NCBI GenBank assembly: GCA_965262365.1 | Contig: OZ253541.1 | Location: 962,292 to 1,026,291 of the forward strand | Direction of reading: 5' to 3' | Length of the DNA stretch: 64,000 nt | Source: Candidatus Rariloculaceae bacterium | GTDB lineage: Bacteria; Pseudomonadota; Gammaproteobacteria; Steroidobacterales; Rariloculaceae | Part shown: one piece after another, positions 1 through 64,000 of the stretch | How the letters are laid out: each line of letters starts with the position of its first letter | How positions within the stretch are numbered: the first letter of the stretch is position 1 | Position numbers and translations under genes: made by a program | Notes under the pieces: model-generated | The model's input: the letters and a program-made list of their open reading frames with translations, nothing else | Databases searched by the model: none | Told to the model about the DNA's origin: nothing

Positions 1-161
1 AGATTGGGAGTGGGGATCTCACTGCCGAAGGACCCGATATTCGTGTAGCCGAGGTCATCGGCCACGATGTAGAGGATGTTGGGCTGTGCACCCGCATTGG
101 ACGCGTAGCCGAGAAAACCAATCAGACCGATCACAACGGTCACTTTACTCAGGTACTTCAT
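1..161 (-). CDS. Arylsulfatase, N-terminal part (runs off left edge)
   Basis: Manual translation MKYLSKVTVVIGLIGFLGYASNAGAQPNILYIVADDLGYTNIGSFGSEIPTPN: signal peptide plus sulfatase PNILxIxADDxG motif; GAGG upstream. Confidence 0.85.
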   Translation of the reverse strand, partial: MKYLSKVTVVIGLIGFLGYASNAGAQPNILYIVADDLGYTNIGSFGSEIPTPN

Positions 162-256
162 CCTACCGCCTCTATGTTTGTCACTGCCGCGCGGCATCGA
201 CGCCCTGGCGCGCCGCGACGTTAACGCTGCCCGGGAATTCGAGCTCCCGCTCCGGA

Positions 257-335
257 ACTTTAGCTTACCGAATCATGCAAGACGATACCTTCTTGTTTGG
301 CCACAATAAATTCTTGTAGTGGAGCGGTGGCCGCC
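257..335. repeat. 79-bp imperfect direct repeat, copy A (upstream of sulfatase on - strand)
   Basis: Ungapped match to 1613-1691 with 12 mismatches (67/79). Confidence 0.9.
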
Positions 336-359
336 AGAGATTCGGCGTATGCGACCCGA

Positions 360-1154
360 TCAGTCGATGACGTTCCCGGTGCCGATCAAGTCCTGGAATG
401 ACATCTCGTCGGCGGGGATGCAGTAAATCTGCTCGTCCCAGCGCTGTGCCTTCTCTCGATTCAGATTGAACAACTTTCGATCGCTGTAAAAAGGTTCAGT
501 GTAGACGTCGGGATCGAAAACCGTCATCGTGAGCTCGAGCGTGTTGGCGTCGATACGGCGATACCTCTCTTCCAGACGCATCTCTTCGGAATGGGGATAG
601 CCGAACTTGTCCAACCAGGTGCGCTCGTCGAACCCGACGGAGTCGACGACCAGGGTATCCCCTTCCCAGCGGCCCACCGAATACCCATTCCACTTTGGAT
701 AGGTATCTTCGAGAGCCGGGAGCGTTCGCCCGTCCATCCAAATCTCCCGCCAGTCATGGCGATATTCGAAGAACTGCAACACGCGTCCCGGCGTTTGCAC
801 GAACTCGAACGTCGAATGCGGCGCGACGATCTCTGTAACGAGGTTCCGAGGAAGCCCCATGGGCTCGCATCGCCCCAAAGGATCATTTCTTCGCATCTGA
901 CGTCGGGGACCGTAACCCGGCAGATTCTCGTCGAAGCGGGCCTTACCCTCGACACTGAAGGGGGCCTGCGCCTCTTCGGAACCTCCGGACCCAGGGACGT
1001 TTCCGAAAGTAGGTGGGCTCGTCGCGCGATCCCAGTGTCCTGTCAGGTCGTGTGGGTCGTGCTGGGACGCGTCTTGCTGAGCCAGACAGGGTCCGCACGC
1101 AAAAAAGATCATGGTCGCGACCAGGGAACGACCGACGTTGCAATTCTTGGGCAT
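360..1154 (-). CDS. Secreted stand-alone homolog of the C-terminal domain of DUF6152 fusion proteins
   Basis: Signal peptide; DPLGRCEPMGLP, GYSVGRWEGDTLVV and terminal Cys shared with the fused paralogs here. Confidence 0.8.
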   Translation of the reverse strand: MPKNCNVGRSLVATMIFFACGPCLAQQDASQHDPHDLTGHWDRATSPPTFGNVPGSGGSEEAQAPFSVEGKARFDENLPGYGPRRQMRRNDPLGRCEPMGLPRNLVTEIVAPHSTFEFVQTPGRVLQFFEYRHDWREIWMDGRTLPALEDTYPKWNGYSVGRWEGDTLVVDSVGFDERTWLDKFGYPHSEEMRLEERYRRIDANTLELTMTVFDPDVYTEPFYSDRKLFNLNREKAQRWDEQIYCIPADEMSFQDLIGTGNVID

Positions 1155-1165
1155 GGCGCTTCCAG

Positions 1166-1561
1166 CTAAAACGAGAGGGGTAGTTCTTCACCGTTGACTT
1201 TCACTGTCCGCATTTGGCAGACCGTTGGTGACGTGACATGAGGCCGGTACGTCACCGTCACCGTGTCCCCGGGTTCGACGGAGTTTCGGTTCCAACCGTG
1301 TCCCCGCAGTATGGTTGGTGTCCAGCGGGTGTTGACGGCCCAACTTTGGGTTTCTCCGTTCTCTCCCTCCACATCCATATAAATCAAGACGTGGGGGAAA
1401 CGAAAAACGAACTCGGTCGCGATTCCGGTGATCGGGCCTTCCACGCTGTCTTGCCATTCCACAGCACCCCCATGGTGTGCGTAGACGGGCGAACACAGCG
1501 GTGCTGAGAAGACGGTGAGGATTAATGCTACTGCGGGTGTTCGAGGCGTCTTTGGTCGCAT
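1166..1561 (-). CDS. DUF6152-family secreted protein (stand-alone N-domain)
   Basis: Signal peptide ending VYA then HHG; FPH; GW..xxPGDxVTV motif. Confidence 0.8.
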   Translation of the reverse strand: MRPKTPRTPAVALILTVFSAPLCSPVYAHHGGAVEWQDSVEGPITGIATEFVFRFPHVLIYMDVEGENGETQSWAVNTRWTPTILRGHGWNRNSVEPGDTVTVTYRPHVTSPTVCQMRTVKVNGEELPLSF

Positions 1562-1612
1562 TGGGTATCATCCGGTTTTTCAAATCGCCCCTTGGAGGGC
1601 GGGATCCCAAGG

Positions 1613-1691
1613 ACTTTAGCTTACCGAACCATTCAAGCCGATACGTTATTGTTTGGGAACGATAGATTCAAGTAATGGAGCGGTGGCCGCC
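1613..1691. repeat. 79-bp imperfect direct repeat, copy B (upstream of DUF6152 gene)
   Basis: Ungapped match to 257-335. Confidence 0.9.
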
Positions 1692-1694
1692 GGC

Positions 1695-1880
1695 GAGCAC
1701 TTGGCGATGGCGGCGTAGTAGCTGAGGCGATCTTCGTTGATGGCGGTGGCCAGACACGCGAGCGTCGGGCGGCCGAGGGCCTGCGAGAGCGCGTGATCCG
1801 AAATCGCGCGACCCACGCGACCGTTGCCGTCATCGAACGGGTGGATCTTCTCGAACCAGACATGTGCGACGGCCGCACGT
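1695..1880 (-). pseudogene. Fic-domain protein fragment
   Basis: Manual translation RAAVAHVWFEKIHPFDDGNGRVGRAISD (Fic motif HPFxDGNGR); no start codon; homology ends at the 79-bp repeat. Confidence 0.85.
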
Positions 1881-2190
1881 GGACGATCAGGTCGGCCAAT
1901 CAGGGCGTTGCCATATCCACATGTGAGACGCTTCTACAGGCTAATCGTCTCAAGTTTCGGATACTTTTGGGACGATTAGCCTCCCAAACCGTCTCAGGGA
2001 GGGTCCTGGCTGGCGGTCGCGGACCTGTTGGACAAGGCTCGGACTTCACATCTCCGTTCCAAGGGCGCAGAATGGTCACACTAGCGATTCGACATCTTCG
2101 CAGCAAGAACCGCAATCCAGCGGGACGTTGCAGCTACGGCAACTGTTGGGACCTCCAGCATCTTCAGTGAAAATATTCCACGGAAAAATC

Positions 2191-3258
2191 ATGAGTCAAA
2201 CAAGAGATATTATCGAACAGCTGATCAATGCCGCCGGCGGTTCGAGCGGTTCTGGCCGGCGTGGTGGCGGCACCGGGATGCGTCGCCCGATCGGTTGGCA
2301 AGGCACCGCATTCGCGATCTTCATTGGCATCGCGGTTGTCGCCTGGGCCGCATTCAGCTCGTTTTATACGGTACAGCCGGAGGAGCGGGCCGTTGTCAAG
2401 CGCTTCGGCAGCGTGATCGGTATTACCGATCCGGGACTGCACTTCAAGCTGCCCTTCGGCATCGACCGGGTGCAGCTTGTGGCCACCGAGCGCGTACTCA
2501 AGCAGGAATTCGGTTTCCGCACCGAGGATGCCACTCAGTTTCAGCGCACGCGCTTTTCGGACGACGATTTTCCGGGCGAATCGTTGATGCTGACGGGCGA
2601 TCTCAACATCATCCAGGTGGAGTGGGTCGTGCAGTACCGGATCGGCGACCCGATTCGTTTCCTGTACGGCATGCGGGATCCAACCGGCACGTTGCGCGAT
2701 TTGTCTGAGTCGGTGATGCGGCGCACTGTCGGCAATCGCATCGGCAGCGACGTCCTGACCGTCGGCCGCGTCGATATCGCCAATACGGCGCGCGACGAGA
2801 TTCAGGCCGCGATGGACAAGTACGACAACGGGATCAGGATCATTACCGTGGAGCTTCAGGACGTCGTGCCGCCGCCGCTCGTTCAGCCGGCCTTCAACGA
2901 GGTTAACGAAGCGCGCCAGGAACTCGAGCGCATGATCAACGAGGCGACAATGCAAGCCAATCAGGCGATCCCGCGAGCGCGCGGCACGGCCAACAGGATC
3001 ATCTCCGAGGCTGAGGGTTACGCGACCGAGCGCGTCAACCGCGCCCTGGGCGAAACGGCGCGCTTCACGGCCGTGTTGTTCGAATATCGCAACGTGCCTG
3101 AAGTCACGCGCTCGCGCCTGTATCTGGAAACGCTGAACGAGGCGCTACCGAGGATCGGTCGCGTGCTTGTGGTGCAGGATGACCAGATTCCGCCGCTGCC
3201 GTTGCTCAATCTGCCCGACGTGCCGTCTCAAGCACAGAACCTGGAGGCAAGCCGATGA
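2191..3258 (+). CDS. hflK: FtsH protease modulator HflK (SPFH)
   Basis: Gly-rich N-terminus, TM helix, MLTGDLNI, VQPAFNEVNEARQ; coupled to hflC. Confidence 0.9.
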   Translation: MSQTRDIIEQLINAAGGSSGSGRRGGGTGMRRPIGWQGTAFAIFIGIAVVAWAAFSSFYTVQPEERAVVKRFGSVIGITDPGLHFKLPFGIDRVQLVATERVLKQEFGFRTEDATQFQRTRFSDDDFPGESLMLTGDLNIIQVEWVVQYRIGDPIRFLYGMRDPTGTLRDLSESVMRRTVGNRIGSDVLTVGRVDIANTARDEIQAAMDKYDNGIRIITVELQDVVPPPLVQPAFNEVNEARQELERMINEATMQANQAIPRARGTANRIISEAEGYATERVNRALGETARFTAVLFEYRNVPEVTRSRLYLETLNEALPRIGRVLVVQDDQIPPLPLLNLPDVPSQAQNLEASR

Positions 3259-4199
3259 GCAAGCTAACATTACCCGTAGTTGCACTTGTCGTCGCGGCAT
3301 TCGTCGCGTTCAACGCGGCGTTCGTGATCGATCAGGCCGAACAGGGCATTCTCGTTCAGTTCGGTGAGCCGATCGGCGATGTAATCACGGAGCCCGGGCT
3401 GCACTGGCGCGTGCCGTTCATTCAGGAGGTCCGCCGCTTCGACAGGCGGCTGCTCGACTGGGACGGCGCCGTCAGCCAGATTCCGACGCTCGGGCGCGAG
3501 TTCATCTTCGTCGATACGACGGCGCGTTGGCGAATCGCCGACCCGCTGCAATTCCTGCGCTCGGTTCGTGATGAGGTCGGCGCCCGCACAAGGCTCGACG
3601 ACATCCTCGATTCGGTCGCGAGAGACATCGTGTCGGGCACGGATCTCGAGGAGATCGTCCGCTCGGCCGACTGGCAGGTCGACGTCTCGGGGCTTGACGA
3701 GGAGGAGCTCAGCGCGCTCGGCGCAGCGAATCTCGAGCGGCCGACGAAAGGGCGCCAGCAACTCGAACAGGAGATGCTCGCGTCGTCGTCGCGGCTCATG
3801 CCCGAGCTCGGCATCGAGCTCGTCGACGTCAGGATCAAACGGATCAACTATATCGATTCCGTCCGCGAGCAGGTCGAGAGCCGGATGATTTCCGAGCGGC
3901 AGAGCATCGCGGCTCGATTCCGTTCCGAGGGTCAGGGCAGGAGTCAGGAAATTCTGGGCGACATGGAGCGGCAGCTTCGCACTATCACGTCGGAGGCCGA
4001 GCGCACGGCCCAGGAGATCATCGGCGAAGCCGATGCCGAGGCCACGCGAATCTACGGCCTGGCCTACGGCGAGGATCCCGAGTTCTACAACTTCTCAAGG
4101 ACGCTCGAGAGCTACGGCGCGCTCGGCGAGAATACGACGTTGATGATCAGGGCGGAGTCCGATTTCTTCCGCTACCTGGAGTCTACGTCGCGCCCCTGA
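3255..4199 (+). CDS. hflC: FtsH protease modulator HflC (SPFH)
   Basis: GILVQFGEP, ARWRIADPLQF, RMISERQSIAARFRSEG, DPEFYNFSRTLESY; ATGA overlap with hflK. Confidence 0.9.
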   Translation: MSKLTLPVVALVVAAFVAFNAAFVIDQAEQGILVQFGEPIGDVITEPGLHWRVPFIQEVRRFDRRLLDWDGAVSQIPTLGREFIFVDTTARWRIADPLQFLRSVRDEVGARTRLDDILDSVARDIVSGTDLEEIVRSADWQVDVSGLDEEELSALGAANLERPTKGRQQLEQEMLASSSRLMPELGIELVDVRIKRINYIDSVREQVESRMISERQSIAARFRSEGQGRSQEILGDMERQLRTITSEAERTAQEIIGEADAEATRIYGLAYGEDPEFYNFSRTLESYGALGENTTLMIRAESDFFRYLESTSRP

Positions 4200-4272
4200 T
4201 CAGCCGGGCGTCATCGGACGGGCTCGCGCGGGCCGGCCGGCACCGAACGCCGGCCGAGCCCGGCGTTGCGTA

Positions 4273-5561
4273 GCAGCGAGTAGCCGATTAACCGCCGGAC
4301 TTTACTGATTTTGGCGAAGACGCGGGAACAGGCGCGCGGCGTTATCCCGTTCGATTAGTACGACGTCTTCCTGGCTTAGTTCGGGAGAGTTTTGCAGCAC
4401 CGTGTCGGACTGCGAGACTAACGACGGCGACGAGATCGGCAAGTCAGTGCCGAATACTACGTTAGATGAATCAACCAGCTTGAGGAGCGCAGCCAGGGAA
4501 TACGGCGACGCTGATTGAGCCGTGCCGTAATAGAGTGTCTTCATGTAATGCAGGATGCCTTCCGGTGCCCGTTCCAATACCTCGGGCGTATTGCGAACAG
4601 CCTGGTCGTCAAGGCGCGCCGCGATATAGGGAGCGGCGCCGCCTGCGTGTGCCGTTATAAATCGAATGTTTGGGTGTCGTTCGATGTTGCCGCTGGTGAT
4701 GAGATTCAGTATCGCACGAGTGGTCTCAAATACGTATTCGATCACGGAGCTTTGAAAATCCAGATTGAGTTCGTTGAAGTAGAATGGGCTGGTCGGGTGC
4801 ATTAAAACGACCGTGTTACGTCGATCCAATTCCTCCATCAGCGGTTCGAGTTCAGGAGCACCAAGATAGACATTGTCGGCGCTGGGGTTCAGTGACATTC
4901 CGTCGAGCCCGAGCGTGTCGAGTGCATAAATCGCTTCGTCAACTGAGGCTTCGGCGTCGTACTGCGGCACCATTGCGAGAGCCCCGAACCTTGTCGGATA
5001 GGACTGTACCAACTCTGCGGCCGCTTCATTGACTACCCGGCAGAGTTCGCTCGACACTCTCTCTCTCGGGTTCCGTACCGACAGCAACCCAGTCTGGATG
5101 TCGAACCGATCCATCAACGACAGCGCCCTTTCCGGTGTCCACTCGCCGCCCGGCCATGCGGCGCCGATGCTTACACCTCGAAAGGCGGTCGTGATCGGAG
5201 GCGGATGCCAGTGATGGTGGACATCGATCCGGCCTGGAGTTTGCGCCCGAGCCAACGGAGTGAGATTTGTAGCCGCGAAACCCGCGACCCCCATACCAGC
5301 CAAGTGAAGTGCATCACGCCGGGTGATCGTATCTGTGCACAGCTTCATCCGCGATAAGCCTCTACTCGGAGAGAAGGTGATTGAAGTTCAACATCGTAGT
5401 ATTCGTAGCAGCGTACTTTTGGATCCGCCGCTTGTAAAGCTGCCGGAGATACTCACGATCCAGTCTCGATGCGGCTGATTCCAGCGCTCCATCGCTTCAA
5501 TCTGAGCCATAGAAATATCGAAGACTTGCTGGCGGAACGGGGTATCACCGTAAGCTACGAA
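4273..5561. repeat. About 1.3-kb direct repeat, copy 1 (amidohydrolase plus IS6 fragment)
   Basis: Near-identical to 22328-23613; the block 5796-5872 also matches about 23614-23689. Confidence 0.95.
4302..5348 (-). CDS. Tat-exported amidohydrolase_2 family protein (aromatic acid decarboxylase/ACMSD-like)
   Basis: RRDAL twin-arginine signal; IDVHHH, LMHP, HAGG, FGTD motifs. Confidence 0.85.
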   Translation of the reverse strand: MKLCTDTITRRDALHLAGMGVAGFAATNLTPLARAQTPGRIDVHHHWHPPPITTAFRGVSIGAAWPGGEWTPERALSLMDRFDIQTGLLSVRNPRERVSSELCRVVNEAAAELVQSYPTRFGALAMVPQYDAEASVDEAIYALDTLGLDGMSLNPSADNVYLGAPELEPLMEELDRRNTVVLMHPTSPFYFNELNLDFQSSVIEYVFETTRAILNLITSGNIERHPNIRFITAHAGGAAPYIAARLDDQAVRNTPEVLERAPEGILHYMKTLYYGTAQSASPYSLAALLKLVDSSNVVFGTDLPISSPSLVSQSDTVLQNSPELSQEDVVLIERDNAARLFPRLRQNQ

Positions 5562-5750
5562 TCGATTCGCCTCTGGTGCATTAAGTTTGAGCCGAAATAT
5601 GCCAAGCGCCTGAGGCGCAGGCATCAGGGATTCGGCGACACGTTTTAATTGGACGAGGTCTTCGTCAAGATCAGGGGCGAATAGCATTATCTGTGGCGGG
5701 CGGTCGGCCAGGATGGGGATGTGGTCGACCTTCTTCTACAGGACCGCAAT
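5491..5750 (+). pseudogene. IS6-family transposase fragment with two nonsense codons
   Basis: HRFNLSHRNIEDLLAERGITVSYESIRLWCIKF...F*LDEVFVKIRGE*HYLWRAV. Confidence 0.85.
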
Positions 5751-5815
5751 TGGCTCCTGCTTCAGTTCATGTCACGGACAGGTACGCCAATAACAGGGCG
5801 GAGCAATCGCACCGC

Positions 5816-5846
5816 AAAAAAACACCCCTTTCGGGGCATTTTTTTT
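5816..5846. terminator. Bidirectional intrinsic terminator-like hairpin
   Basis: A7-CACCCC-TTTC-GGGGCA-T8; second copy at 23634-23662. Confidence 0.7.
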
Positions 5847-5852
5847 GACGAC

Positions 5853-5864
5853 TGGCGGACAGGG
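5853..5864 (-). other. tRNA-Ser 3'-end-like att remnant (CCCTGTCCGCCA)
   Basis: 11/12 identity to the 3' end of tRNA-Ser at 45622; followed on - strand by the terminator; short, so could be chance. Confidence 0.4.
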
Positions 5865-5886
5865 AACCCCTGCGTTGACGGTCACA

Positions 5887-7163
5887 CTAAAGATCCTGAG
5901 GAAGAACAATTCCGAGTTCCAGGCGCGTCTCCCGCCACAACGCAATCATCGATGCCATGCGCTCCGGATACTGAAGGGCCAGATTCCTCGTTTCACCGGG
6001 ATCCACCTCGATATCGAATAGCTGAAACTGTGACTCGTCGAACGGCGGATCGAGGGTCACCAGTTTCCATCTGCCCTGCCGAAGAAGCGCTTTGCCAGCA
6101 TGATATAACGTCGTCACGTAATTTTCGTCGTGAACCTCAGCCTCGGCGCCAGCCAGAAAACCGACCATGCTCTCGCCCAGCATGGGCGCAACCGATCCGT
6201 CGTCCGGGTAAATGGCGCCGCCCAACTCCAGGAATGTCGGCGCCAGATCCATTACAGTGACGTAGGTCGAGTCGATCGTTCCGCTTGACGCGACACCGGG
6301 CCCGGTAGCGATCATCGCCGCAACAATTCCACCCTCGCGCGTAAAGTTCTTATACCGACTGAATGGGGCGGATCCCGCTTCTCCCCAGCGTGCACCATAG
6401 GTAACCCAGGAATTCGCCTTACCCATGTTTTCGTAGCTGTTGTCATAGTGGGCACGCAGATATCGACCGTACGCCGTATCAGAACCGAAATGATCGCTAC
6501 CCGCCGCACCATTGTCCGACATGAAGACGATCAACGTCTTAATGATGCCGGCGGCTTGCAGCGACTCGAACCGCTGCACACGAAGCGCGTCGTAACCAGC
6601 GTCGTATGCTCCACGATACAAATTCAGATAGTCGTCAGGGACCTGTAACGGCCAATGCGGAGAGGTGGAGAGGTATAGGCGGCGTAAGCAAAGAATGGGC
6701 GGCCATCGCCGCGGCCGGATTCAATGAACTCAATCAAGCGATCCGTATAAAGCTCAGTGCTGTAACGACCTTCGGGATAGTCCACCAGATCATCGTCCTC
6801 ACGATATCGAGGTATTTGCTCCGACCTTCCGCGCGCTTGGAAGTGATTGGCGCTTCCGTTCAGAAGCATGAACGAGCGCTCGAAACCTGCCGCTTTCGGA
6901 CTGTGCTTTGCGGTCGCGCCAAGATGCCACTTGCCCGCCGCATAAGTGTGATAGCCCGCATCCCGAAGCAATCTCGGGAATAGCTCAACACGATCCGACA
7001 GATAGCCCTCGTAACCCGCCAAGCTGCTGCGAACCGGACCGTATGCCCCGAGGTCCGCGTAACCCATATCGTCCGCCACAATCAGCAGGATGTTCGGTCG
7101 CTCCTGGGCCGTTGCCGCCATTGACGCGACCAATGTCAGCGCTAGAAAAACGGTTGTTCTCAT
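5887..7163 (-). pseudogene. Arylsulfatase pseudogene
   Basis: Signal plus RPNILLIVADDMG, GKWHLG, MSDNG; the CxPxR region is deleted; frameshift from a short CCTCTCC duplication near 6660; second internal deletion after LQAAGII. Confidence 0.85.
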
Positions 7164-7234
7164 GTTTTCTCTCCCGAATATGCGCCAGCTTGCATATCCA
7201 CAGTTAACCGACAGCTGCTACAGGCCAGAAACGG

Positions 7235-8278
7235 TCATTCGGCGACCGTACATTCGTACGGCTCGATTTCCACGCCTGGGATCCAGACCCAGTACTTCTC
7301 CCTCGTGACCGGCTCGGCAAAGACATCGGGATCTGTAACGGTCACGCGGTAGTTTAAGCGTGTCTGGTCGTCGCTGAGTTCGAATCGCTCCTCGACGATT
7401 GCGGAATCGCTCAACGGAATCGCGGCCGAAAACTGCGGCGCCAGAATCGAGGAGGTCGCGACAACCAAACTGTCCCCGTCCCAACGCCCGGTCGAATAGC
7501 CTAGCGAAGTCGGTTCGCCCGATGCAGGCGCGTTCGTCATGTGGATCACGCGAGTCAGATCGTATTCTTCGATGCGCAAAAGAATTCGCTCTCCCTCGTC
7601 GACGAATTCAATCGGATAAGGCTGCCCCACGATGTGCGGCATGCCTTTCGGTGTACAACCCGGAATCGGGTTATCCGCGATCGGATCGAAGTTCTGTCGC
7701 GCCAGACTCGCTGCGGTGGTCAGCGGATACTCCGACAGACCAATCAGCGAAAGGTTTGAGCCCTGCCGAACGCTGAATGATTCATCTTCATCCCGGCTCC
7801 AGACGCGAAATATGCCAGTCGCTTTCGCTCGGGCTTCATCCAGCGCAATTCCGCTCGTACTCTCTTTCACCCAACCCACGGTCCTGTCGGACCAACGCGG
7901 TTCCGAGTCGCGCTGTATCAATACCTCGCGACCATCGGGGAGCAAGAGATTCTTGGCCTCCATCGCATAGGCATCGAATCTTCCGGGCGTGCCGGCAACC
8001 CGAATGGTCTGCCCAACGCTCAGGATCTCCGGACCGATACCATGCCGCTGGAGCGTTCCTGGCGGCGTCGATTCGATCTCGTAGACCACAGTTTCGCCCT
8101 CTACTTCCGATTCGAGCGAAAACCGTATGTGCGGATTCCGCCAGAGAATCCGAGTGACTGTTCCCTCGATCTCAGCCATTGATTCGAGATCGTAGATCGC
8201 GGCGCGCGAGTGATGCGCGATCGCCACGGGGGCAAGCGCAAATAGCGCCAACGCTGATGTAACTGCCGCTGATCTCAT
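7235..8278 (-). CDS. Secreted DUF6152 plus C-domain fusion protein
   Basis: AIA|HHSRAA, WRNPH, CTPKGMP, GYSTGRWDGD, PYEC; RBS GAGGAG. Confidence 0.85.
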   Translation of the reverse strand: MRSAAVTSALALFALAPVAIAHHSRAAIYDLESMAEIEGTVTRILWRNPHIRFSLESEVEGETVVYEIESTPPGTLQRHGIGPEILSVGQTIRVAGTPGRFDAYAMEAKNLLLPDGREVLIQRDSEPRWSDRTVGWVKESTSGIALDEARAKATGIFRVWSRDEDESFSVRQGSNLSLIGLSEYPLTTAASLARQNFDPIADNPIPGCTPKGMPHIVGQPYPIEFVDEGERILLRIEEYDLTRVIHMTNAPASGEPTSLGYSTGRWDGDSLVVATSSILAPQFSAAIPLSDSAIVEERFELSDDQTRLNYRVTVTDPDVFAEPVTREKYWVWIPGVEIEPYECTVAE

Positions 8279-8323
8279 GTTGAGCTCTCCTCGTTGAAGA
8301 GAAATTGTCGGCACAGGCGAACG

Positions 8324-9796
8324 CTAATGCGCCGTCATCGGCTGATGAGCGCCTTGCGTCGAGCGAATCAGCTGCAGGATCTCCCGGCTGAGTTGCGTGT
8401 CCTGCGTACCGATACTCGGATTCGACGAGAAGTGATCGTGACCGATGAGCTGAACGACACGCGGCATCCGGTCATACCCTGCCGTCAGCTCGTGGACCAG
8501 ATCAGCGAACGATGCTCTGGTCGTCCGGCTATCGTAATCCGAGATCGACAGCAACAAAGGTATGTCGGTGCGTGTGATATTGCCGAGGATCGCGATGTCC
8601 GACCACTGCTCGAAGTCATCGCCGAAGTAGGCTACTCGCCCGTCGGACGGATTATTCGCATCGGCACCGTAGGTGCCGGAGATCAATACGACACCGGCGG
8701 GTGCCGGGCCCGCGTCTGCGGCGATCTCGGGCCTGAGCGCGTATTCCGCAACATGGAATGCACCCGCTGATTTACCGACGACGACGATCTGATTCGGATC
8801 GCCGCCGTAGTCGCCGATGTTATCTCTGACCCAAGCGACGGCTGTCGCCACGTCCTGCGAACCCGCCGGCCACTGCGCGTCCGAGGCGAGCCGATACGTC
8901 GCGTTAACGCCGACGAGACCCAAGCTCGTGAAATAATCTGAAACGTTGCGGCTGTTCGCACGATTGCCGCGCACAAATCCGCCGCCATGGAAGTACATCA
9001 CGACGGGCATCGGGGTGTCGCCGTAACGGTACTTGTCCGTATGGATATCGAGGCGATGTTTTTCGTGCGGCCCGTAGGCGATATCCTGGGCAACCTCGAT
9101 CTCACCCATCTCGTACGTACGCGCCTGGTCGCTATACAGCGCTGCAGTTTCCTGTGCACCGGCGCCGCGGCTCACGATCTCGCGAATTGAAGCTGCTAGT
9201 TCGGGCGGCATGTGGTTACTCAGCGTATCGGCGTTGGTGCGCTCGAGTTCCTCGAGTTCACCCCAGCGGAACTGCGTCAGTGTCGCATCGTGATCGGCGC
9301 AAACCTGAAGATCCGCCTCGCGCGCGTAGTAGACCGGAGAGATCCATGGCGGCGTTCCGGCCAACCGATACTCGTCCTCGATAGTAATGCAGAGATCGGT
9401 ACGAGAGGCCGGACTCACGTTGCCGACGTCACTGATCGTCCAGAGTTGCTCCGGCGCTTCGGCACACTCCTTGATATAAAGCGTACCGTTCGCGCCAAGC
9501 TCCTCGGCGGCCAGGCAGCGATCGAAAGGTGCGGCAAGAATCTGGCCGTTGTCGAGCCACTCCCATTCCTGATCCGTCGCGTCTTCGCCATATTTGCAGG
9601 AATGTAAACGGAGCGGACCGTCGAGATTGATGTCTGGCGTGTGTCCCGGCACGTCGAGACAAAAGCCTCTGAATTCACCGTTGAGTTCGTGCGCCGATTT
9701 AAGGAACGCGCTTTCTGCCGATACGGCCGCGGAAAACCCTATGCCAATCAGAGCGATGGAAAGTGTGCAACTTAAGGAATGGGTCATACCCTTCAT
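8324..9796 (-). CDS. Secreted ricin-type beta-trefoil lectin plus alpha/beta-hydrolase (HGGG-type esterase) fusion
   Basis: CLDV..C..DQEW/CL..C..EQLW repeats; FHGGG, GKSAG nucleophile elbow, C-terminal His (GHDH). Confidence 0.8.
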   Translation of the reverse strand: MKGMTHSLSCTLSIALIGIGFSAAVSAESAFLKSAHELNGEFRGFCLDVPGHTPDINLDGPLRLHSCKYGEDATDQEWEWLDNGQILAAPFDRCLAAEELGANGTLYIKECAEAPEQLWTISDVGNVSPASRTDLCITIEDEYRLAGTPPWISPVYYAREADLQVCADHDATLTQFRWGELEELERTNADTLSNHMPPELAASIREIVSRGAGAQETAALYSDQARTYEMGEIEVAQDIAYGPHEKHRLDIHTDKYRYGDTPMPVVMYFHGGGFVRGNRANSRNVSDYFTSLGLVGVNATYRLASDAQWPAGSQDVATAVAWVRDNIGDYGGDPNQIVVVGKSAGAFHVAEYALRPEIAADAGPAPAGVVLISGTYGADANNPSDGRVAYFGDDFEQWSDIAILGNITRTDIPLLLSISDYDSRTTRASFADLVHELTAGYDRMPRVVQLIGHDHFSSNPSIGTQDTQLSREILQLIRSTQGAHQPMTAH

Positions 9797-9884
9797 TTCG
9801 ATTCCCTCATCAATTATCAATTTCGGCGGCCAGGAGATACTCATGCTAAGCCAACTACCCCGGCCAAATCTTTTCTCTCAGGAG

Positions 9885-10886
9885 TTAGTACAGGACGCGG
9901 GAGGCCACATCCGGATCGCAGGTATTGGGCAGCATTTGCATATCCGGCGCATGAGCCCAGGTAGTCGAGCCCGTAACGGGCTCCGTCAGATACTCCGAAT
10001 CCTCGTACATGTATTCAATCTGTACGTTTCTGCCGTCTTCGCTGAGCGTATATCGCTCGACGGCATGACGGCCCAGGCCGGAGGGGATGCCGCGGCCATT
10101 GCCCCAGCGATGCTCCTCGAAGCCGACCGTATCGACAGCGAGCGTGTCTCCCTCCCACCAGCCGATCGAATGACCCTGATTGCTCGGCGTGAGATCCGCC
10201 GGGTGTTCGCGGCTGTCCATGTAGACGGTGCGTGTGACCTCGTTGTACTCGGCTTTCAGAAGAATGACGTCGTCGAGGATCTCGACTTCGTGCAGGTAGG
10301 GCCCGCCCATGTTGCCGGGCGGCATACCGTAGATGCACTCAGCCATCGGGTTGTCGTTCTCACTGTATTCCGCGGCTGCCGCGACCGCCTTCTCCGTCAG
10401 CGGCAGATGCGTGGCCGCCCTGTCGCGCGGCCCGGCGCCCCTCCAGCTCGCGTTCGACCAGACGCCGACGAGACTCTCGGCGGACGGCACGTCGTCAGCG
10501 GGGCCACGGGCCTGGCCCTGCGATGACAGCGTGGTGCCATCCGCTTTCGTGTAGGTCATGCCGAACAACAGTCTGCGCTCGGGGTTTTTGTCAGGATTGG
10601 CGCGGATCGTGATGACGTCGCCGACGGCGAGCGAGTCACGGCTCCAGCCGCGGCGCACCAACCCCATCGTCGACTGCATCTCGACTTCCCATTCCGTCAT
10701 GACGCCGTTCGCGTCCGGCGCTTCGATATAGGCGTAGACATGTGGATTGACCCACTCCCAGCGCGTGACCACCGCTTCGAATGCGATGACTTCATCGGAG
10801 AAGTTGGCGCGTGAGTGATGGGCTATTGCGGGCACGAATGCGGACGCGAGCGCAAGTCCGCAAACAATCGATATGCTGCTTTTCAT
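9885..10886 (-). CDS. Secreted DUF6152 plus C-domain fusion protein
   Basis: AIA|HHSRAN, WVNPH, ECIYGMP, GHSIGWWEGD, terminal Cys. Confidence 0.85.
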   Translation of the reverse strand: MKSSISIVCGLALASAFVPAIAHHSRANFSDEVIAFEAVVTRWEWVNPHVYAYIEAPDANGVMTEWEVEMQSTMGLVRRGWSRDSLAVGDVITIRANPDKNPERRLLFGMTYTKADGTTLSSQGQARGPADDVPSAESLVGVWSNASWRGAGPRDRAATHLPLTEKAVAAAAEYSENDNPMAECIYGMPPGNMGGPYLHEVEILDDVILLKAEYNEVTRTVYMDSREHPADLTPSNQGHSIGWWEGDTLAVDTVGFEEHRWGNGRGIPSGLGRHAVERYTLSEDGRNVQIEYMYEDSEYLTEPVTGSTTWAHAPDMQMLPNTCDPDVASRVLY

Positions 10887-10908
10887 TCCGGTTCCCCTCC
10901 TCGGCACG

Positions 10909-11994
10909 TTACCGCACCTTGTCATGCCAAACCGCCTGATTCGGTCGGATATTGTTCTCGCCGCTAAGCTCTACACAGCCGTACGGCTCGTAAGGCGCGG
11001 AAGACAGCGCCTGAAAGTCCTGGCCGCGAATGATGGACTCGATGAACAGCGGATCCTCGATCGTGTAGTCGCGAGTCAGCACGAGCTCCTCGGGGTCCAC
11101 GCGGAACCGTTCCACGAGATGCATCTGATCGCTATGCGCCGTCCCATCCCGATGCGCGAGCACACCCTGCTCGAAACCGATCGTATCAACGACCAGCGTG
11201 TCGTGCTCCCACCAGCCGATCGAGTGTCCGCCCGCGCTTGGGGTGATGTCATCAGGGCGTTCGCTCGTGTTCAGGTGAATCGTGCGCACGAAATCCATGA
11301 AGCCGTATTGCAACGTGATCTCGCCCTCCGCCTGATAGATATCGTTGACGTGGCGGTCGTGATTCCAGCCGTTGATGACATTGTAGACATGACATCGCAG
11401 AATGGGATCGTCGAAGGCCATCTCGTAGCCTTCGCGCGCCGCGAGGCCGGCCGCAGTCGGCACGGCGGAATCGCGGAATCCGCGGCTCGAGCCCATGCCG
11501 AAAGAGAGCGTGACCCAGGGCCCTGTCAGATTCGGTTGACCATTGTCCAGAAATGCCGCACGCGCTAACCCGGACGTATCCAGGTAACCCGTCGTCACGA
11601 CTCCGTCCTCGAATTCGGAGTTGCGCGCGAATTCGGGACCTCCATCGAGGCGAAAGTTGCTCATGTAGCAAACATGATCCTCGCGACGCGCCGGCGATCC
11701 CGTGATCTCGATGTACTGACCAGGCTGGAACGTGTCCTTCGTCCATCCACGGCGCCGAAGCGTCGTGGCAGCAGAAAGTTCGCAGCGCCAATCCTGGATG
11801 GTGCCGTCGTCCGCCGTCACATCGAAATAGACGTAGGCATGGGGATTGACGAAACTCAGCTCCGTCACGACGCCCTCGACCGTGATCGGATTGTCGAGAT
11901 CGAAATGCGGATCCGAAGAGTGATGGGCACCGGCTGCCGCAGATATCGCGACGCCCGCTGCCGCCAGCCAGCATCGTCGAGCACGATAGTTCAT
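10909..11994 (-). CDS. Secreted DUF6152 plus C-domain fusion protein
   Basis: AGA|HHSSDPHFD, FVNPH, WRCEL, GHSIGWWEHD, PYGC. Confidence 0.85.
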   Translation of the reverse strand: MNYRARRCWLAAAGVAISAAAGAHHSSDPHFDLDNPITVEGVVTELSFVNPHAYVYFDVTADDGTIQDWRCELSAATTLRRRGWTKDTFQPGQYIEITGSPARREDHVCYMSNFRLDGGPEFARNSEFEDGVVTTGYLDTSGLARAAFLDNGQPNLTGPWVTLSFGMGSSRGFRDSAVPTAAGLAAREGYEMAFDDPILRCHVYNVINGWNHDRHVNDIYQAEGEITLQYGFMDFVRTIHLNTSERPDDITPSAGGHSIGWWEHDTLVVDTIGFEQGVLAHRDGTAHSDQMHLVERFRVDPEELVLTRDYTIEDPLFIESIIRGQDFQALSSAPYEPYGCVELSGENNIRPNQAVWHDKVR

Positions 11995-12094
11995 AAGGTC
12001 TCCTAATCTAGACTGCAGTACAAGCTATAACAAGGAAAAGAAATGCTCCGACATGCGTTCGCGAATAGCCGGATCGGGGAAGCATCAGTCCGTA

Positions 12095-13675
12095 TTACAG
12101 ATCGCTCGACAGCTCTTCACCGAAGTCGACAGGGGCATTCGCCTCTTTACCGATATGAGTCCATTCGTCGATCAGACGCGTGTAGATCTCCGGGTAGCGC
12201 AGCGAGAGATCCGTCGTCTCGCTCGGATCGTCTCTCAGATTGTAGAGCTCCCAGCTACCTGAGCCGCGCGGTGGATTGCCACGCACTAACTTCCAGTCAC
12301 CGCGATAGAAGGCGGAGCTGTACCACGTCCCCACACTGCTATCGTCGTGAACGACGGCCTCACTGCCGTGCAGGAGACTCAGAAATGAGCGACCACGAGC
12401 AGGCAGCACACTACGTCCCTCATACTCAGTACCCGGATGTGCGGAACCGGCCATTTCGAGGAACGTGGGCATCAGGTCCATCACGGTCAAGAACTCATTG
12501 TTCAAACCGCCTTTGTTCGCCAGCGATTCGTGATAAACGAACGCGGGCACACGCAGCCCTCCCTCGAGCTGCGTACCCTTGTTCCACTTGAACGGTGCAC
12601 TGATCGAGTCTCCCCAGCTCCAGGTCGAGACGTATGAACCAGGTTTCCCGAGGTTTTCGTAGCTGTTGTCGACTTCCTCGTCAATGGTCCGAATCGATAC
12701 ATCGGCGCCGTTATCGGAAGAAAACACTATGATCGTACTATCGAACTGCCCCGATTCCCGAAGGTAGAGAATGAGCCGGCCGACGTGGAAATCCAGATTC
12801 TCGACCATGGCTGCGTGGAGTTCCATCTTCCGGGATTCGACGCGTTGCTCCTTCTCGGTATATTCGGACCACTCGGCGCTGCGCGTGTAATTCTCTAACG
12901 AGAAGCCTCCAGGCAGCACACCCATCTCGCCAGCCCGCTGTACCCGTCGTCGGGTCAACTCGTCATAACCCTGGTCGTAGACGCCGTCGTATCGATGCAG
13001 ATAATGGTCGGGCACCTGCATTGGCCAGTGAGGCGAAGTTGGCGTGTACCATGCGAAGAAGGGCACGCCGTCGCCCTCGTTCTCCTGCAGATACTCGATC
13101 ATTCTGTCGGTGTAGTAACGCGTCGAGTAGAAGTCTTCGGGCAAAACGACTTCCTGACCATTCTCCAGATACCGTCCCGGGCGAGTATCCAGAAAATGCT
13201 TTGCGGCACCGCTCATCAGAACGAAGGATGAGTCGAAACCTCTTGTTGCGGCGTTATCCTCCGTGCCGTTACCGACATGCCATTTGCCCGACATGTACGT
13301 GTGGTACCCGGCATCCTTCATCAACTGGGGCAATGCGACGACATTCGGTACAAGGGCCCGGTTGTTTCCGATACCGGTCGGCGTAGCGCCTACTTCGGTG
13401 TAGGTTCCGCTCAACAGCATGGTGCGTGTCTGCGAACACGCGGGTCCGACATGGTAGTTGGTGAGTCGAACACCACCGAGTGCTAATGCATCCAGGTTCG
13501 GAGTACGAATTTCCGATCCGAAAGAACCTATATCGGTATACCCCATATCATCCGCCATTATCAGCAGGATGTTGGGCCGATCGCTTTCCTGAGCGGAAGC
13601 CGATGGCGCTGTCAATAACCCAAGAAGGACGAAGACGCCCCCGAGTAGCACCGCCAAGTTCGCATTTTTAGTCAT
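12095..13675 (-). CDS. Arylsulfatase (Cys-type, non-canonical CSQTR motif)
   Basis: RPNILLIMADDMG, ACSQTR, GKWHVG, TSPHWP, SSDNG, WELYNL; start moved to MTKNANL. Confidence 0.9.
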   Translation of the reverse strand: MTKNANLAVLLGGVFVLLGLLTAPSASAQESDRPNILLIMADDMGYTDIGSFGSEIRTPNLDALALGGVRLTNYHVGPACSQTRTMLLSGTYTEVGATPTGIGNNRALVPNVVALPQLMKDAGYHTYMSGKWHVGNGTEDNAATRGFDSSFVLMSGAAKHFLDTRPGRYLENGQEVVLPEDFYSTRYYTDRMIEYLQENEGDGVPFFAWYTPTSPHWPMQVPDHYLHRYDGVYDQGYDELTRRRVQRAGEMGVLPGGFSLENYTRSAEWSEYTEKEQRVESRKMELHAAMVENLDFHVGRLILYLRESGQFDSTIIVFSSDNGADVSIRTIDEEVDNSYENLGKPGSYVSTWSWGDSISAPFKWNKGTQLEGGLRVPAFVYHESLANKGGLNNEFLTVMDLMPTFLEMAGSAHPGTEYEGRSVLPARGRSFLSLLHGSEAVVHDDSSVGTWYSSAFYRGDWKLVRGNPPRGSGSWELYNLRDDPSETTDLSLRYPEIYTRLIDEWTHIGKEANAPVDFGEELSSDL

Positions 13676-13737
13676 TCGCCGAATACTCCGAGTAGTTCGT
13701 TTGGCTTTCCAGCTACAGCTAGAACTCGAATAGCGCA

Positions 13738-14760
13738 TTAGTTCGTGCAGTCGAAAGGTTCGATAGTCATCGCCGATAGCCATAGCCAGCTCTTATCGAG
13801 CACGACCGGCTCCGTGAACGTCGCCGGGTCGGTGATCGTCAATGTGTAATCGAGGCGGCCGCCGTCTTCCTGCAGTGAAAATGTCTCGACCGTTTCAACG
13901 GAGTCGCTAAGCGGAATACCGCTTGTATTGAAATGCGGCCAGCTAATACCCGTCGTCTCGGCAATCAGGATATTCCCTTCCCAGCGCCCGACTGAATAGC
14001 CGAGTGGTCGGGACTCTGCCCATTCCGGCTCGCTGCCATCCAGGTAGATCGTACGTACGGTGTCGTATTCCTCCAGCATCAATACGACATTGCCGTCCCT
14101 CTCCAGGATCTGCATCGGATAGGGCTGCCCCATTATCGTCGGCATACCTTTCGGTGCGCAGTTGAGTGTTGGCGCGTCCGTTGCAGGATTGAACGCCTCA
14201 GCGGCTGCTTCCGCCTGTGCCGTCAGTGGATAGCTTGTGTTCCATAGTCCGCCGAGACCGCCACTGTTAATCGGCGTGCTCCAGACACGGAAGATTCCGA
14301 GATCCGGACGAGAGCTGTCACCCGCAGCACCGAATCCCGGCCCGGTTGTGCCGAGCGCTTGTTCGGACCATCTCGGGCCATCGTTGCCCAGAACAATCTC
14401 GCTGCGATTCGGCGTAAGCAGATTGCGTACGTACATCTGATTAGATCCGTCCTTCGCGGGATTGCCCGCTACTCGAACGGTGTCGCCGACATCGATCCGC
14501 AGATCGCTAACTCCACGCCGGCGCAAAGTGGTCAACGAGGTCATCTCGATATCCCACTGCTCAATTCGATCGCTTCCGTCCGCGGCCGTGATCGAAAAAC
14601 GAACGTGGGGATTACGCCAGAGCAAGTTTGTCACAACGCCCTCAGCTTCGACCAGCCGACTCGTGTCGAACGTTCCAGCAACACTGTGGTGCGCGGTCGC
14701 GACGAACGGCAAAAGCGCCGCAGCGCTCACGAAACCTAAACGTCGCACGACATCGTTCAT
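13738..14760 (-). CDS. Secreted DUF6152 plus C-domain fusion protein
   Basis: ATA|HHSVAGTFD, WRNPH, CAPKGMP, GYSVGRWEG, PFDC. Confidence 0.85.
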   Translation of the reverse strand: MNDVVRRLGFVSAAALLPFVATAHHSVAGTFDTSRLVEAEGVVTNLLWRNPHVRFSITAADGSDRIEQWDIEMTSLTTLRRRGVSDLRIDVGDTVRVAGNPAKDGSNQMYVRNLLTPNRSEIVLGNDGPRWSEQALGTTGPGFGAAGDSSRPDLGIFRVWSTPINSGGLGGLWNTSYPLTAQAEAAAEAFNPATDAPTLNCAPKGMPTIMGQPYPMQILERDGNVVLMLEEYDTVRTIYLDGSEPEWAESRPLGYSVGRWEGNILIAETTGISWPHFNTSGIPLSDSVETVETFSLQEDGGRLDYTLTITDPATFTEPVVLDKSWLWLSAMTIEPFDCTN

Positions 14761-14763
14761 GCG

Positions 14764-14814
14764 TTACTCGACGCACTCGAAGAGCTGAACCGATTCACCG
14801 GGACGCCACAGCCA
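14764..14814 (-). pseudogene. Last 16 codons of another DUF6152-type C-domain gene
   Basis: WLWRPGESVQLFECVE* resembles paralog ends (WVWIPGVEIEPYEC); stop is 3 bp before the next ATG. Confidence 0.6.
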
Positions 14815-15029
14815 GGGGGTCACAGGCCCCGTATCCTATCATGATGATATCCGGATTCTCGGCCTACATGAATCTTTCCAGATCCACCATAGCCTGAAGC
14901 ACGGCCATTGAAAGCTCTTTGCCTTCGGGAGGATTCTCAATGAAGACATCGGGTCCGCCCAAGCCGATAACGGGCATGAGAAAAAACCGGAATTGCCAAG
15001 CAATTAATTGTCACTTTGAAGAGACAAGC

Positions 15030-15939
15030 CGACCAGCCATCGGCTGGTCGGCTCGGTTCCGGGCCCTGATCCGGCGGATCCGTTGCAAACAGGTTGTAGA
15101 CTGAAAGTGCGACGCTCGATCCTTATAGGCTTCGTTTAGCCCGTCGCGGTAGCGCGTAACGACGCGGAAGTTATTGACGTTGAGCATCACAGGGAAAATA
15201 CCCTGCCAGTGCGGCATGCTGGTTACACCATTAAAGCCCATTCCGAGTTGGCGGCCAATCGCGCTGCAGACTCCCTCAGGCGGCGGGCAGAGGCCGTCGC
15301 GACCCCCGACCTCCCCGACCGGAAAGTCGTACTGCAGCGTGAAGGTCACGGCCGGGTTGAACGACAACGGGCCAAGAGGCGTATCGAAACGCATGTTGGC
15401 GTGCAGATCGAGGAACTGCGTGTTGACATAGCCGATGTTCACCGGCGAGTTGAGCAGCGTCGCGATATTATTCCTCGTCGTGTCAAGAATGCCGTCGCCA
15501 TTGACGTCAAAGTAGAGGGACGGATCGCTGTCGACTACCTTCCCGACGCACTTGGAGCCGTCGGGGCCGACTACTGGATACATCAGGGATCCCATCGACC
15601 CCCCGGTCTGTGTAATCGGGATGCCGTTGGCATCTCGAACATAGCACTGCGAGAGAACATTGTTCGCCGTCGTCGAGACGATCAGATCATTGAACTCGAT
15701 CTGCACGAAGCTACCGCCCACGCTGATGTTGTCGTTAAAGACAAAGTCTGCGCCGAACGTCAGGTTATCCGAGGTCTGCGGCTCCAGGGCCGCGTTCGGC
15801 CGTGAGATGTAAATAATCCGACGCCGGCACCCGTGTAGAGATACGAGCCGGTGACGACCACTTCTTCCAGAGAGGCGTCTTCCTCATGTTCAACCTTATC
15901 GATAGTGCCAAATTCTGTTGCTCTATTACAACAAGACAT
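15030..15939 (-). pseudogene. Internally deleted paralog of the TonB-dependent receptor at 17723
   Basis: SLEEVVVTGSYLYTG joined to IYISRPNAALEPQTSDNL...YRDGLNEAYKD, then out of frame GSSVALSVYNLFATDPP. Confidence 0.9.
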
Positions 15940-16096
15940 GGCTGACCTCTATTTGATGCTAGTAACAATCGTTCGAAGCTGCTATGGCGACTTCCTTCCT
16001 TTTTTCTACCCTTTTTCCACTCCGCTTCCGAGACGCAGATCTCTCTCCTATTAAAACACCCCAATTTGTCCGACTAGGGCTGACGCCGAACAAAAG

Positions 16097-16594
16097 CTAT
16101 AGTGGACTCGCGCTCGCGACTACCGTTGTAGTAGCCAAGTCAATCACGAACAATCGTGAGATGGAAAACGGGCCACTTTGTGGATTCTGTAGCTCCGGCA
16201 ACGCGCCTATATCCGGCACTGCCGTTGGCGTTCCCGAAGAGGCACCAGAGACTGAGGCACGCACTTCGTAGTGACTACCCGCGTACGCATTGAAGCACAA
16301 TTCGGATACCATAGAGTCCATCGTGGAAGTCGTAGCGCGCGCCTCTATGCAAACCCCGCGAGGCATCACTCGGATTCTACGGCTCGTCACTCGGACGGGT
16401 TCGCCACGAGCGTCATCAGCCGAAAGGATACGTGTTCTTGCTGCTGTCCGGTCGTTCGACGCGCGTGGGACGCTGATCAGTACGGTCTCACTATCGGACA
16501 TTGCTGGCCCGTAATACAACTGTTGTGGTCCGCTTGCGCATGAGGCCAATGCCAGACAGAACGTCATGGCAACAACGGAATTCATCGATCTCAT
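16097..16594 (-). CDS. Hypothetical lipoprotein
   Basis: Lipobox LASC after hydrophobic stretch. Confidence 0.6.
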   Translation of the reverse strand: MRSMNSVVAMTFCLALASCASGPQQLYYGPAMSDSETVLISVPRASNDRTAARTRILSADDARGEPVRVTSRRIRVMPRGVCIEARATTSTMDSMVSELCFNAYAGSHYEVRASVSGASSGTPTAVPDIGALPELQNPQSGPFSISRLFVIDLATTTVVASASPL

Positions 16595-16645
16595 GTCTAA
16601 TCCCTATAGTGGCAAAGCTGTCTCTAAACTCTACTCCAGAGTTAG

Positions 16646-16870
16646 CCCGGATATCTCACCAAAAAATGGAATGGGACCTCGCGAGGTGGTGGCGCGATTC
16701 GACGCCGGGCATCTGACGAGCGACGGCGGAGCCCTGTTGCTGCGGGAGGCGGACCTTCGGTTGGATTTGACGCGCCGGATCGCGGCGTGTTTCGCCGACG
16801 GGCGCCAGAGCGGGCGGGTCGAACACGGCGTGGAGGAGTTGGTGGCGCAACGGGTGCACGGGTTGGCGAA
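16646..16870 (+). mobile_element. IS1380-family remnant (left end plus transposase fragment)
   Basis: REVVARFDAGHLTSDGGALLLREAD...RVEH; 39 bp (16643-16681) identical to 20760-20798. Confidence 0.8.
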
Positions 16871-16911
16871 GGGGTCGAGGCTCCCGGCTCGGCCCTCAGG
16901 AGTCCGCGCGG

Positions 16912-17382
16912 GTGGCCGACTCGATTGCTGGTTACTGGTCAACGACCTCGGACGGTAGCTGGATCATCGACCGCCAGAACGCCGTGTGGAGTGGTCCGCG
17001 CGGGATCGGCGCCGATTGGCGTGACCCCTGGTCCGCAGCATTCGTCTCCTGGGTCATGTGTGAGAGCGGCCTCGGCGATGCCAATCGATTTCAGCGCGCC
17101 ATCGCCCACCATCGGTATATTAATCAGGCGATCGAAGCGCGCGGCGACAAGCCCTCACAGGCTGCGTTCGTAGCCTACGACGTCGGCGAGTTCTCAATCG
17201 AACCCGGCGATCTGCTCTGCTCGGCGCGACGGTCAGCTTATCGGTCGATTGAGGAGCGACGGAAGGATCTCGGCAATGGCGTACGCACTCACTGCGACAT
17301 CGTGATGAAGGTGGATGCGGCGAACGATCGAATTCTCGCCATCCGGTGGGGATGGACGCACTCGAGCACACTCCGACCATGA
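16912..17382 (+). pseudogene. DUF2272 (CHAP-like) protein fragment
   Basis: PWSAAFVSW, EPGDLLC, THCDIV; N-terminus missing and C-terminus aberrant. Confidence 0.7.
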
Positions 17383-17722
17383 GAGCCCTAAGGGAACGCG
17401 GTCACAGCTTGGACTGGCTACCGCTCGACTGACTCGAGTCGTCCGCGTGCCTCGTACCCCGAATGGCATTCGATTTTTTTCGCTTCTCGCCGCGATAATT
17501 CGAAATAGATACTTACGCTTACCATCGGATCAATTCTGCAAAGGTTCGCTAACCCCTTCATAAACCATGAAATAATGACCACTCGAACCCACTCCGGCAT
17601 CTGTGTCGCAGCATTGAAACGCCTGGGCCACTCGCGTACCATACTATCGGAATACTTGTAGCGCTCGCGCAACAGAAGAGCATCGCTTCAGACATGCACT
17701 GCACACCATAGGGGACTCAGTA

Positions 17723-20700
17723 ATGTTCGAATCTGGCAAACTTTCTTACAGTGCCATCGTCGGCACTTGCATCGCGGCACTCTCCCTCCCGCTCCAGGCT
17801 CAGGAAGATCAGGGCGCGGAGTTGGAGGAGATCGTCGTCACCGGCTCCTTTCTCTACACCGGCATCGACTCGCCGTCACCGGTTTCGGTGCTTTCGGGCG
17901 AGGACATGGTGGCTTACGCGCCACCCGATCTCGTCAGCTTCTTCATCAACAACGTTCCGCAGAACTTCGAGGACGATATCGGCAGCCAGATCGAAAATGA
18001 TGGCCAGAGCCGGGCGCGTTCGGACCGTAACGCGACGATCAATCTGCGCGGTCTCGGAGATATGAACACGCTCGTCGTGCTGAACGGGCGTCGCACAATC
18101 TCCTATCCGAGCCCGACCGGCACCGGCTGGTACCGCACCGCGATCAACTCGCTCGTGCCGCGGATTGCGGTGCAGCGGACCGAGCTGTTGCTCGACGGCG
18201 GCTCGGCCACCTTCGGTTCCGACCCGGTGGCCGGCGTGGTTAACTTCGTCACTCGCAACGACTTCCGCGGCTTCGACATGAGTATCAACAGTCGGACGCT
18301 GACAGAGGCTCCCGATGCCAAGAACGCGAGCGTTTCAGCGATCTTCGGCGCCGGTACCGATGACACGAGCATCATCGTGGCCATGGAGTTTCACCAGGAG
18401 GATCTGGTTGAGGTCATCGACGTCTCTCCGGAATTCGACGCCTTCCAGGCGAACCCCGACGTCACGTACCAAACGGGCTACGGGCTCGAAGCTAACGAAA
18501 CCCTGGAGTATCGCAACGCGGGGGGCGGCGCCCGATACGTCGATCCCGACTGCGGCAACCCGGCCTTCGGCGGACCGTTTTTTGCGGGTTGGCTCATAGA
18601 CGATCAGCCGCTTGTGCTGGACTCCGCGGTGGAAGTGTCCGACTACGCGTCTGCTACCGCCTGTGGGCGGCCGTACGACAACGGCCTTTTTGACGACGCC
18701 GGCAGGCTGCTCAACAACAATGTCAAACAAATCAACCTATTCTCCCGCGCCGAGCACCACTTAAGCGATGCGTTGCGGGTCAACGCCGAGATCGGCTACA
18801 GCCGCCAGCGATACGACGACATCGATCAGTGGGGCGACAACGGTTCCCAAGGATGGCTCATAGAACAGAACGCACTGGGCCCCGAGTTCGCGATTCCGGC
18901 CAACCATCCGGGCCTGGTCCGCGCACAGACGCTACGGCCGGGTTTCGGCATGGGCCAGCCCGTCTACGCCCGCGACGAGACGCTGCCGTTTCTGAGTGAG
19001 ATGCCCGCGTTCAGTCAAAACGATCTGTTCCGCGCAGCGTTCGGCGTCGAAGGCGACATCAATTCCAACTGGACATGGCTGCTCGACGGTTCTGCCCAGT
19101 ACAGCGATCTCCGCGCTGGCGTCCGTGACGTGGTCCTCGACCGCTATTCGCCGGCCATCAGCGGGCTGGGTGGACCGGACTGTCTCCCAGCCACCGGGAC
19201 ACCGGGCATGGGCGAGTGTTACTTCTACAATCCGTTCATGAGCTCGGCGCTGCCTGATGCGGCATCGCGGCAAACGAATCTCTCCCAGACCGGTCTAACC
19301 AACCACCCGGATCTGCTGGGCTGGCTGATTCCGTTGCGCACGGATGTTTTCGAAGGCGAGCTCTTCACCCTGGACGCGCGCATCACGGGCCAGTTCGGCG
19401 ATTTGCCGGGCGGGCAGATCGGTCTCGCCGCCGGCATCGCTTACCGCGAAGAAGAGGTCGGGCGCGATGCCGACGCCATGGTCAATGCCGGCGAGATGGC
19501 CACGCTCGGCGTCTTTAACGACTTCCGCGGCAGCCAACAAGTGAATTCGGTGTATTTCGAGCTGGCCTTGCCGGTCCACGAGGACGTCAATGTCCAGGTC
19601 GCCGGACGCCAGGAAGAGTACGACATTGGCTTCAGCGAGTTCTCACCGAAGATTGCCGCGCTCTGGACGCCGACCGATCGGTTGACGCTGCGTGCTTCCT
19701 GGGGTACCTCGTTCAAAGGGCCTTCGATCAGCCAATCGGCGGCGGAGACGATCTTCACCGGCATGGGCCCGCCGCGCACAACCGTCAGCGGTATGACATA
19801 TGGCATGGGTCCCGGCACTGGGTTCATTTATATTTCGAAGCCGAACTCGGCCCTCGATCCCCAGACGTCGGACAACATCTCGTTTGGCGCCGACTTTGTC
19901 GTCAACGACCGGATCAGCGTGGGCGCTAGCCTCGTACAGATCGACATCGAGGATCTGATCGTCTCGACGACGGCGAACAATGTGCTCTCGCAATGCTACG
20001 TTCGCGATGCCAACGGCATCCCGTTCACGCAGACCGGAATGAGCAATGCCTCGCTCATGTATCCGGTCGTCGGCCCCGACGGCTCCAAGTGCGTCGGTAC
20101 GGTGATCGACACTGATCCGTCCCTCTACTTCGATGTCGATGGGGATGGCGTTCTCGACACGACCCGGCAAAATATCGCTACGCTGCTCAACTCGCCGGTG
20201 AACATCGGTTATATCGACACGCAGTTCTTCGATTTGAATGCCAACATGAACTTCGATACACCGATAGGCTCATTGAACTTCCGACCCTCCCTGACCTTCA
20301 CGCTGAAGTACGACTTCCCGCTCGGGGATATCGGGGGTCGCGACGGTCTGTGCAGCGACGGCGTCTGTAGTGGGATCGGCCGTAGCTTCGGCATGGGTTT
20401 CAACGGTGTAACGGACATGCCCCACTGGCAGGGGGTCTTCCCCGCGACGCTCAACGTCAACAACCAAGACATTCGCGTTGTTGCGCGCTACCGCGACGGG
20501 CTGAACAACGCCATTGAGGATTTGCCGCAAGATGAGTTCCTGACTGCCAGGTGGGAACGCGACGAGGGTCAGTTGACGATCGACGTCAATTGGGCCTACC
20601 GGTTCAACCAGGGATCGAGCGTTGCGCTTTCGGTCTACAACCTGATTTCTTCGGATCCGCCCGCTCAGGACGCTCAGCGTTTCAACCAGCGTAGACGTGA

Positions 20701-20740
20701 GATCGGCCTTCAGTTCCGGCACTCGTTCGACTCCAGCTGA
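17723..20740 (+). CDS. TonB-dependent receptor
   Basis: Signal peptide, TonB box ELEEIVVTGS, plug NLRGLG..TLVVLNGRR, DGGSATFGSDPVAGVVNF; 1005 aa. Confidence 0.92.
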   Translation: MFESGKLSYSAIVGTCIAALSLPLQAQEDQGAELEEIVVTGSFLYTGIDSPSPVSVLSGEDMVAYAPPDLVSFFINNVPQNFEDDIGSQIENDGQSRARSDRNATINLRGLGDMNTLVVLNGRRTISYPSPTGTGWYRTAINSLVPRIAVQRTELLLDGGSATFGSDPVAGVVNFVTRNDFRGFDMSINSRTLTEAPDAKNASVSAIFGAGTDDTSIIVAMEFHQEDLVEVIDVSPEFDAFQANPDVTYQTGYGLEANETLEYRNAGGGARYVDPDCGNPAFGGPFFAGWLIDDQPLVLDSAVEVSDYASATACGRPYDNGLFDDAGRLLNNNVKQINLFSRAEHHLSDALRVNAEIGYSRQRYDDIDQWGDNGSQGWLIEQNALGPEFAIPANHPGLVRAQTLRPGFGMGQPVYARDETLPFLSEMPAFSQNDLFRAAFGVEGDINSNWTWLLDGSAQYSDLRAGVRDVVLDRYSPAISGLGGPDCLPATGTPGMGECYFYNPFMSSALPDAASRQTNLSQTGLTNHPDLLGWLIPLRTDVFEGELFTLDARITGQFGDLPGGQIGLAAGIAYREEEVGRDADAMVNAGEMATLGVFNDFRGSQQVNSVYFELALPVHEDVNVQVAGRQEEYDIGFSEFSPKIAALWTPTDRLTLRASWGTSFKGPSISQSAAETIFTGMGPPRTTVSGMTYGMGPGTGFIYISKPNSALDPQTSDNISFGADFVVNDRISVGASLVQIDIEDLIVSTTANNVLSQCYVRDANGIPFTQTGMSNASLMYPVVGPDGSKCVGTVIDTDPSLYFDVDGDGVLDTTRQNIATLLNSPVNIGYIDTQFFDLNANMNFDTPIGSLNFRPSLTFTLKYDFPLGDIGGRDGLCSDGVCSGIGRSFGMGFNGVTDMPHWQGVFPATLNVNNQDIRVVARYRDGLNNAIEDLPQDEFLTARWERDEGQLTIDVNWAYRFNQGSSVALSVYNLISSDPPAQDAQRFNQRRREIGLQFRHSFDSS

Positions 20741-20762
20741 TGCCGCTCTGAAACGAGTCTAG

Positions 20763-20950
20763 CCCGGATATCTCACCAAAAAATGGAATGGGACCTCGAT
20801 TTGTCGGATAATGTGAGTTAGTTCAATCACTTACATTAGACCGACGGAGAGGTCCCATGGCGACACGGTGTACCCCGACACAACTTCCATTTCATCCCTT
20901 CGGACGTCGCGAGGTTCCCGGCGCCCAATATCTATACGAGAAGTTGTACT
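20763..20950 (+). mobile_element. IS1380-family remnant, internally deleted
   Basis: CCCGGAT end, MATRCTPTQLPFHPFGRREV joined to QYLYEKLYC. Confidence 0.75.
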
Positions 20951-21074
20951 GCGGGCCGAACCGGCCCGCGCTTCCTCCGCAGCTGCAGACATCCCGAGGC
21001 AAGGCCATACCTGGAGATCGGTCGTTGCGTGCCACCAGCGCGACAGAGCTGTGACAGCGCAGACGCTCTCGGCC

Positions 21075-22196
21075 TCATTCGGCAGATCGTCGATTGTTCT
21101 CACCGCTCAGGTCGACACAATCATAAGGCTGGTATTGGTCCGCCGCGACGTCAGCAATGTTTGCGCCGCCAAACGGTCTTGCAAGATAGAGCGGGTCATA
21201 AACCGTATAGCCACGTATCAACGTGCCATACTCCTCGTTGAAGTAGAAGCTTTCGACGATATGAGCTTGCTCGCTAATCATGATGTCCGCCATGCCAATC
21301 AGTGGCCGCTCCAGAAATCCGACTGTATCGACGATCAAGACGTTTTTCTCGTCCGTCCAAGGTAGATATGGTGCCCATCGGCCAATTGAGTGACCCGCAA
21401 TCGACGGTGCCAGATCGTCCGGATGATTAGTAATGTCGAGATGAATGGTCCGGACGAGATCGAGGTAGCCATAGCGAATGGTTATCTGGTCATAGCCTTG
21501 TTGAATCTCGTTGATCTGCGACTGCCGGGACCAGTCCGAAACAATGTTACCGCTCTCGCAGAAGAGAACCGGGTTGTCGAAGTTGAAGTCGAAATCCTCC
21601 GACGCGGCCTGACCAGCAGCGGTTAGCGCGGGCGGTTCGCCAGGTACGTCGCCTATGGGCGAAGCGGAGCGAGTCACCCAGGACCCGGAGATGTTCGGTT
21701 GCCCGTTCGGGAGATACAGAGGCCGCGAACTCACCTCGGCTGCACTCGCGACAATTGGCGCGGGAGCCGCCTCACCCTCTATACGCCCACCCGCCAAGAC
21801 TTCACGCCCGTCTGACAGCGTCATCGTCTCCATAGCGCAGGCGTTCCCTTCACGCCGGGCCCTCGCGCCGACAATTCGGACTGAATGTCCGGCAGCCAGA
21901 GTGTCCGGATACCATCCCCGGCGAGTGAGCTGAATCGCGCCGGCGAGTTCGCAACGCCAGGAAGTCGTTAGTCCATCGGAGTCGACGACATCCAGATGAA
22001 CCCATGAGTGCGGATTGACGAAATGCATTTCCGTGACCACACCCTCGAGCGTAACCAGATCATCGAAATCGAAATGGGGAGCAGAACCGTGATGAGCGAA
22101 TAGCTGACTACTAGGATTCAGAACCAAAGCCATCATGAACAGCGACCGCACGACGTTGGCCGTGCGGTCAGGCTTCTCATTGAACATACTGATCAT
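21075..22196 (-). CDS. Secreted DUF6152 plus C-domain fusion protein
   Basis: LFA|HHGSAPHFD, FVNPH, WRCEL, GHSIGRW, PYDC; start uncertain (22196 or 22187). Confidence 0.8.
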   Translation of the reverse strand: MISMFNEKPDRTANVVRSLFMMALVLNPSSQLFAHHGSAPHFDFDDLVTLEGVVTEMHFVNPHSWVHLDVVDSDGLTTSWRCELAGAIQLTRRGWYPDTLAAGHSVRIVGARARREGNACAMETMTLSDGREVLAGGRIEGEAAPAPIVASAAEVSSRPLYLPNGQPNISGSWVTRSASPIGDVPGEPPALTAAGQAASEDFDFNFDNPVLFCESGNIVSDWSRQSQINEIQQGYDQITIRYGYLDLVRTIHLDITNHPDDLAPSIAGHSIGRWAPYLPWTDEKNVLIVDTVGFLERPLIGMADIMISEQAHIVESFYFNEEYGTLIRGYTVYDPLYLARPFGGANIADVAADQYQPYDCVDLSGENNRRSAE

Positions 22197-22327
22197 GTCA
22201 ATCACCACATCGACCTCCTTGCACATCGTTTTCGCCTTAGCGTGGCCATTACTAGCCGATATTCCGCATAAGGGGAGCACGATTTCTTATCAACCGAGTA
22301 TCGCTCGCGCTTCACCCGACGCGCTAC

Positions 22328-23613
22328 GCAGCGAGTAGCCGATTAACCGCCGGACTTTACTGATTTTGGCGAAGACGCGGGAACAGGCGCGCGGCGTTAT
22401 CCCGTTCGATTAGTACGACGTCTTCCTGGCTTAGTTCGGGAGAGTTTTGCAGCACCGTGTCGGACTGCGAGACTAACGACGGCGACGAGATCGGCAAGTC
22501 AGTGCCGAATACTACGTTAGATGAATCAACCAGCTTGAGGAGCGCAGCCAGGGAATACGGCGACGCTGATTGAGCCGTGCCGTAATAGAGTGTCTTCATG
22601 TAATGCAGGATGCCTTCCGGTGCCCGTTCCAATACCTCGGGCGTATTGCGAACAGCCTGGTCGTCAAGGCGCGCCGCGATATAGGGAGCGGCGCCGCCTG
22701 CGTGTGCCGTTATAAATCGAATGTTTGGGTGTCGTTCGATGTTGCCGCTCGTGATGAGATTCAGTATCGCACGAGTGGTCTCAAATACGTATTCGATCAC
22801 GGAGCTCTGAAAATCCAGATTGAGTTCGTTGAAGTAGAATGGGCTGGTCGGATGCATTAAAACGACCGTGTTACGTCGATCCAATTCCTCCATCAGCGGT
22901 TCGAGTTCAGGAGCACCAAGATAGACATTGTCGGCGCTGGGGTTCAGTGACATTCCGTCGAGCCCGAGCGTGTCGAGTGCATAAATCGCTTCGTCAACTG
23001 AGGCTTCGGCGTCGTACTGCGGCACCATTGCGAGAGCCCCGAACCTTGTCGGATAGGACTGTACCAACTCTGCGGCCGCTTCATTGACTACCCGGCAGAG
23101 TTCGCTCGACACTCTCTCTCGGGTTCCGTACCGACAGCAACCCAGTCTGGATGTCGAACCGATCCATCAACGACAGCGCCCTTTCGGGTGTCCACTCGCC
23201 GCCCGGCCATGCGGCACCGATGCTTACACCTCGAAAGGCGGTCGTGATCGGAGGCGGATGCCAGTGATGGTGGACATCGATCCGGCCTGGAGTTTGCGCC
23301 AGAGCCAATGGAGTGAGATTTGTAGCCGCGAAACCCGCGACCCCCATACCAGCCAAGTGAAGTGCATCACGCCGGGTGATCGTATCTGTGCATAGCTTCA
23401 TCCGCGATAAGCCTCTACTCGGAGAGAAGATGATTGAAGTTCAACATCGTAGTATTCGTAGCAGCGTACTTTTGGATCCGCCGCTTGTAAAGCTGCCGGA
23501 GATACTCCGATCCAGTCTCGATGCGTCTGATTCCAGCGCTCAATCGCTTCAACCTGAGCCATAGAAATATCGAAGACTTGCTGGCGGAACGGAATATCAC
23601 CGCAAGCTACGAA
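22328..23613. repeat. About 1.3-kb direct repeat, copy 2
   Basis: Near-identical to 4273-5561; lacks the segment 5562-5795. Confidence 0.95.
22357..23401 (-). pseudogene. Frameshifted copy of the Tat amidohydrolase
   Basis: (CT)4C at 23112-23120 versus (CT)5C in copy 1 splits it into ORFs 23081-23401 and 22357-23112. Confidence 0.9.
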
Positions 23614-23633
23614 GGGCGGAGCAATCGCACCGC

Positions 23634-23662
23634 AAAAAACACCCCTTTCGGGGCATTTTTTT
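23634..23662. terminator. Terminator-like hairpin (copy 2), followed by CCCTGTCCGCCA att-like 12-mer at 23669-23680
   Basis: Same hairpin as 5816-5846. Confidence 0.65.
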
Positions 23663-23835
23663 GACGACTGGCGGACAGGGAACCCCTGCTTCTTCTCAGA
23701 CCTAGTATAGATACATAATTATATATGTTATTTTCCGTATGATCTATAAAACTAGATCAACTCTTGCCTTGCCTCCAAATGTGATGATATCTTATGCCAT
23801 ATCAGTTTGTATTATTGATGCATAAAAACAGATCA

Positions 23836-24438
23836 ATGAGCTACGCAACCGACCACATCGCGACGATCCTAAAAAACGCCCGCGAGGCCAAAGGCCTGAG
23901 CCAGCGCGCCCTGAGCGGCCTTGCCGGCATGCCGCAAAGCCATATCTCGAAGATCGAGAACGGGGCCGTCGATTTGCGCCTTACGAGCCTGGTCGAACTA
24001 GCCCGCGCCCTTGATATGGAACTCACCCTGGTCCCTCGCAAGAGCCTGCCCGCGGTCAATTCCATTGTCCGCGGCACCAAGGGCGAGCCGCGCCGGGTCG
24101 GCAAACGCACCGCCGCCATCGGCAAGGAATTTAAGCGCCTGCAGGCAAACCTGAACAGGGTCTTGCACAAATACCCAACCAATCCCGAACTTGCCCAGTT
24201 CCAGCGCGCGATCCACGACCTGCAAAACTTGCGCTTCAATTTCCTCGGTGTCGACGAGCTGCAGGATGCGAACAGGGCGATCGACCGGTTCATCGAACAT
24301 GAAGATCCCGATGGCCTCCGCCACGCACTCCTTAAAGTGAAGAACCTGCGCAATGCCGCCGTGCACAGTTCGGCATCTGCCCCGGCAGATACCGTGCGCC
24401 CGGCTTACGCGTTGGAGAAGGATGAACATGGCCAATGA
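23836..24438 (+). CDS. XRE/HipB-like HTH antitoxin with long C-terminal extension
   Basis: AREAKGLSQRALSGLAGMPQSHISKIENG; overlaps the hipA start. Confidence 0.85.
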   Translation: MSYATDHIATILKNAREAKGLSQRALSGLAGMPQSHISKIENGAVDLRLTSLVELARALDMELTLVPRKSLPAVNSIVRGTKGEPRRVGKRTAAIGKEFKRLQANLNRVLHKYPTNPELAQFQRAIHDLQNLRFNFLGVDELQDANRAIDRFIEHEDPDGLRHALLKVKNLRNAAVHSSASAPADTVRPAYALEKDEHGQ

Positions 24439-25669
24439 TGTCACCGTCCTTAGTGTGCTGCTTTACGGCAAGCCGATCGGCACGCTCACACGGCTTTCCG
24501 GCGACCGGACGCTGTTCGCCTTCAACGACTCCTACATTGCCGACAAGAACCGGCCGACGCTCAGCCTTCAATTCAAGGATGACCTTGGCAACCTGATAAC
24601 GGACTTCAATCCCGTGAGGACGCGCGTCATGCCGTTCCTTTCCAACCTGCTGCCTGAAGGACCGATGCGCTCCTACCTTGCAGAACGTGCCGGCGTGAAT
24701 CCCGCACGTGAATTCTTCCTGATCTGGGCCCTTGGCGAGGATCTGCCCGGCGCCATCTCCATCCAGCCCACCGATGGCGAGGCGTGGCCTTTCGATGCCG
24801 ATGGAGGACTCGAAGCGCCCGGTCAAGATGCAAGAGCGAACGCGCTGCGTTTTTCCCTTGCGGGCATGCAACTCAAATTCTCGACAATCCAGGATGCGCG
24901 CGCGGGCCTCACCATCCCCGCCAGGGGAGTCGGCGGTTCATGGATCGTAAAGCTTCCCGCGCGTGAGTTCGAAGGCGTTCCCGAGAACGAGTTTTCGATG
25001 ATGACTCTCGCCCGCCTTGTCGGCATCGACGTGCCGGCCGTGAAGCTGGTTGACGTTTCAGACATCGGGAACCTGCCAGGCGGCATCGAAACACTCAAGG
25101 GGCAGGCCCTTGCCATCGAGCGATTTGACCGGCTCTCCGACGGGACTCGAGTCCATATCGAGGACTTCGCGCAAATCTTCGGGCTCTATCCCGAAGACAA
25201 GTACCGCAAGGCGAGTTCGATGAACATCGCCACCGTCATCCGTGCCGAGTGCAATGGTGCCGATATCGCAGAGTTCGTGCGGCGCCTGACCTTCAATATG
25301 CTGATCGGCAACGCGGACATGCATGTCAAGAACTGGTCGGTCATGTACCCCGATACGCGTCATGCCGTGCTTGCGCCGGCCTACGACTTCGTGGCGACGA
25401 TTGCCCATATCCCTGATGACACGGCTGCGCTGAAGCTCAGCCGCACCAAGCGTTTTGACGGTTTTTCCGAAGATGAACTTTCGCACATGGCCGCACGGGC
25501 GCGCCTGCCGGAAAAGATCGTGCTCGATACCGCCCGCGAAACGGTGGCCCTGTTCCATGATCGGTGGCAGGCCGAAAAGAACAACCTGCCACTAGCGGCT
25601 GACACGGTGAAGGCCATCGAGGCCCACATGAAGAAAATTCCGCTGGCAAACCCCCAGGCGGCGGCCTAG
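24428..25669 (+). CDS. hipA: HipA-family Ser/Thr kinase toxin
   Basis: FLSNLLPEG, FSLAGMQLK, IERFDR, LIGNADMHVKNWS, LAPAYD. Confidence 0.9.
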   Translation: MANDVTVLSVLLYGKPIGTLTRLSGDRTLFAFNDSYIADKNRPTLSLQFKDDLGNLITDFNPVRTRVMPFLSNLLPEGPMRSYLAERAGVNPAREFFLIWALGEDLPGAISIQPTDGEAWPFDADGGLEAPGQDARANALRFSLAGMQLKFSTIQDARAGLTIPARGVGGSWIVKLPAREFEGVPENEFSMMTLARLVGIDVPAVKLVDVSDIGNLPGGIETLKGQALAIERFDRLSDGTRVHIEDFAQIFGLYPEDKYRKASSMNIATVIRAECNGADIAEFVRRLTFNMLIGNADMHVKNWSVMYPDTRHAVLAPAYDFVATIAHIPDDTAALKLSRTKRFDGFSEDELSHMAARARLPEKIVLDTARETVALFHDRWQAEKNNLPLAADTVKAIEAHMKKIPLANPQAAA

Positions 25670-25856
25670 CCTGCATCCGTCACCGATTGCGCTGATTGAG
25701 CCATTTTGGCGGTGTGGACGGCATTCGTTCGACCGAAGGCGTTGTATTCCATCAGGGGCAGGCTGGGATGCGTGCCGACGATGGGGCCGGACGGCAAACT
25801 GTACGGCGTGGCCGTAGGCCGTAATGAACGCCACCATCATCCCGGAGACCCGAGGC

Positions 25857-26981
25857 TGTGCCTCCCACTTATTAATCCGACAGCCGCTCACGCGGCCACC
25901 CTAACGTATTCGTGATGGAGCCCACCGACGCGCTTGAACTCAACCACGCTCTTCAGCTCAGGCGGCTGCGTTGGTCGCCTCTCTGGGGCGTCTTTATCTA
26001 AGGAGAGGTGCGTTCTGGTGCCATCGTAGTGGTCCACATAGCTGGAGAGGATCCGTTTGAGATGGCGCTCTCCCAGAACGATCGTGTGATCCAGGCACTC
26101 TCGCCGTATCGAGCCAATCACGCGTTCAGCGTACGGATTCTGCCAGGGCGATTGTGGCGCAGTGGGAATCTGCTTGATGCTCAGCGCCCCCGCCGGGCGT
26201 TGAAACACCTCCCCGTAGATCGCATCTCGATCTCGGATCAAGTATCGGGGGGTCTCCTCGGTTCCGCACGCCTCCAGAAGTTGGAGTGCTGTCCACGCCG
26301 CCGTCGGATGTTCTGTCGCGTTGAAGTGCAACATCCGCCGCCGATCGTGGCTCAGGATCACCAGTACAAACAAGACCCTGAATGTGGCCGTGGGCACGGT
26401 GAAGAAATCAAGCGCAATAAGCTCTCTGGCATGGTTCTCAAGGAAAGTTCGCCAGGTCTGAGACGGCGGTCCGCGCCGTCTGATCATGTACTTTGAAACC
26501 GTCGACTCGGAAATTTCGATGCCCAGCTTGAGCAATTCGCCGTGGATTCGAGGCGCACCCCACAAGGGATTGCTTCGACACATCCGCCGTATCAGCGCTC
26601 GATTCTCAGGACCAATCTTAGGGCGGCCGCGACCACGGCTCTTCCACCTCCAGTAGTACCTAAACCCTTGCCGGTGCCAGCGCACGACGGTTTCAGGCTG
26701 CACGATGTGGAGGGCGCCTCGCCAACCGGACCAGATTCTCGAAATGAGCACCCAGAACAACCGATCCGTATCCGTCAATCGGGGCCGTGGATGGCAAAGC
26801 TTCAGCACGGCGAGTTGTTGGCGAAGGACGAGGTTCTCAAGGGCTAACTCGCGTCGGGAACGAAGCGCCGATCTCAGCGCTCGAACGATGATCTCCAGCC
26901 ACTTGAACATGTTGGAAAGACTAGCCGGATCCCTCGGGAAAACACAATAGAATCAGGCCCGGCGAATAAACGGGAGGGACA
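25857..26981 (-). mobile_element. IS481/IS3-like element with rve integrase-core transposase (CDS 25888-26910)
   Basis: LALENLVLRQQL, WGAPRIHGELLKLG, DFF, IRDRD, QNPYAERVIGSIRRECLD; imperfect TGT..ACA terminal inverted repeats. Confidence 0.85.
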
Positions 26982-27137
26982 ACCGGGGACTGCGCCGAGT
27001 GCGAGGGTAGCGGTATTTGCCTGGAATGCGACGGTTCGGGTGATTGCCCAAAGTGTGAGGGCCGTAGCATCCCTTGGGAATTGGACGGTGCTGGCGTTTA
27101 TGATCCTAAACTCGTCAGGCCTTCAATCGACAAATAG
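26982..27137 (+). pseudogene. DnaJ-type CxxCxGxG zinc-finger fragment cut by the IS
   Basis: TGDCAECEGSGICLECDGSGDCPKCEG; begins exactly at the IS end. Confidence 0.7.
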
Positions 27138-27626
27138 GTCTGTATTCTCGCCCGGTGGTAGTTCCGGGGGTGGATTAATCGCAAGCATCTTGCTATCGAT
27201 TCTTGGAATCTTTCCGTCCAATTTCGTTAGATCGTTATCGTCAAAAGTGTGTAGTTCATCGACATTATTTAGTATGCAAGTCGCTACATGAATTGCATCT
27301 TGCGGTTTGCGTATCGTAGGAAACTTGCGTAACAATCGTCTGGCAACGATTCCTACGTCTGAATCGACATTCACTTTCGTAATGAAGTCTTGTTCGATGA
27401 AGTCTTCAAATTCTCTATCTTTTGATTCCTGAATAGAGACGTTTTCACCTTCGCATTTCTTCTTCCACACTTCGGCTAGAGTGAACGCAGAAGTCCAAAT
27501 TTAAGCTCTGCCAGTCACGGCAAGTTCCAAGGCGTACTTGCACCGTTTAACGCGCGCCTGATCTTTTTGAGTGATTAACTCAATCCAAATGCAGGCATCC
27601 CAGTAATATTTGGGTCGATTAGTCAT
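27123..27626 (-). pseudogene. PIN-domain (VapC-like) ribonuclease with in-frame TAA
   Basis: MTNRPKYYWDACIWI...GRA*IWTSAFTLAEV...QDAIHVATC..LHTFD; stop at 27501-27503. Confidence 0.85.
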
Positions 27627-28464
27627 TTCCGACATCCCAAAGTCTGTCTATATATTTTCTAGGTGAAATCCCTTCCGTAAAATTTGGATCATGCAAATCA
27701 TCAATGGACGTTTCAACAGTCTCAATAAAGAAAATGCGCCCTTTAAATATGCGAATCAACTTGCCAGTGTAATCGTAATTTAACTCGCCGTTGATGCGGA
27801 CGCGACGTTTTTTCCAAACATCAGCGGCCGTGAGTTTACGCTCAATTTCTTGTTGTAAATCCTTATCAATTCGACAGGAAATAGTCCTTCCAGTAAGGTT
27901 GTCTATAACGTGGATCGCTGGTTCGTTGTTGTCAGTTCCTACGTCGACAATTTCGCCCTCCATAGAGCCAATCTCGCGCCGCGAAAAACTAGCGAAAAGA
28001 TATCGATAAAGGTCATCATCCTTTCGTTCTATTAGGTTTATCGAACGCTCCGCCGTTTTTTGGTCAAACTCAATTATTGGGTCGTCATCACCAAATGAGA
28101 GCTGAGTGGTTCCGATGCCGTTTAGGTTTCGCTTTAGCAGACTAACTGCAACGTCTCGCTTTTCCTCAGGAAAATCCGGACCGATATTTTCCCCGGCACG
28201 TAGGCGCTCCAAGCCTTTCCGCACTGTGTTGACGTGATCCCGAATTAACCCGTAGCCTCCGGCGTTTGTGCGCAAATCTACAGGCTCGCCGGTAACAGTG
28301 AATGGACTCGATGTTCTCGCGGAAGTCAGCTTCCAGATAACGTTGGTTTGTGTTTGGTCCGTGATTAGATCGAAATAATCCAAGACCTGTTGCATGGCGT
28401 CCTGGATATCCAATATCTCCGGGTGATTCTTAGATGCATCGATGGTAATTGTGTATGGTTTCAT
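27619..28464 (-). CDS. Hypothetical 281-aa protein coupled to the PIN gene
   Basis: Low-GC open ORF; its stop overlaps the PIN ATG; beta-rich C-half. Confidence 0.8.
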   Translation of the reverse strand: MKPYTITIDASKNHPEILDIQDAMQQVLDYFDLITDQTQTNVIWKLTSARTSSPFTVTGEPVDLRTNAGGYGLIRDHVNTVRKGLERLRAGENIGPDFPEEKRDVAVSLLKRNLNGIGTTQLSFGDDDPIIEFDQKTAERSINLIERKDDDLYRYLFASFSRREIGSMEGEIVDVGTDNNEPAIHVIDNLTGRTISCRIDKDLQQEIERKLTAADVWKKRRVRINGELNYDYTGKLIRIFKGRIFFIETVETSIDDLHDPNFTEGISPRKYIDRLWDVGND

Positions 28465-29006
28465 TTGCGCGTTTCCCCGCCGCCGTGTGTTCTTGCGACA
28501 AGATTACGGAAGATAATCCAATGGTTATGGGCTGTCGTTGTAATCTCTTGGCGTGTATCCCCTAGCTGCGCTCTCCGGATGATGGAGCCGCCAACCAAAA
28601 GGAAAAAGCAAGCGCCTAAGGGGTCAAGTCCCTTAAATGAAATCGCAGAGCCCCTTTCGTTCCTGGTGGTGGCCATCGTGGCACCGAATACATTTCAGGC
28701 CGCGAAGGATACACGAGCAGAGATATGCGAGCATCCGAAGCACGTGTGCAGATTGTTGACGATACCGTGTAGGTTTCGTTGTCAGGGTTTGCGACCTAGA
28801 GCGGTAACCGGCCCCCATGTCGGGAGCTAGCGGGACCGGCAGGGCTGCAAAAAAAATAGTTCATTCTGTGGGCATTGACCGTGATTTGCTCGGGTAACTG
28901 GCCGTCGGTTGTACTCTTCGCGCCGTTGACTGGTCGCCAGCGCCCGCGTTTGCCAGCGCATATGATACCTTTCGCCCACAGTTGCGGATCCGTTCGGGGA
29001 ACCAAC

Positions 29007-29450
29007 ATGACGAGAGCATTGCTCCACACCATTCTGGTCATCGCCGCCACGCTGATTCTGGGCGTGCAACCCGTCGCCGCGCAGGAACGCTCGGAGGATT
29101 ACGAGGAAGGCTACCGCGACGCAGTGTGCGACGTGTTTGGCGAACTCGCCCCCCTGTTGTCGTTGTTCGTCCCCATGATTGCCGCCTCCGATCCCGACTT
29201 TACTATGGCCGACTTTTTCGCTATGGCCGAGGAATGCGGCATAGACTTGTCGGAGGCCGCTCCGGAATCGACTCCCGAACCGGCCGATTCCGCCCGGTGT
29301 GAACGCCTGGCGGCGTTGATTGCGCCGCTTGACGCCGAGATAGACCGCTTGTTGGCGGCATCTACCGACATCGGTACCTCTTTGGAAATCCAGCAAGCCC
29401 GAAGTCGCAGGCGTGACATCGACCGGGAAATGCTACGCGCCGATTGTTAG
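29007..29450 (+). CDS. Hypothetical secreted protein
   Basis: Signal peptide ending VAA|QE; four Cys; coiled C-terminus. Confidence 0.65.
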   Translation: MTRALLHTILVIAATLILGVQPVAAQERSEDYEEGYRDAVCDVFGELAPLLSLFVPMIAASDPDFTMADFFAMAEECGIDLSEAAPESTPEPADSARCERLAALIAPLDAEIDRLLAASTDIGTSLEIQQARSRRRDIDREMLRADC

Positions 29451-29519
29451 GTCCGCGCTCTAGGCCCCGGAAATTGCTCTAATCGGGCAGATGCGGTAGT
29501 GATCGAGGGCGGTGTTGCG

Positions 29520-30122
29520 ATGACTTACGAAGAAGCGATCCAGGCCGCGCAACGGGGAGACTCCGAAGGACAGTTCGAAGTAGGGGTCATGTATGCGGGC
29601 GGCGAAGGCGTCCCGAAGGATGCTGTAGAGGCCGAACGCTGGCTCCGCAGCGCCATCGGGCAAGAACACGCGGGTGCGATGCTCTATTTGGGGCTTCTAT
29701 ACGCCCACGGAGACGTCGTTCAGCAAGACAATGCAGAGGCCGAGCGTTTGGTTCGTCAATCCGCTGAATTGGGCTTCCGCAAAGCACAGCATGCACTCGC
29801 GTGCTGGTACGACGAAGGCTGGATTGTCACACGGGACTATGTGTTGGCGGTGCATTGGTTTCGGGAAGCCGCCAAACAAGGCGACGCGGTCGCGCAGTAT
29901 TTGCTTGCCGAAAGGTATAGGTATGGTGTCCGGGGTGCCCGAAAGAACCACCTAAAGGCGTGGTATTGGTTTCGGCGCGCTGCCGTGCTAGGCGACGACT
30001 TAGCTCAGGACGAACTCGACAAAATGCACGATGAAATGTGGTACCAGACCCGTAGCGTGCTCGCCGGTTTGATGTTGGTCGGTTTCGTTTGGGCGGCAGC
30101 AGTGATTCTCAGAAAACTATAG
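29520..30122 (+). CDS. Sel1-repeat protein with C-terminal TM anchor
   Basis: Four repeats of AQ..LG.xY..G.GV.KD..EA..W...AA..G. Confidence 0.85.
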   Translation: MTYEEAIQAAQRGDSEGQFEVGVMYAGGEGVPKDAVEAERWLRSAIGQEHAGAMLYLGLLYAHGDVVQQDNAEAERLVRQSAELGFRKAQHALACWYDEGWIVTRDYVLAVHWFREAAKQGDAVAQYLLAERYRYGVRGARKNHLKAWYWFRRAAVLGDDLAQDELDKMHDEMWYQTRSVLAGLMLVGFVWAAAVILRKL

Positions 30123-30604
30123 ATTTAGTGATCTGCTAGACCGAAAATATCTGGCCTTCGAATCAGGGCAAGGCATCCAAACAATTTCATTATTGATTCA
30201 TTACAATAGTGTCGGTCTGAGTTCGTATCGTCTAGTTGTTCGATACATCTAGACCAATTTTCACTGGCCGTTGGTGGTTCCAGTCCCGTCGCGGGAGTAA
30301 TACCAAGAAGCATGCCTGTATCAGCGAAAGATACGAATACGGCGGAATTGTAGTCTGGTACACAGCCGGACATAAAAATGTCAACTAAGTGGCAAACAGC
30401 TCGCCAATCCCCGACGTGGAATTGGTGGGATGGTTTCAGGCGTTGCGCAAATGCGCGCGGACTTGCTCCGGATTGCGATTGCGCCCGTTCGACTTGTCTG
30501 GTCTTCCATTTGTTGCTGCACCGATACAAAAACGGGGAACGATTGGGGAACCAAAAATTATCCGACAGTAAAAATATTTATAAATCAATACGTTAAAAAT
30601 ATAT

Positions 30605-30620
30605 AGTGGCGGAGAGGGTG
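30605..30620 (-). other. att core: 16-bp copy of the tRNA-Ser 3' end
   Basis: AGTGGCGGAGAGGGTG identical to 45620-45635; flanked by arm-like repeats (GGGGAAC x2 left, ATACCCCC x2 right). Confidence 0.8.
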
Positions 30621-30813
30621 TCCTTGTTAATCCTATTGAATACAATGCGTTGCGTTTAATGGATTGAGAAATACCCCCGCTGATACCCCCAGCCTTTCGG
30701 CATTGGAATTTCTGCCCCATCTATTTTTATGTTCTCGTATTTACATGGCTATTAACCATGTAAATAGATCGGTGTTAAAATAAACCGCCCAATAAATTTG
30801 AACGTGTCCGATT

Positions 30814-31665
30814 TTGATGGCCATGAACCATCCGAGAACACAAAGGCTGAAACCACTCCTGGATAAAGTCCCGCCGGGCTTTATGGTTGATACGCCGTGG
30901 CTGAAGGGGCAGGGCATCGACCCCAAGTCCATCCACGACTATGTGTCGCGTGGATGGCTGGAGAGGCTGATCCGAGGGGTCTACCGTCGACCTGTGCCTG
31001 AAGGCGTGCATTGGGCTTCTCAGGTCTCCTGGGAGATCACGCTGCTCTCGCTACAACGGATCATGAAGCGGGACGTGCATTTGGGCGGCGAAAGCGCACT
31101 TGATCTGGCAGGCTATACACACTACCTCAGCCTCGGTGGTACGCCGCGCGTTCATTTCCATGGCGCTGTGCCCACATGGTTGAAACGTCTGCCGACGCAG
31201 ACGAGGATAGTCGTCCACCGGCGCTCGCTGTTTGGTGATGATCCCACCGGCATCAGCGATGCCAACCGCGATGTTCAAGAAACACCTCAGGCGGTGAACG
31301 TATGGCGCTGGCCCGTAATGGCCTCGTCGCCGGAACGGGCCATCCTTGAGGCGCTCGACGAGCTTCCGAACCACGCGAGCTTCGACAACCTCGATAAGAT
31401 CTTTGAGGGGCTGACGACATTGCGGCCGAAGCACGTCATGGAATTGCTCGCGCTATGCAAGAGCGTCAAGGTGCGTCGGCTGTTTTTCGTCTTCGCGGAT
31501 AGGCACCAGCATCCATGGCGCAAGTATCTGGATACGTCAGAAATCGACTTCGGCTCAGGGCCGCGCGCGCTCGTGGAGCGGGGCAGATTCCATCCGATGT
31601 ACCGAATCTCAGTGCCGGAAGACTTCATGCCTATGGTCGAAGAAAGGGCTGGCGTCGATGGATGA
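30814..31665 (+). CDS. abiEi: Type IV TA antitoxin AbiEi
   Basis: GWLERLIRGVYRRP, SPERAILEAL, LRPK..ELL..CKSVKVRRLF. Confidence 0.88.
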   Translation: MMAMNHPRTQRLKPLLDKVPPGFMVDTPWLKGQGIDPKSIHDYVSRGWLERLIRGVYRRPVPEGVHWASQVSWEITLLSLQRIMKRDVHLGGESALDLAGYTHYLSLGGTPRVHFHGAVPTWLKRLPTQTRIVVHRRSLFGDDPTGISDANRDVQETPQAVNVWRWPVMASSPERAILEALDELPNHASFDNLDKIFEGLTTLRPKHVMELLALCKSVKVRRLFFVFADRHQHPWRKYLDTSEIDFGSGPRALVERGRFHPMYRISVPEDFMPMVEERAGVDG

Positions 31666-32572
31666 GCAGTATGTCGATCAGGTTCGGTTGCTGTTGAGCG
31701 TTCTGCCGGATATCGCCAGGGAGGACGCTTTTGCGTTAAAGGGTGGTACGGCAATCAATTTGTTCTATAGGGATATGCCGCGGCTCTCCGTCGATATCGA
31801 CCTCACCTATCTGCCAGTGCATGACCGGGAGAGATCACTCAAAGATATCGACGAGACGCTCGATCGAATTACGGTGGCGATCACTGACCGCTACCCACGC
31901 GTTCAGGCACGTCGCATTGCCGGCGGCGGCAATAACGACACACGCATCATGGTCAGCAACGGTCGAGTACAGACAAAAATAGAGACTTCGCCGGTGACCC
32001 GCGGGGCGGTGCATCCGCCGACGATGATGACGGTGTCAGATACCGTTATCGAGCGATTAGGATTTGTTGAGATGAACGTTCTGGCGTTTGAAGATCTCTA
32101 CGGTGGAAAGCTGCACGCGGCTCTTGATCGCCAGCATCCTCGCGATCTCTTCGATGTCATGCTCTTGTATCAAAACGAGGGTCTCACCGATGAGCTTTTC
32201 CGCGTATTCATGATCTACGTTGCAAGTTCTGGCCGACCAATGCATGAGTTGCTCGCGCCGAACCCCCGCATTGAGGATGAACAATACGAGGAAGAGTTCG
32301 TGGGAATGGCACGGCAAACGGTAGCCAAAGATGCGCTAGTTGAGGTCCAGGCGCGGCTGCACGCAGACATTAGAGAGCGGCTAACGGGAGATGTTGCAAC
32401 GTTCCTGCTGTCGCTGCACGATGCTCAACCTGACTTCGATCTCATAGGATTACCAACAGCTTCGGAGCTTCCGGCTGTACGGTGGAAACTGCTCAACCTG
32501 GATAAGCTGAAAGAAAACAATCCCAGGAAACATGCCCTGCAACGCGTTGCGCTCGAAGCGCTGTTACATTGA
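31658..32572 (+). CDS. abiEii: Type IV TA nucleotidyltransferase toxin AbiEii
   Basis: FALKGGTAINLF..MPRLSVDIDL, GKLHAALDRQHPRDLFD. Confidence 0.9.
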   Translation: MDEQYVDQVRLLLSVLPDIAREDAFALKGGTAINLFYRDMPRLSVDIDLTYLPVHDRERSLKDIDETLDRITVAITDRYPRVQARRIAGGGNNDTRIMVSNGRVQTKIETSPVTRGAVHPPTMMTVSDTVIERLGFVEMNVLAFEDLYGGKLHAALDRQHPRDLFDVMLLYQNEGLTDELFRVFMIYVASSGRPMHELLAPNPRIEDEQYEEEFVGMARQTVAKDALVEVQARLHADIRERLTGDVATFLLSLHDAQPDFDLIGLPTASELPAVRWKLLNLDKLKENNPRKHALQRVALEALLH

Positions 32573-32690
32573 CGTAGATGCAAGGTAGCTATGCGAGGCG
32601 TCGAAAAGTCAACGGATACGCTATTTCATACGCTGCAATGCCGGCGGCCTTAGCGGCCGCGATAACCTTAGGAGGAATTCGCTCAGGGTC

Positions 32691-32861
32691 GTCGCCGAAA
32701 TGGCGCTGGCGCATGTCGAGAAAGACAAGACCGTGGCGGCCTACGCGCGATCCGATCTGTTCGAGCGGCGCCGAAAGCTCATGGAAGCGTGGGCGAACTT
32801 CGTGGCCGATCGAGGCGCACAGGCAAGAGGGGTTCCTGGACGAGATTCAGCGCTGGCTTGA
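32691..32861 (+). pseudogene. P4-like tyrosine integrase, C-terminal fragment
   Basis: VAEMALAHVEKDKTVAAYARSDLFERRRKLMEAWANF (catalytic H...Y box). Confidence 0.85.
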
Positions 32862-33138
32862 GGCGAGCCTTGCGGCCGACCCATCCGAAGCCGGTCGAAC
32901 GATTGGGACTCGAGCAGAATGATCAAGGGAATGCAGCCGGCCGCTACCGGGTTGACGCAAAGAGTGGTTTGGCGCTTGGAAGGAATTGGGTTCCCCCGTT
33001 TTAAGTGATTGTTATCCATCACGTTTTACGCCATAATCGTTTGATCCAAAGGGATTTATCTCCGCATCGGGGTCTTGTGCCGTTTTCGCTGTCTCCCGCA
33101 ATCGCACACACGGCGTGTGGCAAAACGTGGGGCAAACC

Positions 33139-33639
33139 ATGCCCAGACTGACGGCACTGAAGGTCAAGAGCATCCGCAAGTCGGGCCTGCACGGCGACGG
33201 CGCAACGCTGTTCCTGCGCGTGGCGCGCGGCGGCAGCAAGCAGTGGATGCAACGCCTCACCGTCCACGGCAGGCGCTACGACATTGGCTTGGGCAGCGTG
33301 CAGCTGTTGAGCCTCGCCGAGCCGCGCGAAGCAGCCTTTGAGAACCGCAAGCTGGCGCGCGCCGGCGGCGGTCCCCTGGCGTTGCGGCAAGCCCAGGCCG
33401 TGCCCACCTTCGCCGAACTCCTGGAGGCGACGATCGCGGTTCACCGCTACGGCTGGAAACAAGGCAGCAAAACCGAGTCGCACTGGCGGGCCAGCATGCG
33501 CGACTACGCGTTGCCCAGGCTTGCGCGCTTACCGGTCAATGCCATCGCCAGCGCCGACGTCATGGCCGTGCTGACCCCGATCTGGTTGTCCAAGCCGGAA
33601 ACGGCCAAGCGGGTGAGGCGGCGCATCAGCGCGGTGATG
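33139..33639 (+). pseudogene. P4-like tyrosine integrase, N-terminal fragment (arm-binding and core-binding domains)
   Basis: GLHGDGATLFLRV..GGSKQWMQR, IGLGS..LSLAEPRE..ENRK, KPETAKRVRRRISAVM, then homology is lost; arm-like repeat upstream. Confidence 0.88.
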
Positions 33640-33700
33640 ATTCTGACGAGAATCGTTCGAATTTCCCGGATCTCGGCTCGCGAAAACTTTCGTCTGCCCT

Positions 33701-33994
33701 TCACCGCGGTTTCGCATTCTTCGTCACCACGAATCCCGACACGCCCTTACCCCTTGCTCGTCGGATCGTGTATCCGTAATTTCCAAGCCGAAACGACCGG
33801 TCGTTCACAAAACCCGACAAGGCGTCCTCTATCTTCAATGCGGTCGGATCCGGCTTTGGCTTGGCGGCTGCCGATGCCTGTTGCGTCAGCCATTTGCTGA
33901 AGACTTCTTCACCGAGTTCGTTTCCAACAGATTTTCGCAGTGCATTGAGTTTACGTACCTGGCCCTTCGTAAGCTTTGTTTCGTTGATTGCCAT
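33701..33994 (-). CDS. Small basic hypothetical protein
   Basis: 97-aa open ORF, K/R rich (TKGQVRKLNALRKSVG; YTIRRARGKG). Confidence 0.65.
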   Translation of the reverse strand: MAINETKLTKGQVRKLNALRKSVGNELGEEVFSKWLTQQASAAAKPKPDPTALKIEDALSGFVNDRSFRLGNYGYTIRRARGKGVSGFVVTKNAKPR

Positions 33995-34427
33995 GTTTTC
34001 ATCATCCTTGTACCGGCTTCCCAGCCCATTTTCGGGGCAGATAATACCTGCTTGGCTACCCCACGTCAGACCGACTTACATCACGACGCTTCACCGGTCT
34101 TATTGGCGCCCGCCCGATCGGCAAAACGTGTGCCAAAGGATGGTTGTTTGCTTTGTAAACTCTTTCTTGCAGCCGCGGCTTGGCACAAAAGGCGCTCAGC
34201 GCCACCTCGTCCGACTTACACAAACGAGCCTCCAGCATTCCCGGAGCGATTCTTATGTGCACCAATCCCCCGCGATTGAGTCATGCTCGAGTCACCATTA
34301 TGCTTGCCCTCGCCCGGTACCCATCGGTCGCGGGCGCTGCAGCCCAATCCGGAACTCGCATGGAGACACGTATGCGTAGGCCCAATAGCGTCGATACGCT
34401 GACCACAAATCGTCCCGAGAAATTGCA

Positions 34428-36044
34428 ATGACATTTTCGTTTTCCATTCCCAGGATCGGCGGCTTTAGGAAGATTTCCCTCGACCCGGGGTCCTCAGCCT
34501 ACTTTTGCGGAGCGAACGGTAGCGGCAAAACCCGGCTAGCGGTCTACATGGAAGACAGTCTTGGCCTTAAGGCACACCGAATATCAGCGCACCGAGCCCA
34601 GCAGCTGAATCCGGAAGTCGCCAAAATCTCCGAGCGATCCGCATTGGCAGGATTGAAGATCGGGGTTCCTAACCCCAGCCTTTCAAACCCCAAAGGTCAC
34701 AGAAGCGGCAATAGATGGCGCCAAAAGCCGGCAAATTCGCTACTGAACGACTTCGACTTCTTGGTTCAGGCTCTTTATGCGGAACAAGCGAACACGGCGC
34801 TTAAGAGCCATACCCGTGCGCGGGCACAGGACTTCGGTCCCGTGAACCCGACCAAGTTCGAGAAATTGTGCGCGATTTGGGAACGCTTGCTGCCAAAACG
34901 AAAACTCTTGGTAAGTGGCGATGACATCAGAGTGAGCATCCCGGATATCGATGCGACCTTCACCGCTTCGGAAATGAGCGACGGGGAACGCGCCATCTTC
35001 TACCTGGTAGGCCAGGTTCTGATGGCAGACAACGACTCGGTACTCATAATCGACGAACCGGAACTTCACATCCATCGTTCAATCATGGCGCGACTCTGGG
35101 ATGAATTGGAAGCCGCACGACTGGACTGCGCATTCGTGTTCATTACGCACGACTTGGAGTTCTCAGCGTCTCGAGTGGGGCAGAAGTTTGTCATTCTCGA
35201 ATATGGCCCGGCACAGACATGGAAAATTGAACCGGCGACAGACCTAACTGGATTTGGCAAAGAACTTGAGACCCTTATTCTGGGAAGCCGTCACCGAGTA
35301 CTATTTGTCGAGGGCACGCAGTCCAGCCTCGACCAAGCAATTTACAGATGGTGTTTTCCCGGCTGGCTGGTTATCCCTCGGGGTTCATGCGAGGACGTAA
35401 TCCATTCCGTCGCCACCATGCGCAAAAACGCTGCGCTTACTCGATTGGCGTGCTCGGGAATCGTCGATGCGGATGATCGCACTCCGGAAGAAATAGAGCG
35501 GCTCCATCGTCTGGGGATTGCCGTTCTCCCCGTTGCAGAAATTGAGAATATCGTTCTTCTCCCGGCGGTCAGCCGAGCGATCGCTAAACATGAAGGATAT
35601 GCTGACGAGGAACTCGAACAGCGACTGCAAGCCTTGCAGAACGCCGTTTTCGAACATGTGAGAAACACAGCAGGGATCCAGTCCGCAGTGATTCGATATT
35701 GTAAGCGCCGCGTTCATCGGTTGTTGAGAGGCATAACCCTGACTGAATGTAGCCGTGTCGAGGACGTAACCTCCAACTATCAGGATCAGATTGCTTCAGT
35801 TGATGTCGCTAAAATCGCGGAGGAGGCACACAACCAGTTAGCGCGAGCAATCGAAGACGAAAACATCACCGACCTCTTGTCCCACTACGACAACAAGGGA
35901 CTCTTCGCGCTCGCCGCCCGCCACTTGCGGAGCAACAAGGCCGATGACTTCAGGAATTGGTTGGTCAGGGCGCTCGCAAGCGACTCCGCCTCTGACGTCG
36001 GCGCGGCGATTCGTTCCTGTCTTCCGGAAGTCCCACCGCCGTAA
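34428..36044 (+). CDS. ABC-type ATPase fused to TOPRIM-like (DUF4435) domain; PARIS/OLD-like defence protein
   Basis: Walker A GANGSGKT, signature MSDGER, Walker B IIDEPELH, H-loop ITHD, TOPRIM FVEG and GIVDAD. Confidence 0.85.
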   Translation: MTFSFSIPRIGGFRKISLDPGSSAYFCGANGSGKTRLAVYMEDSLGLKAHRISAHRAQQLNPEVAKISERSALAGLKIGVPNPSLSNPKGHRSGNRWRQKPANSLLNDFDFLVQALYAEQANTALKSHTRARAQDFGPVNPTKFEKLCAIWERLLPKRKLLVSGDDIRVSIPDIDATFTASEMSDGERAIFYLVGQVLMADNDSVLIIDEPELHIHRSIMARLWDELEAARLDCAFVFITHDLEFSASRVGQKFVILEYGPAQTWKIEPATDLTGFGKELETLILGSRHRVLFVEGTQSSLDQAIYRWCFPGWLVIPRGSCEDVIHSVATMRKNAALTRLACSGIVDADDRTPEEIERLHRLGIAVLPVAEIENIVLLPAVSRAIAKHEGYADEELEQRLQALQNAVFEHVRNTAGIQSAVIRYCKRRVHRLLRGITLTECSRVEDVTSNYQDQIASVDVAKIAEEAHNQLARAIEDENITDLLSHYDNKGLFALAARHLRSNKADDFRNWLVRALASDSASDVGAAIRSCLPEVPPP

Positions 36045-36139
36045 CCTGTCCGCCCAACATAACTGCACTCCGGAAAAACCTTGATAGTCCCCTTCTTCAC
36101 CGAGCTATCTTATGCTGTAACAACACGCTACGGTTTTAG

Positions 36140-38166
36140 CCCGACTTCCGCAACTCGACCGAGTTTTGATCGAATTTCATCGTGATTTGGGTGCCGAAGC
36201 TGACGTAACGCCCTGTTTTCATTGAATCGAGCCGCACGATCTGGGCTGTAGTGCCGACCTAACCCCTTGATTTGTTTGGTGGTTGGGGCATGCTATGGGT
36301 CCATGTTCGTACGGGCCAAGAGACGCTTCAAGGACGGCAAGGAACACCGCTACTGGAGCGTGGTGGAGAACGTTCGCAACCGCGACGGGCGGGTCGTTCA
36401 GCGTCAGGTGCTGTACCTGGGCGAGATCAACGATCGTCAGCGCGCGGCGTGGTGCCGTTCGATCGAGGTGTTGCAGGGAGATTCCGGGTCCGGATCGATG
36501 GCGCTGTTCGCCGAAGACGGCGAGGCGCCGGAGCTGGCCTGCGAGGTGGTGCGGATCCAGGTCAAGGCGCTGAGTTTACACCGACCGCGGCAGTGGGGCG
36601 CGTGCTGGCTGGCGCTGACGTTGTGGGATCGGCTGGAGCTGGATCGATTTTGGCGTACCCGGCTGCCGTCGAGCCGTCAGGGCACACGCTGGCTGGACGT
36701 GTTGAAGACGTTGGTGTGTTATCAGCTGATCGATCCGGGCAGCGAATGGCGGTTGCATCGGCATTGGTACGGTCACAGCGCGATGCGCGACTTGCTGGGC
36801 AGTCCGATGGCGGTCATCGCCAACGATACGCTGTACCGCTGTCTGGACAAGCTGGCGGCGCACAAGCGGGCGTTTTTCTCGTTTTTGCGGGCGCGTTGGG
36901 AGACGTTGTTCGACGCGCGCTTCGACGTCCTGCTGTACGACCTGACCTCCACCTATTTTGAGAGCGATCCAACGTTTTCGGACAAGCGCCGGTTCGGATA
37001 CAGCCGCGACAAGCGCTCGGACTGCGTGCAGGTGGTGATCGCCCTGATCGTGACCCCGCAGGGGTTTCCGCTGGCCTACGAGGTGATGCCGGGCAACACG
37101 TCCGACAAGACCACGTTGGCGGACTTTCTGGAAAAGATCGAGGCGCAGTACGGGCGATCGGACCGGGTCTGGATCATGGACCGTGGCATTCCCACCGAAG
37201 AGACTCTGGAGGCGATGCGCACGGGGCCGGCGCCGGTGCATTACCTGGTGGGCACGCCCAAGGGCCGATTGACGAAACTGGAGAAGGCGTTCGTGGGCAA
37301 GCCTTGGCGGCAGGTTCGCGAGTCGGTGGAGGTGAAGCTGTTGAGCGAGGACGGGGAACTGTACGTCCTGGCCCAGAGCCGGGCGCGGGTGTTGAAGGAG
37401 CGCGGCATGCGCCGGCGCCGATTGAAGAAGCTGTGGCGGCGGTTGCACGAGTTGCGCGACCAATCGCTGAAGCGCGACGAGTTGCTGCTGAAGCTGGGCG
37501 CGGCGAAGAAGGAGGCCGGCCGCGCTTGGCACTTGGTCGAGATCGGTCTGCCCAAGGCTCGCGAAGCGGTCACCGCCGAGACGTTCACGTTCTCATTGCG
37601 GCGCCAGCGGCTGCGCCAAGCCCGGCGCCGCGAGGGCCGGTATCTGCTGCGTTCCAACCTCACCGGCGAGGACCCGGCGACATTGTGGCGCTACTACATG
37701 CAGCTCTGCGAGATCGAGCAGGCGTTCAAGGAACTGAAGCACGATCTGGCCATCCGGCCGATCTTCCATCAGCGCGAGGATCGGATCGAGGCGCACATCT
37801 TCGTCGCCTTCATCGCGTACTGTCTGCACGTGACGTTGAAAAACCTGGCCCGACCGCGGGCGCCGGGGCTGACGCCCCGGGCGATCCTGGAGAAGTTCGC
37901 CACCATGCAGATGGTCGATGTGCATCTGCCGACCACCGACGGACGGTACCTGATCCTGCCCCGACATACTCAACCGCAACGGGAACACCAACTCCTGCTG
38001 GATCAACTCAAACTGCGTTTGCCGGAACAACCGACACCCAGAATCCTCGCCTGAATCGACGGCCACACCGCTTGCCAGTCGGTGCCTTGTAGTGCCGACC
38101 TACGGCTCTGGACAACAATAAATCAATGACTTGCGCCCGTTTTGGCGCTGAGTTGCGGAAGTCGGG
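36140..38166 (+). mobile_element. IS1634-family element (transposase CDS 36303-38054)
   Basis: Perfect 17-bp TIRs CCCGACTTCCGCAACTC, TTAG target duplication, LYDLTSTYFE, MDRGI, IEQAFKELK motifs; internal 15-bp direct repeat at 36247 and 38088. Confidence 0.92.
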
Positions 38167-38325
38167 TTAGCGCCAGACGATTCGCCGCGGGGATACCTCT
38201 TTACAGATTTCAACAGATCGCGCCCGAACTGGGCCACGGCAGGCGGTTTGAGCAGCAAAACGATCTCAGCATCATCGGCAGGTCAGCACCGCGTCGCTGC
38301 GCTCCGACCGGGTGGTCTCTTACCC

Positions 38326-38354
38326 CTTGTCAATTTCAAGTTGAAATTGACAAG
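38326..38354. promoter_or_regulatory. Perfect 14-bp inverted repeat CTTGTCAATTTCAA-G-TTGAAATTGACAAG
   Basis: Directly visible; function unknown. Confidence 0.5.
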
Positions 38355-38604
38355 CACCGCCCGCGGTTCCCCTCACGGCGTGGGGCGTGGCGAAATACCC
38401 CACAGCGCAAGTGCCTCAATATTCAATGCCGATTGACAGCAAGCGCAATGACGTGCTACCTGCAGCATTGCATTGAAGTCGAGGCGGTCGTGCGCCTTGC
38501 GGAGTCGGCTCGTGGATGATGACTGCTCGGCATCCATTCCGCTACCTCCCGACGCACTCCCAGAACACTGACCTGATGCTGCCCAAAATATAAGGACCGT
38601 CCAA

Positions 38605-39794
38605 ATGTGTGATCTTGAAGAAAAGATAATCCGGCTCTTATCGTCACCACACTACCAAAGGCTGTCTACATTCAGCCCTCCGTTCGACCCATTGAACGTA
38701 CTAGGTATCCCACATCGAGAACTTAGTTTTTCAAGTGTGCTCAAGTGGCTTTTGACTGAGCCAGAAAACAAAAACTTTAGGCATAAGTTTCTACTTTGGA
38801 TCAAGAAGAATCTGAAATTGGATGGTGATTTCCCTATTGACCAGAAAATTGGCGTCAAGCGCGAATACGGTGACAGCGAGGCTGGACGACTTGATGTATT
38901 CGTCCAGCTAGAGTCACCGGAAACTGTGTTGGGGATTGAAATCAAGGTTAAAGCTGATGAGGGACACCAACAGATTTTCCGATACCAACAATTTCTTGAC
39001 AGACAGTACCCAAACAGTAGAAATAAGGCCGTGGTCTACATCACACCGCTTGGTAGACCGCCTACTACAGCACGTGACTTGCCCGAAGTGCCAGTATTGA
39101 ATATGTCTTGGAAGTGGATAGCCGACAAGCTAGATCAATGTAAGGGTCATGGAGAGATGCACAACTTTCGCGTTCAGTTTGCCCAACACATTCGACGGAG
39201 TGTACTAATGCAAAAGGATGAAAGACAAATTGTTGTTGACCTTCTCAGAGAAGGAGATAACGCCAGAACGATTCGCAGGATTATTGACCATATGCCCGAC
39301 CTTGGGGAAAAAAATATCGTGATCGGTATATGCGTATTGTCGCTAAGGTGCTTGAAATGGATACGACCGATCTGGAATTGAGCGCATATCCTGATCCGGA
39401 GAAGAATAGGGGGAATGGCACCAGGGAATTGAAGGTGCGTATCAAGAAATGGAACGATGCGGGGTTACCCTTCACACTGATGCTCTACAACTACGAGAAG
39501 CTTGCAGTAAGAGTATTGATGTGGTCAGAAAATCTTGAGCGCCACAAGCACTCATTAATAAAATTTCTTGACATGAGCGAAGGATACATCGGAAATTTTC
39601 CAAGAATTTCCGGGTGGAACGTCTGGCGCTCGGTAATCGCGTCTGATGGGACACAATGGGTACCTCATGAATCAAAAATTGACTACGAATTTTTTCACAA
39701 AGAATTTTGGAATGACGTTGAAAGGAAACTGGGGCGACAAATGAGAGAGCTGTTGCCGGTAATTCAGCGACATATTGCTATGCGGCAAGAATAG
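38605..39794 (+). pseudogene. PD-(D/E)XK nuclease family protein, split by a frameshift in an A7 run
   Basis: RELSFSSVLKWLL, GRLDV, GIEIKV, QIFRY; one extra A at 39308-39314 would join ORFs 38605-39381 and 39330-39794. Confidence 0.75.
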
Positions 39795-39852
39795 AACCTC
39801 GGCTCGAGCACGGTCTTCGGACGGCAGCAAGTTGTCGGTTTAGCCACGCAAG

Positions 39853-39987
<135 letters not shown>

Positions 39988-40202
39988 CTAACCTAGCCCG
40001 TCCTGGTGGGGTGGTTTCTGTCCGTTAACGGTTAAGCGAACGGGCCCCCCTCCCGCGCATTTTGCAGCCATCTGAGGCCCCTCAAATCTGTTGGAGATTT
40101 TTCGGGTTTTGGGACTCTGTGCTCGGAACTGTTTTGACTTTCAGAGACGCTGGGGCGACCATTCGGCCCGCACGGAATCACGACTACATTTGGAGGCACA
40201 AA

Positions 40203-40820
40203 ATGGACGAATATGTGCAAATGCGGACAGGGCCTATTAGAGCACGGCAGATTGATACGCTGATTGGATTGGCTAAGGGGATAGTCGCTGATGGTATCGT
40301 TACGCAAGGGGAAGCGGAATTCCTGCGTAACTGGCTTCTCATGAATGAGGCTACCGTAACTACTAACGTAGCGTTCGAGCGAATCGCCAACAAATTAAAT
40401 CAAGTCCTAGAGGATCGGCACCTAGACAAAAAGGAAGCGGAAGAACTCTTACAGGAACTTAACCGATTCGCTGGTGAGATACCCGAGGAAGGCGAGCTAT
40501 TGAAGTCCGCAGAATTTCCTCTAGATGACCCGCCCCCCAAAGTCGTATTCGATCATCGCCGGTTTGTTCTAACTGGTAAGTTCGCATTTGGGACTCGTAA
40601 AGCCTGCCAGCAAGCAACAAAGGATCGAGGCGGGAAAGTCCAAGCCAACGTGACTCAAGTAACTGATTATCTTGTTCTAGGGCACTATGTAACGCCATCT
40701 TGGAAACACGAATCTTTCGGACTAAAGATAGCAAAGGCCATGGATTATCGAGACGCGTACGGTCTACCGTTGGCTATCATTTCCGAGGAGCATTGGGCAA
40801 TGGCAGGAAAAATAGCGTAA
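40203..40820 (+). CDS. BRCT-domain protein with helical (TerB-like) N-domain
   Basis: LIGLAKGIVADG..EAEFL..WL; FVLTGKF..TR..GG..VTQVTDYLVLG..SFGLKI.KA. Confidence 0.8.
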   Translation: MDEYVQMRTGPIRARQIDTLIGLAKGIVADGIVTQGEAEFLRNWLLMNEATVTTNVAFERIANKLNQVLEDRHLDKKEAEELLQELNRFAGEIPEEGELLKSAEFPLDDPPPKVVFDHRRFVLTGKFAFGTRKACQQATKDRGGKVQANVTQVTDYLVLGHYVTPSWKHESFGLKIAKAMDYRDAYGLPLAIISEEHWAMAGKIA

Positions 40821-40841
40821 TTGATGAATGAGAATAGTCCA

Positions 40842-41366
40842 CTAATCAAAAGGAAAAGGGAGTTCCTCTGCCGCAATAAGCCGTATCACTTCCTTATAGT
40901 CATGCACCTCTATAATTGGTATTACTATCGTCAAGTAAACTTCCCAGTGGCGTGCTGTCGATAAGTTTGAGGGAGCCAGCTCCATTTGCCTAAATTTATT
41001 CAAGGTGCGCCGAGCTCTCTCCCGGTCTAAGCTTGAACTAAACGCCCATTCACTTATTTGGCTATCCCAACGCGACACGGATACAATTTGTAGTAGATAT
41101 TTCATAAGATCTAAAATCTTTTCGTTATTGTCTCTTTCGTTTCGCCATTCCTCGCTTGCTCGCAAGCGTCGTTTACCTAACCAGCCAGTAATAACACCGT
41201 AAATTAGCCAATACGCACCACCCGCGACAAAACCCAGACCAATGATCGGAATAAACTTGGCCCAGACAGTTCCTATAGCCTGCACTAGGTCAAAGACATC
41301 AAAGGCCATAGCTAGGCCGCTAAATACGCTACCTATTGATATCGAATCCTTTAGCCCTTTTGTCAT
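40842..41366 (-). CDS. Hypothetical membrane protein
   Basis: Two N-terminal hydrophobic segments; low GC. Confidence 0.6.
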   Translation of the reverse strand: MTKGLKDSISIGSVFSGLAMAFDVFDLVQAIGTVWAKFIPIIGLGFVAGGAYWLIYGVITGWLGKRRLRASEEWRNERDNNEKILDLMKYLLQIVSVSRWDSQISEWAFSSSLDRERARRTLNKFRQMELAPSNLSTARHWEVYLTIVIPIIEVHDYKEVIRLIAAEELPFPFD

Positions 41367-41460
41367 TAGCTTGCCCGCGCCTTGTCCGGGCGCGATTCTA
41401 CCCCACAAAAAATAGCCCCGCGAACGGGGCCTGAGAGGCGCTTAGAGGCCGCGAGGGCCT

Positions 41461-42972
41461 CTAGCAGTCCGTGGCGGAAATGGCTTTTGGTCCGATTTTG
41501 GCTGTTCCGGGATCCATGCGTTGGATCACGGTGCGTAGCGGCGAAATTTGGTTGGCGGGCCGCGTAGGGCCGAAAATCGACGACACGAGGCGTACAAGGC
41601 GCCCCAGGCCGAGAAACATAGACAGATATACAGCGGTTGCGGCCTGCCCGACAGTGGCCATTGACGCCGCGGCCAGCCCTTGCAGGCTCCGAGGCGTACC
41701 GATCCCATGACGGTGGCGCATGAGCAGTCCCAGATTTGAGGCCGCCGCGTGAACCAGCATTCGTTTGAGGATGTTCTGTTGCCCGCGCACAGACACGCGA
41801 CGCAGCCCGCCGGTTTCCAGCAGGTGCGCAAACCCCCGTTCCAGCTTCTCCCCGCGCTGGCGCAGCAGGCGCTTGCCGCGCTCACCGCGAACCCGACGGC
41901 GGTTGGCGTAGGTCGGTTGCTGAGCCGCCCGGTCGCGCTTCCAGTTACGCCGCCCGCGGTTGGGCTCGCTGACGTAACTGCGCAACCCGCGCTGCTTCAG
42001 CCCCTTCATCGTCGCGTTGCTGTGATACCCCTTGTCCGCCACCGCTTCGCGGGGCTGAACGTCCAGAGCCCGCAACTGCCGCTCGGCCTCCTCCAGCGTG
42101 TTCGGCATCGAGGCGCAATCGCCTCCGTCCATGCTCTGCACCGTCACCGCCACGATCGCCCCGGAGTCCATGTCCGCGGCCTGCTCCAGCTTGTGCGCCA
42201 GGTGCGTGCGACCGTCCTTCATCTTCGTGATCCGCGCCTGCGGGTCGTGCGGATGCACCCAGTCCTCGTTGGAACCCTTCTTCGGGCGCTTGCGGTCCAG
42301 CTTCGCCAGATCCTGCCGCGTCGGCGTCTCGGTCCCCGAGGCCCGCGCCAACTCCTCAAGCCATTCCTCGTAGCCGGTGGCGTCGTCGCGGCGCACGATC
42401 GAGCGCAGCGCCGCGTTGGCTTCAAGCGTCGTGGCATCCACGCCCAGCGTCTTGCCGCTCAGCAACCCCGAACAGTGCAACCGTTCAAGCACCCAGGCGA
42501 ATATCGCCTCGTGCGCCTCCAGGCTCAGCCGCCGGCGCGTTCTGGAAACACTGGAATGATCCGGCGGGTTCTTCGACAGCCCGTACCCGAGAAACTCCCG
42601 CAGCGAGATCGAGTCCGCGCACCGCCACGCAATGCCGCGCTCCGAACCGATGCCCTCCATATACCCGACCAGCAGCATGCGGAAATACACCCCGGGCGGA
42701 ATGCTCGGACGGCCCCGGGTCGGAGCATAAAATGCCCGGCACGTCTCCTCGGCGTAGGCGTCGAATCCTTCCGCATGAAGCAACCGTTCCAAAGCCCGGT
42801 AAAACGGGTGACTCAACCGGCGAATGTCGCTCGTGGCCACGAACAACTCCTCTTGCCGTCCTTCAGGTCGCTTTCCCAGGGCCATCGATGTCCTCGTCTG
42901 GTGCCACTTGCCTGGGTGCGCATTTTATCAACCCCGCAGTTCGCCAGGCGGACTTTTGCCACGGGCTGCTAG
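41461..42972 (-). mobile_element. IS1182/IS5-like element (transposase CDS 41461-42885)
   Basis: GRPSIPP, SERG, PDHSS, GVDAT, ADKGY, KLERGFA; imperfect TIRs bounded by CTAG at both ends. Confidence 0.88.
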
Positions 42973-43232
42973 GTGTTCAGCGAAGCGCGTATTCTAAGTG
43001 GCTAGGAATCGTGTCGGCAATCAGGCTGAAGGGACCTTGAGCGCTTCGCTCCGTTTCGGTCTACGGCCCTCTAGACTGAGTGCCAAGGGTGAGAGGATAG
43101 CTTCAAACCGCGATATTGACCGGGACACGTACGTTGGTCGTCAAGCTGTCCGGCGATACGCTTTTTGGAATGTGGGCGAGTGTCAGGAAGGCAAGCCCGA
43201 GGCATGACTGGAACGGCAGAGGTAGTGCTGTT

Positions 43233-43880
43233 ATGTGCGAGGATAGAGCGCTAGAAGAAGATGGTCTCGAAATGGAGGCATTCGTCAGGCTTGTGAAAGC
43301 TGGCGAACGCAAGGCGAGAAAGGGGTTCAGAGTTTCGCATTGGGATGCGCCGAACGAATTCCAGGGGGCGCAGGAATTGGCGATCGCGGATGAACTGGCA
43401 AAGTCGTTAGCGGAGCAAGGCAGGGCGGAGGTTCATGAGATTGTGTCAAATGCTGACCCGAATGAGCTGCCGGATTGTCACGCCAGGTTGGATGGAGAAC
43501 TAATTGGAATTGAGATCACTGAACTGATTGAGCCCCGTCAGCAATGGTTGGATTGGCCTGTTGAGAGATTCAAAGAAAGATTGGCGGTGATCATTGCGGA
43601 AAAAGATCAGAAAGCCGGGACGCCAGAGCGAGCGGCCGCGTTGAGTCGCCTACACCAACTATGGCTGGTGATCGCCACGGACGAGCCGCTCTTGGTTCCC
43701 AAGCTCATTGGGGAGCATCTCGCGACGATTCGCCTAACGAAACCTACGCGATTCGACGCAGTGTTTATGCTCGGACCATATGAGCCCATGAATAGTGCCG
43801 TGATGGAGGGAAGGGAGCATGAAGCGGATGGCGAGGGTGCTCAATACTTTGCATTCGAGGTCCAATGGGTTGCGGAGTAG
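43233..43880 (+). CDS. Hypothetical protein, possible restriction-endonuclease-like fold
   Basis: PDC...GIEITE pattern resembles PD-(D/E)xK. Confidence 0.55.
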   Translation: MCEDRALEEDGLEMEAFVRLVKAGERKARKGFRVSHWDAPNEFQGAQELAIADELAKSLAEQGRAEVHEIVSNADPNELPDCHARLDGELIGIEITELIEPRQQWLDWPVERFKERLAVIIAEKDQKAGTPERAAALSRLHQLWLVIATDEPLLVPKLIGEHLATIRLTKPTRFDAVFMLGPYEPMNSAVMEGREHEADGEGAQYFAFEVQWVAE

Positions 43881-43967
43881 GTGACCTATGGAGCGTTCGT
43901 GTCGATCTGATTGCGAAGCGAAGCAATCGGGGTTAAACGTTGACCGAGGCTAATCTGAAGAGCAACT

Positions 43968-44753
43968 GTGGTTTCACATATAAAACTGGTTGCCTCGTCA
44001 ACGTTTCTCTTGGCTTTCCCGCTGTTCCTGTGGCAAAGATTTTATAGCTCCACGGATTGGGCTATTTTGTTGCTCTTACCACTTGTGTGGATGCTGTTTT
44101 TTGGTACTAGAAAACCCTTTTTAGCTACACTTCAAGCAAGGTCGCTCTTGGAGTCGCGACCAAGCTCCCCAGCGTCGGTGTTAAGCACGGGAAAAGTCAA
44201 GGCGACGGCATTCTCCCTACTTTTTGTTGTTGTCACGGTCCCAATACTCGCTCTGCAGACATTGGGTGCGGGACCATGGATTCTCCTAACTATGCTGGCA
44301 TTGTGTGTCACGTCAAGTGCATTGGTGACTTGGGCGCCATCGTGGCTGACACAATACTGGAATGAGCCATTCGCTACGTCACGTGGGATCGTCTTAGGTT
44401 CAGGGCTATCTGCTGTCATATTTTTCCCATTTTTGATGGTTCTCGATTCGACTCTTCCCTCGAATGAATGCCGTTCTCCGGATCTTTGGGTTTGGGAGTG
44501 GTTACGATTTCTCAACCCTTTACGATCAGTTCCCGAAGAAGGATGGGTAACCAGTATCCTGGAGCCATTGCTCTTGATCGAATGCACAAAACGAAAGCTG
44601 ATCGAGTTGGTTGGTGAACGAGCTGTGCTAGTACAGGTCTTATATAGCCTTTCCTTTGCCACGGTGACATTCATCGTTGCACAGGCTGCCGCAGCTACTA
44701 CCAGTTTTGATCAAGAAATGACAAGGAAAAGGAAGGTTAGTCGAAACTGGTGA
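43968..44753 (+). CDS. Hypothetical polytopic membrane protein
   Basis: About 6 hydrophobic segments. Confidence 0.65.
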   Translation: MVSHIKLVASSTFLLAFPLFLWQRFYSSTDWAILLLLPLVWMLFFGTRKPFLATLQARSLLESRPSSPASVLSTGKVKATAFSLLFVVVTVPILALQTLGAGPWILLTMLALCVTSSALVTWAPSWLTQYWNEPFATSRGIVLGSGLSAVIFFPFLMVLDSTLPSNECRSPDLWVWEWLRFLNPLRSVPEEGWVTSILEPLLLIECTKRKLIELVGERAVLVQVLYSLSFATVTFIVAQAAAATTSFDQEMTRKRKVSRNW

Positions 44754-45621
44754 CCATGCGAGTTCGAAGCACCAAGATGGTGCCGCAAAGGCGCGAATGT
44801 GACAGCAAGATTATCTGACCTGGTACGGCAAAAACGGTCAAAAATACAAGTTTGCTAAGTGCCGTTTTCGTTCCTGTCCTGCCGCCAGCAGCGGCAAGAC
44901 GCATCAGTTTCCATTGGCGATCGGCCAAAATGGAGCTGTGAGGCGGTTTGTCACGGGCAACAACGTGAATTCCGTGTGCGTTTATTGTGTTGTAGTTTTG
45001 CCAGTTGGCTCTGGAAGCGCGGCATGATCTTCGAGTTTTTTGAGCGTTGCGGTGGTATCGACAGTCCTTTATCGAGCACGTTCATCGTGTCGACGATCTA
45101 GGCGTCCGGGTTGTCGCGATGCAATCTATCGGAGTGTGGGGACGGAATCAAAGGGAGCGGGGGAGCGCACTACACTCGGGGGAGCACTTAACATTGGCGC
45201 GACAGCACGGTGAGTGGGGGCTCGACGAGTTGTCGTATGTGGTTCGGATAGTGACTTGGCAGGATTGCCAATCAGATCAATATGGTATCCAAAGTGATAA
45301 CGTATTTTGTATAATCTTTATAAATCAATAGCTTGTATTTGCTAATGGCGCTCCCTAGGGACGGTGCGTATCAGCGATCTGCAACGGTTTCCGGTCAGCA
45401 AACACAACATCGAGCGCGACGCCCAACCGGAACCATCGCGATATCGCGTCCAACTCGCGGATTCGATCCGGGATACAAAGATCCGCAACGCACCGAGTAA
45501 TCGACTCTGGCTGTCCCGTTTTGTCTCCCGCGGTGTCTGACTGTCCGTGTGAAATAACGTGGGAAAAACTATCAGTTGTTTATAAATACTTTTTAATAAA
45601 CAATCAGTTACATAAAGAGAG

Positions 45622-45712
45622 TGGCGGAGAGGGTGGGATTCGAACCCACGAGACGGTATAACCGCCTACTTGAACTCCAATCAAGCGCCTTCGTCCACTC
45701 GGCCACCTCTCC
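45622..45712 (-). tRNA. tRNA-Ser (GGA)
   Basis: Acceptor GGAGAGG/CCTCTCC-G-CCA, anticodon stem CTTGA/TCAAG with loop TTGGAGT, long variable arm, GGTTCGAATCC. Confidence 0.95.
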
Positions 45713-45868
45713 GCATGAGTAATCCGGGGCAAGAATGCATCGCCCCGCCGAGGCGTGCCAATTATAATCTCTTGATCGAAGGGGCGCCCCCCGCAATAGT
45801 CGTGCTTTGCAATTCTGTTTCGGGCTGCGCGTGTTCCTGGGTTTGCGATTGGAGGCTGCTCGTCACTC

Positions 45869-47485
45869 ATGAGCTATACGGTTCTTGCACGAAAATGGCG
45901 GCCTCGACGCTTTGCGGAGATGGTTGGTCAGCAACACGTGGTCAAGGCGTTGGTGAATTCGCTCGCTGCGGAGCGCCTCCACCACGCTTACCTGTTCGCG
46001 GGCACCCGCGGTGTCGGCAAGACCACGCTGGCTCGAATTCTCGCCAAGGCCCTGAATTGCGCTGAAGGCATCGTCGCCGAGCCCTGTGGAACCTGCGATG
46101 CGTGTACAGCGATCGACGACGGCCGCTTCGTGGATCTCATCGAAGTGGATGCGGCGTCGCGTACTCGGGTGGACGATACCCGGGAGTTAATGGAGAACAC
46201 GCAGTACACGCCGGCACAGGGGCGATTCAAGGTCTACCTCATTGATGAGGTACACATGCTGTCTAATCACTCCTTCAACGCGCTGCTCAAGACGCTGGAG
46301 GAACCGCCCCCGCATATCAAGTTCCTGTTGGCGACCACGGACCCCCAGAAATTGCCGGTGACTGTGCTGTCTCGCTGCCTTCAGTTCAACCTCAAGCGGC
46401 TGACCGTGGCGGAGATTTACCAGCAACTGGAAAAAATCCACGGGGAAGAGGAATTCGAGGCGGAGGCTGACGGCCTGAAGGCGCTGGCCAGGGCGGCGGA
46501 CGGCAGCATGCGGGATGGTCTGAGCCTTCTGGATCAGGCCATCGCATTCAGCGCCGGAGACGTGACCGCGGATGCGGTCAGCGCCATGCTCGGCAGCATC
46601 GACCGGCAGCACGTGATCCGGTTCGTGCAGGCCCTCGCCGACCTGGATGGGTCTGCCTTGATGAACGAGGTCGCCAACCTGGATGAGCAGGCGCCGGACT
46701 ATGGCGCCGTGCTGGACGAACTGATGGGTGTCCTGCAGCGAATCGCCGTCTTGCAACTGGTCGGTACTGAAAGCGACGAGGAAGCCCGGGAACTGCCGGA
46801 ACTCGCGTTGAAATTGACGGCGGAAGACGTGCAGCTCTACTACCAGATCGCGCTGCAGGGACGCCGGGACCTGGGCGTTGCCCGCGACTATCGCTCCGCA
46901 TTTGAAATGACCTTGCTGCGGATGCTGGCGTTTCGGCCGAGCACGGAGCAGGAGCCGCAAGCGGAGCGAAAGCCTCGAACTGGTACGGCCCGCCTGGGCG
47001 CTAACAAGAAAGCGCCTGCAATGACCGGTGCTAGTGGGCAGCCACGACGATCTCCAGCCGCGCCGACGGCAAAAGCCGAATTGAACGTACCCGGCTCCGA
47101 AACCTGGCATGAATTCATCGGCGAGGGCGGGATCACCGGGGCGCCCCGGCAGTTGGCCGAACACTGCGCGGTCAAGCACAGTTCGGATGATGCGCTAAAA
47201 CTGGTGCTCGCATCCGATAATTCGCATCTGAACACCGAACGGGTCAGGAGCCGATTGCTGGACCTGCTGCGGGAGAAGTTTTCGGGGCAGGTGAAGGTGA
47301 CGATAGAGGTCGGCGAGCCTCCGAGCCCGACGCCTGCCCGGATAAGGGCTGAGGGCGAATCCGAGCGCATGCAAAAAGCGCGCGCGTCAATCGAGAGCGA
47401 TCCCGTGGTGCAGCAGATTCAGACTCAATTCGACGCGGTGCTTGAAGTCGACAGCATTCGTCCGCTGGAAAGCAAACAAACTTGA
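45869..47485 (+). CDS. dnaX: DNA polymerase III subunit gamma/tau
   Basis: LARKWRP, GTRGVGKTT, IEVDAAS, LIDEVHMLS, SRCLQF. Confidence 0.97.
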   Translation: MSYTVLARKWRPRRFAEMVGQQHVVKALVNSLAAERLHHAYLFAGTRGVGKTTLARILAKALNCAEGIVAEPCGTCDACTAIDDGRFVDLIEVDAASRTRVDDTRELMENTQYTPAQGRFKVYLIDEVHMLSNHSFNALLKTLEEPPPHIKFLLATTDPQKLPVTVLSRCLQFNLKRLTVAEIYQQLEKIHGEEEFEAEADGLKALARAADGSMRDGLSLLDQAIAFSAGDVTADAVSAMLGSIDRQHVIRFVQALADLDGSALMNEVANLDEQAPDYGAVLDELMGVLQRIAVLQLVGTESDEEARELPELALKLTAEDVQLYYQIALQGRRDLGVARDYRSAFEMTLLRMLAFRPSTEQEPQAERKPRTGTARLGANKKAPAMTGASGQPRRSPAAPTAKAELNVPGSETWHEFIGEGGITGAPRQLAEHCAVKHSSDDALKLVLASDNSHLNTERVRSRLLDLLREKFSGQVKVTIEVGEPPSPTPARIRAEGESERMQKARASIESDPVVQQIQTQFDAVLEVDSIRPLESKQT

Positions 47486-47557
47486 CGCCGGTCCGATCCC
47501 TGGAGGCGGCGCTGGCAGCACGGAACAAATGAACTATCTCGGCTGGAGAACGGGAAG

Positions 47558-47875
47558 ATGAAGGACATGATGGATCTGGTAAGGCAGGCAAACCAGATGC
47601 GCGGCGAAATGCGCAAGGCCCAGAAACAACTCGCGTCCCTGGAAGTACAGGGAGAGGCGGGCGGAGGCATGGTCAAGATTGTCATGACCTGCAATCACCG
47701 CGTACGCCGCCTGGAAATCGAGGACAGCTTGCTCAGCGACAGGAAGTCGATGCTGGAGGACCTGATCAAGGCGGCCTTCAACGACGCGATCAAGAAAGTC
47801 GAGCGCACCGTGAAGGAAGAGTTCTCGAACGTCACCGGCGGAATGTTGCCCCCCGGAATGAAGCTCCCGTTCTGA
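47558..47875 (+). CDS. ybaB: YbaB/EbfC nucleoid-associated protein
   Basis: [27 protein letters not shown]; between dnaX and recR. Confidence 0.95.
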
Positions 47876-48495
47876 TGCCCCAAGCCTATTCTCCGCTGCT
47901 GGCGCAACTCATCGACGCTCTCAAGTGCCTGCCCGGTGTGGGCGCCAAGAGCGCCCAGCGGATGGCGTTTTATCTCCTGGACAGGGACAGGACCGGCGCC
48001 GTCAATCTTGCACGCTCCCTGGAGGATGCGGCAAGACGCATCCAGCATTGCCGGCGTTGCAGGATGTTCACGGAACAGGACGAATGCTCCTTCTGTACCA
48101 GCGCCCGTCGGGACGGCACGCAACTATGCGTGGTGGAAACGCCTGCCGACGTCATGGCCATCGAACAATCCGCCGCCTATTCCGGCCGTTACTTCGTGTT
48201 GATGGGGCACCTGTCGCCGCTGGACGGGATCGGGCCCACCGAACTCGGGCTCGATCTCCTGGAAGAACGTCTCACCGAGGATGGTGTGTCCGAAGTGATC
48301 CTGGCGACCAGCGTGACCGTGGAAGGGGACGCGACCGCACACCTGGTGGCGACAATGGCGGGCAAACACGGAATTGGAGCCAGCCGGATCGCTTACGGCG
48401 TGCCGGTGGGCGGCGAACTGGAGTTTATCGACAGCGGCACATTGTCACGAGCGCTGTCCGGGCGACGGCGGATCGCGTTGGATGAGAGGACGTGA
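47875..48495 (+). CDS. recR: Recombination protein RecR
   Basis: [12 protein letters not shown]4 finger, [25 protein letters not shown]. Confidence 0.97.
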
Positions 48496-48537
48496 AATGG
48501 ACGGATACCGGCACTCAATCAACTGCGAAGGCGCCAC

Positions 48538-48885
48538 GTGAGTAGCAATCCCGATTGCCTGTTCTGCAAGATCGTGGCCGGCGAGATCCCCAGTGATCGT
48601 CTCTACGAGGACGATGACATTCTGGTCTTTCTCGACATCAATCCCCAGGCGCCGTTCCATGCACTCTTCATACCCAAGACTCATCTCGCGACGCTGAATG
48701 ATTTCGGCCCGGAACATGCAGAGATGGCCGGCCGGTTTTTCCTGGTGGCCAAATCGCTGGCCGAGAAACACGATTTGCCGGGCTATCGGGTGGTCGTCAA
48801 CACTAACCCTGAAGGCGGGCAGATCATCTACCACGTTCACATGCACATGCTTGCCGGGCGGCAAATGAGGGCAGGGCTGGGCTGA
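48538..48885 (+). CDS. hinT: HIT family nucleotide hydrolase
   Basis: CLFCKI, DINPQAP, HVHMH triad. Confidence 0.92.
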   Translation: MSSNPDCLFCKIVAGEIPSDRLYEDDDILVFLDINPQAPFHALFIPKTHLATLNDFGPEHAEMAGRFFLVAKSLAEKHDLPGYRVVVNTNPEGGQIIYHVHMHMLAGRQMRAGLG

Positions 48886-48986
48886 CCGGGGCAGCGAACC
48901 AACCCGCATCCGTTGCCGATCTTCCGCTACGACGTTGGTTCCGCTTACGGCCGTGGATTCGCACAGTGCGGTGTCGAGGTGCCGCT

Positions 48987-49868
48987 TCAATACTCGCGTG
49001 CTGAAGCTGTCAACTCGTAGAGCTTTTCATAATTCTCGTAGCGGCCTCGGTCGATCGCGCCGTCTTTCAGTGCGGACTTGACGGCGCAGGCGGGTTCGGC
49101 GCGGTGCGTGCAGTCGTCGAATCGGCAGCCATCGCGGCGAGCGGCGAATTCACGGAACCCGAGCTGTACGTCTCCGGGGCGTTCAACATAGGGAGAGTAG
49201 TTGCGCACACCCGGCGAGTCGATGATTTCACCGCTGGCCGGATGCCGGTGCAGCACCGAGGTTGTGGTGGTGTGGCGTCCCTGGAGGAGCTTTCCGGATA
49301 GTTGGCCGACCCGTTGTACGTTTTCCCCCAGGAGTTCATTGAAGAGCGAGGACTTGCCGACACCCGACTGCCCGATCAAGGCACTTCGCTCCGCGCCAAG
49401 CACCTGCTCCAACACGTCGAGCCCGGTCTTGTCCCGGGCACTGGCCAGCATGACCCTGTACCGGACTTTTCGATAGACATCCAGCGCTTCCGGCGCGTTC
49501 TCGGCCAGGTCCATCTTGTTGAAGACGATGGCCGCCTTGAGTCCCGCGAGTTCAGCCGCACAGAGGTACCGATCCAGCAGAAACCAGTCGGGAGGCGGGT
49601 GCGGCGCCAGGACAATGATGAGCTGGGAGAGGTTGGCGGCTATGACCTCGGGACGACCGCGGGAATCGAGTCGTCGAAGCGTGGAATTCCGCGATTGCAC
49701 AGCTTGCATTATGCAGATTCCATCGGGCTCACGCCGCCACACCACATTGTCGCCGACGACCGGGCGCAAGCGGCGTCCGTGCATCCGGCAGTCGTGCACT
49801 TCGCCGGTTTGGTCTTCTATCAGCGCATGGCTTCTGAAGCGAGCGACAACGAGCCCGGTTTCACTCAT
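48987..49868 (-). CDS. rsgA: Ribosome small-subunit-dependent GTPase A
   Basis: NKMDL, GQSGVGKSS, GRHTTT, DSPG, CRFDDCTH..EP.C. Confidence 0.95.
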   Translation of the reverse strand: MSETGLVVARFRSHALIEDQTGEVHDCRMHGRRLRPVVGDNVVWRREPDGICIMQAVQSRNSTLRRLDSRGRPEVIAANLSQLIIVLAPHPPPDWFLLDRYLCAAELAGLKAAIVFNKMDLAENAPEALDVYRKVRYRVMLASARDKTGLDVLEQVLGAERSALIGQSGVGKSSLFNELLGENVQRVGQLSGKLLQGRHTTTTSVLHRHPASGEIIDSPGVRNYSPYVERPGDVQLGFREFAARRDGCRFDDCTHRAEPACAVKSALKDGAIDRGRYENYEKLYELTASAREY

Positions 49869-50001
49869 CGATACTTGGACCGACGGACCGGCCTGAACGA
49901 TCCTGCGCCGCGGAGCGTTGCTCCGCAGCCATCCGGGTCGCGCCTGCTACAATGCCGAAGTACCGGCGGGAGCCGGATCGAAGGACTGGGGGAGCGGCGC
50001 A

Positions 50002-50544
50002 TTGAAGTCCAGAGACCACCTGATTTGGATCGATCTTGAAATGTCGGGGTTGGACCCCGACCGGGACGTCATCATCGAGATCGCCACTGTGGTGACCGAC
50101 CGGCATCTGCTGGTCCTGGAGGAGGGTCCGGACGCAGCAATCCATCAGGATGACTCGGTGCTGGATGCCATGGACGAGTGGAATACGAACCAACACAACA
50201 GTTCCGGGCTCGTCGAGCGTGTCAGAGCCAGCAAGATCGATGAGGCCGAGGCCGAGCAGCAGTCCCTGGCGTTTCTGCGCCAATACCTGGATCCGGGTAT
50301 TTCTCCCATGTGCGGCAACGGAATTTGCCAGGACCGGCGTTTCCTGATCCGTCACATGCCCGAGTTGGCCGCGTTCTTTCACTATCGCAATCTCGATGTC
50401 TCCAGTCTGAAGATCCTCGCGCGGCTATGGGCACCAGCGCATTTCGATCCGTTTGAGAAACCCTCGACGCACCTTGCCATGGCGGACGTCCACGACTCGA
50501 TTCGGGAATTGAAGTATTACCGCGACCATATGATCAACTTCTAG
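50002..50544 (+). CDS. orn: Oligoribonuclease
   Basis: [31 protein letters not shown]; TTG start inferred. Confidence 0.95.
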
Positions 50545-50574
50545 CAGCCCGGGACTTTTGCCACGGGCTGCTAG
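50541..50574. mobile_element. 34-bp collapsed footprint of the IS1182-like element ends
   Basis: 50552-50574 identical to 42950-42972; CTAG at both ends. Confidence 0.75.
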
Positions 50575-52937
50575 TCGCCTCGGCGTGCATGCTCGGCCAG
50601 GTAGAGCCAGGTATCGAGTACCGAATCGGGGTTCAGGGACAGGCTGTCGATGCCCCGGTCCAGCAACCACAGCGCGAGGTCCGGGTGATCCGACGGCCCC
50701 TGGCCGCATATGCCCACGTACTTGCCTTGCGCGCGACAGGCGCTGATAGCCATGTCCAACAGGCGCTTTACGGCCTCGTCCCGCTCATCGAACAGCGCGG
50801 CGATCTTTCCTGAGTCCCGGTCGAGACCCAACGTGAGTTGGGTCATGTCGTTGGAACCGATCGACATGCCGTCGAAGTATTCCAGAAAGCGCTCCGCGAG
50901 CAGTGCATTGCTTGGCAATTCGCACATCATGATCAGCTTCAGTCCATCTTCACCGCGAGCCAGCCCGTTTTCGGCGAGCAGTTCGACGACCTGACGCGCT
51001 TCGGCGAGCGTCCGAACGAAGGGCACCATGACCTGGACGTTTCTTAGCCCCATCTGGTTGCGCACGCGGCGGAGTGCGCGGCATTCGAGTTCAAAACAAG
51101 GTTTGAATTCCTCATCGATATACCTCGACGCGCCTCGGAACCCCAGCATGGGATTTTCCTCCCGCGGTTCATACCGATCCCCGCCAATCATGTTGGCGTA
51201 TTCGTTGGATTTGAAATCCGACAGCCGAACGATGACGGGTTCCGGTGCAAAGGCGGCGGCGATGGAGCCGATCCCTTCGCTGAGTTTCTCCACATAGAAT
51301 GAAACCGGATCGCCGTACCCGGCCATGTATTCCTCGATGAGTTCCTGTACGCCGGCGTCCTGTTGATCGAATTCGATCAGCGCTTTCGGATGTACGCCGA
51401 TCATGCGATTGATAATGAATTCCAGCCGGGCAAGGCCAACGCCGTGATTCGGAATCGAAGCGAACATGAAGGCCCGGTCTGGATTGCCGACGTTCATGGC
51501 GATTTTCACCGGTATTTCAGGCAGCTTCGCGAGCCGGATTTCATGTTCCTCATAGCGCAGTATGCCCCTGTACACGAAGCCTTCATCGCCCTCCGCACAG
51601 GAGACGGTCACTTCGGTTCCATCGGGGATATTCCTGGTGGCGTGACCGCAGCCCACCACGGCGGGGATACCCAGTTCGCGGGCGATGATGGCGGCGTGGC
51701 AGGTCCGGCCACCGCGGTTGGTGACGATCGCTGCAGCCCGTTTCATCACCGGTTCCCAGTCCGGGTCGGTCATATCCGTCACCAACACGTCGCCGGGCTG
51801 AATCAGGTTCATTTCCGCTATGCTGGAAACCACCCGGGCAGTTCCGGCGCCGACCCGTTGGCCGATGCTGCGCCCGGTGCTCAACACCTCGGAGTGTTCC
51901 TTGAGCGAGAACCGCACCGTGGTCTCGCCCGATCGGCTCTTGACGGTCTCCGGTCGTGCCTGCAGGATGAAAAGTTCGCCTGTCTTGCCGTCCTTGCCCC
52001 ATTCGATATCCATGGGCTGGCCATAGTGATTTTCGATGGCGACGGCCTGTCGGGCCAGCGCGTGAATTTCTTCATCGTCGAGCGAAAACCTGCTGCGGTC
52101 CTCGTCTGGCACGGGCACCGTCACCACGCGTTCCTCGCCCCGGTCGGCGTAAATCATCTTGACGGCCTTGCTGCCCAGGTTGCGCCGCACGATGGCGTGG
52201 TGGCCGCTGGCCAGGCTTGGTTTGAATACATGGAACTCGTCCGGATTCACGGCACCCTGGACGACCGTTTCCCCCAGACCATAGCTTGAGGTAATTAACA
52301 CCAGGTCCCGGAATCCGGATTCGGTGTCCAGCGTGAACATGACTCCGGACGATGCCAGATCGGCTCTTACCATGCGCTGTACGCCGACCGACAAGGACAC
52401 CTGGCGGTGATCGAACCGGCGATGTACCCGGTAGGCGATGGCGCGGTCGTTGAAAAGCGAAGCGTAAATCAAGTGGATGGCGGCGATGACGTTGTCCAAT
52501 CCCGTGACGTTGAGCAACGTGTCCTGCTGACCGGCGAACGATGCCTCGGGAAGGTCTTCAGCCGTGGCCGAGGAGCGCACGGCGACGCTGATGTCCTCGC
52601 CGTTGGTCATCTGGTTCCAGGCGGTGCCGACCGCCTCCCTCAGTCCCGACGGTAACGACGTCCCGAGGATCATTTGCCTGATGTGCGCACCGGTACGGGT
52701 CAGTGCGGCGGTATCGTCCACATCCAGGTCGTCCAGGAAACCGTGAATCGACGAGCCAAGGCCATCCTGGGCAAGGAATACGGAGAATGCCTGGGCCGTG
52801 GTCGCGAACCCGTCCGGAACCCGGATACCGAGCTTGTCGAGATGACCGATCATCTCGCCCAGCGACGCGTTCTTGCCACCTACGCGATCGACGTCATCGC
52901 GGCCACTGGCCGCCAGGCTGACGACATATTCTTCCAC
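50571..52937 (-). CDS. ppsA: Phosphoenolpyruvate synthase
   Basis: [38 protein letters not shown]; GTG start inferred. Confidence 0.97.
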
Positions 52938-52974
52938 GCTATACTCCCGTGCCACCTGAAGGTAGTGGACAACC

Positions 52975-53799
52975 ATGGCAGAGCGAACCGTTTACTTTGT
53001 GTCGGATCAGACCGGTGTGACCGCCGAGACGCTTGGTCACAGTCTGCTCACACAGTTCGATGGGGTCGAGTTCCGAACCGTGACTGTGCCATTTGTCGAT
53101 GATGTTGACAAGGCAACGCGGGTAACGCAACGCATCGATCGAAACGCGGACCGAACCGGCACCAGGCCCATCGTGTTCACGAGTTTCGTTCAGGAAGAGT
53201 TGAGGGTGCCGCTGCTCGCGTGCGCGGGCGTGGTCCTGGATCTGTTTGCCGCCTTTATCGGGCCACTGGAAGAAGAACTCGGAATGAGTTCGTCCCATAC
53301 GCTTGGCCGGGCGCATGGAATGACCGACGTGACCCGGTATGACACGCGGATCAATGCGATGAATTTTTCGATGGACGCCGATGACGGTCACGGTACGCGG
53401 CACTATGACCGGGCCGACGTCATCCTGACAGGGGTATCGAGATCCGGAAAGACGCCGACGTGCCTTTACCTTGCGCTCCAGTACGGTATCTTCGCAGCGA
53501 ATTACCCGTTGGCGGAGGAAGACCTGGAGTCGGGGGAGTTGCCCGGGGTGCTGCGCGAATTTCGGGGAAAGCTGTACGGGCTGACCATCGAGACGTCGCG
53601 GCTGCGCCAGATCAGGCTGGAGCGCCGCCCGGAAGGGCGCTACGCATCCGCGCAGCAGGTCAGCTTCGAACTGCGCAGCGCCGAACGCCTGTTCAAAAGG
53701 CTTGGCATCCCGTTCATCGATACCACGCACTGCTCGATCGAGGAAATCGCCAGCACGATTCTCAGCGAAACCGGTATCGAACGTCGCGCAAATCCCTGA
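52975..53799 (+). CDS. ppsR: PEP synthase regulatory kinase/pyrophosphorylase
   Basis: [24 protein letters not shown]; divergent from ppsA. Confidence 0.95.
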
Positions 53800-53876
53800 A
53801 ACAGACCTTTGTTCCTCCATCGGGGTTGTGGCATGCTCACAAGGCGATGAACGGCCACAGTCCAAGTAACCAGTTG

Positions 53877-54359
53877 ATGATCGCGGACAGCATGATCGTA
53901 CCCGAGTGCGTCTACCGTCCCGGCAGCTTTACCGGGTTGATGACCCTGTACGAGAGCAACTACATCAAGCTGTCCCAGCTCATCGCCGAGTTCGACTCAT
54001 TCCCCGAGGCTCACGCCGGGTTGGCGGTTTCCTCGTCGGACGAGGACTGCGATCTCTATCTGGCGGTGAAGCGGCGGCGCCCCTACACGACCTCGCTGAA
54101 GCTGACCTATCTGTTCGCACCGGAGACGAGTCAGAGTCAGTCGATACCGGATCCCGATCTATGGGTCCACATCTATCACGATGCCCGACTGGTGGAGGCG
54201 AGACGGCCCCGCGTTCAGCTCACATCGAAAATGTTCGGCGCGACGACGCCGGCCTGGTCCAGGGAACTTGACTGGCGCTGGCGCGACAACATGATGCTGA
54301 ACAAGTGGTTGGACTACCTGATATTGCGGGGACATCAGTTCACGGCACTACAGTCCTGA
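53877..54359 (+). CDS. DUF1249 (YqiB-like) protein
   Basis: LYESNY.KL, YTT, IYHDARLVE, NKWLDY; start uncertain. Confidence 0.8.
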   Translation: MIADSMIVPECVYRPGSFTGLMTLYESNYIKLSQLIAEFDSFPEAHAGLAVSSSDEDCDLYLAVKRRRPYTTSLKLTYLFAPETSQSQSIPDPDLWVHIYHDARLVEARRPRVQLTSKMFGATTPAWSRELDWRWRDNMMLNKWLDYLILRGHQFTALQS

Positions 54360-54416
54360 CGGCTCTTTGTCCGCGGGTACGGCAATCCTGACGAGGCGGG
54401 GCCTCGAAGACCCTGG

Positions 54417-56516
54417 CTAGTTCGCGCGCACCGTCTCCGCGCCGGTGAAACTGGTCCGTGGCGCGGACTCTTCCAGTGCCGCCATGTCGGCGACAATACG
54501 GGTGGCCTGGTCCAGCAGGATGTCCGGGAGTTCGTCTTCGGCAAGTTCCTCGAGATCCGCTATCGGTTCCAATCCACGACCGGCCCGGCGCTCGTTTTCC
54601 CGTAGCAGTCGTTCCTGGTTCCGATCCTCGAGTTCGGCCTTTCGCTGTTCCTGGTTCAGCGAAACGATCTTTCGGTCGCTCAACGATCTCTGGGCTTCAA
54701 TACTGCTTACCATGTAGTTGAAGTCCGGATCGCCCAGGGCACGTTCGCTCTGCCTCGTCCGGAGTACTTCGATGGGAGCATATCCTTCAACATGTGTCGA
54801 GAACGGTGTCCTTTGAATCCGATCCCAGGGCAGGGCGGTATCTCGCGTACTCTCGCCGACGTTCTCTGCATTCCATGGGGATGGCAGTTCAATATCCGGA
54901 ATCACGCCCCGATGCTGGGTGCTTTCGCCCGTGACCCGGTAATACTTGCCAATGGTCAACGTCAACTGGCCGTAGTCTTGCGATCCGCGAATGAACCGGT
55001 CCAGGTCGAACAGATTCTGGACGGTCCCCTTGCCGAATGTCTCCTGGCCGATGACCAGTCCGCGCTGATAATCCTGAATGGCCGCCGCAAAGATCTCCGA
55101 CGCACTGGCGCTATGCCGGTCGACCAGCACTGCCAGAGGTCCGTCGTAGATTGCGCCGGGAATCGGGTCGTTCAGGATTTCCACGTTTCCCTGGGTTTCC
55201 CGAAGCTGAACCAGCGGACCGCGCTCGATGAACAGGCCGCTCAGCTCCGCGGCTTCGCTCAGGTGCCCGCCGCCATTTTGCCTGAGATCGATAATCAGGC
55301 CATCGATATTCTCGGCCATGAGGTCTTCCACCAGTCGTTCCACATCGCGGGTAGTGCTGGTGTAGTTCTCGTCGCCCCGGTTTCGGGCTGCTGAATCGAG
55401 GTAGAAGCTGGGCACGTCGATGACCCCGATTTTCCTGGTTGATGTTTCCTCGGGTACTTCGATTATGCTGCTCTTGGCGGCGCCTTCGTCCATCTTTACC
55501 TTGTCGCGGATAATGTCCACGACGACTTCGGGTGAGCCCGGTACCGCGTCTGCGGGGAGAATCTGCAAGCGGACAACCGTCCCGCCCGGGCCGCGAATGA
55601 GTTGCACCACGTCGTCCAGCCGCCAACCGATGACGCCGACCATCTCGCCTGTGGAGCCCTGCCCAACACCGGTGATTCGATCGTCGGGTTGCAGCCGTCC
55701 GTCGATCTCGGCAGGTCCGCCCGCGATCAGGTTCTTCACATTGACGTAGTCGAAGTCGTCGAGCTCAAGCGTCGCGCCGATGCCGTCGTAGAGCAGGCTC
55801 ATGTGGATGCGCTGTTCCTCGGTATTGCGCGGCGTGAGGTAGCTGGAATGGGGATCGATGGTATGGGTCATCGCATTGAGAAAGCCCTCGAACACATCGT
55901 CCGCGTTCATCTGCGCCGTCCGTCTCAGGCGTCGCTCGTAGCTATTGCGCAGTTCCTCGGCGGCTTCGTCCCAGGTGAGCTCGCGCCCCAGCATGAGTGC
56001 CAGGCCGTCATGCTTGACCTGCTTTCGCCAGATGTCCCGCAGCTCCGCCTCGGTCTGCGCCCACCCCAGGTCTGTACGGTCGAAGCGATACCATTCATCG
56101 AGCGTGAAATCAGGTTCTCCCTCCAGGAGTTCGACCGCGTACGTGAGACGCTCCTGGTTTCGATTCCGCCAAAGATTAAAAATCTCGAAGATAGGCTGGA
56201 GTTCACCGCTTCGGACGCGGTCGTCCAGTTCGTAACGATAGGTTCCCAGACTCGTGTAATCGCTGTGCAGGAAGTACAGGCGGTTACCGTCCAGAATATC
56301 CAGGTAGCGGTCAAAAATCGCGGAGGAGAGAGAATTGTCGATGCGTGGGCGGGAGTAGTGGACGTCTTCGACAAACCGGCTGACCCGCTGACTGATGGCC
56401 TTGTGGTGCTCGCTCATGGTCAATTCGGCCAGGGGCTCTTCCGCTCCCGGAGAGCTCGTACTTGCGAGCACAAGCCAAAATGCGCTGAGTGGCCAGGTCC
56501 GTGTTATTGCTCTCAC
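54417..56516 (-). CDS. prc: Carboxy-terminal (tail-specific) protease
   Basis: DPHSSY, GIGA PDZ, IDLRQNGGG, SASASEIFAAAIQDY, FGKGTVQ. Confidence 0.95.
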   Translation of the reverse strand: MRAITRTWPLSAFWLVLASTSSPGAEEPLAELTMSEHHKAISQRVSRFVEDVHYSRPRIDNSLSSAIFDRYLDILDGNRLYFLHSDYTSLGTYRYELDDRVRSGELQPIFEIFNLWRNRNQERLTYAVELLEGEPDFTLDEWYRFDRTDLGWAQTEAELRDIWRKQVKHDGLALMLGRELTWDEAAEELRNSYERRLRRTAQMNADDVFEGFLNAMTHTIDPHSSYLTPRNTEEQRIHMSLLYDGIGATLELDDFDYVNVKNLIAGGPAEIDGRLQPDDRITGVGQGSTGEMVGVIGWRLDDVVQLIRGPGGTVVRLQILPADAVPGSPEVVVDIIRDKVKMDEGAAKSSIIEVPEETSTRKIGVIDVPSFYLDSAARNRGDENYTSTTRDVERLVEDLMAENIDGLIIDLRQNGGGHLSEAAELSGLFIERGPLVQLRETQGNVEILNDPIPGAIYDGPLAVLVDRHSASASEIFAAAIQDYQRGLVIGQETFGKGTVQNLFDLDRFIRGSQDYGQLTLTIGKYYRVTGESTQHRGVIPDIELPSPWNAENVGESTRDTALPWDRIQRTPFSTHVEGYAPIEVLRTRQSERALGDPDFNYMVSSIEAQRSLSDRKIVSLNQEQRKAELEDRNQERLLRENERRAGRGLEPIADLEELAEDELPDILLDQATRIVADMAALEESAPRTSFTGAETVRAN

Positions 56517-56590
56517 ACTTTCTCCTTTGCCAGATGCGTCCGGGCGCGAGCCGGTACGCGGATGCCTATCCTAACGAATCTGCCGCAGTC

Positions 56591-56872
56591 TTACGATAGT
56601 TGGTCCGCTGGGCGCTTTCGCCTCCACAAGCGGCGCGAGAGTCGCAGGAGCAGGACGATACCGTACGGACTCAATACCAGCATCAGCGCCAGGGGACTTC
56701 CCCGGACCGCTTCCACCCAAATATTCGCTGCCAGGGCCAGGACTCCGCCGTCGGCCGGATACTCACCTACCACGGTTTGTCCCACGACATACACGGCGCC
56801 GGGCAATACCAAAAAGCCCAGGCTCACCAACGACGCGGCCAATACCAGTTCTCGCTTGACGGCAGGCTGCAT
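56591..56872 (-). CDS. Hypothetical membrane protein
   Basis: Two hydrophobic helices. Confidence 0.6.
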   Translation of the reverse strand: MQPAVKRELVLAASLVSLGFLVLPGAVYVVGQTVVGEYPADGGVLALAANIWVEAVRGSPLALMLVLSPYGIVLLLRLSRRLWRRKRPADQLS

Positions 56873-56906
56873 CGTCCATTCACCTCTTACAGCGGATTGT
56901 TGCACG

Positions 56907-57635
56907 TCATTCCAAATCGGGCCCGGGAAGGTTACTGTTCGGTGACGTGAGGAATTGCCTCAGTTGGTCGGTCATCCCGCGGCAGGCGGCCGCGCGGGGC
57001 CGAGCAATGAGCGGAATGGGTATGATGATGGCCGGCAGCGTTGAGCGACCCTTGAAGTCGGCGTAAATCGTTCCGGCGGAACTCAGTTCCTGAATATCCC
57101 AAACCGTGGCATCGTAACGCGCGTCGTCTTCCCACCACGCCAACCCCATGCAACCTGCGCCGCCCACTCCGGCCGCGCATGTGATACCGCCGCCGCTGGC
57201 GACGCGATCGGTGGAACCATCGAGCCAAACGAGGAACCGTACTCCCGTTCCTTCTACGCGCTCAAAAACATCGGGCTTTTCCAGCAACAGCGACAGTTCG
57301 TCCGTGCTGAGCGGCGCCCGGGACGGTTCAAACCACGGGTAGAGCTGGTCTTCGAAGGAGACGGTATCGTGTACGGCCAGCCCGTCGCTTCCTTGTGCGA
57401 GGGCACCGCTTACGCAGTCGACAAAGGCGGCTTCGGTTTCATGCGTGGAATGGTGCTTGCGGGCCAGAATAACGACTTGTTCGCCATCACCAATTACCAC
57501 TGCCGTGCGCTTGTACGGCTCCATGCGAGAGGTGACGCTGCAGCCGGCAAGAATGCTCACCGCAATCGCCGCAACAACGACATGTGCGCGAAAACTAGTT
57601 GTTCCGGCCAGCCTCTGAAGACATTGCCGACTCAT
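56907..57635 (-). CDS. Hypothetical lipoprotein
   Basis: Lipobox LAGC. Confidence 0.7.
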   Translation of the reverse strand: MSRQCLQRLAGTTSFRAHVVVAAIAVSILAGCSVTSRMEPYKRTAVVIGDGEQVVILARKHHSTHETEAAFVDCVSGALAQGSDGLAVHDTVSFEDQLYPWFEPSRAPLSTDELSLLLEKPDVFERVEGTGVRFLVWLDGSTDRVASGGGITCAAGVGGAGCMGLAWWEDDARYDATVWDIQELSSAGTIYADFKGRSTLPAIIIPIPLIARPRAAACRGMTDQLRQFLTSPNSNLPGPDLE

Positions 57636-58290
57636 TTTGCTTCTCCTCTAGCCAGTATTCGACTGCGGGCTGCGCCGAAAATTCCGTGGAGATTACGGCT
57701 CCGACCTCGCGCATCGCGACAACCGCGGCGCGATTCAGGGCAACTCCCCGACTACCGTGTTCCGCCTTGCCGTAACCGGTCACAGGCCACTCGGCTATCA
57801 ACTGGCCGTCGGTTTCGTAAAGGCGCATCTGATATTGCATCCAGACTTCAACGAACTGGTCCGCGCGTTGGATCGGCACGTCGAACTCGAATCTTTCCAG
57901 TTCCGGTTTGATCACTGCATCGAGCCGTCCCTGATCGGTTGCTTCCAGAGGCAGCGCAGGGACCGATTCGGTGGACGCGAACATCGAGCTGAACAGTTGG
58001 TTCAGCATCGAGACGTTCGCTTCGCCAAGCTGGATGGAATAGCTGGCCTGCTGGGGGATTTTTTCCTCGTGTGCGTACGTGGAAAGGGCCTCGTCGAAGA
58101 GGATTCCGATTCGGACGGGAATAGAATCCACCAGCGGCTCCGGAAAGGTCGCATTGACCACCAACGAGGTTGAACAACCGGATACCGCGGCGCACGCGAA
58201 TGCCGCCAGAAAGCGTCTCGACAGACGGAGATGATTCCCGCTCTCCATTGATTCATTGTAAGGCTTGTATAAGCCAAACACTAACGACAA
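57595..58290 (-). CDS. Hypothetical lipoprotein
   Basis: Lipobox VSGC; true start probably downstream. Confidence 0.7.
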   Translation of the reverse strand: MSLVFGLYKPYNESMESGNHLRLSRRFLAAFACAAVSGCSTSLVVNATFPEPLVDSIPVRIGILFDEALSTYAHEEKIPQQASYSIQLGEANVSMLNQLFSSMFASTESVPALPLEATDQGRLDAVIKPELERFEFDVPIQRADQFVEVWMQYQMRLYETDGQLIAEWPVTGYGKAEHGSRGVALNRAAVVAMREVGAVISTEFSAQPAVEYWLEEKQNESAMSSEAGRNN

Positions 58291-58495
58291 TCGTCAGGAT
58301 ACGCGCAACCTGAACATATATTTAGATTGAAATGACCAAAAAGTAATTCCCATCGAATCGATTTCTGGCGAATTTGACAAGGGTGCGTGTATCATAAACC
58401 GCCCGAAGTCTGGGGTCAGCGAAACGCCCATCCGCGTCCAGGCGCAAACGAAAAGGGGCGGGTTCCACAACACTGTTGAGTGGTACGGAGGCATC

Positions 58496-59737
58496 ATGAT
58501 CAAAATGCGTAATCGAACGGTTTTTCTACTCCCGGCGCTACTGCCAGTACTGGCGCAAGGACAAACTGGTTTGCCGGAAGGAGACGGCATGGAGTTGATT
58601 CAGGGAGCCTGCGTGGCCTGCCACGACGTGAACCTGATCACCAATTCCACGGGGTATACGCACCAGCGTTGGGAGTACCTCGTCAAAACCATGATCAATT
58701 TGCCGGACCCTTTGTCCGCTGACATCACCCAGTACCTGGCGTCGAATTTTCCCGAGACCTTCGATCGGGCTCCGACATTGGTCGAAGGCGATCTCGAGTT
58801 GACGTTCCACGAGTGGCTGGCCCCAACTCTCGGGCAACGTCCCAGGGATCCCCTGCAAACGCCTGACGGCATGATCTGGTGGGCCGGCATGTACGGTAGT
58901 CTGGTCGGCCGGCTCGATCCTCGCACCGGTGAGATGACGGAGTTCATGCTCGCCCCGACCGCCAGGCCCCACAGCATTATCAACGACGTATCCGGCAACA
59001 TCTGGTATACCGGAAACGGCAACGCCACGATTGGAAAGCTGGACCCCAATACCGGTGAAATCACTGAGTACCCGATGCCGGACCCCGCTGCGCGCGATCC
59101 CCACTCGCCGGTTTTTACTCGCAGCGGAGACCTTTGGTTTACCCTCCAGAACAGCAACATGATCGGCCGCCTGGTCGTGGACACCGGTGACATTCGCCTT
59201 GCTACGATGCCTACGGAGCGCGCCAGGCCCTACGGAATCGAGGAGGACTCCCGCGGCATGCTCTGGATTGCCAACCGGGGCGCCAACAAGATCACCAGCA
59301 TTGATCCCGATTCGTGGGAGTTCCAGGAATATGAGACACCCAGTCCTCCGCCGGGCGTGTCTCCAGGCGCCTACATTCGACGCCTGGCCATTACCAGCGA
59401 CGACATGATCTGGTACGGGGATTCAGGCCGCGGTTACGTAGGCCGTCTCGACCCCAGTACCGGTGAGATCAAGGAGTGGCCATCGCCCAGTGGCCCGCGG
59501 TCCCACCCGTATGCCTTCGAAGTCGTTAATGACAAGATCTGGTATAACGAGTCATTCCAACGCCCGGACGCACTCGTGCGCTTCGATCCGGAGACCGAAC
59601 AGTTCCAGAGTTGGGCTATTCCGTCCGGTATCGGGATTATTCGAAACATGCGGGCGACGCCGGACGGCAATCTCGTGATTCACCAGAGCAGCACGAACAC
59701 CGTGGGGCTGGTGGTCATTCCGAAGTCTGAGAGCTAG
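58496..59737 (+). CDS. Secreted cytochrome c plus Vgb (virginiamycin B lyase)-like beta-propeller fusion
   Basis: Signal peptide, CVACH heme motif, repeated G.IW(Y/F)T..G..IG.LDP.TG blades. Confidence 0.85.
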   Translation: MIKMRNRTVFLLPALLPVLAQGQTGLPEGDGMELIQGACVACHDVNLITNSTGYTHQRWEYLVKTMINLPDPLSADITQYLASNFPETFDRAPTLVEGDLELTFHEWLAPTLGQRPRDPLQTPDGMIWWAGMYGSLVGRLDPRTGEMTEFMLAPTARPHSIINDVSGNIWYTGNGNATIGKLDPNTGEITEYPMPDPAARDPHSPVFTRSGDLWFTLQNSNMIGRLVVDTGDIRLATMPTERARPYGIEEDSRGMLWIANRGANKITSIDPDSWEFQEYETPSPPPGVSPGAYIRRLAITSDDMIWYGDSGRGYVGRLDPSTGEIKEWPSPSGPRSHPYAFEVVNDKIWYNESFQRPDALVRFDPETEQFQSWAIPSGIGIIRNMRATPDGNLVIHQSSTNTVGLVVIPKSES

Positions 59738-59909
59738 CGCCAGCCGGACTCCCACTCCGCGACCATATCGGCGACGAGTTCCGCGTGCTGGGCCGCCAGG
59801 TCCAGCCGCTCGCCCGGTCAAATCCCCGGGCGGCCGGCGTATAACCCTCGATGGGGCCGATGTCCCACTTGCCTGCCGTGTACGTTGCATACCCCGCATC
59901 CGGGAGTAA
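59734..59909 (-). pseudogene. Collapsed arylsulfatase remnant
   Basis: LLPDAGYATYTAGKWDIG..PAARGFDR joined out of frame to ERLDLAAQHAELVADMVAEWESGWR*. Confidence 0.75.
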
Positions 59910-60036
59910 CCGGACATCAACATTCCTGATAGATTGACGTTATCGGGTGTTGCAGCAAAGCTATAAATGTCGCAAGAAATCAAGCGGAATCAGGGTTAGA
60001 CTACATCTGACAATGCAATGTGATGGGGTTCGAAGA

Positions 60037-61077
60037 ATGATCGCCAGAATTCTGACGATACCGGTTCTGCTCTTGTTGTCCTCACAGCTTCTTGCGCACC
60101 ATTCCCGAGCTGAATACGACCAGGATACCTGGGTGGAGTTCGAAGCCACGGTCACGCAGGTACAGTGGAGGAATCCGCATCTGCGGTTTACCGTCGAGCG
60201 TGAAGTCGACGGGGAGATCCAAGTCTGGGATCTCGAGGGTCAGGACGCCAACAACGTGACTCGCCGCGGTGTCCCGAGAAACGCGATCCAACCGGGCATG
60301 GTGGTCAGGCTTGCGGGCTGGCCGTCCTCGCGGCAGGAGCAGCACCTGGCCGTCAACAACTTCCTTCTGCCCGACGGTCTGGAAGTGATCGTTCGGCAAA
60401 ACGTCCAGCCGCGCTGGTCGGAGCGATACGTCGGCGGTGGGCAGTGGGTCGTCGGCGAGTCCCTGGAGGCGTCCGATGGCTCGGCGGGCATCAATCAGGT
60501 CTGGTCGAGAAGGTTCAGAGGCGCACGGGGAGACCTGTCGGCGCTGGAGGATCCGCCCCTTACGGATGCAGGCCGGATCGGCAGGGACAGCTACGACCCT
60601 AATGTTGACGATCCGTCGCTGGAACAGTGTGTTGCTCGCGGCATGCCCGATGCCATGTCGGCGGCGGGCTCGCTGCATCCGTTCGAGTTTGTTCAGGACG
60701 GAGAAGATATCCTGATGCGGCTGGAGGCGTTTGACAATGTTCGACGTATTCATATGGACTCTGCCGCCAGCGCGCAGGAACAGCCGTTCACTCCCCTGGG
60801 CTATTCCACGGGCCGCTGGGAGGGCGACACCCTGATCGTGACCACGACACGGATCGACTGGCCGACTTCGCGTTATTTCTCACCGCGCATACCGCAAAGC
60901 CGCGAAGTGGAACTCGTAGAACGATTCACGCTGTTGGAAGATGGAACCCAGTTGGCCTACGACGTGGCGATCACCGACCCGGTGAACCTCACGGAGCCCG
61001 TTTCAGTTGAGCGTTACGTTGTCTGGGGCACGCGGCCGGGGATCGAGGTATTTCCTTACGAATGCGCTCGGCGTTGA
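60037..61077 (+). CDS. Secreted DUF6152 plus C-domain fusion protein
   Basis: LLA|HHSRAEYD, WRNPH, QCVARGMP, GYSTGRWEGD, PYEC. Confidence 0.85.
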   Translation: MIARILTIPVLLLLSSQLLAHHSRAEYDQDTWVEFEATVTQVQWRNPHLRFTVEREVDGEIQVWDLEGQDANNVTRRGVPRNAIQPGMVVRLAGWPSSRQEQHLAVNNFLLPDGLEVIVRQNVQPRWSERYVGGGQWVVGESLEASDGSAGINQVWSRRFRGARGDLSALEDPPLTDAGRIGRDSYDPNVDDPSLEQCVARGMPDAMSAAGSLHPFEFVQDGEDILMRLEAFDNVRRIHMDSAASAQEQPFTPLGYSTGRWEGDTLIVTTTRIDWPTSRYFSPRIPQSREVELVERFTLLEDGTQLAYDVAITDPVNLTEPVSVERYVVWGTRPGIEVFPYECARR

Positions 61078-61084
61078 ATGGCCG

Positions 61085-62338
61085 CTAACGCTTGTCGACC
61101 ACAATACGCCCGCCTTGAATGACGACGCGCGCATTGTCGAGCGCGGATATGTCCGCAAGCGGATCCCCGTCGATGAGCACGATATCGGCGATCTTGCCCG
61201 ATTCTATGGTACCGATCTGATCATCTAAACCCAGAAAAATCGACGCGTTACGCGTTAAAGTTTTAATGACTTCGTAATTGGGCAGGACTCGATTCAGCGC
61301 GCGCGCTTCCGCCATGAATTTCGCTGTAGCCTGGCTGCCGCTGCTGCTCATGGCGTCGGTTCCGAAAACCAGCGTCACGCCGCCGTTCCAGAGATGCTCG
61401 ATATCGCGCATGCGCCGTTGGAAGTTGGCCTGGGCATTTTCGGGCCACTCTCGCCCGGTGGCTTCGCGCCATTCCCTGGACGACCCGGAAGTCGTCGTCA
61501 CGACGGGAATCTGCAGTTCTCGCAGAATACGCGTGCCATCGCTGTTCTCGGGTGTGTGCAGTGCGACGGGGTGGAAAAAGCCGCGAACACCAAGATCGAC
61601 CAGTCTCAGCGCAGGCTCATCTACCGTCGATACGTGTGCGTGTACGACCAGGCCGTGCTGGCTCGCCTCGTCGGTGATGGCGGCAATCACGTCGTCATCG
61701 AGGCGGATATCGGGCACGCGAATGTCGTCGTAAATGATCTTCAGGGCATCTACGTCCGCGGCAGCGAGTTCTTTCACCTTGGCTCGCGCCAGTTCGGGAG
61801 TGGTCAATTGCGCTGTTCGCTTCATTTCGCAAAGCCGCTCGCCGTCACAGGTTTGCGTCGTCCAATCACCGGGAGCGGTGAGCACCGGACCGACCGTAAG
61901 CAACCGCGGCCCCCGGATTTCGCCATCGGCGAGCATGCGTCGGACTTCGATGATTTCGGGGAAGTGATCGCCGGCCGCCATGATGGTCGTCATGCCCCAG
62001 GCGAGGACGCCTTCGAGAACATCCACAACGGTGTCTTCGATGTACCGGTCGATCGCCTCGTCGGTCGCATCGGTTGTGGTTAACACATGCCAATGTGTGT
62101 CGATCATGCCCGGCATCAGCGTCATTCCGCCCGCGTCGAGTACTGTGGCGCCCGAATCGTTCACTGCGTCAGGGCCAACTGACACGATGCGGCCGTCGAC
62201 AACCGAAACGCTACCCTGCTCGATGGTTTCTCCGGTCCCGTCGATGATCCGGGCGTTGGTGATGAAGAGGTCTTGAGCGGTGCCCAGGTTCCATGCGGTG
62301 AGTACAACCGCCAGACAAACCATGCGTTTCATTGTCAT
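61085..62338 (-). CDS. Secreted metal-dependent amidohydrolase (Xaa-Pro dipeptidase-like)
   Basis: PGMIDTHWH, carboxylatable Lys (ALKI), HAH, FGTD, GKIADIVLIDGDP. Confidence 0.85.
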   Translation of the reverse strand: MTMKRMVCLAVVLTAWNLGTAQDLFITNARIIDGTGETIEQGSVSVVDGRIVSVGPDAVNDSGATVLDAGGMTLMPGMIDTHWHVLTTTDATDEAIDRYIEDTVVDVLEGVLAWGMTTIMAAGDHFPEIIEVRRMLADGEIRGPRLLTVGPVLTAPGDWTTQTCDGERLCEMKRTAQLTTPELARAKVKELAAADVDALKIIYDDIRVPDIRLDDDVIAAITDEASQHGLVVHAHVSTVDEPALRLVDLGVRGFFHPVALHTPENSDGTRILRELQIPVVTTTSGSSREWREATGREWPENAQANFQRRMRDIEHLWNGGVTLVFGTDAMSSSGSQATAKFMAEARALNRVLPNYEVIKTLTRNASIFLGLDDQIGTIESGKIADIVLIDGDPLADISALDNARVVIQGGRIVVDKR

Positions 62339-62626
62339 TCCATCTCTCTCTTGCAGGTGCAGAATTTCCCCGGTCGGCTGAGTCTTCCGCATTGGATTCG
62401 GCTCAACGCCGCAGCGACTCGTTTGTGCTCCGCCCATCTGCCCATAGTACTCTTGTATAGCTCATCCACGTGGGAGCAATGCCTGAGCTAAAAGTCTGAA
62501 TGCATAACGTCTGGTTATAATGCGTTTTTGTTATGAGCCGTTTGTCGGCGGGGACAAAGCTCCCGAGGTTGGTTCAAATCGCTGGTCAGTTGCACGTGCA
62601 GCGGCCATAGTTCAGGAGAAGGGCCG

Positions 62627-63583
62627 GTGATTCAGTCGCGCAAGATTCGGTATTTTCTGGCAGCCGCGGAACACCTTCACTTCAGCGCGGCCGCCGCAGA
62701 ACTGCATATCAGTCAGCCCGCGCTCTCACGAAGCGTGCGACAGCTTGAGGAGCGCCTTGGCGTAACGCTGTTTGAGCGCGCGGCAAAGGGTGTGGTTCTG
62801 ACCCGCTATGGGGAGCTGTTGGCAAGGCGGGCTCGGCTCATGGAACTCGAAGCCGAACATACCATCGCGGAGATCGAGGCGATCAAGACGGGTTCGGGAG
62901 GCACGCTGCACGTGGGCGCCGGACCGGTGTGGTTGAGAATTTTCCTGCCCCCTGCCATCCGGGAGTTGCAGCGCCACTACCCGGAACTGCAGATCGACCT
63001 CATGACCGGCGTAATTGAAACGCATCTGTCAGCGTTGATGAACGGCCGGATCGATTTGCTGTGCGGCGATCTGGATTTCCCCAACCATCCGGAGCTTCGA
63101 CGGATCCACCTGATCGATCTTCAGTTCGTCGTCATCGCGGGCGCCCACCACCCGCTGGCGGGGAAAGCTGCGGTGCGGGCCGAAGAGTTGACTCGATTTC
63201 CGTGGATCGTCTTGCGTGGCGACTATCTTGGACGGAACCGTTTCGGGGCTTTCTTCTCGGCACAAAACCTCGATCCGCCGAAGCCAAGTATTGTGATCAG
63301 TCCCGGTGTGGAAAACTTTGGCTTTCTGGCGGAAGGCGACTACCTGGCGTTCATACCCACCCAGGCGCTGAGTGTCGCACGCCGCTACAATTGTGTACGC
63401 GTGGATGTGGAAAGAGCCTTCTGGAGGGCGCGCCATGGAGTGGTGTACCGTCGGGCAAAGACACCAGAGGCGTCGGTCAACGCACTGGTTTCGATCCTCC
63501 AGCATCAATTCCAGGGCCGTACCGACATTCCGCTTCGGACAGTGTCTTCAGCTGATCAGATATTGGAGGAACGTCAAGCATGA
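62627..63583 (+). CDS. LysR-family transcriptional regulator
   Basis: HFSAAAAELHISQPALSRSVRQLEERLGVTLFER. Confidence 0.93.
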   Translation: MIQSRKIRYFLAAAEHLHFSAAAAELHISQPALSRSVRQLEERLGVTLFERAAKGVVLTRYGELLARRARLMELEAEHTIAEIEAIKTGSGGTLHVGAGPVWLRIFLPPAIRELQRHYPELQIDLMTGVIETHLSALMNGRIDLLCGDLDFPNHPELRRIHLIDLQFVVIAGAHHPLAGKAAVRAEELTRFPWIVLRGDYLGRNRFGAFFSAQNLDPPKPSIVISPGVENFGFLAEGDYLAFIPTQALSVARRYNCVRVDVERAFWRARHGVVYRRAKTPEASVNALVSILQHQFQGRTDIPLRTVSSADQILEERQA

Positions 63584-64000
63584 GAGCAGGGTTATCAGTG
63601 GTGTGCTTGTTGCTTTTGCCGGCAGTGGGTTCCGGGCACCATTCGCGGGCCGAGTTTGCCGAATTGGTCGAGGAGATCGCCGGGGAAATCGTCAGTGCGA
63701 GGTGGATCAACCCGCATCCGGAAATCACCTTGAGAGCCGATTTGGCAGATGGCGGCGAGGAACAGTTGCAGATTCAGGTGTATGGCGCGGCCAATAACCT
63801 GAGACAGGCAGGCGTTACCGATGAACTGTTCGAAATCGGCGATCGGATAACCATAGTTGGCCGTCGATCTACTCGCCGTCCCGGAATTGTGCTGGGTACG
63901 CACATGTTTCTCGCCGACGGCAGGCAGGCCATCCTGTCGCGCGCGCTGGAACCCTACCGCCCGGGAGAAGTCGTTGGAGGACTGGAAGCATTCCTGGAGA
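63580..64000 (+). CDS. DUF6152-family secreted protein (runs off right edge)
   Basis: Manual translation MRAGLSVVCLLLLPAVGSG|HHSRAEF...WINPH; ATGA overlap with the LysR stop. Confidence 0.85.
   Translation, partial: MRAGLSVVCLLLLPAVGSGHHSRAEFAELVEEIAGEIVSARWINPHPEITLRADLADGGEEQLQIQVYGAANNLRQAGVTDELFEIGDRITIVGRRSTRRPGIVLGTHMFLADGRQAILSRALEPYRPGEVVGGLEAFLE

Follow-up and report, generated by a model that had tools for sequence, protein, structure and literature searches.

The 64-kb window analysed here, the whole stretch of DNA in which the locus lies, carries the mobile-element-scarred leftover of a TonB-receptor-led operon of an uncultured gammaproteobacterium. The ancestral gene order was TonB-dependent receptor (TBDR), D1, AtsA-type arylsulfatase, D2, D3, lectin-esterase, D4 and a second sulfatase, where D denotes a DUF6152-long protein and D1 to D7 are the copies in the window. 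In the present strain much of the operon appears to be decaying, with TBDR-2 and sulfatase-2 dead and the maturation motif of sulfatase-1 doubtful. Our preferred reading, which we hold tentatively, is that of a receptor-fed locus in which the D proteins partner the adjacent hydrolases on small amphipathic esters.

The co-oriented run described in the original prediction is a real minus-strand run by Pfam analysis, but it is shorter and more decayed than claimed. From 14760 to 5887 on the minus strand, the genes are D1, sulfatase-1, D2, D3, lectin-esterase, D4 and the dead sulfatase-2. D1 (13738-14760; PF19649, 68.1 bits) is a fused DUF6152-long gene, and is the copy that was chosen for AF2 modelling. 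It is followed by sulfatase-1, an exported AtsA-type arylsulfatase (ORF 12095-13783, likely start 13675; PF00884, 175.7 bits), and by the fused copies D2 (10909-11994; PF19649, 80.2 bits; 40% identical to D5 by tblastn) and D3 (9885-10925, likely start 10886; PF19649, 79.2 bits, and domain HMMs). The exported lectin-esterase (8324-9844, likely start 9796) has Pfam Ricin_B_lectin, Abhydrolase_3 and BD-FAE matches. D4, also fused (7235-8314, likely start 8278; PF19649, 54.8 bits, and N- and C-domain HMMs), shares 40% identity with D1 by tblastn. The run ends in the sulfatase-2 pseudogene (5887-7163, ORFs 6624-7163 and 5887-6621), which has Pfam Sulfatase and SGSH_C fragments. The intergenic gaps are short, as had been noted; measured from the likely start codons they are 22-100 bp, rather than approximately 3-100 bp. 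No inner-membrane transporter or regulator is present within the run, which counts against our preferred reading. The reported absence of glycosidases and lyases was confirmed, with no Pfam GH or PL domains in approximately 50 ORFs scanned across the window.

The element at the head of the run, previously read as a DUF6152 remnant, is a TBDR pseudogene (TBDR-2; 15066-15897, minus strand), identified by tblastn with TBDR-1, to which it is 76% identical over residues 702-933. This former lead gene of the operon is internally deleted and frameshifted: what is left corresponds to residues 25-47 (15897-15829) and to residues 702-982 (15814-15066), the latter stretch being interrupted by a frameshift. 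The only intact receptor of the locus, TBDR-1 (17723-20740, plus strand; Pfam Plug and TonB barrel), lies in a strain-specific insert of 4.07 kb (16682-20754, plus strand), which was delimited by self-blastn and is missing in the sister strain L001. A 44-bp direct repeat flanks the insert on each side (16639-16681 and 20755-20798), and a transposase fragment stands at its start; besides TBDR-1, its content comprises a DDE transposase fragment (16566-16958) and a DUF2272 fragment (16912-17382). L001, without the insert, shares 98-99% identity. Receptor sequence is thus present as predicted, but the adjacent receptors amount to one relic and one relocated gene on the plus strand. Between them lies a small predicted lipoprotein ORF of unknown function (16097-16594, minus strand; 98.6% DNA identity to L001), with an LASC lipobox and no Pfam matches.

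L001 (98-99.5% DNA identity) retains D5 and, further along, D1, sulfatase, D2, D3 and esterase. Its TBDR-2 carries a different deletion, in which the Plug end is fused to the 3' half of D1 (Plug::D1), and an IS is present between D1 and the sulfatase. In the window, self-blastn identified a direct repeat, of which copy 1 (4268-5873) adjoins the run at its 3' end and contains an intact Amidohydro_2 gene by Pfam (4302-5348, minus strand). Copy 2 (22321-23689) contains a frameshifted Amidohydro_2 gene (22357-23401, minus strand) directly upstream of D5. The repeat identities are 98.5% (4268-5561 with 22321-23613) and 97.5% (5795-5873 with 23613-23689).

Sulfatase-1 matches the Pseudomonas aeruginosa arylsulfatase AtsA (PAS; 1hdh, 4cxs) over its full length (E = 1e-107); its motif, CSQTR, is non-canonical. 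Relative to PAS and sulfatase-1, sulfatase-2 is missing approximately 55 residues that include the formylglycine Cys motif, and it is frameshifted near 6654-6675, where overlapping tblastn pieces lie in different frames. The last sulfatase of the run is dead. The lectin-esterase combines a ricin-B-lectin with a family IV (HSL-type) carboxylesterase (PDB esterase 4zrs, E = 3e-50), with HGGGF and GKSAG motifs.

In these 64 kb the marine bacterium has six fused DUF6152-long copies and one split pair, and a further copy is truncated at the window end; with this many copies, the observation is not due to chance. D5 is a fused copy (21075-22280, likely start ~22196, minus strand; PF19649, 76.6 bits; 99.3% DNA identity to L001). 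D6, also fused (59947-61077, likely start ~60037, plus strand; PF19649, 62.4 bits, and domain HMMs), is preceded by a Vgb-lyase/SGL-like beta-propeller gene (58496-59737, plus strand; Vgb_lyase E = 9.6e-37; SGL), and an Amidohydro_1 gene (61085-62437; Pfam) is convergent to it. The N-terminal part of D7, cut by the window end (63577-64000, plus strand; PF19649, 41.7 bits; GHHS and NPH motifs), follows just behind a LysR regulator gene (62627-63583). The claim that sulfatase sequence also stands beside other DUF6152 genes was upheld at two sites. Directly downstream of the split pair, near 308, tblastn with sulfatase-1 identified the N-terminal part of sulfatase-0 (3-308, minus strand), which has a signal peptide, continues past the left window end, begins MKYLSKV in translation and is 41% identical to sulfatase-1 over residues 16-96. 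The other is a sulfatase relic of 34 aa, LLPDAGYATYTAGKWDIG...RGFD (59811-59912, minus strand; tblastn E = 1.7e-4).

The DUF6152-long family is large and unstudied, and its barrel module is unnamed. The proteins are 340-400 aa long, of which the Pfam DUF6152 model accounts for the first ~100 residues only. They consist of an OB-fold DUF6152 module followed by a FABP/CRABP-like barrel, and are Sec-exported and non-lipidated, with a signal-peptidase-I-type signal and no lipobox. The OB module has an invariant His-His and Asn-Pro-His. In 110 of 111 cases an A, G or S precedes His-His, so the signal peptide is predicted to be cleaved there, leaving His-His as the mature N-terminus. An alignment of 48 sequences showed invariant H24, H25, N50, P51, H52 and R81 in the OB module, and W160, C201, R236, E292 and C338 in the barrel. 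In a 107-sequence set, most of these were 99-100% conserved (R81, 93%; D311, 98%), with H24 and H25 at 100% by construction, as the set was anchored on the HH motif. With so many invariant polar residues, the proteins look more enzyme-like than carrier-like.

The AF2 model of D1 had a pLDDT of 86.8 and a pTM of 0.82 (barrel alone, pLDDT 87.5). Foldseek matched the N-module to OB folds. The C-module is an 8-10-stranded barrel with helix caps, of ~190 aa with extra helices and a likely C201-C338 disulfide, and is matched by none of Pfam's models. All 50 of its listed Foldseek matches were intracellular lipid-binding proteins, with a target-normalised TM of 0.46-0.63 (0.50-0.63 in the top 25), although the matches were weak (E about 1e-4 to 1e-3, 14% identity). 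The split pair comprises an OB-only DUF6152 gene corresponding to the first half (1166-1561, minus strand; 131 aa, own signal peptide, A/HHG and FPH; PF19649, 54.7 bits; N-domain HMM E = 2.8e-18) and a stand-alone C-module gene corresponding to the second (360-1154, minus strand; 264 aa, own signal peptide; C-domain HMM E = 1.5e-25, no Pfam match). Seven further adjacent split pairs were present in other loci. As the modules also occur as adjacent, separately exported genes, the two work together.

To compare neighbourhoods, 81 loci from different species were chosen by one conserved peptide pattern, sampling part of the family, and neighbour genes were called with a crude longest-ORF caller. 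Co-oriented neighbours were enriched for sulfatases, metallo-beta-lactamase (MBL)-fold and alpha/beta hydrolases, and TonB receptors. The 108 co-oriented immediate neighbours included 8 sulfatases, 8 MBL-fold proteins, 6 Abhydrolase_10, 5 Abhydrolase_11, 6 TBDRs, 3 SGL and 3 PQQ, with alpha/beta hydrolases at ~15 of 108; among 108 control genes at least four genes away, none of these families reached 2, save MBL (2). The expected association with sulfatases was observed: 8 of the 10 in the 81 loci are co-oriented immediate neighbours of a family member, against ~10% expected in the same loci (Fisher odds ratio 38, p = 4e-7; p = 1e-3 once one orthologous module was collapsed). The same was true of TonB receptors, adjacent and co-oriented in 6 of 81 loci and in none of the matched controls. 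Sulfatases, which accompany only ~6% of family genes, are not the sole partners; MBL-fold and alpha/beta hydrolases, lactonase-like propellers and PQQ dehydrogenases also take this place. No hydrolase partner was identified for ~60% of family genes, which counts against the hydrolase-partner model. The order receptor > D > AtsA-like sulfatase recurs in a distant genome, L020, at ~50% protein identity to the window (receptor > D > sulfatase > MBL > D > x > sulfatase > D). Receptor > D is present in L016, L034 and L039, and Sulf > D > Abh10 is kept across five species.

Under the preferred reading, small esters of amphipathic character, for example acyl esters and aryl or lipid-like sulfates, would enter through the receptor. 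In the periplasm, the barrel of a D protein may accommodate the hydrophobic moiety of either substrate or product, while its N-terminal histidines would bind a putative metal ion for the binding or chemical step; the hydrolase encoded alongside would strip the sulfate or acyl group, and each D paralogue could serve a different enzyme/substrate pair. A hydrolase-partner role of the D proteins is plausible, and the compounds that this family deals with are probably small and sulfated or acylated, rather than sugar polymers. Of the substrates originally proposed, sulfated glycans are weakened and sulfated aromatics fit better, since the AtsA-type sulfatase-1 and the small-lipid-binder-like barrel favour small aromatic or lipid-like substrates over glycans. 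A sugar-containing substrate is possible given the ricin-type lectin domain of the esterase, a hint that counts against the small-ester model. Similarly, alpha/beta-hydrolase partners need no metal, which counts against a metal-using D partner, and the weak C-module fold matches and enzyme-like invariant polar residues count against a carrier.

The D proteins might instead be the missing bond-cleaving enzymes, a new metal-dependent, possibly oxidative catalytic family using the N-terminal His, with D copies in place of the glycoside hydrolase paralogues of PULs and the sulfatases and esterases as helpers. We consider this unlikely. It would suit the alternation of D genes with sulfatases and esterases behind a receptor, as in GH arrays of PULs, the window's lack of GH and PL domains, the sugar-binding domain on the esterase, and the ~18 invariant positions (including H, H, N, H, R, R, E and D) among paralogues only 25-40% identical. 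A mature N-terminal His, as predicted here, is a hallmark of histidine-brace copper enzymes (PMC10952591). However, the OB and FABP-like fold differs from that of all known histidine-brace enzymes, the D proteins have no carbohydrate-binding module, sulfatase-1 is of the aryl type, and the neighbours across genomes (PQQ dehydrogenases, RPE65 oxygenases, BKACE, AMP-ligases, SnoaL and cupins) indicate small-molecule metabolism. It is quite improbable that functional coupling is absent and that expanded D and exported-hydrolase families simply pile up in the same plastic regions. The region is indeed rich in IS scars, duplications and pseudogenes, the direct neighbours span 84 different Pfam families, and 44 of 143 D genes adjoin another D gene, the last also counting against D-hydrolase pairing; yet the sulfatase adjacency, the gene orders conserved in L020 and across five species, and the short gaps between co-oriented genes argue for coupling.

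That the locus is PUL-like and serves sulfated or acylated glycans, with DUF6152 proteins as SusD-like capture partners of the receptor, as originally predicted, now appears very unlikely. In its favour, the receptor leads the operon in the window and likewise in L020, L016, L034 and L039, there is an excess of receptors among direct neighbours (6 versus 0), and the esterase has a lectin domain. Nevertheless, the signal is of the signal-peptidase-I type, predicted to be cleaved at A/HH without a lipobox, the fold is OB plus FABP-like barrel and not helical SusD (no SusD Pfam matches), and a receptor lies within 10 kb in only 20 of 81 loci. D genes come one per hydrolase, not one per receptor, sulfatase-1 is AtsA-like, and CAZymes are absent. 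We regard as equally doubtful a role for the D proteins as maturation factors, metallochaperones or inhibitors of the neighbouring exported metallo-hydrolases, with the N-terminal histidines supplying or blocking the active-site metal of these enzymes in a TIMP- or AprI-like reach to a protease zinc. Examples of periplasmic OB-like metallochaperones (CusF) and of OB-fold inhibitors that use their N-terminus (TIMP) exist, each enzyme is paired with one D gene, and many partner families are metal-dependent (sulfatase, MBL, amidohydrolase, SGL and PQQ dehydrogenase). Against this, the ~15 alpha/beta hydrolases among the 108 partners are metal-free, a single invariant motif is unlikely to suit active sites this diverse, enzyme neighbours are lacking for many D genes, and the conserved barrel is left unaccounted for.

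FABP, CRABP and CRBP of the calycin superfamily match the structure of the C-module best, and no other group does so consistently (target-normalised TM 0.55-0.63 for most top matches); the invariant R236 of the module may be analogous to the carboxylate-binding Arg of FABPs. Unlike these proteins, the C-module is exported, probably disulfide-bonded, larger and always accompanied by an OB module, and no sequence relationship to them was detectable (no Pfam matches). Histidine-brace and N-terminal-His copper proteins include LPMOs, CopC, PmoB and the mono-His brace protein YcnI, whose DUF family (DUF1775) proved to be an N-terminal-His copper protein (PMC10952591, PMC8424229). The D proteins share with them an invariant His predicted as residue 1 after cleavage and a further invariant His (NPH). 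They differ in their OB fold, rather than an Ig-like sandwich, and in two consecutive His at the predicted N-terminus. CusF is a periplasmic OB-like copper/silver chaperone with His, Met and Trp ligands; the OB module of D is likewise a small periplasmic OB-type barrel, and CusF binds metal through few conserved side chains, but its ligands differ and it has no N-terminal His, second module or hydrolase partners.

As in the PULs of Bacteroidota (SusC/SusD with CAZymes, sulfatases and esterases), the locus is a receptor-led, co-oriented array of exported hydrolases that includes sulfatases and an esterase, with one protein family repeated many times. In contrast to those PULs, it has no SusD-like lipoprotein, GH or lyase, its host is a gammaproteobacterium, its recurring family is an uncharacterised OB plus FABP-like one, and its sulfatase is of the aryl type. 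Also comparable are two proteobacterial systems: the Xanthomonas CUT loci, which are TonB-receptor-linked and catabolic, and the ats/sft sulfate-ester clusters of Pseudomonas, in which the arylsulfatase AtsA is accompanied by the TonB receptor SftP. These likewise place a receptor beside periplasmic degradative enzymes, and sulfatase-1 is close to AtsA over its full length; the present run differs in its lack of an inner-membrane transporter or regulator and in the signal peptides of its enzymes. To our knowledge, the D family is not part of the described CUT or ats/sft systems. There is precedent for a TonB receptor taking up small sulfate esters.

At the core of the operon in the window is a protein family on which no literature was found and which has neither an NCBIfam model nor a solved relative, and the locus is notable mainly for exposing this very large, unstudied family of two-module periplasmic proteins. 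The genes at 5887-14760 form a minus-strand run in which Pfam scans and paralogue searches identified, in transcription order, D1 (13738-14760; a DUF6152-long protein, with a DUF6152 OB module followed by a C-module barrel), sulfatase-1 (12095-13675), the further copies D2 (10909-11994) and D3 (9885-10925), an exported esterase with Ricin_B-lectin and Abhydrolase_3 domains (8324-9844), D4 (7235-8314) and sulfatase-2 (5887-7163). With the likeliest start codons, the successive gaps are 62, 100, 22, 88, 45 and 71 bp; the tight packing originally described (about 3-100 bp) was seen, with 22 bp as the smallest gap, and the spacing is compatible with a single transcript. A scan for promoters and terminators predicted fewer sites than, or no more than, those in shuffled sequence, and was thus uninformative on the transcription units.

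The observation behind the original prediction was partly confirmed. The co-oriented run from D1 to sulfatase-2 stood, and three of its details did not: the identity of a supposed DUF6152 remnant, a live sulfatase-2 and an intact receptor on the same strand. What lies upstream of D1 is instead the decayed gene of a TonB-dependent receptor (the pseudogene TBDR-2), in which residues 25-47 (15897-15829) are followed directly by residues 702-982 (15814-15066), with a frameshift. As to the adjacent receptors, this relic does lie directly upstream of D1, but TBDR-1 (17723-20740), the only intact receptor, is on the strand opposite to the run. Relative to sulfatase-1 and the Pseudomonas aeruginosa arylsulfatase, sulfatase-2 lacks approximately 55 residues, including the formylglycine motif; it also carries a frameshift near 6654-6675, and is a dead gene. 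A small predicted lipoprotein with the lipobox LASC and no Pfam match (16097-16594, minus strand) lies between the receptor relic and an inserted segment, and is retained in the near-identical sister strain L001.

The L001 sequence, a 4.55-Mb metagenome contig, has 98-99.5% DNA identity to the window and retains the order D5, D1 (3' half), sulfatase-1, D2, D3 and esterase. The window segment 16682-20754, which carries TBDR-1, is missing from L001; it opens with two gene fragments, one of a DDE transposase and one of DUF2272, and has a 44-bp direct repeat on either side (16639-16681 and 20755-20798). D4 and sulfatase-2 are absent from L001, where homology stops at window position 8231, and an insertion sequence lies between D1 and the sulfatase. 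The TBDR-2 lesion also differs, with the Plug end joined to the 3' half of D1, and represents an independent destruction of the receptor-D1 junction that is also broken in the window. The corresponding L001 gene call, P0019 (399 aa, within 10001-12607), comprises a TonB-receptor Plug domain and the 3' two-thirds of D1, and is followed by a DDE transposase gene. The shared order and different lesions point to an ancestral unit that ran TBDR-2, D1, sulfatase, D2, D3 and esterase, perhaps continuing with D4 and sulfatase-2, and that is decaying independently in the two strains.

Sulfatase-1 carries a signal peptide and matched PF00884 with 175.7 bits. It aligned over its full length (query residues 31-507, E = 1e-107) with P. 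aeruginosa AtsA (PAS, 1hdh/4cxs), and is of the aryl-sulfate type, not a known carbohydrate sulfatase. The maturation motif, near ORF residue 110, reads C-S-Q-T-R, with Gln where the C/S-x-P/A-x-R consensus has Pro or Ala; maturation may be inefficient, or the enzyme may lack activity. This motif is common to the window and L001 copies (99% identical); the orthologue at L020, a locus from a distant genome, has CAPTR. The esterase comprises an N-terminal ricin-type beta-trefoil (Ricin_B_lectin, E = 7.9e-10) and an Abhydrolase_3 domain (E = 2.7e-20) with the HGGG oxyanion motif YFHGGGF and the GxSxG nucleophile elbow GKSAG. It matched the HSL-type fold of PDB 4zrs (E = 3e-50), and is a family IV (HSL-type) carboxylesterase with a ricin-B lectin domain.

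The Pfam model for DUF6152, PF19649, spans only the N-terminal approximately 100 aa, or about a third, of the 340-400-aa D proteins. Its gathering threshold of 27 bits was exceeded by D1-D6 (54.8-80.2), an OB-only gene (54.7) and the partial copy D7 (41.7). Conservation was read from an alignment of 48 homologues and from a wider set of 107 sequences. A hydrophobic signal sequence is followed by a His-His pair that is invariant in the 48-sequence alignment; the 107-sequence set was anchored on this pair, which is therefore at 100% there by construction. Of 111 cases, 110 had A, G or S immediately before the pair and none had Cys there, so the D proteins are not lipoproteins. Asn-Pro-His is likewise invariant, lying 26 residues past His-His in most sequences (range 24-31), and R81 (93%) is conserved in the first module. 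The conserved positions of the second module are W160, C201, R236, a G-x-S-x-G-x-W motif, E292, D311 (98%) and C338.

The two modules also occur separately: the OB module alone is the "classical" short DUF6152, and the C-module was found both alone, where it has a signal peptide, and, in one case, as a tandem. The 81 compared loci contained 108 fused, 22 C-only, 12 OB-only and 1 C-C genes, with seven adjacent split pairs (an OB-only gene beside a C-only gene) in both gene orders. As the separate-gene forms occur as adjacent pairs, the two modules act jointly in the periplasm. In the window, the split pair consists of an OB-only gene (1166-1561) and a C-only gene (360-1154), followed by sulfatase-0. 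A frameshifted DUF6152-long pseudogene at 360-1561 was ruled out, as both ORFs are intact and each has its own signal peptide. An 84-bp non-coding repeat (83% identical; 257-340 and 1613-1696) lies just upstream of sulfatase-0 and of the OB-only gene, and a Fic-domain relic (HPFDDGNGR; about 1700-1900, minus strand) lies beside the second repeat copy.

At 50% identity, the family comprises 26,193 clusters at E <= 1e-3 and 13,182 at E <= 1e-10. Most of the 81 loci came from uncultured Gammaproteobacteria (Ca. Rariloculaceae and Woeseiaceae), Rhodospirillaceae and Acidobacteriota, and in uncultured heterotrophs from the sea, sediment and soil the family has multiplied within genomes. The window has six copies in fused form, a split pair and a partial copy; as their mutual identity is merely 26-41%, the duplications are old. 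Near-identical D proteins were present in a "Proteobacteria" MAG (L010, 6393-7397) and a "Dehalococcoidia" MAG (L011, 10010-11014), which suggests a binning error or recent transfer, and caution is advised with family records from Dehalococcoidia. Literature searches for DUF6152 and PF19649, and for "histidine brace" combined with "OB-fold", found nothing, and those on Rariloculaceae returned incidental mentions only. None of the NCBIfam models covers the D proteins, no relative emerged when PDB sequences were searched by profile, and neither the C-module nor nine stand-alone C-module proteins matched any Pfam model, including the lipocalin/FABP models, even at E <= 1.

The AlphaFold2 model of D1 is a confident one with two domains (pLDDT 86.8, pTM 0.82). 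By Foldseek, the N-module resembles the OB folds of Stn1, the LysRS anticodon domain and SSBs. When the C-module was modelled by itself (pLDDT 87.5), all 50 of the 50 listed matches were intracellular lipid-binding proteins (iLBPs; CRABP2, CRBP1, FABP3/4/5/7 and myelin P2). The target-normalised TM scores were 0.46-0.63 (0.55-0.63 for most top matches), with E of 2.4e-4 or weaker and an rmsd of approximately 6 Å. The predicted likeness is only at the level of the fold and not of family membership.

From the sequence pattern (A/G/S then His-His after a hydrophobic signal), residue 1 of the mature protein would be His, as in histidine-brace copper proteins; the His of Asn-Pro-His, 26 residues on, is a candidate for the second His that completes the T-shaped Cu coordination of such proteins. 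N-terminal histidine metal sites have been defined (PMC10952591), and the DUF1775 protein YcnI provides a precedent for a DUF that proved to have one (PMC8424229). A metal-binding role of the D proteins is a lead only; the invariant His pair at the predicted mature N-terminus provides a simple and directly testable biochemical hypothesis.

Enrichment of sulfatases and receptors beside DUF6152 genes had been set beforehand as the test that could refute the original prediction. ORFs were called with a crude caller and clustered in 81 loci (1.34 Mb), picked via a single peptide pattern; 80 came from a one-genome-per-species collection, some genomes giving more than one locus, and the 81st was L001. 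Of 143 family genes, 44 adjoined another family gene. The immediate neighbours (co-oriented, gap below 200 bp; n = 108, in 84 families) included 8 sulfatases, 8 metallo-beta-lactamase-fold (MBL) proteins, 6 Abhydrolase_10, 5 Abhydrolase_11, 6 TonB receptors, 3 lactonase-like SGL propellers, 3 NHL proteins and 3 PQQ dehydrogenases. Among 108 control genes drawn from the same loci at a distance of four genes or more, a background that is local and not genome-wide, none of these enriched families had two or more members except MBL (two). Together, the loci contained 10 sulfatases, eight of which were such immediate neighbours of a family gene (odds ratio 38, p = 3.6e-7; p = 1.2e-3 with an orthologous sulfatase-D-Abhydrolase_10 module of five species counted once). 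Different subfamilies are represented among these partner sulfatases, with the motifs CSQTR/CAPTR (AtsA-like), CNPSR and CGASR, and their D partners are spread over several clades. The L020 locus repeats the design of the window (TBDR, D, sulfatase, MBL, D, an unassigned gene, sulfatase, D). The link with sulfatases and receptors was therefore upheld, but it is not specific to sulfatases: D genes associate with exported ester/amide hydrolases and receptors in general, and a sulfatase adjoins only about 6% of them.

Three groups of genes near D genes hint at hydrophobic or aromatic substrates, namely RPE65-type carotenoid/stilbene cleavage oxygenases (18 copies, spread over 8 loci and no more than 10 kb from D genes, e.g., L042 16592-18985), PQQ dehydrogenases (12 loci) and NHL propellers (15 loci). 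In the window, a Vgb-lyase/SGL-like beta-propeller gene (58496-59737) lies upstream of D6, and at the N-terminus its product weakly matches SorB, a c-type cytochrome subunit (E = 2e-4).

The reading that we tentatively favour is one of joint action. The receptor would let in small amphipathic esters, the FABP-like barrel of the D protein would grip the hydrophobic part, the putative N-terminal His-His/NPH site would bind a metal that aids binding or chemistry, and the adjacent hydrolase would remove the sulfate or acyl group. If the D proteins do partner exported sulfatases, esterases and lactonases in this way, by handling ligands or by catalysis, they would be a missing piece in how these uncultured heterotrophs process sulfated and acylated organic matter. 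Alternatively, the D proteins might themselves be catalytic, possibly oxidative, enzymes that replace glycoside hydrolases. The absence of glycosidases and lyases was borne out, with no glycoside hydrolase (GH) or PL Pfam domain in approximately 50 ORFs across the whole window. We consider the replacement unlikely. We also give little credence to the wider claim that DUF6152 and the barrel define a new, very large (>13,000 clusters at 50% identity) family of periplasmic metalloproteins, with an N-terminal His on an OB fold, catalytic and perhaps oxidative, that have recalcitrant organic matter in sulfated or acylated form as their substrate and fill the GH role of PULs in marine Gammaproteobacteria and Acidobacteriota. 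That D genes and hydrolases have no real coupling is distinctly unlikely beside the neighbour enrichment. A chaperone or inhibitor role is highly improbable: many partners are metal-free alpha/beta hydrolases, for which reason an inhibitor or metallochaperone was ranked low.

The original interpretation, in which the D proteins are SusD-like parts of a glycan uptake system, was supported in part, and the SusD-like model itself is very unlikely. The Ricin_B lectin of the esterase, the sole sugar-related domain among the window ORFs scanned, is the only pointer, and a hint at most, to a sugar-containing substrate. Bacteroidota-type PULs have a SusC-like and SusD-like pair and carry GH/PL enzymes, whereas no scanned ORF in the window matched SusD/RagB or had such an enzyme. 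The SusD-like proteins of PULs are lipoproteins, whereas the D proteins have no lipobox, are predicted to be cleaved at A/G/S|HH without Cys, and have an OB and beta-barrel fold in place of the helical SusD fold. Nor is pairing with a receptor obligatory, as a receptor-like ORF lay within 10 kb in just 20 of the 81 loci. TonB-receptor-led hydrolase operons are well known, and the locus is one of these. With proteobacterial CUT-like loci it shares a receptor upstream of, and co-oriented with, exported enzymes (the TBDR-2 relic before D1); this receptor-first order recurs in L020, L016, L034 and L039, and L001 keeps the Plug end of TBDR-2. Unlike CUT-like loci, it has no inner-membrane transporter or regulator between 5.9 and 22.3 kb of the window, a LysR gene lying only beside D7 (62627-63583).

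Direct repeats of 1.4-1.6 kb (4268-5873 and 22321-23689) bracket a 16.4-kb block (5874-22320). The copies are 98% identical across the shared approximately 1.4 kb, with an extra 233 bp (5562-5794) in the first. Each contains an Amidohydro_2 gene, which is frameshifted near 23100 in the second. The repeat could have arisen through duplication, recombination or an assembly issue. Past the bracketed block lies a 20-kb mobile/defence island (23794-45000), comprising HipB/HipA (23794-25669), an IS integrase (25888-26910), a Sel1 protein, AbiEi/AbiEii (30814-32572), a truncated phage-type integrase (33115-33900), an AAA_21/DUF4435 ATPase (34428-36044), two DDE transposases (36267-38054 and 41461-42885) and a PD-(D/E)XK nuclease (38605-39381).
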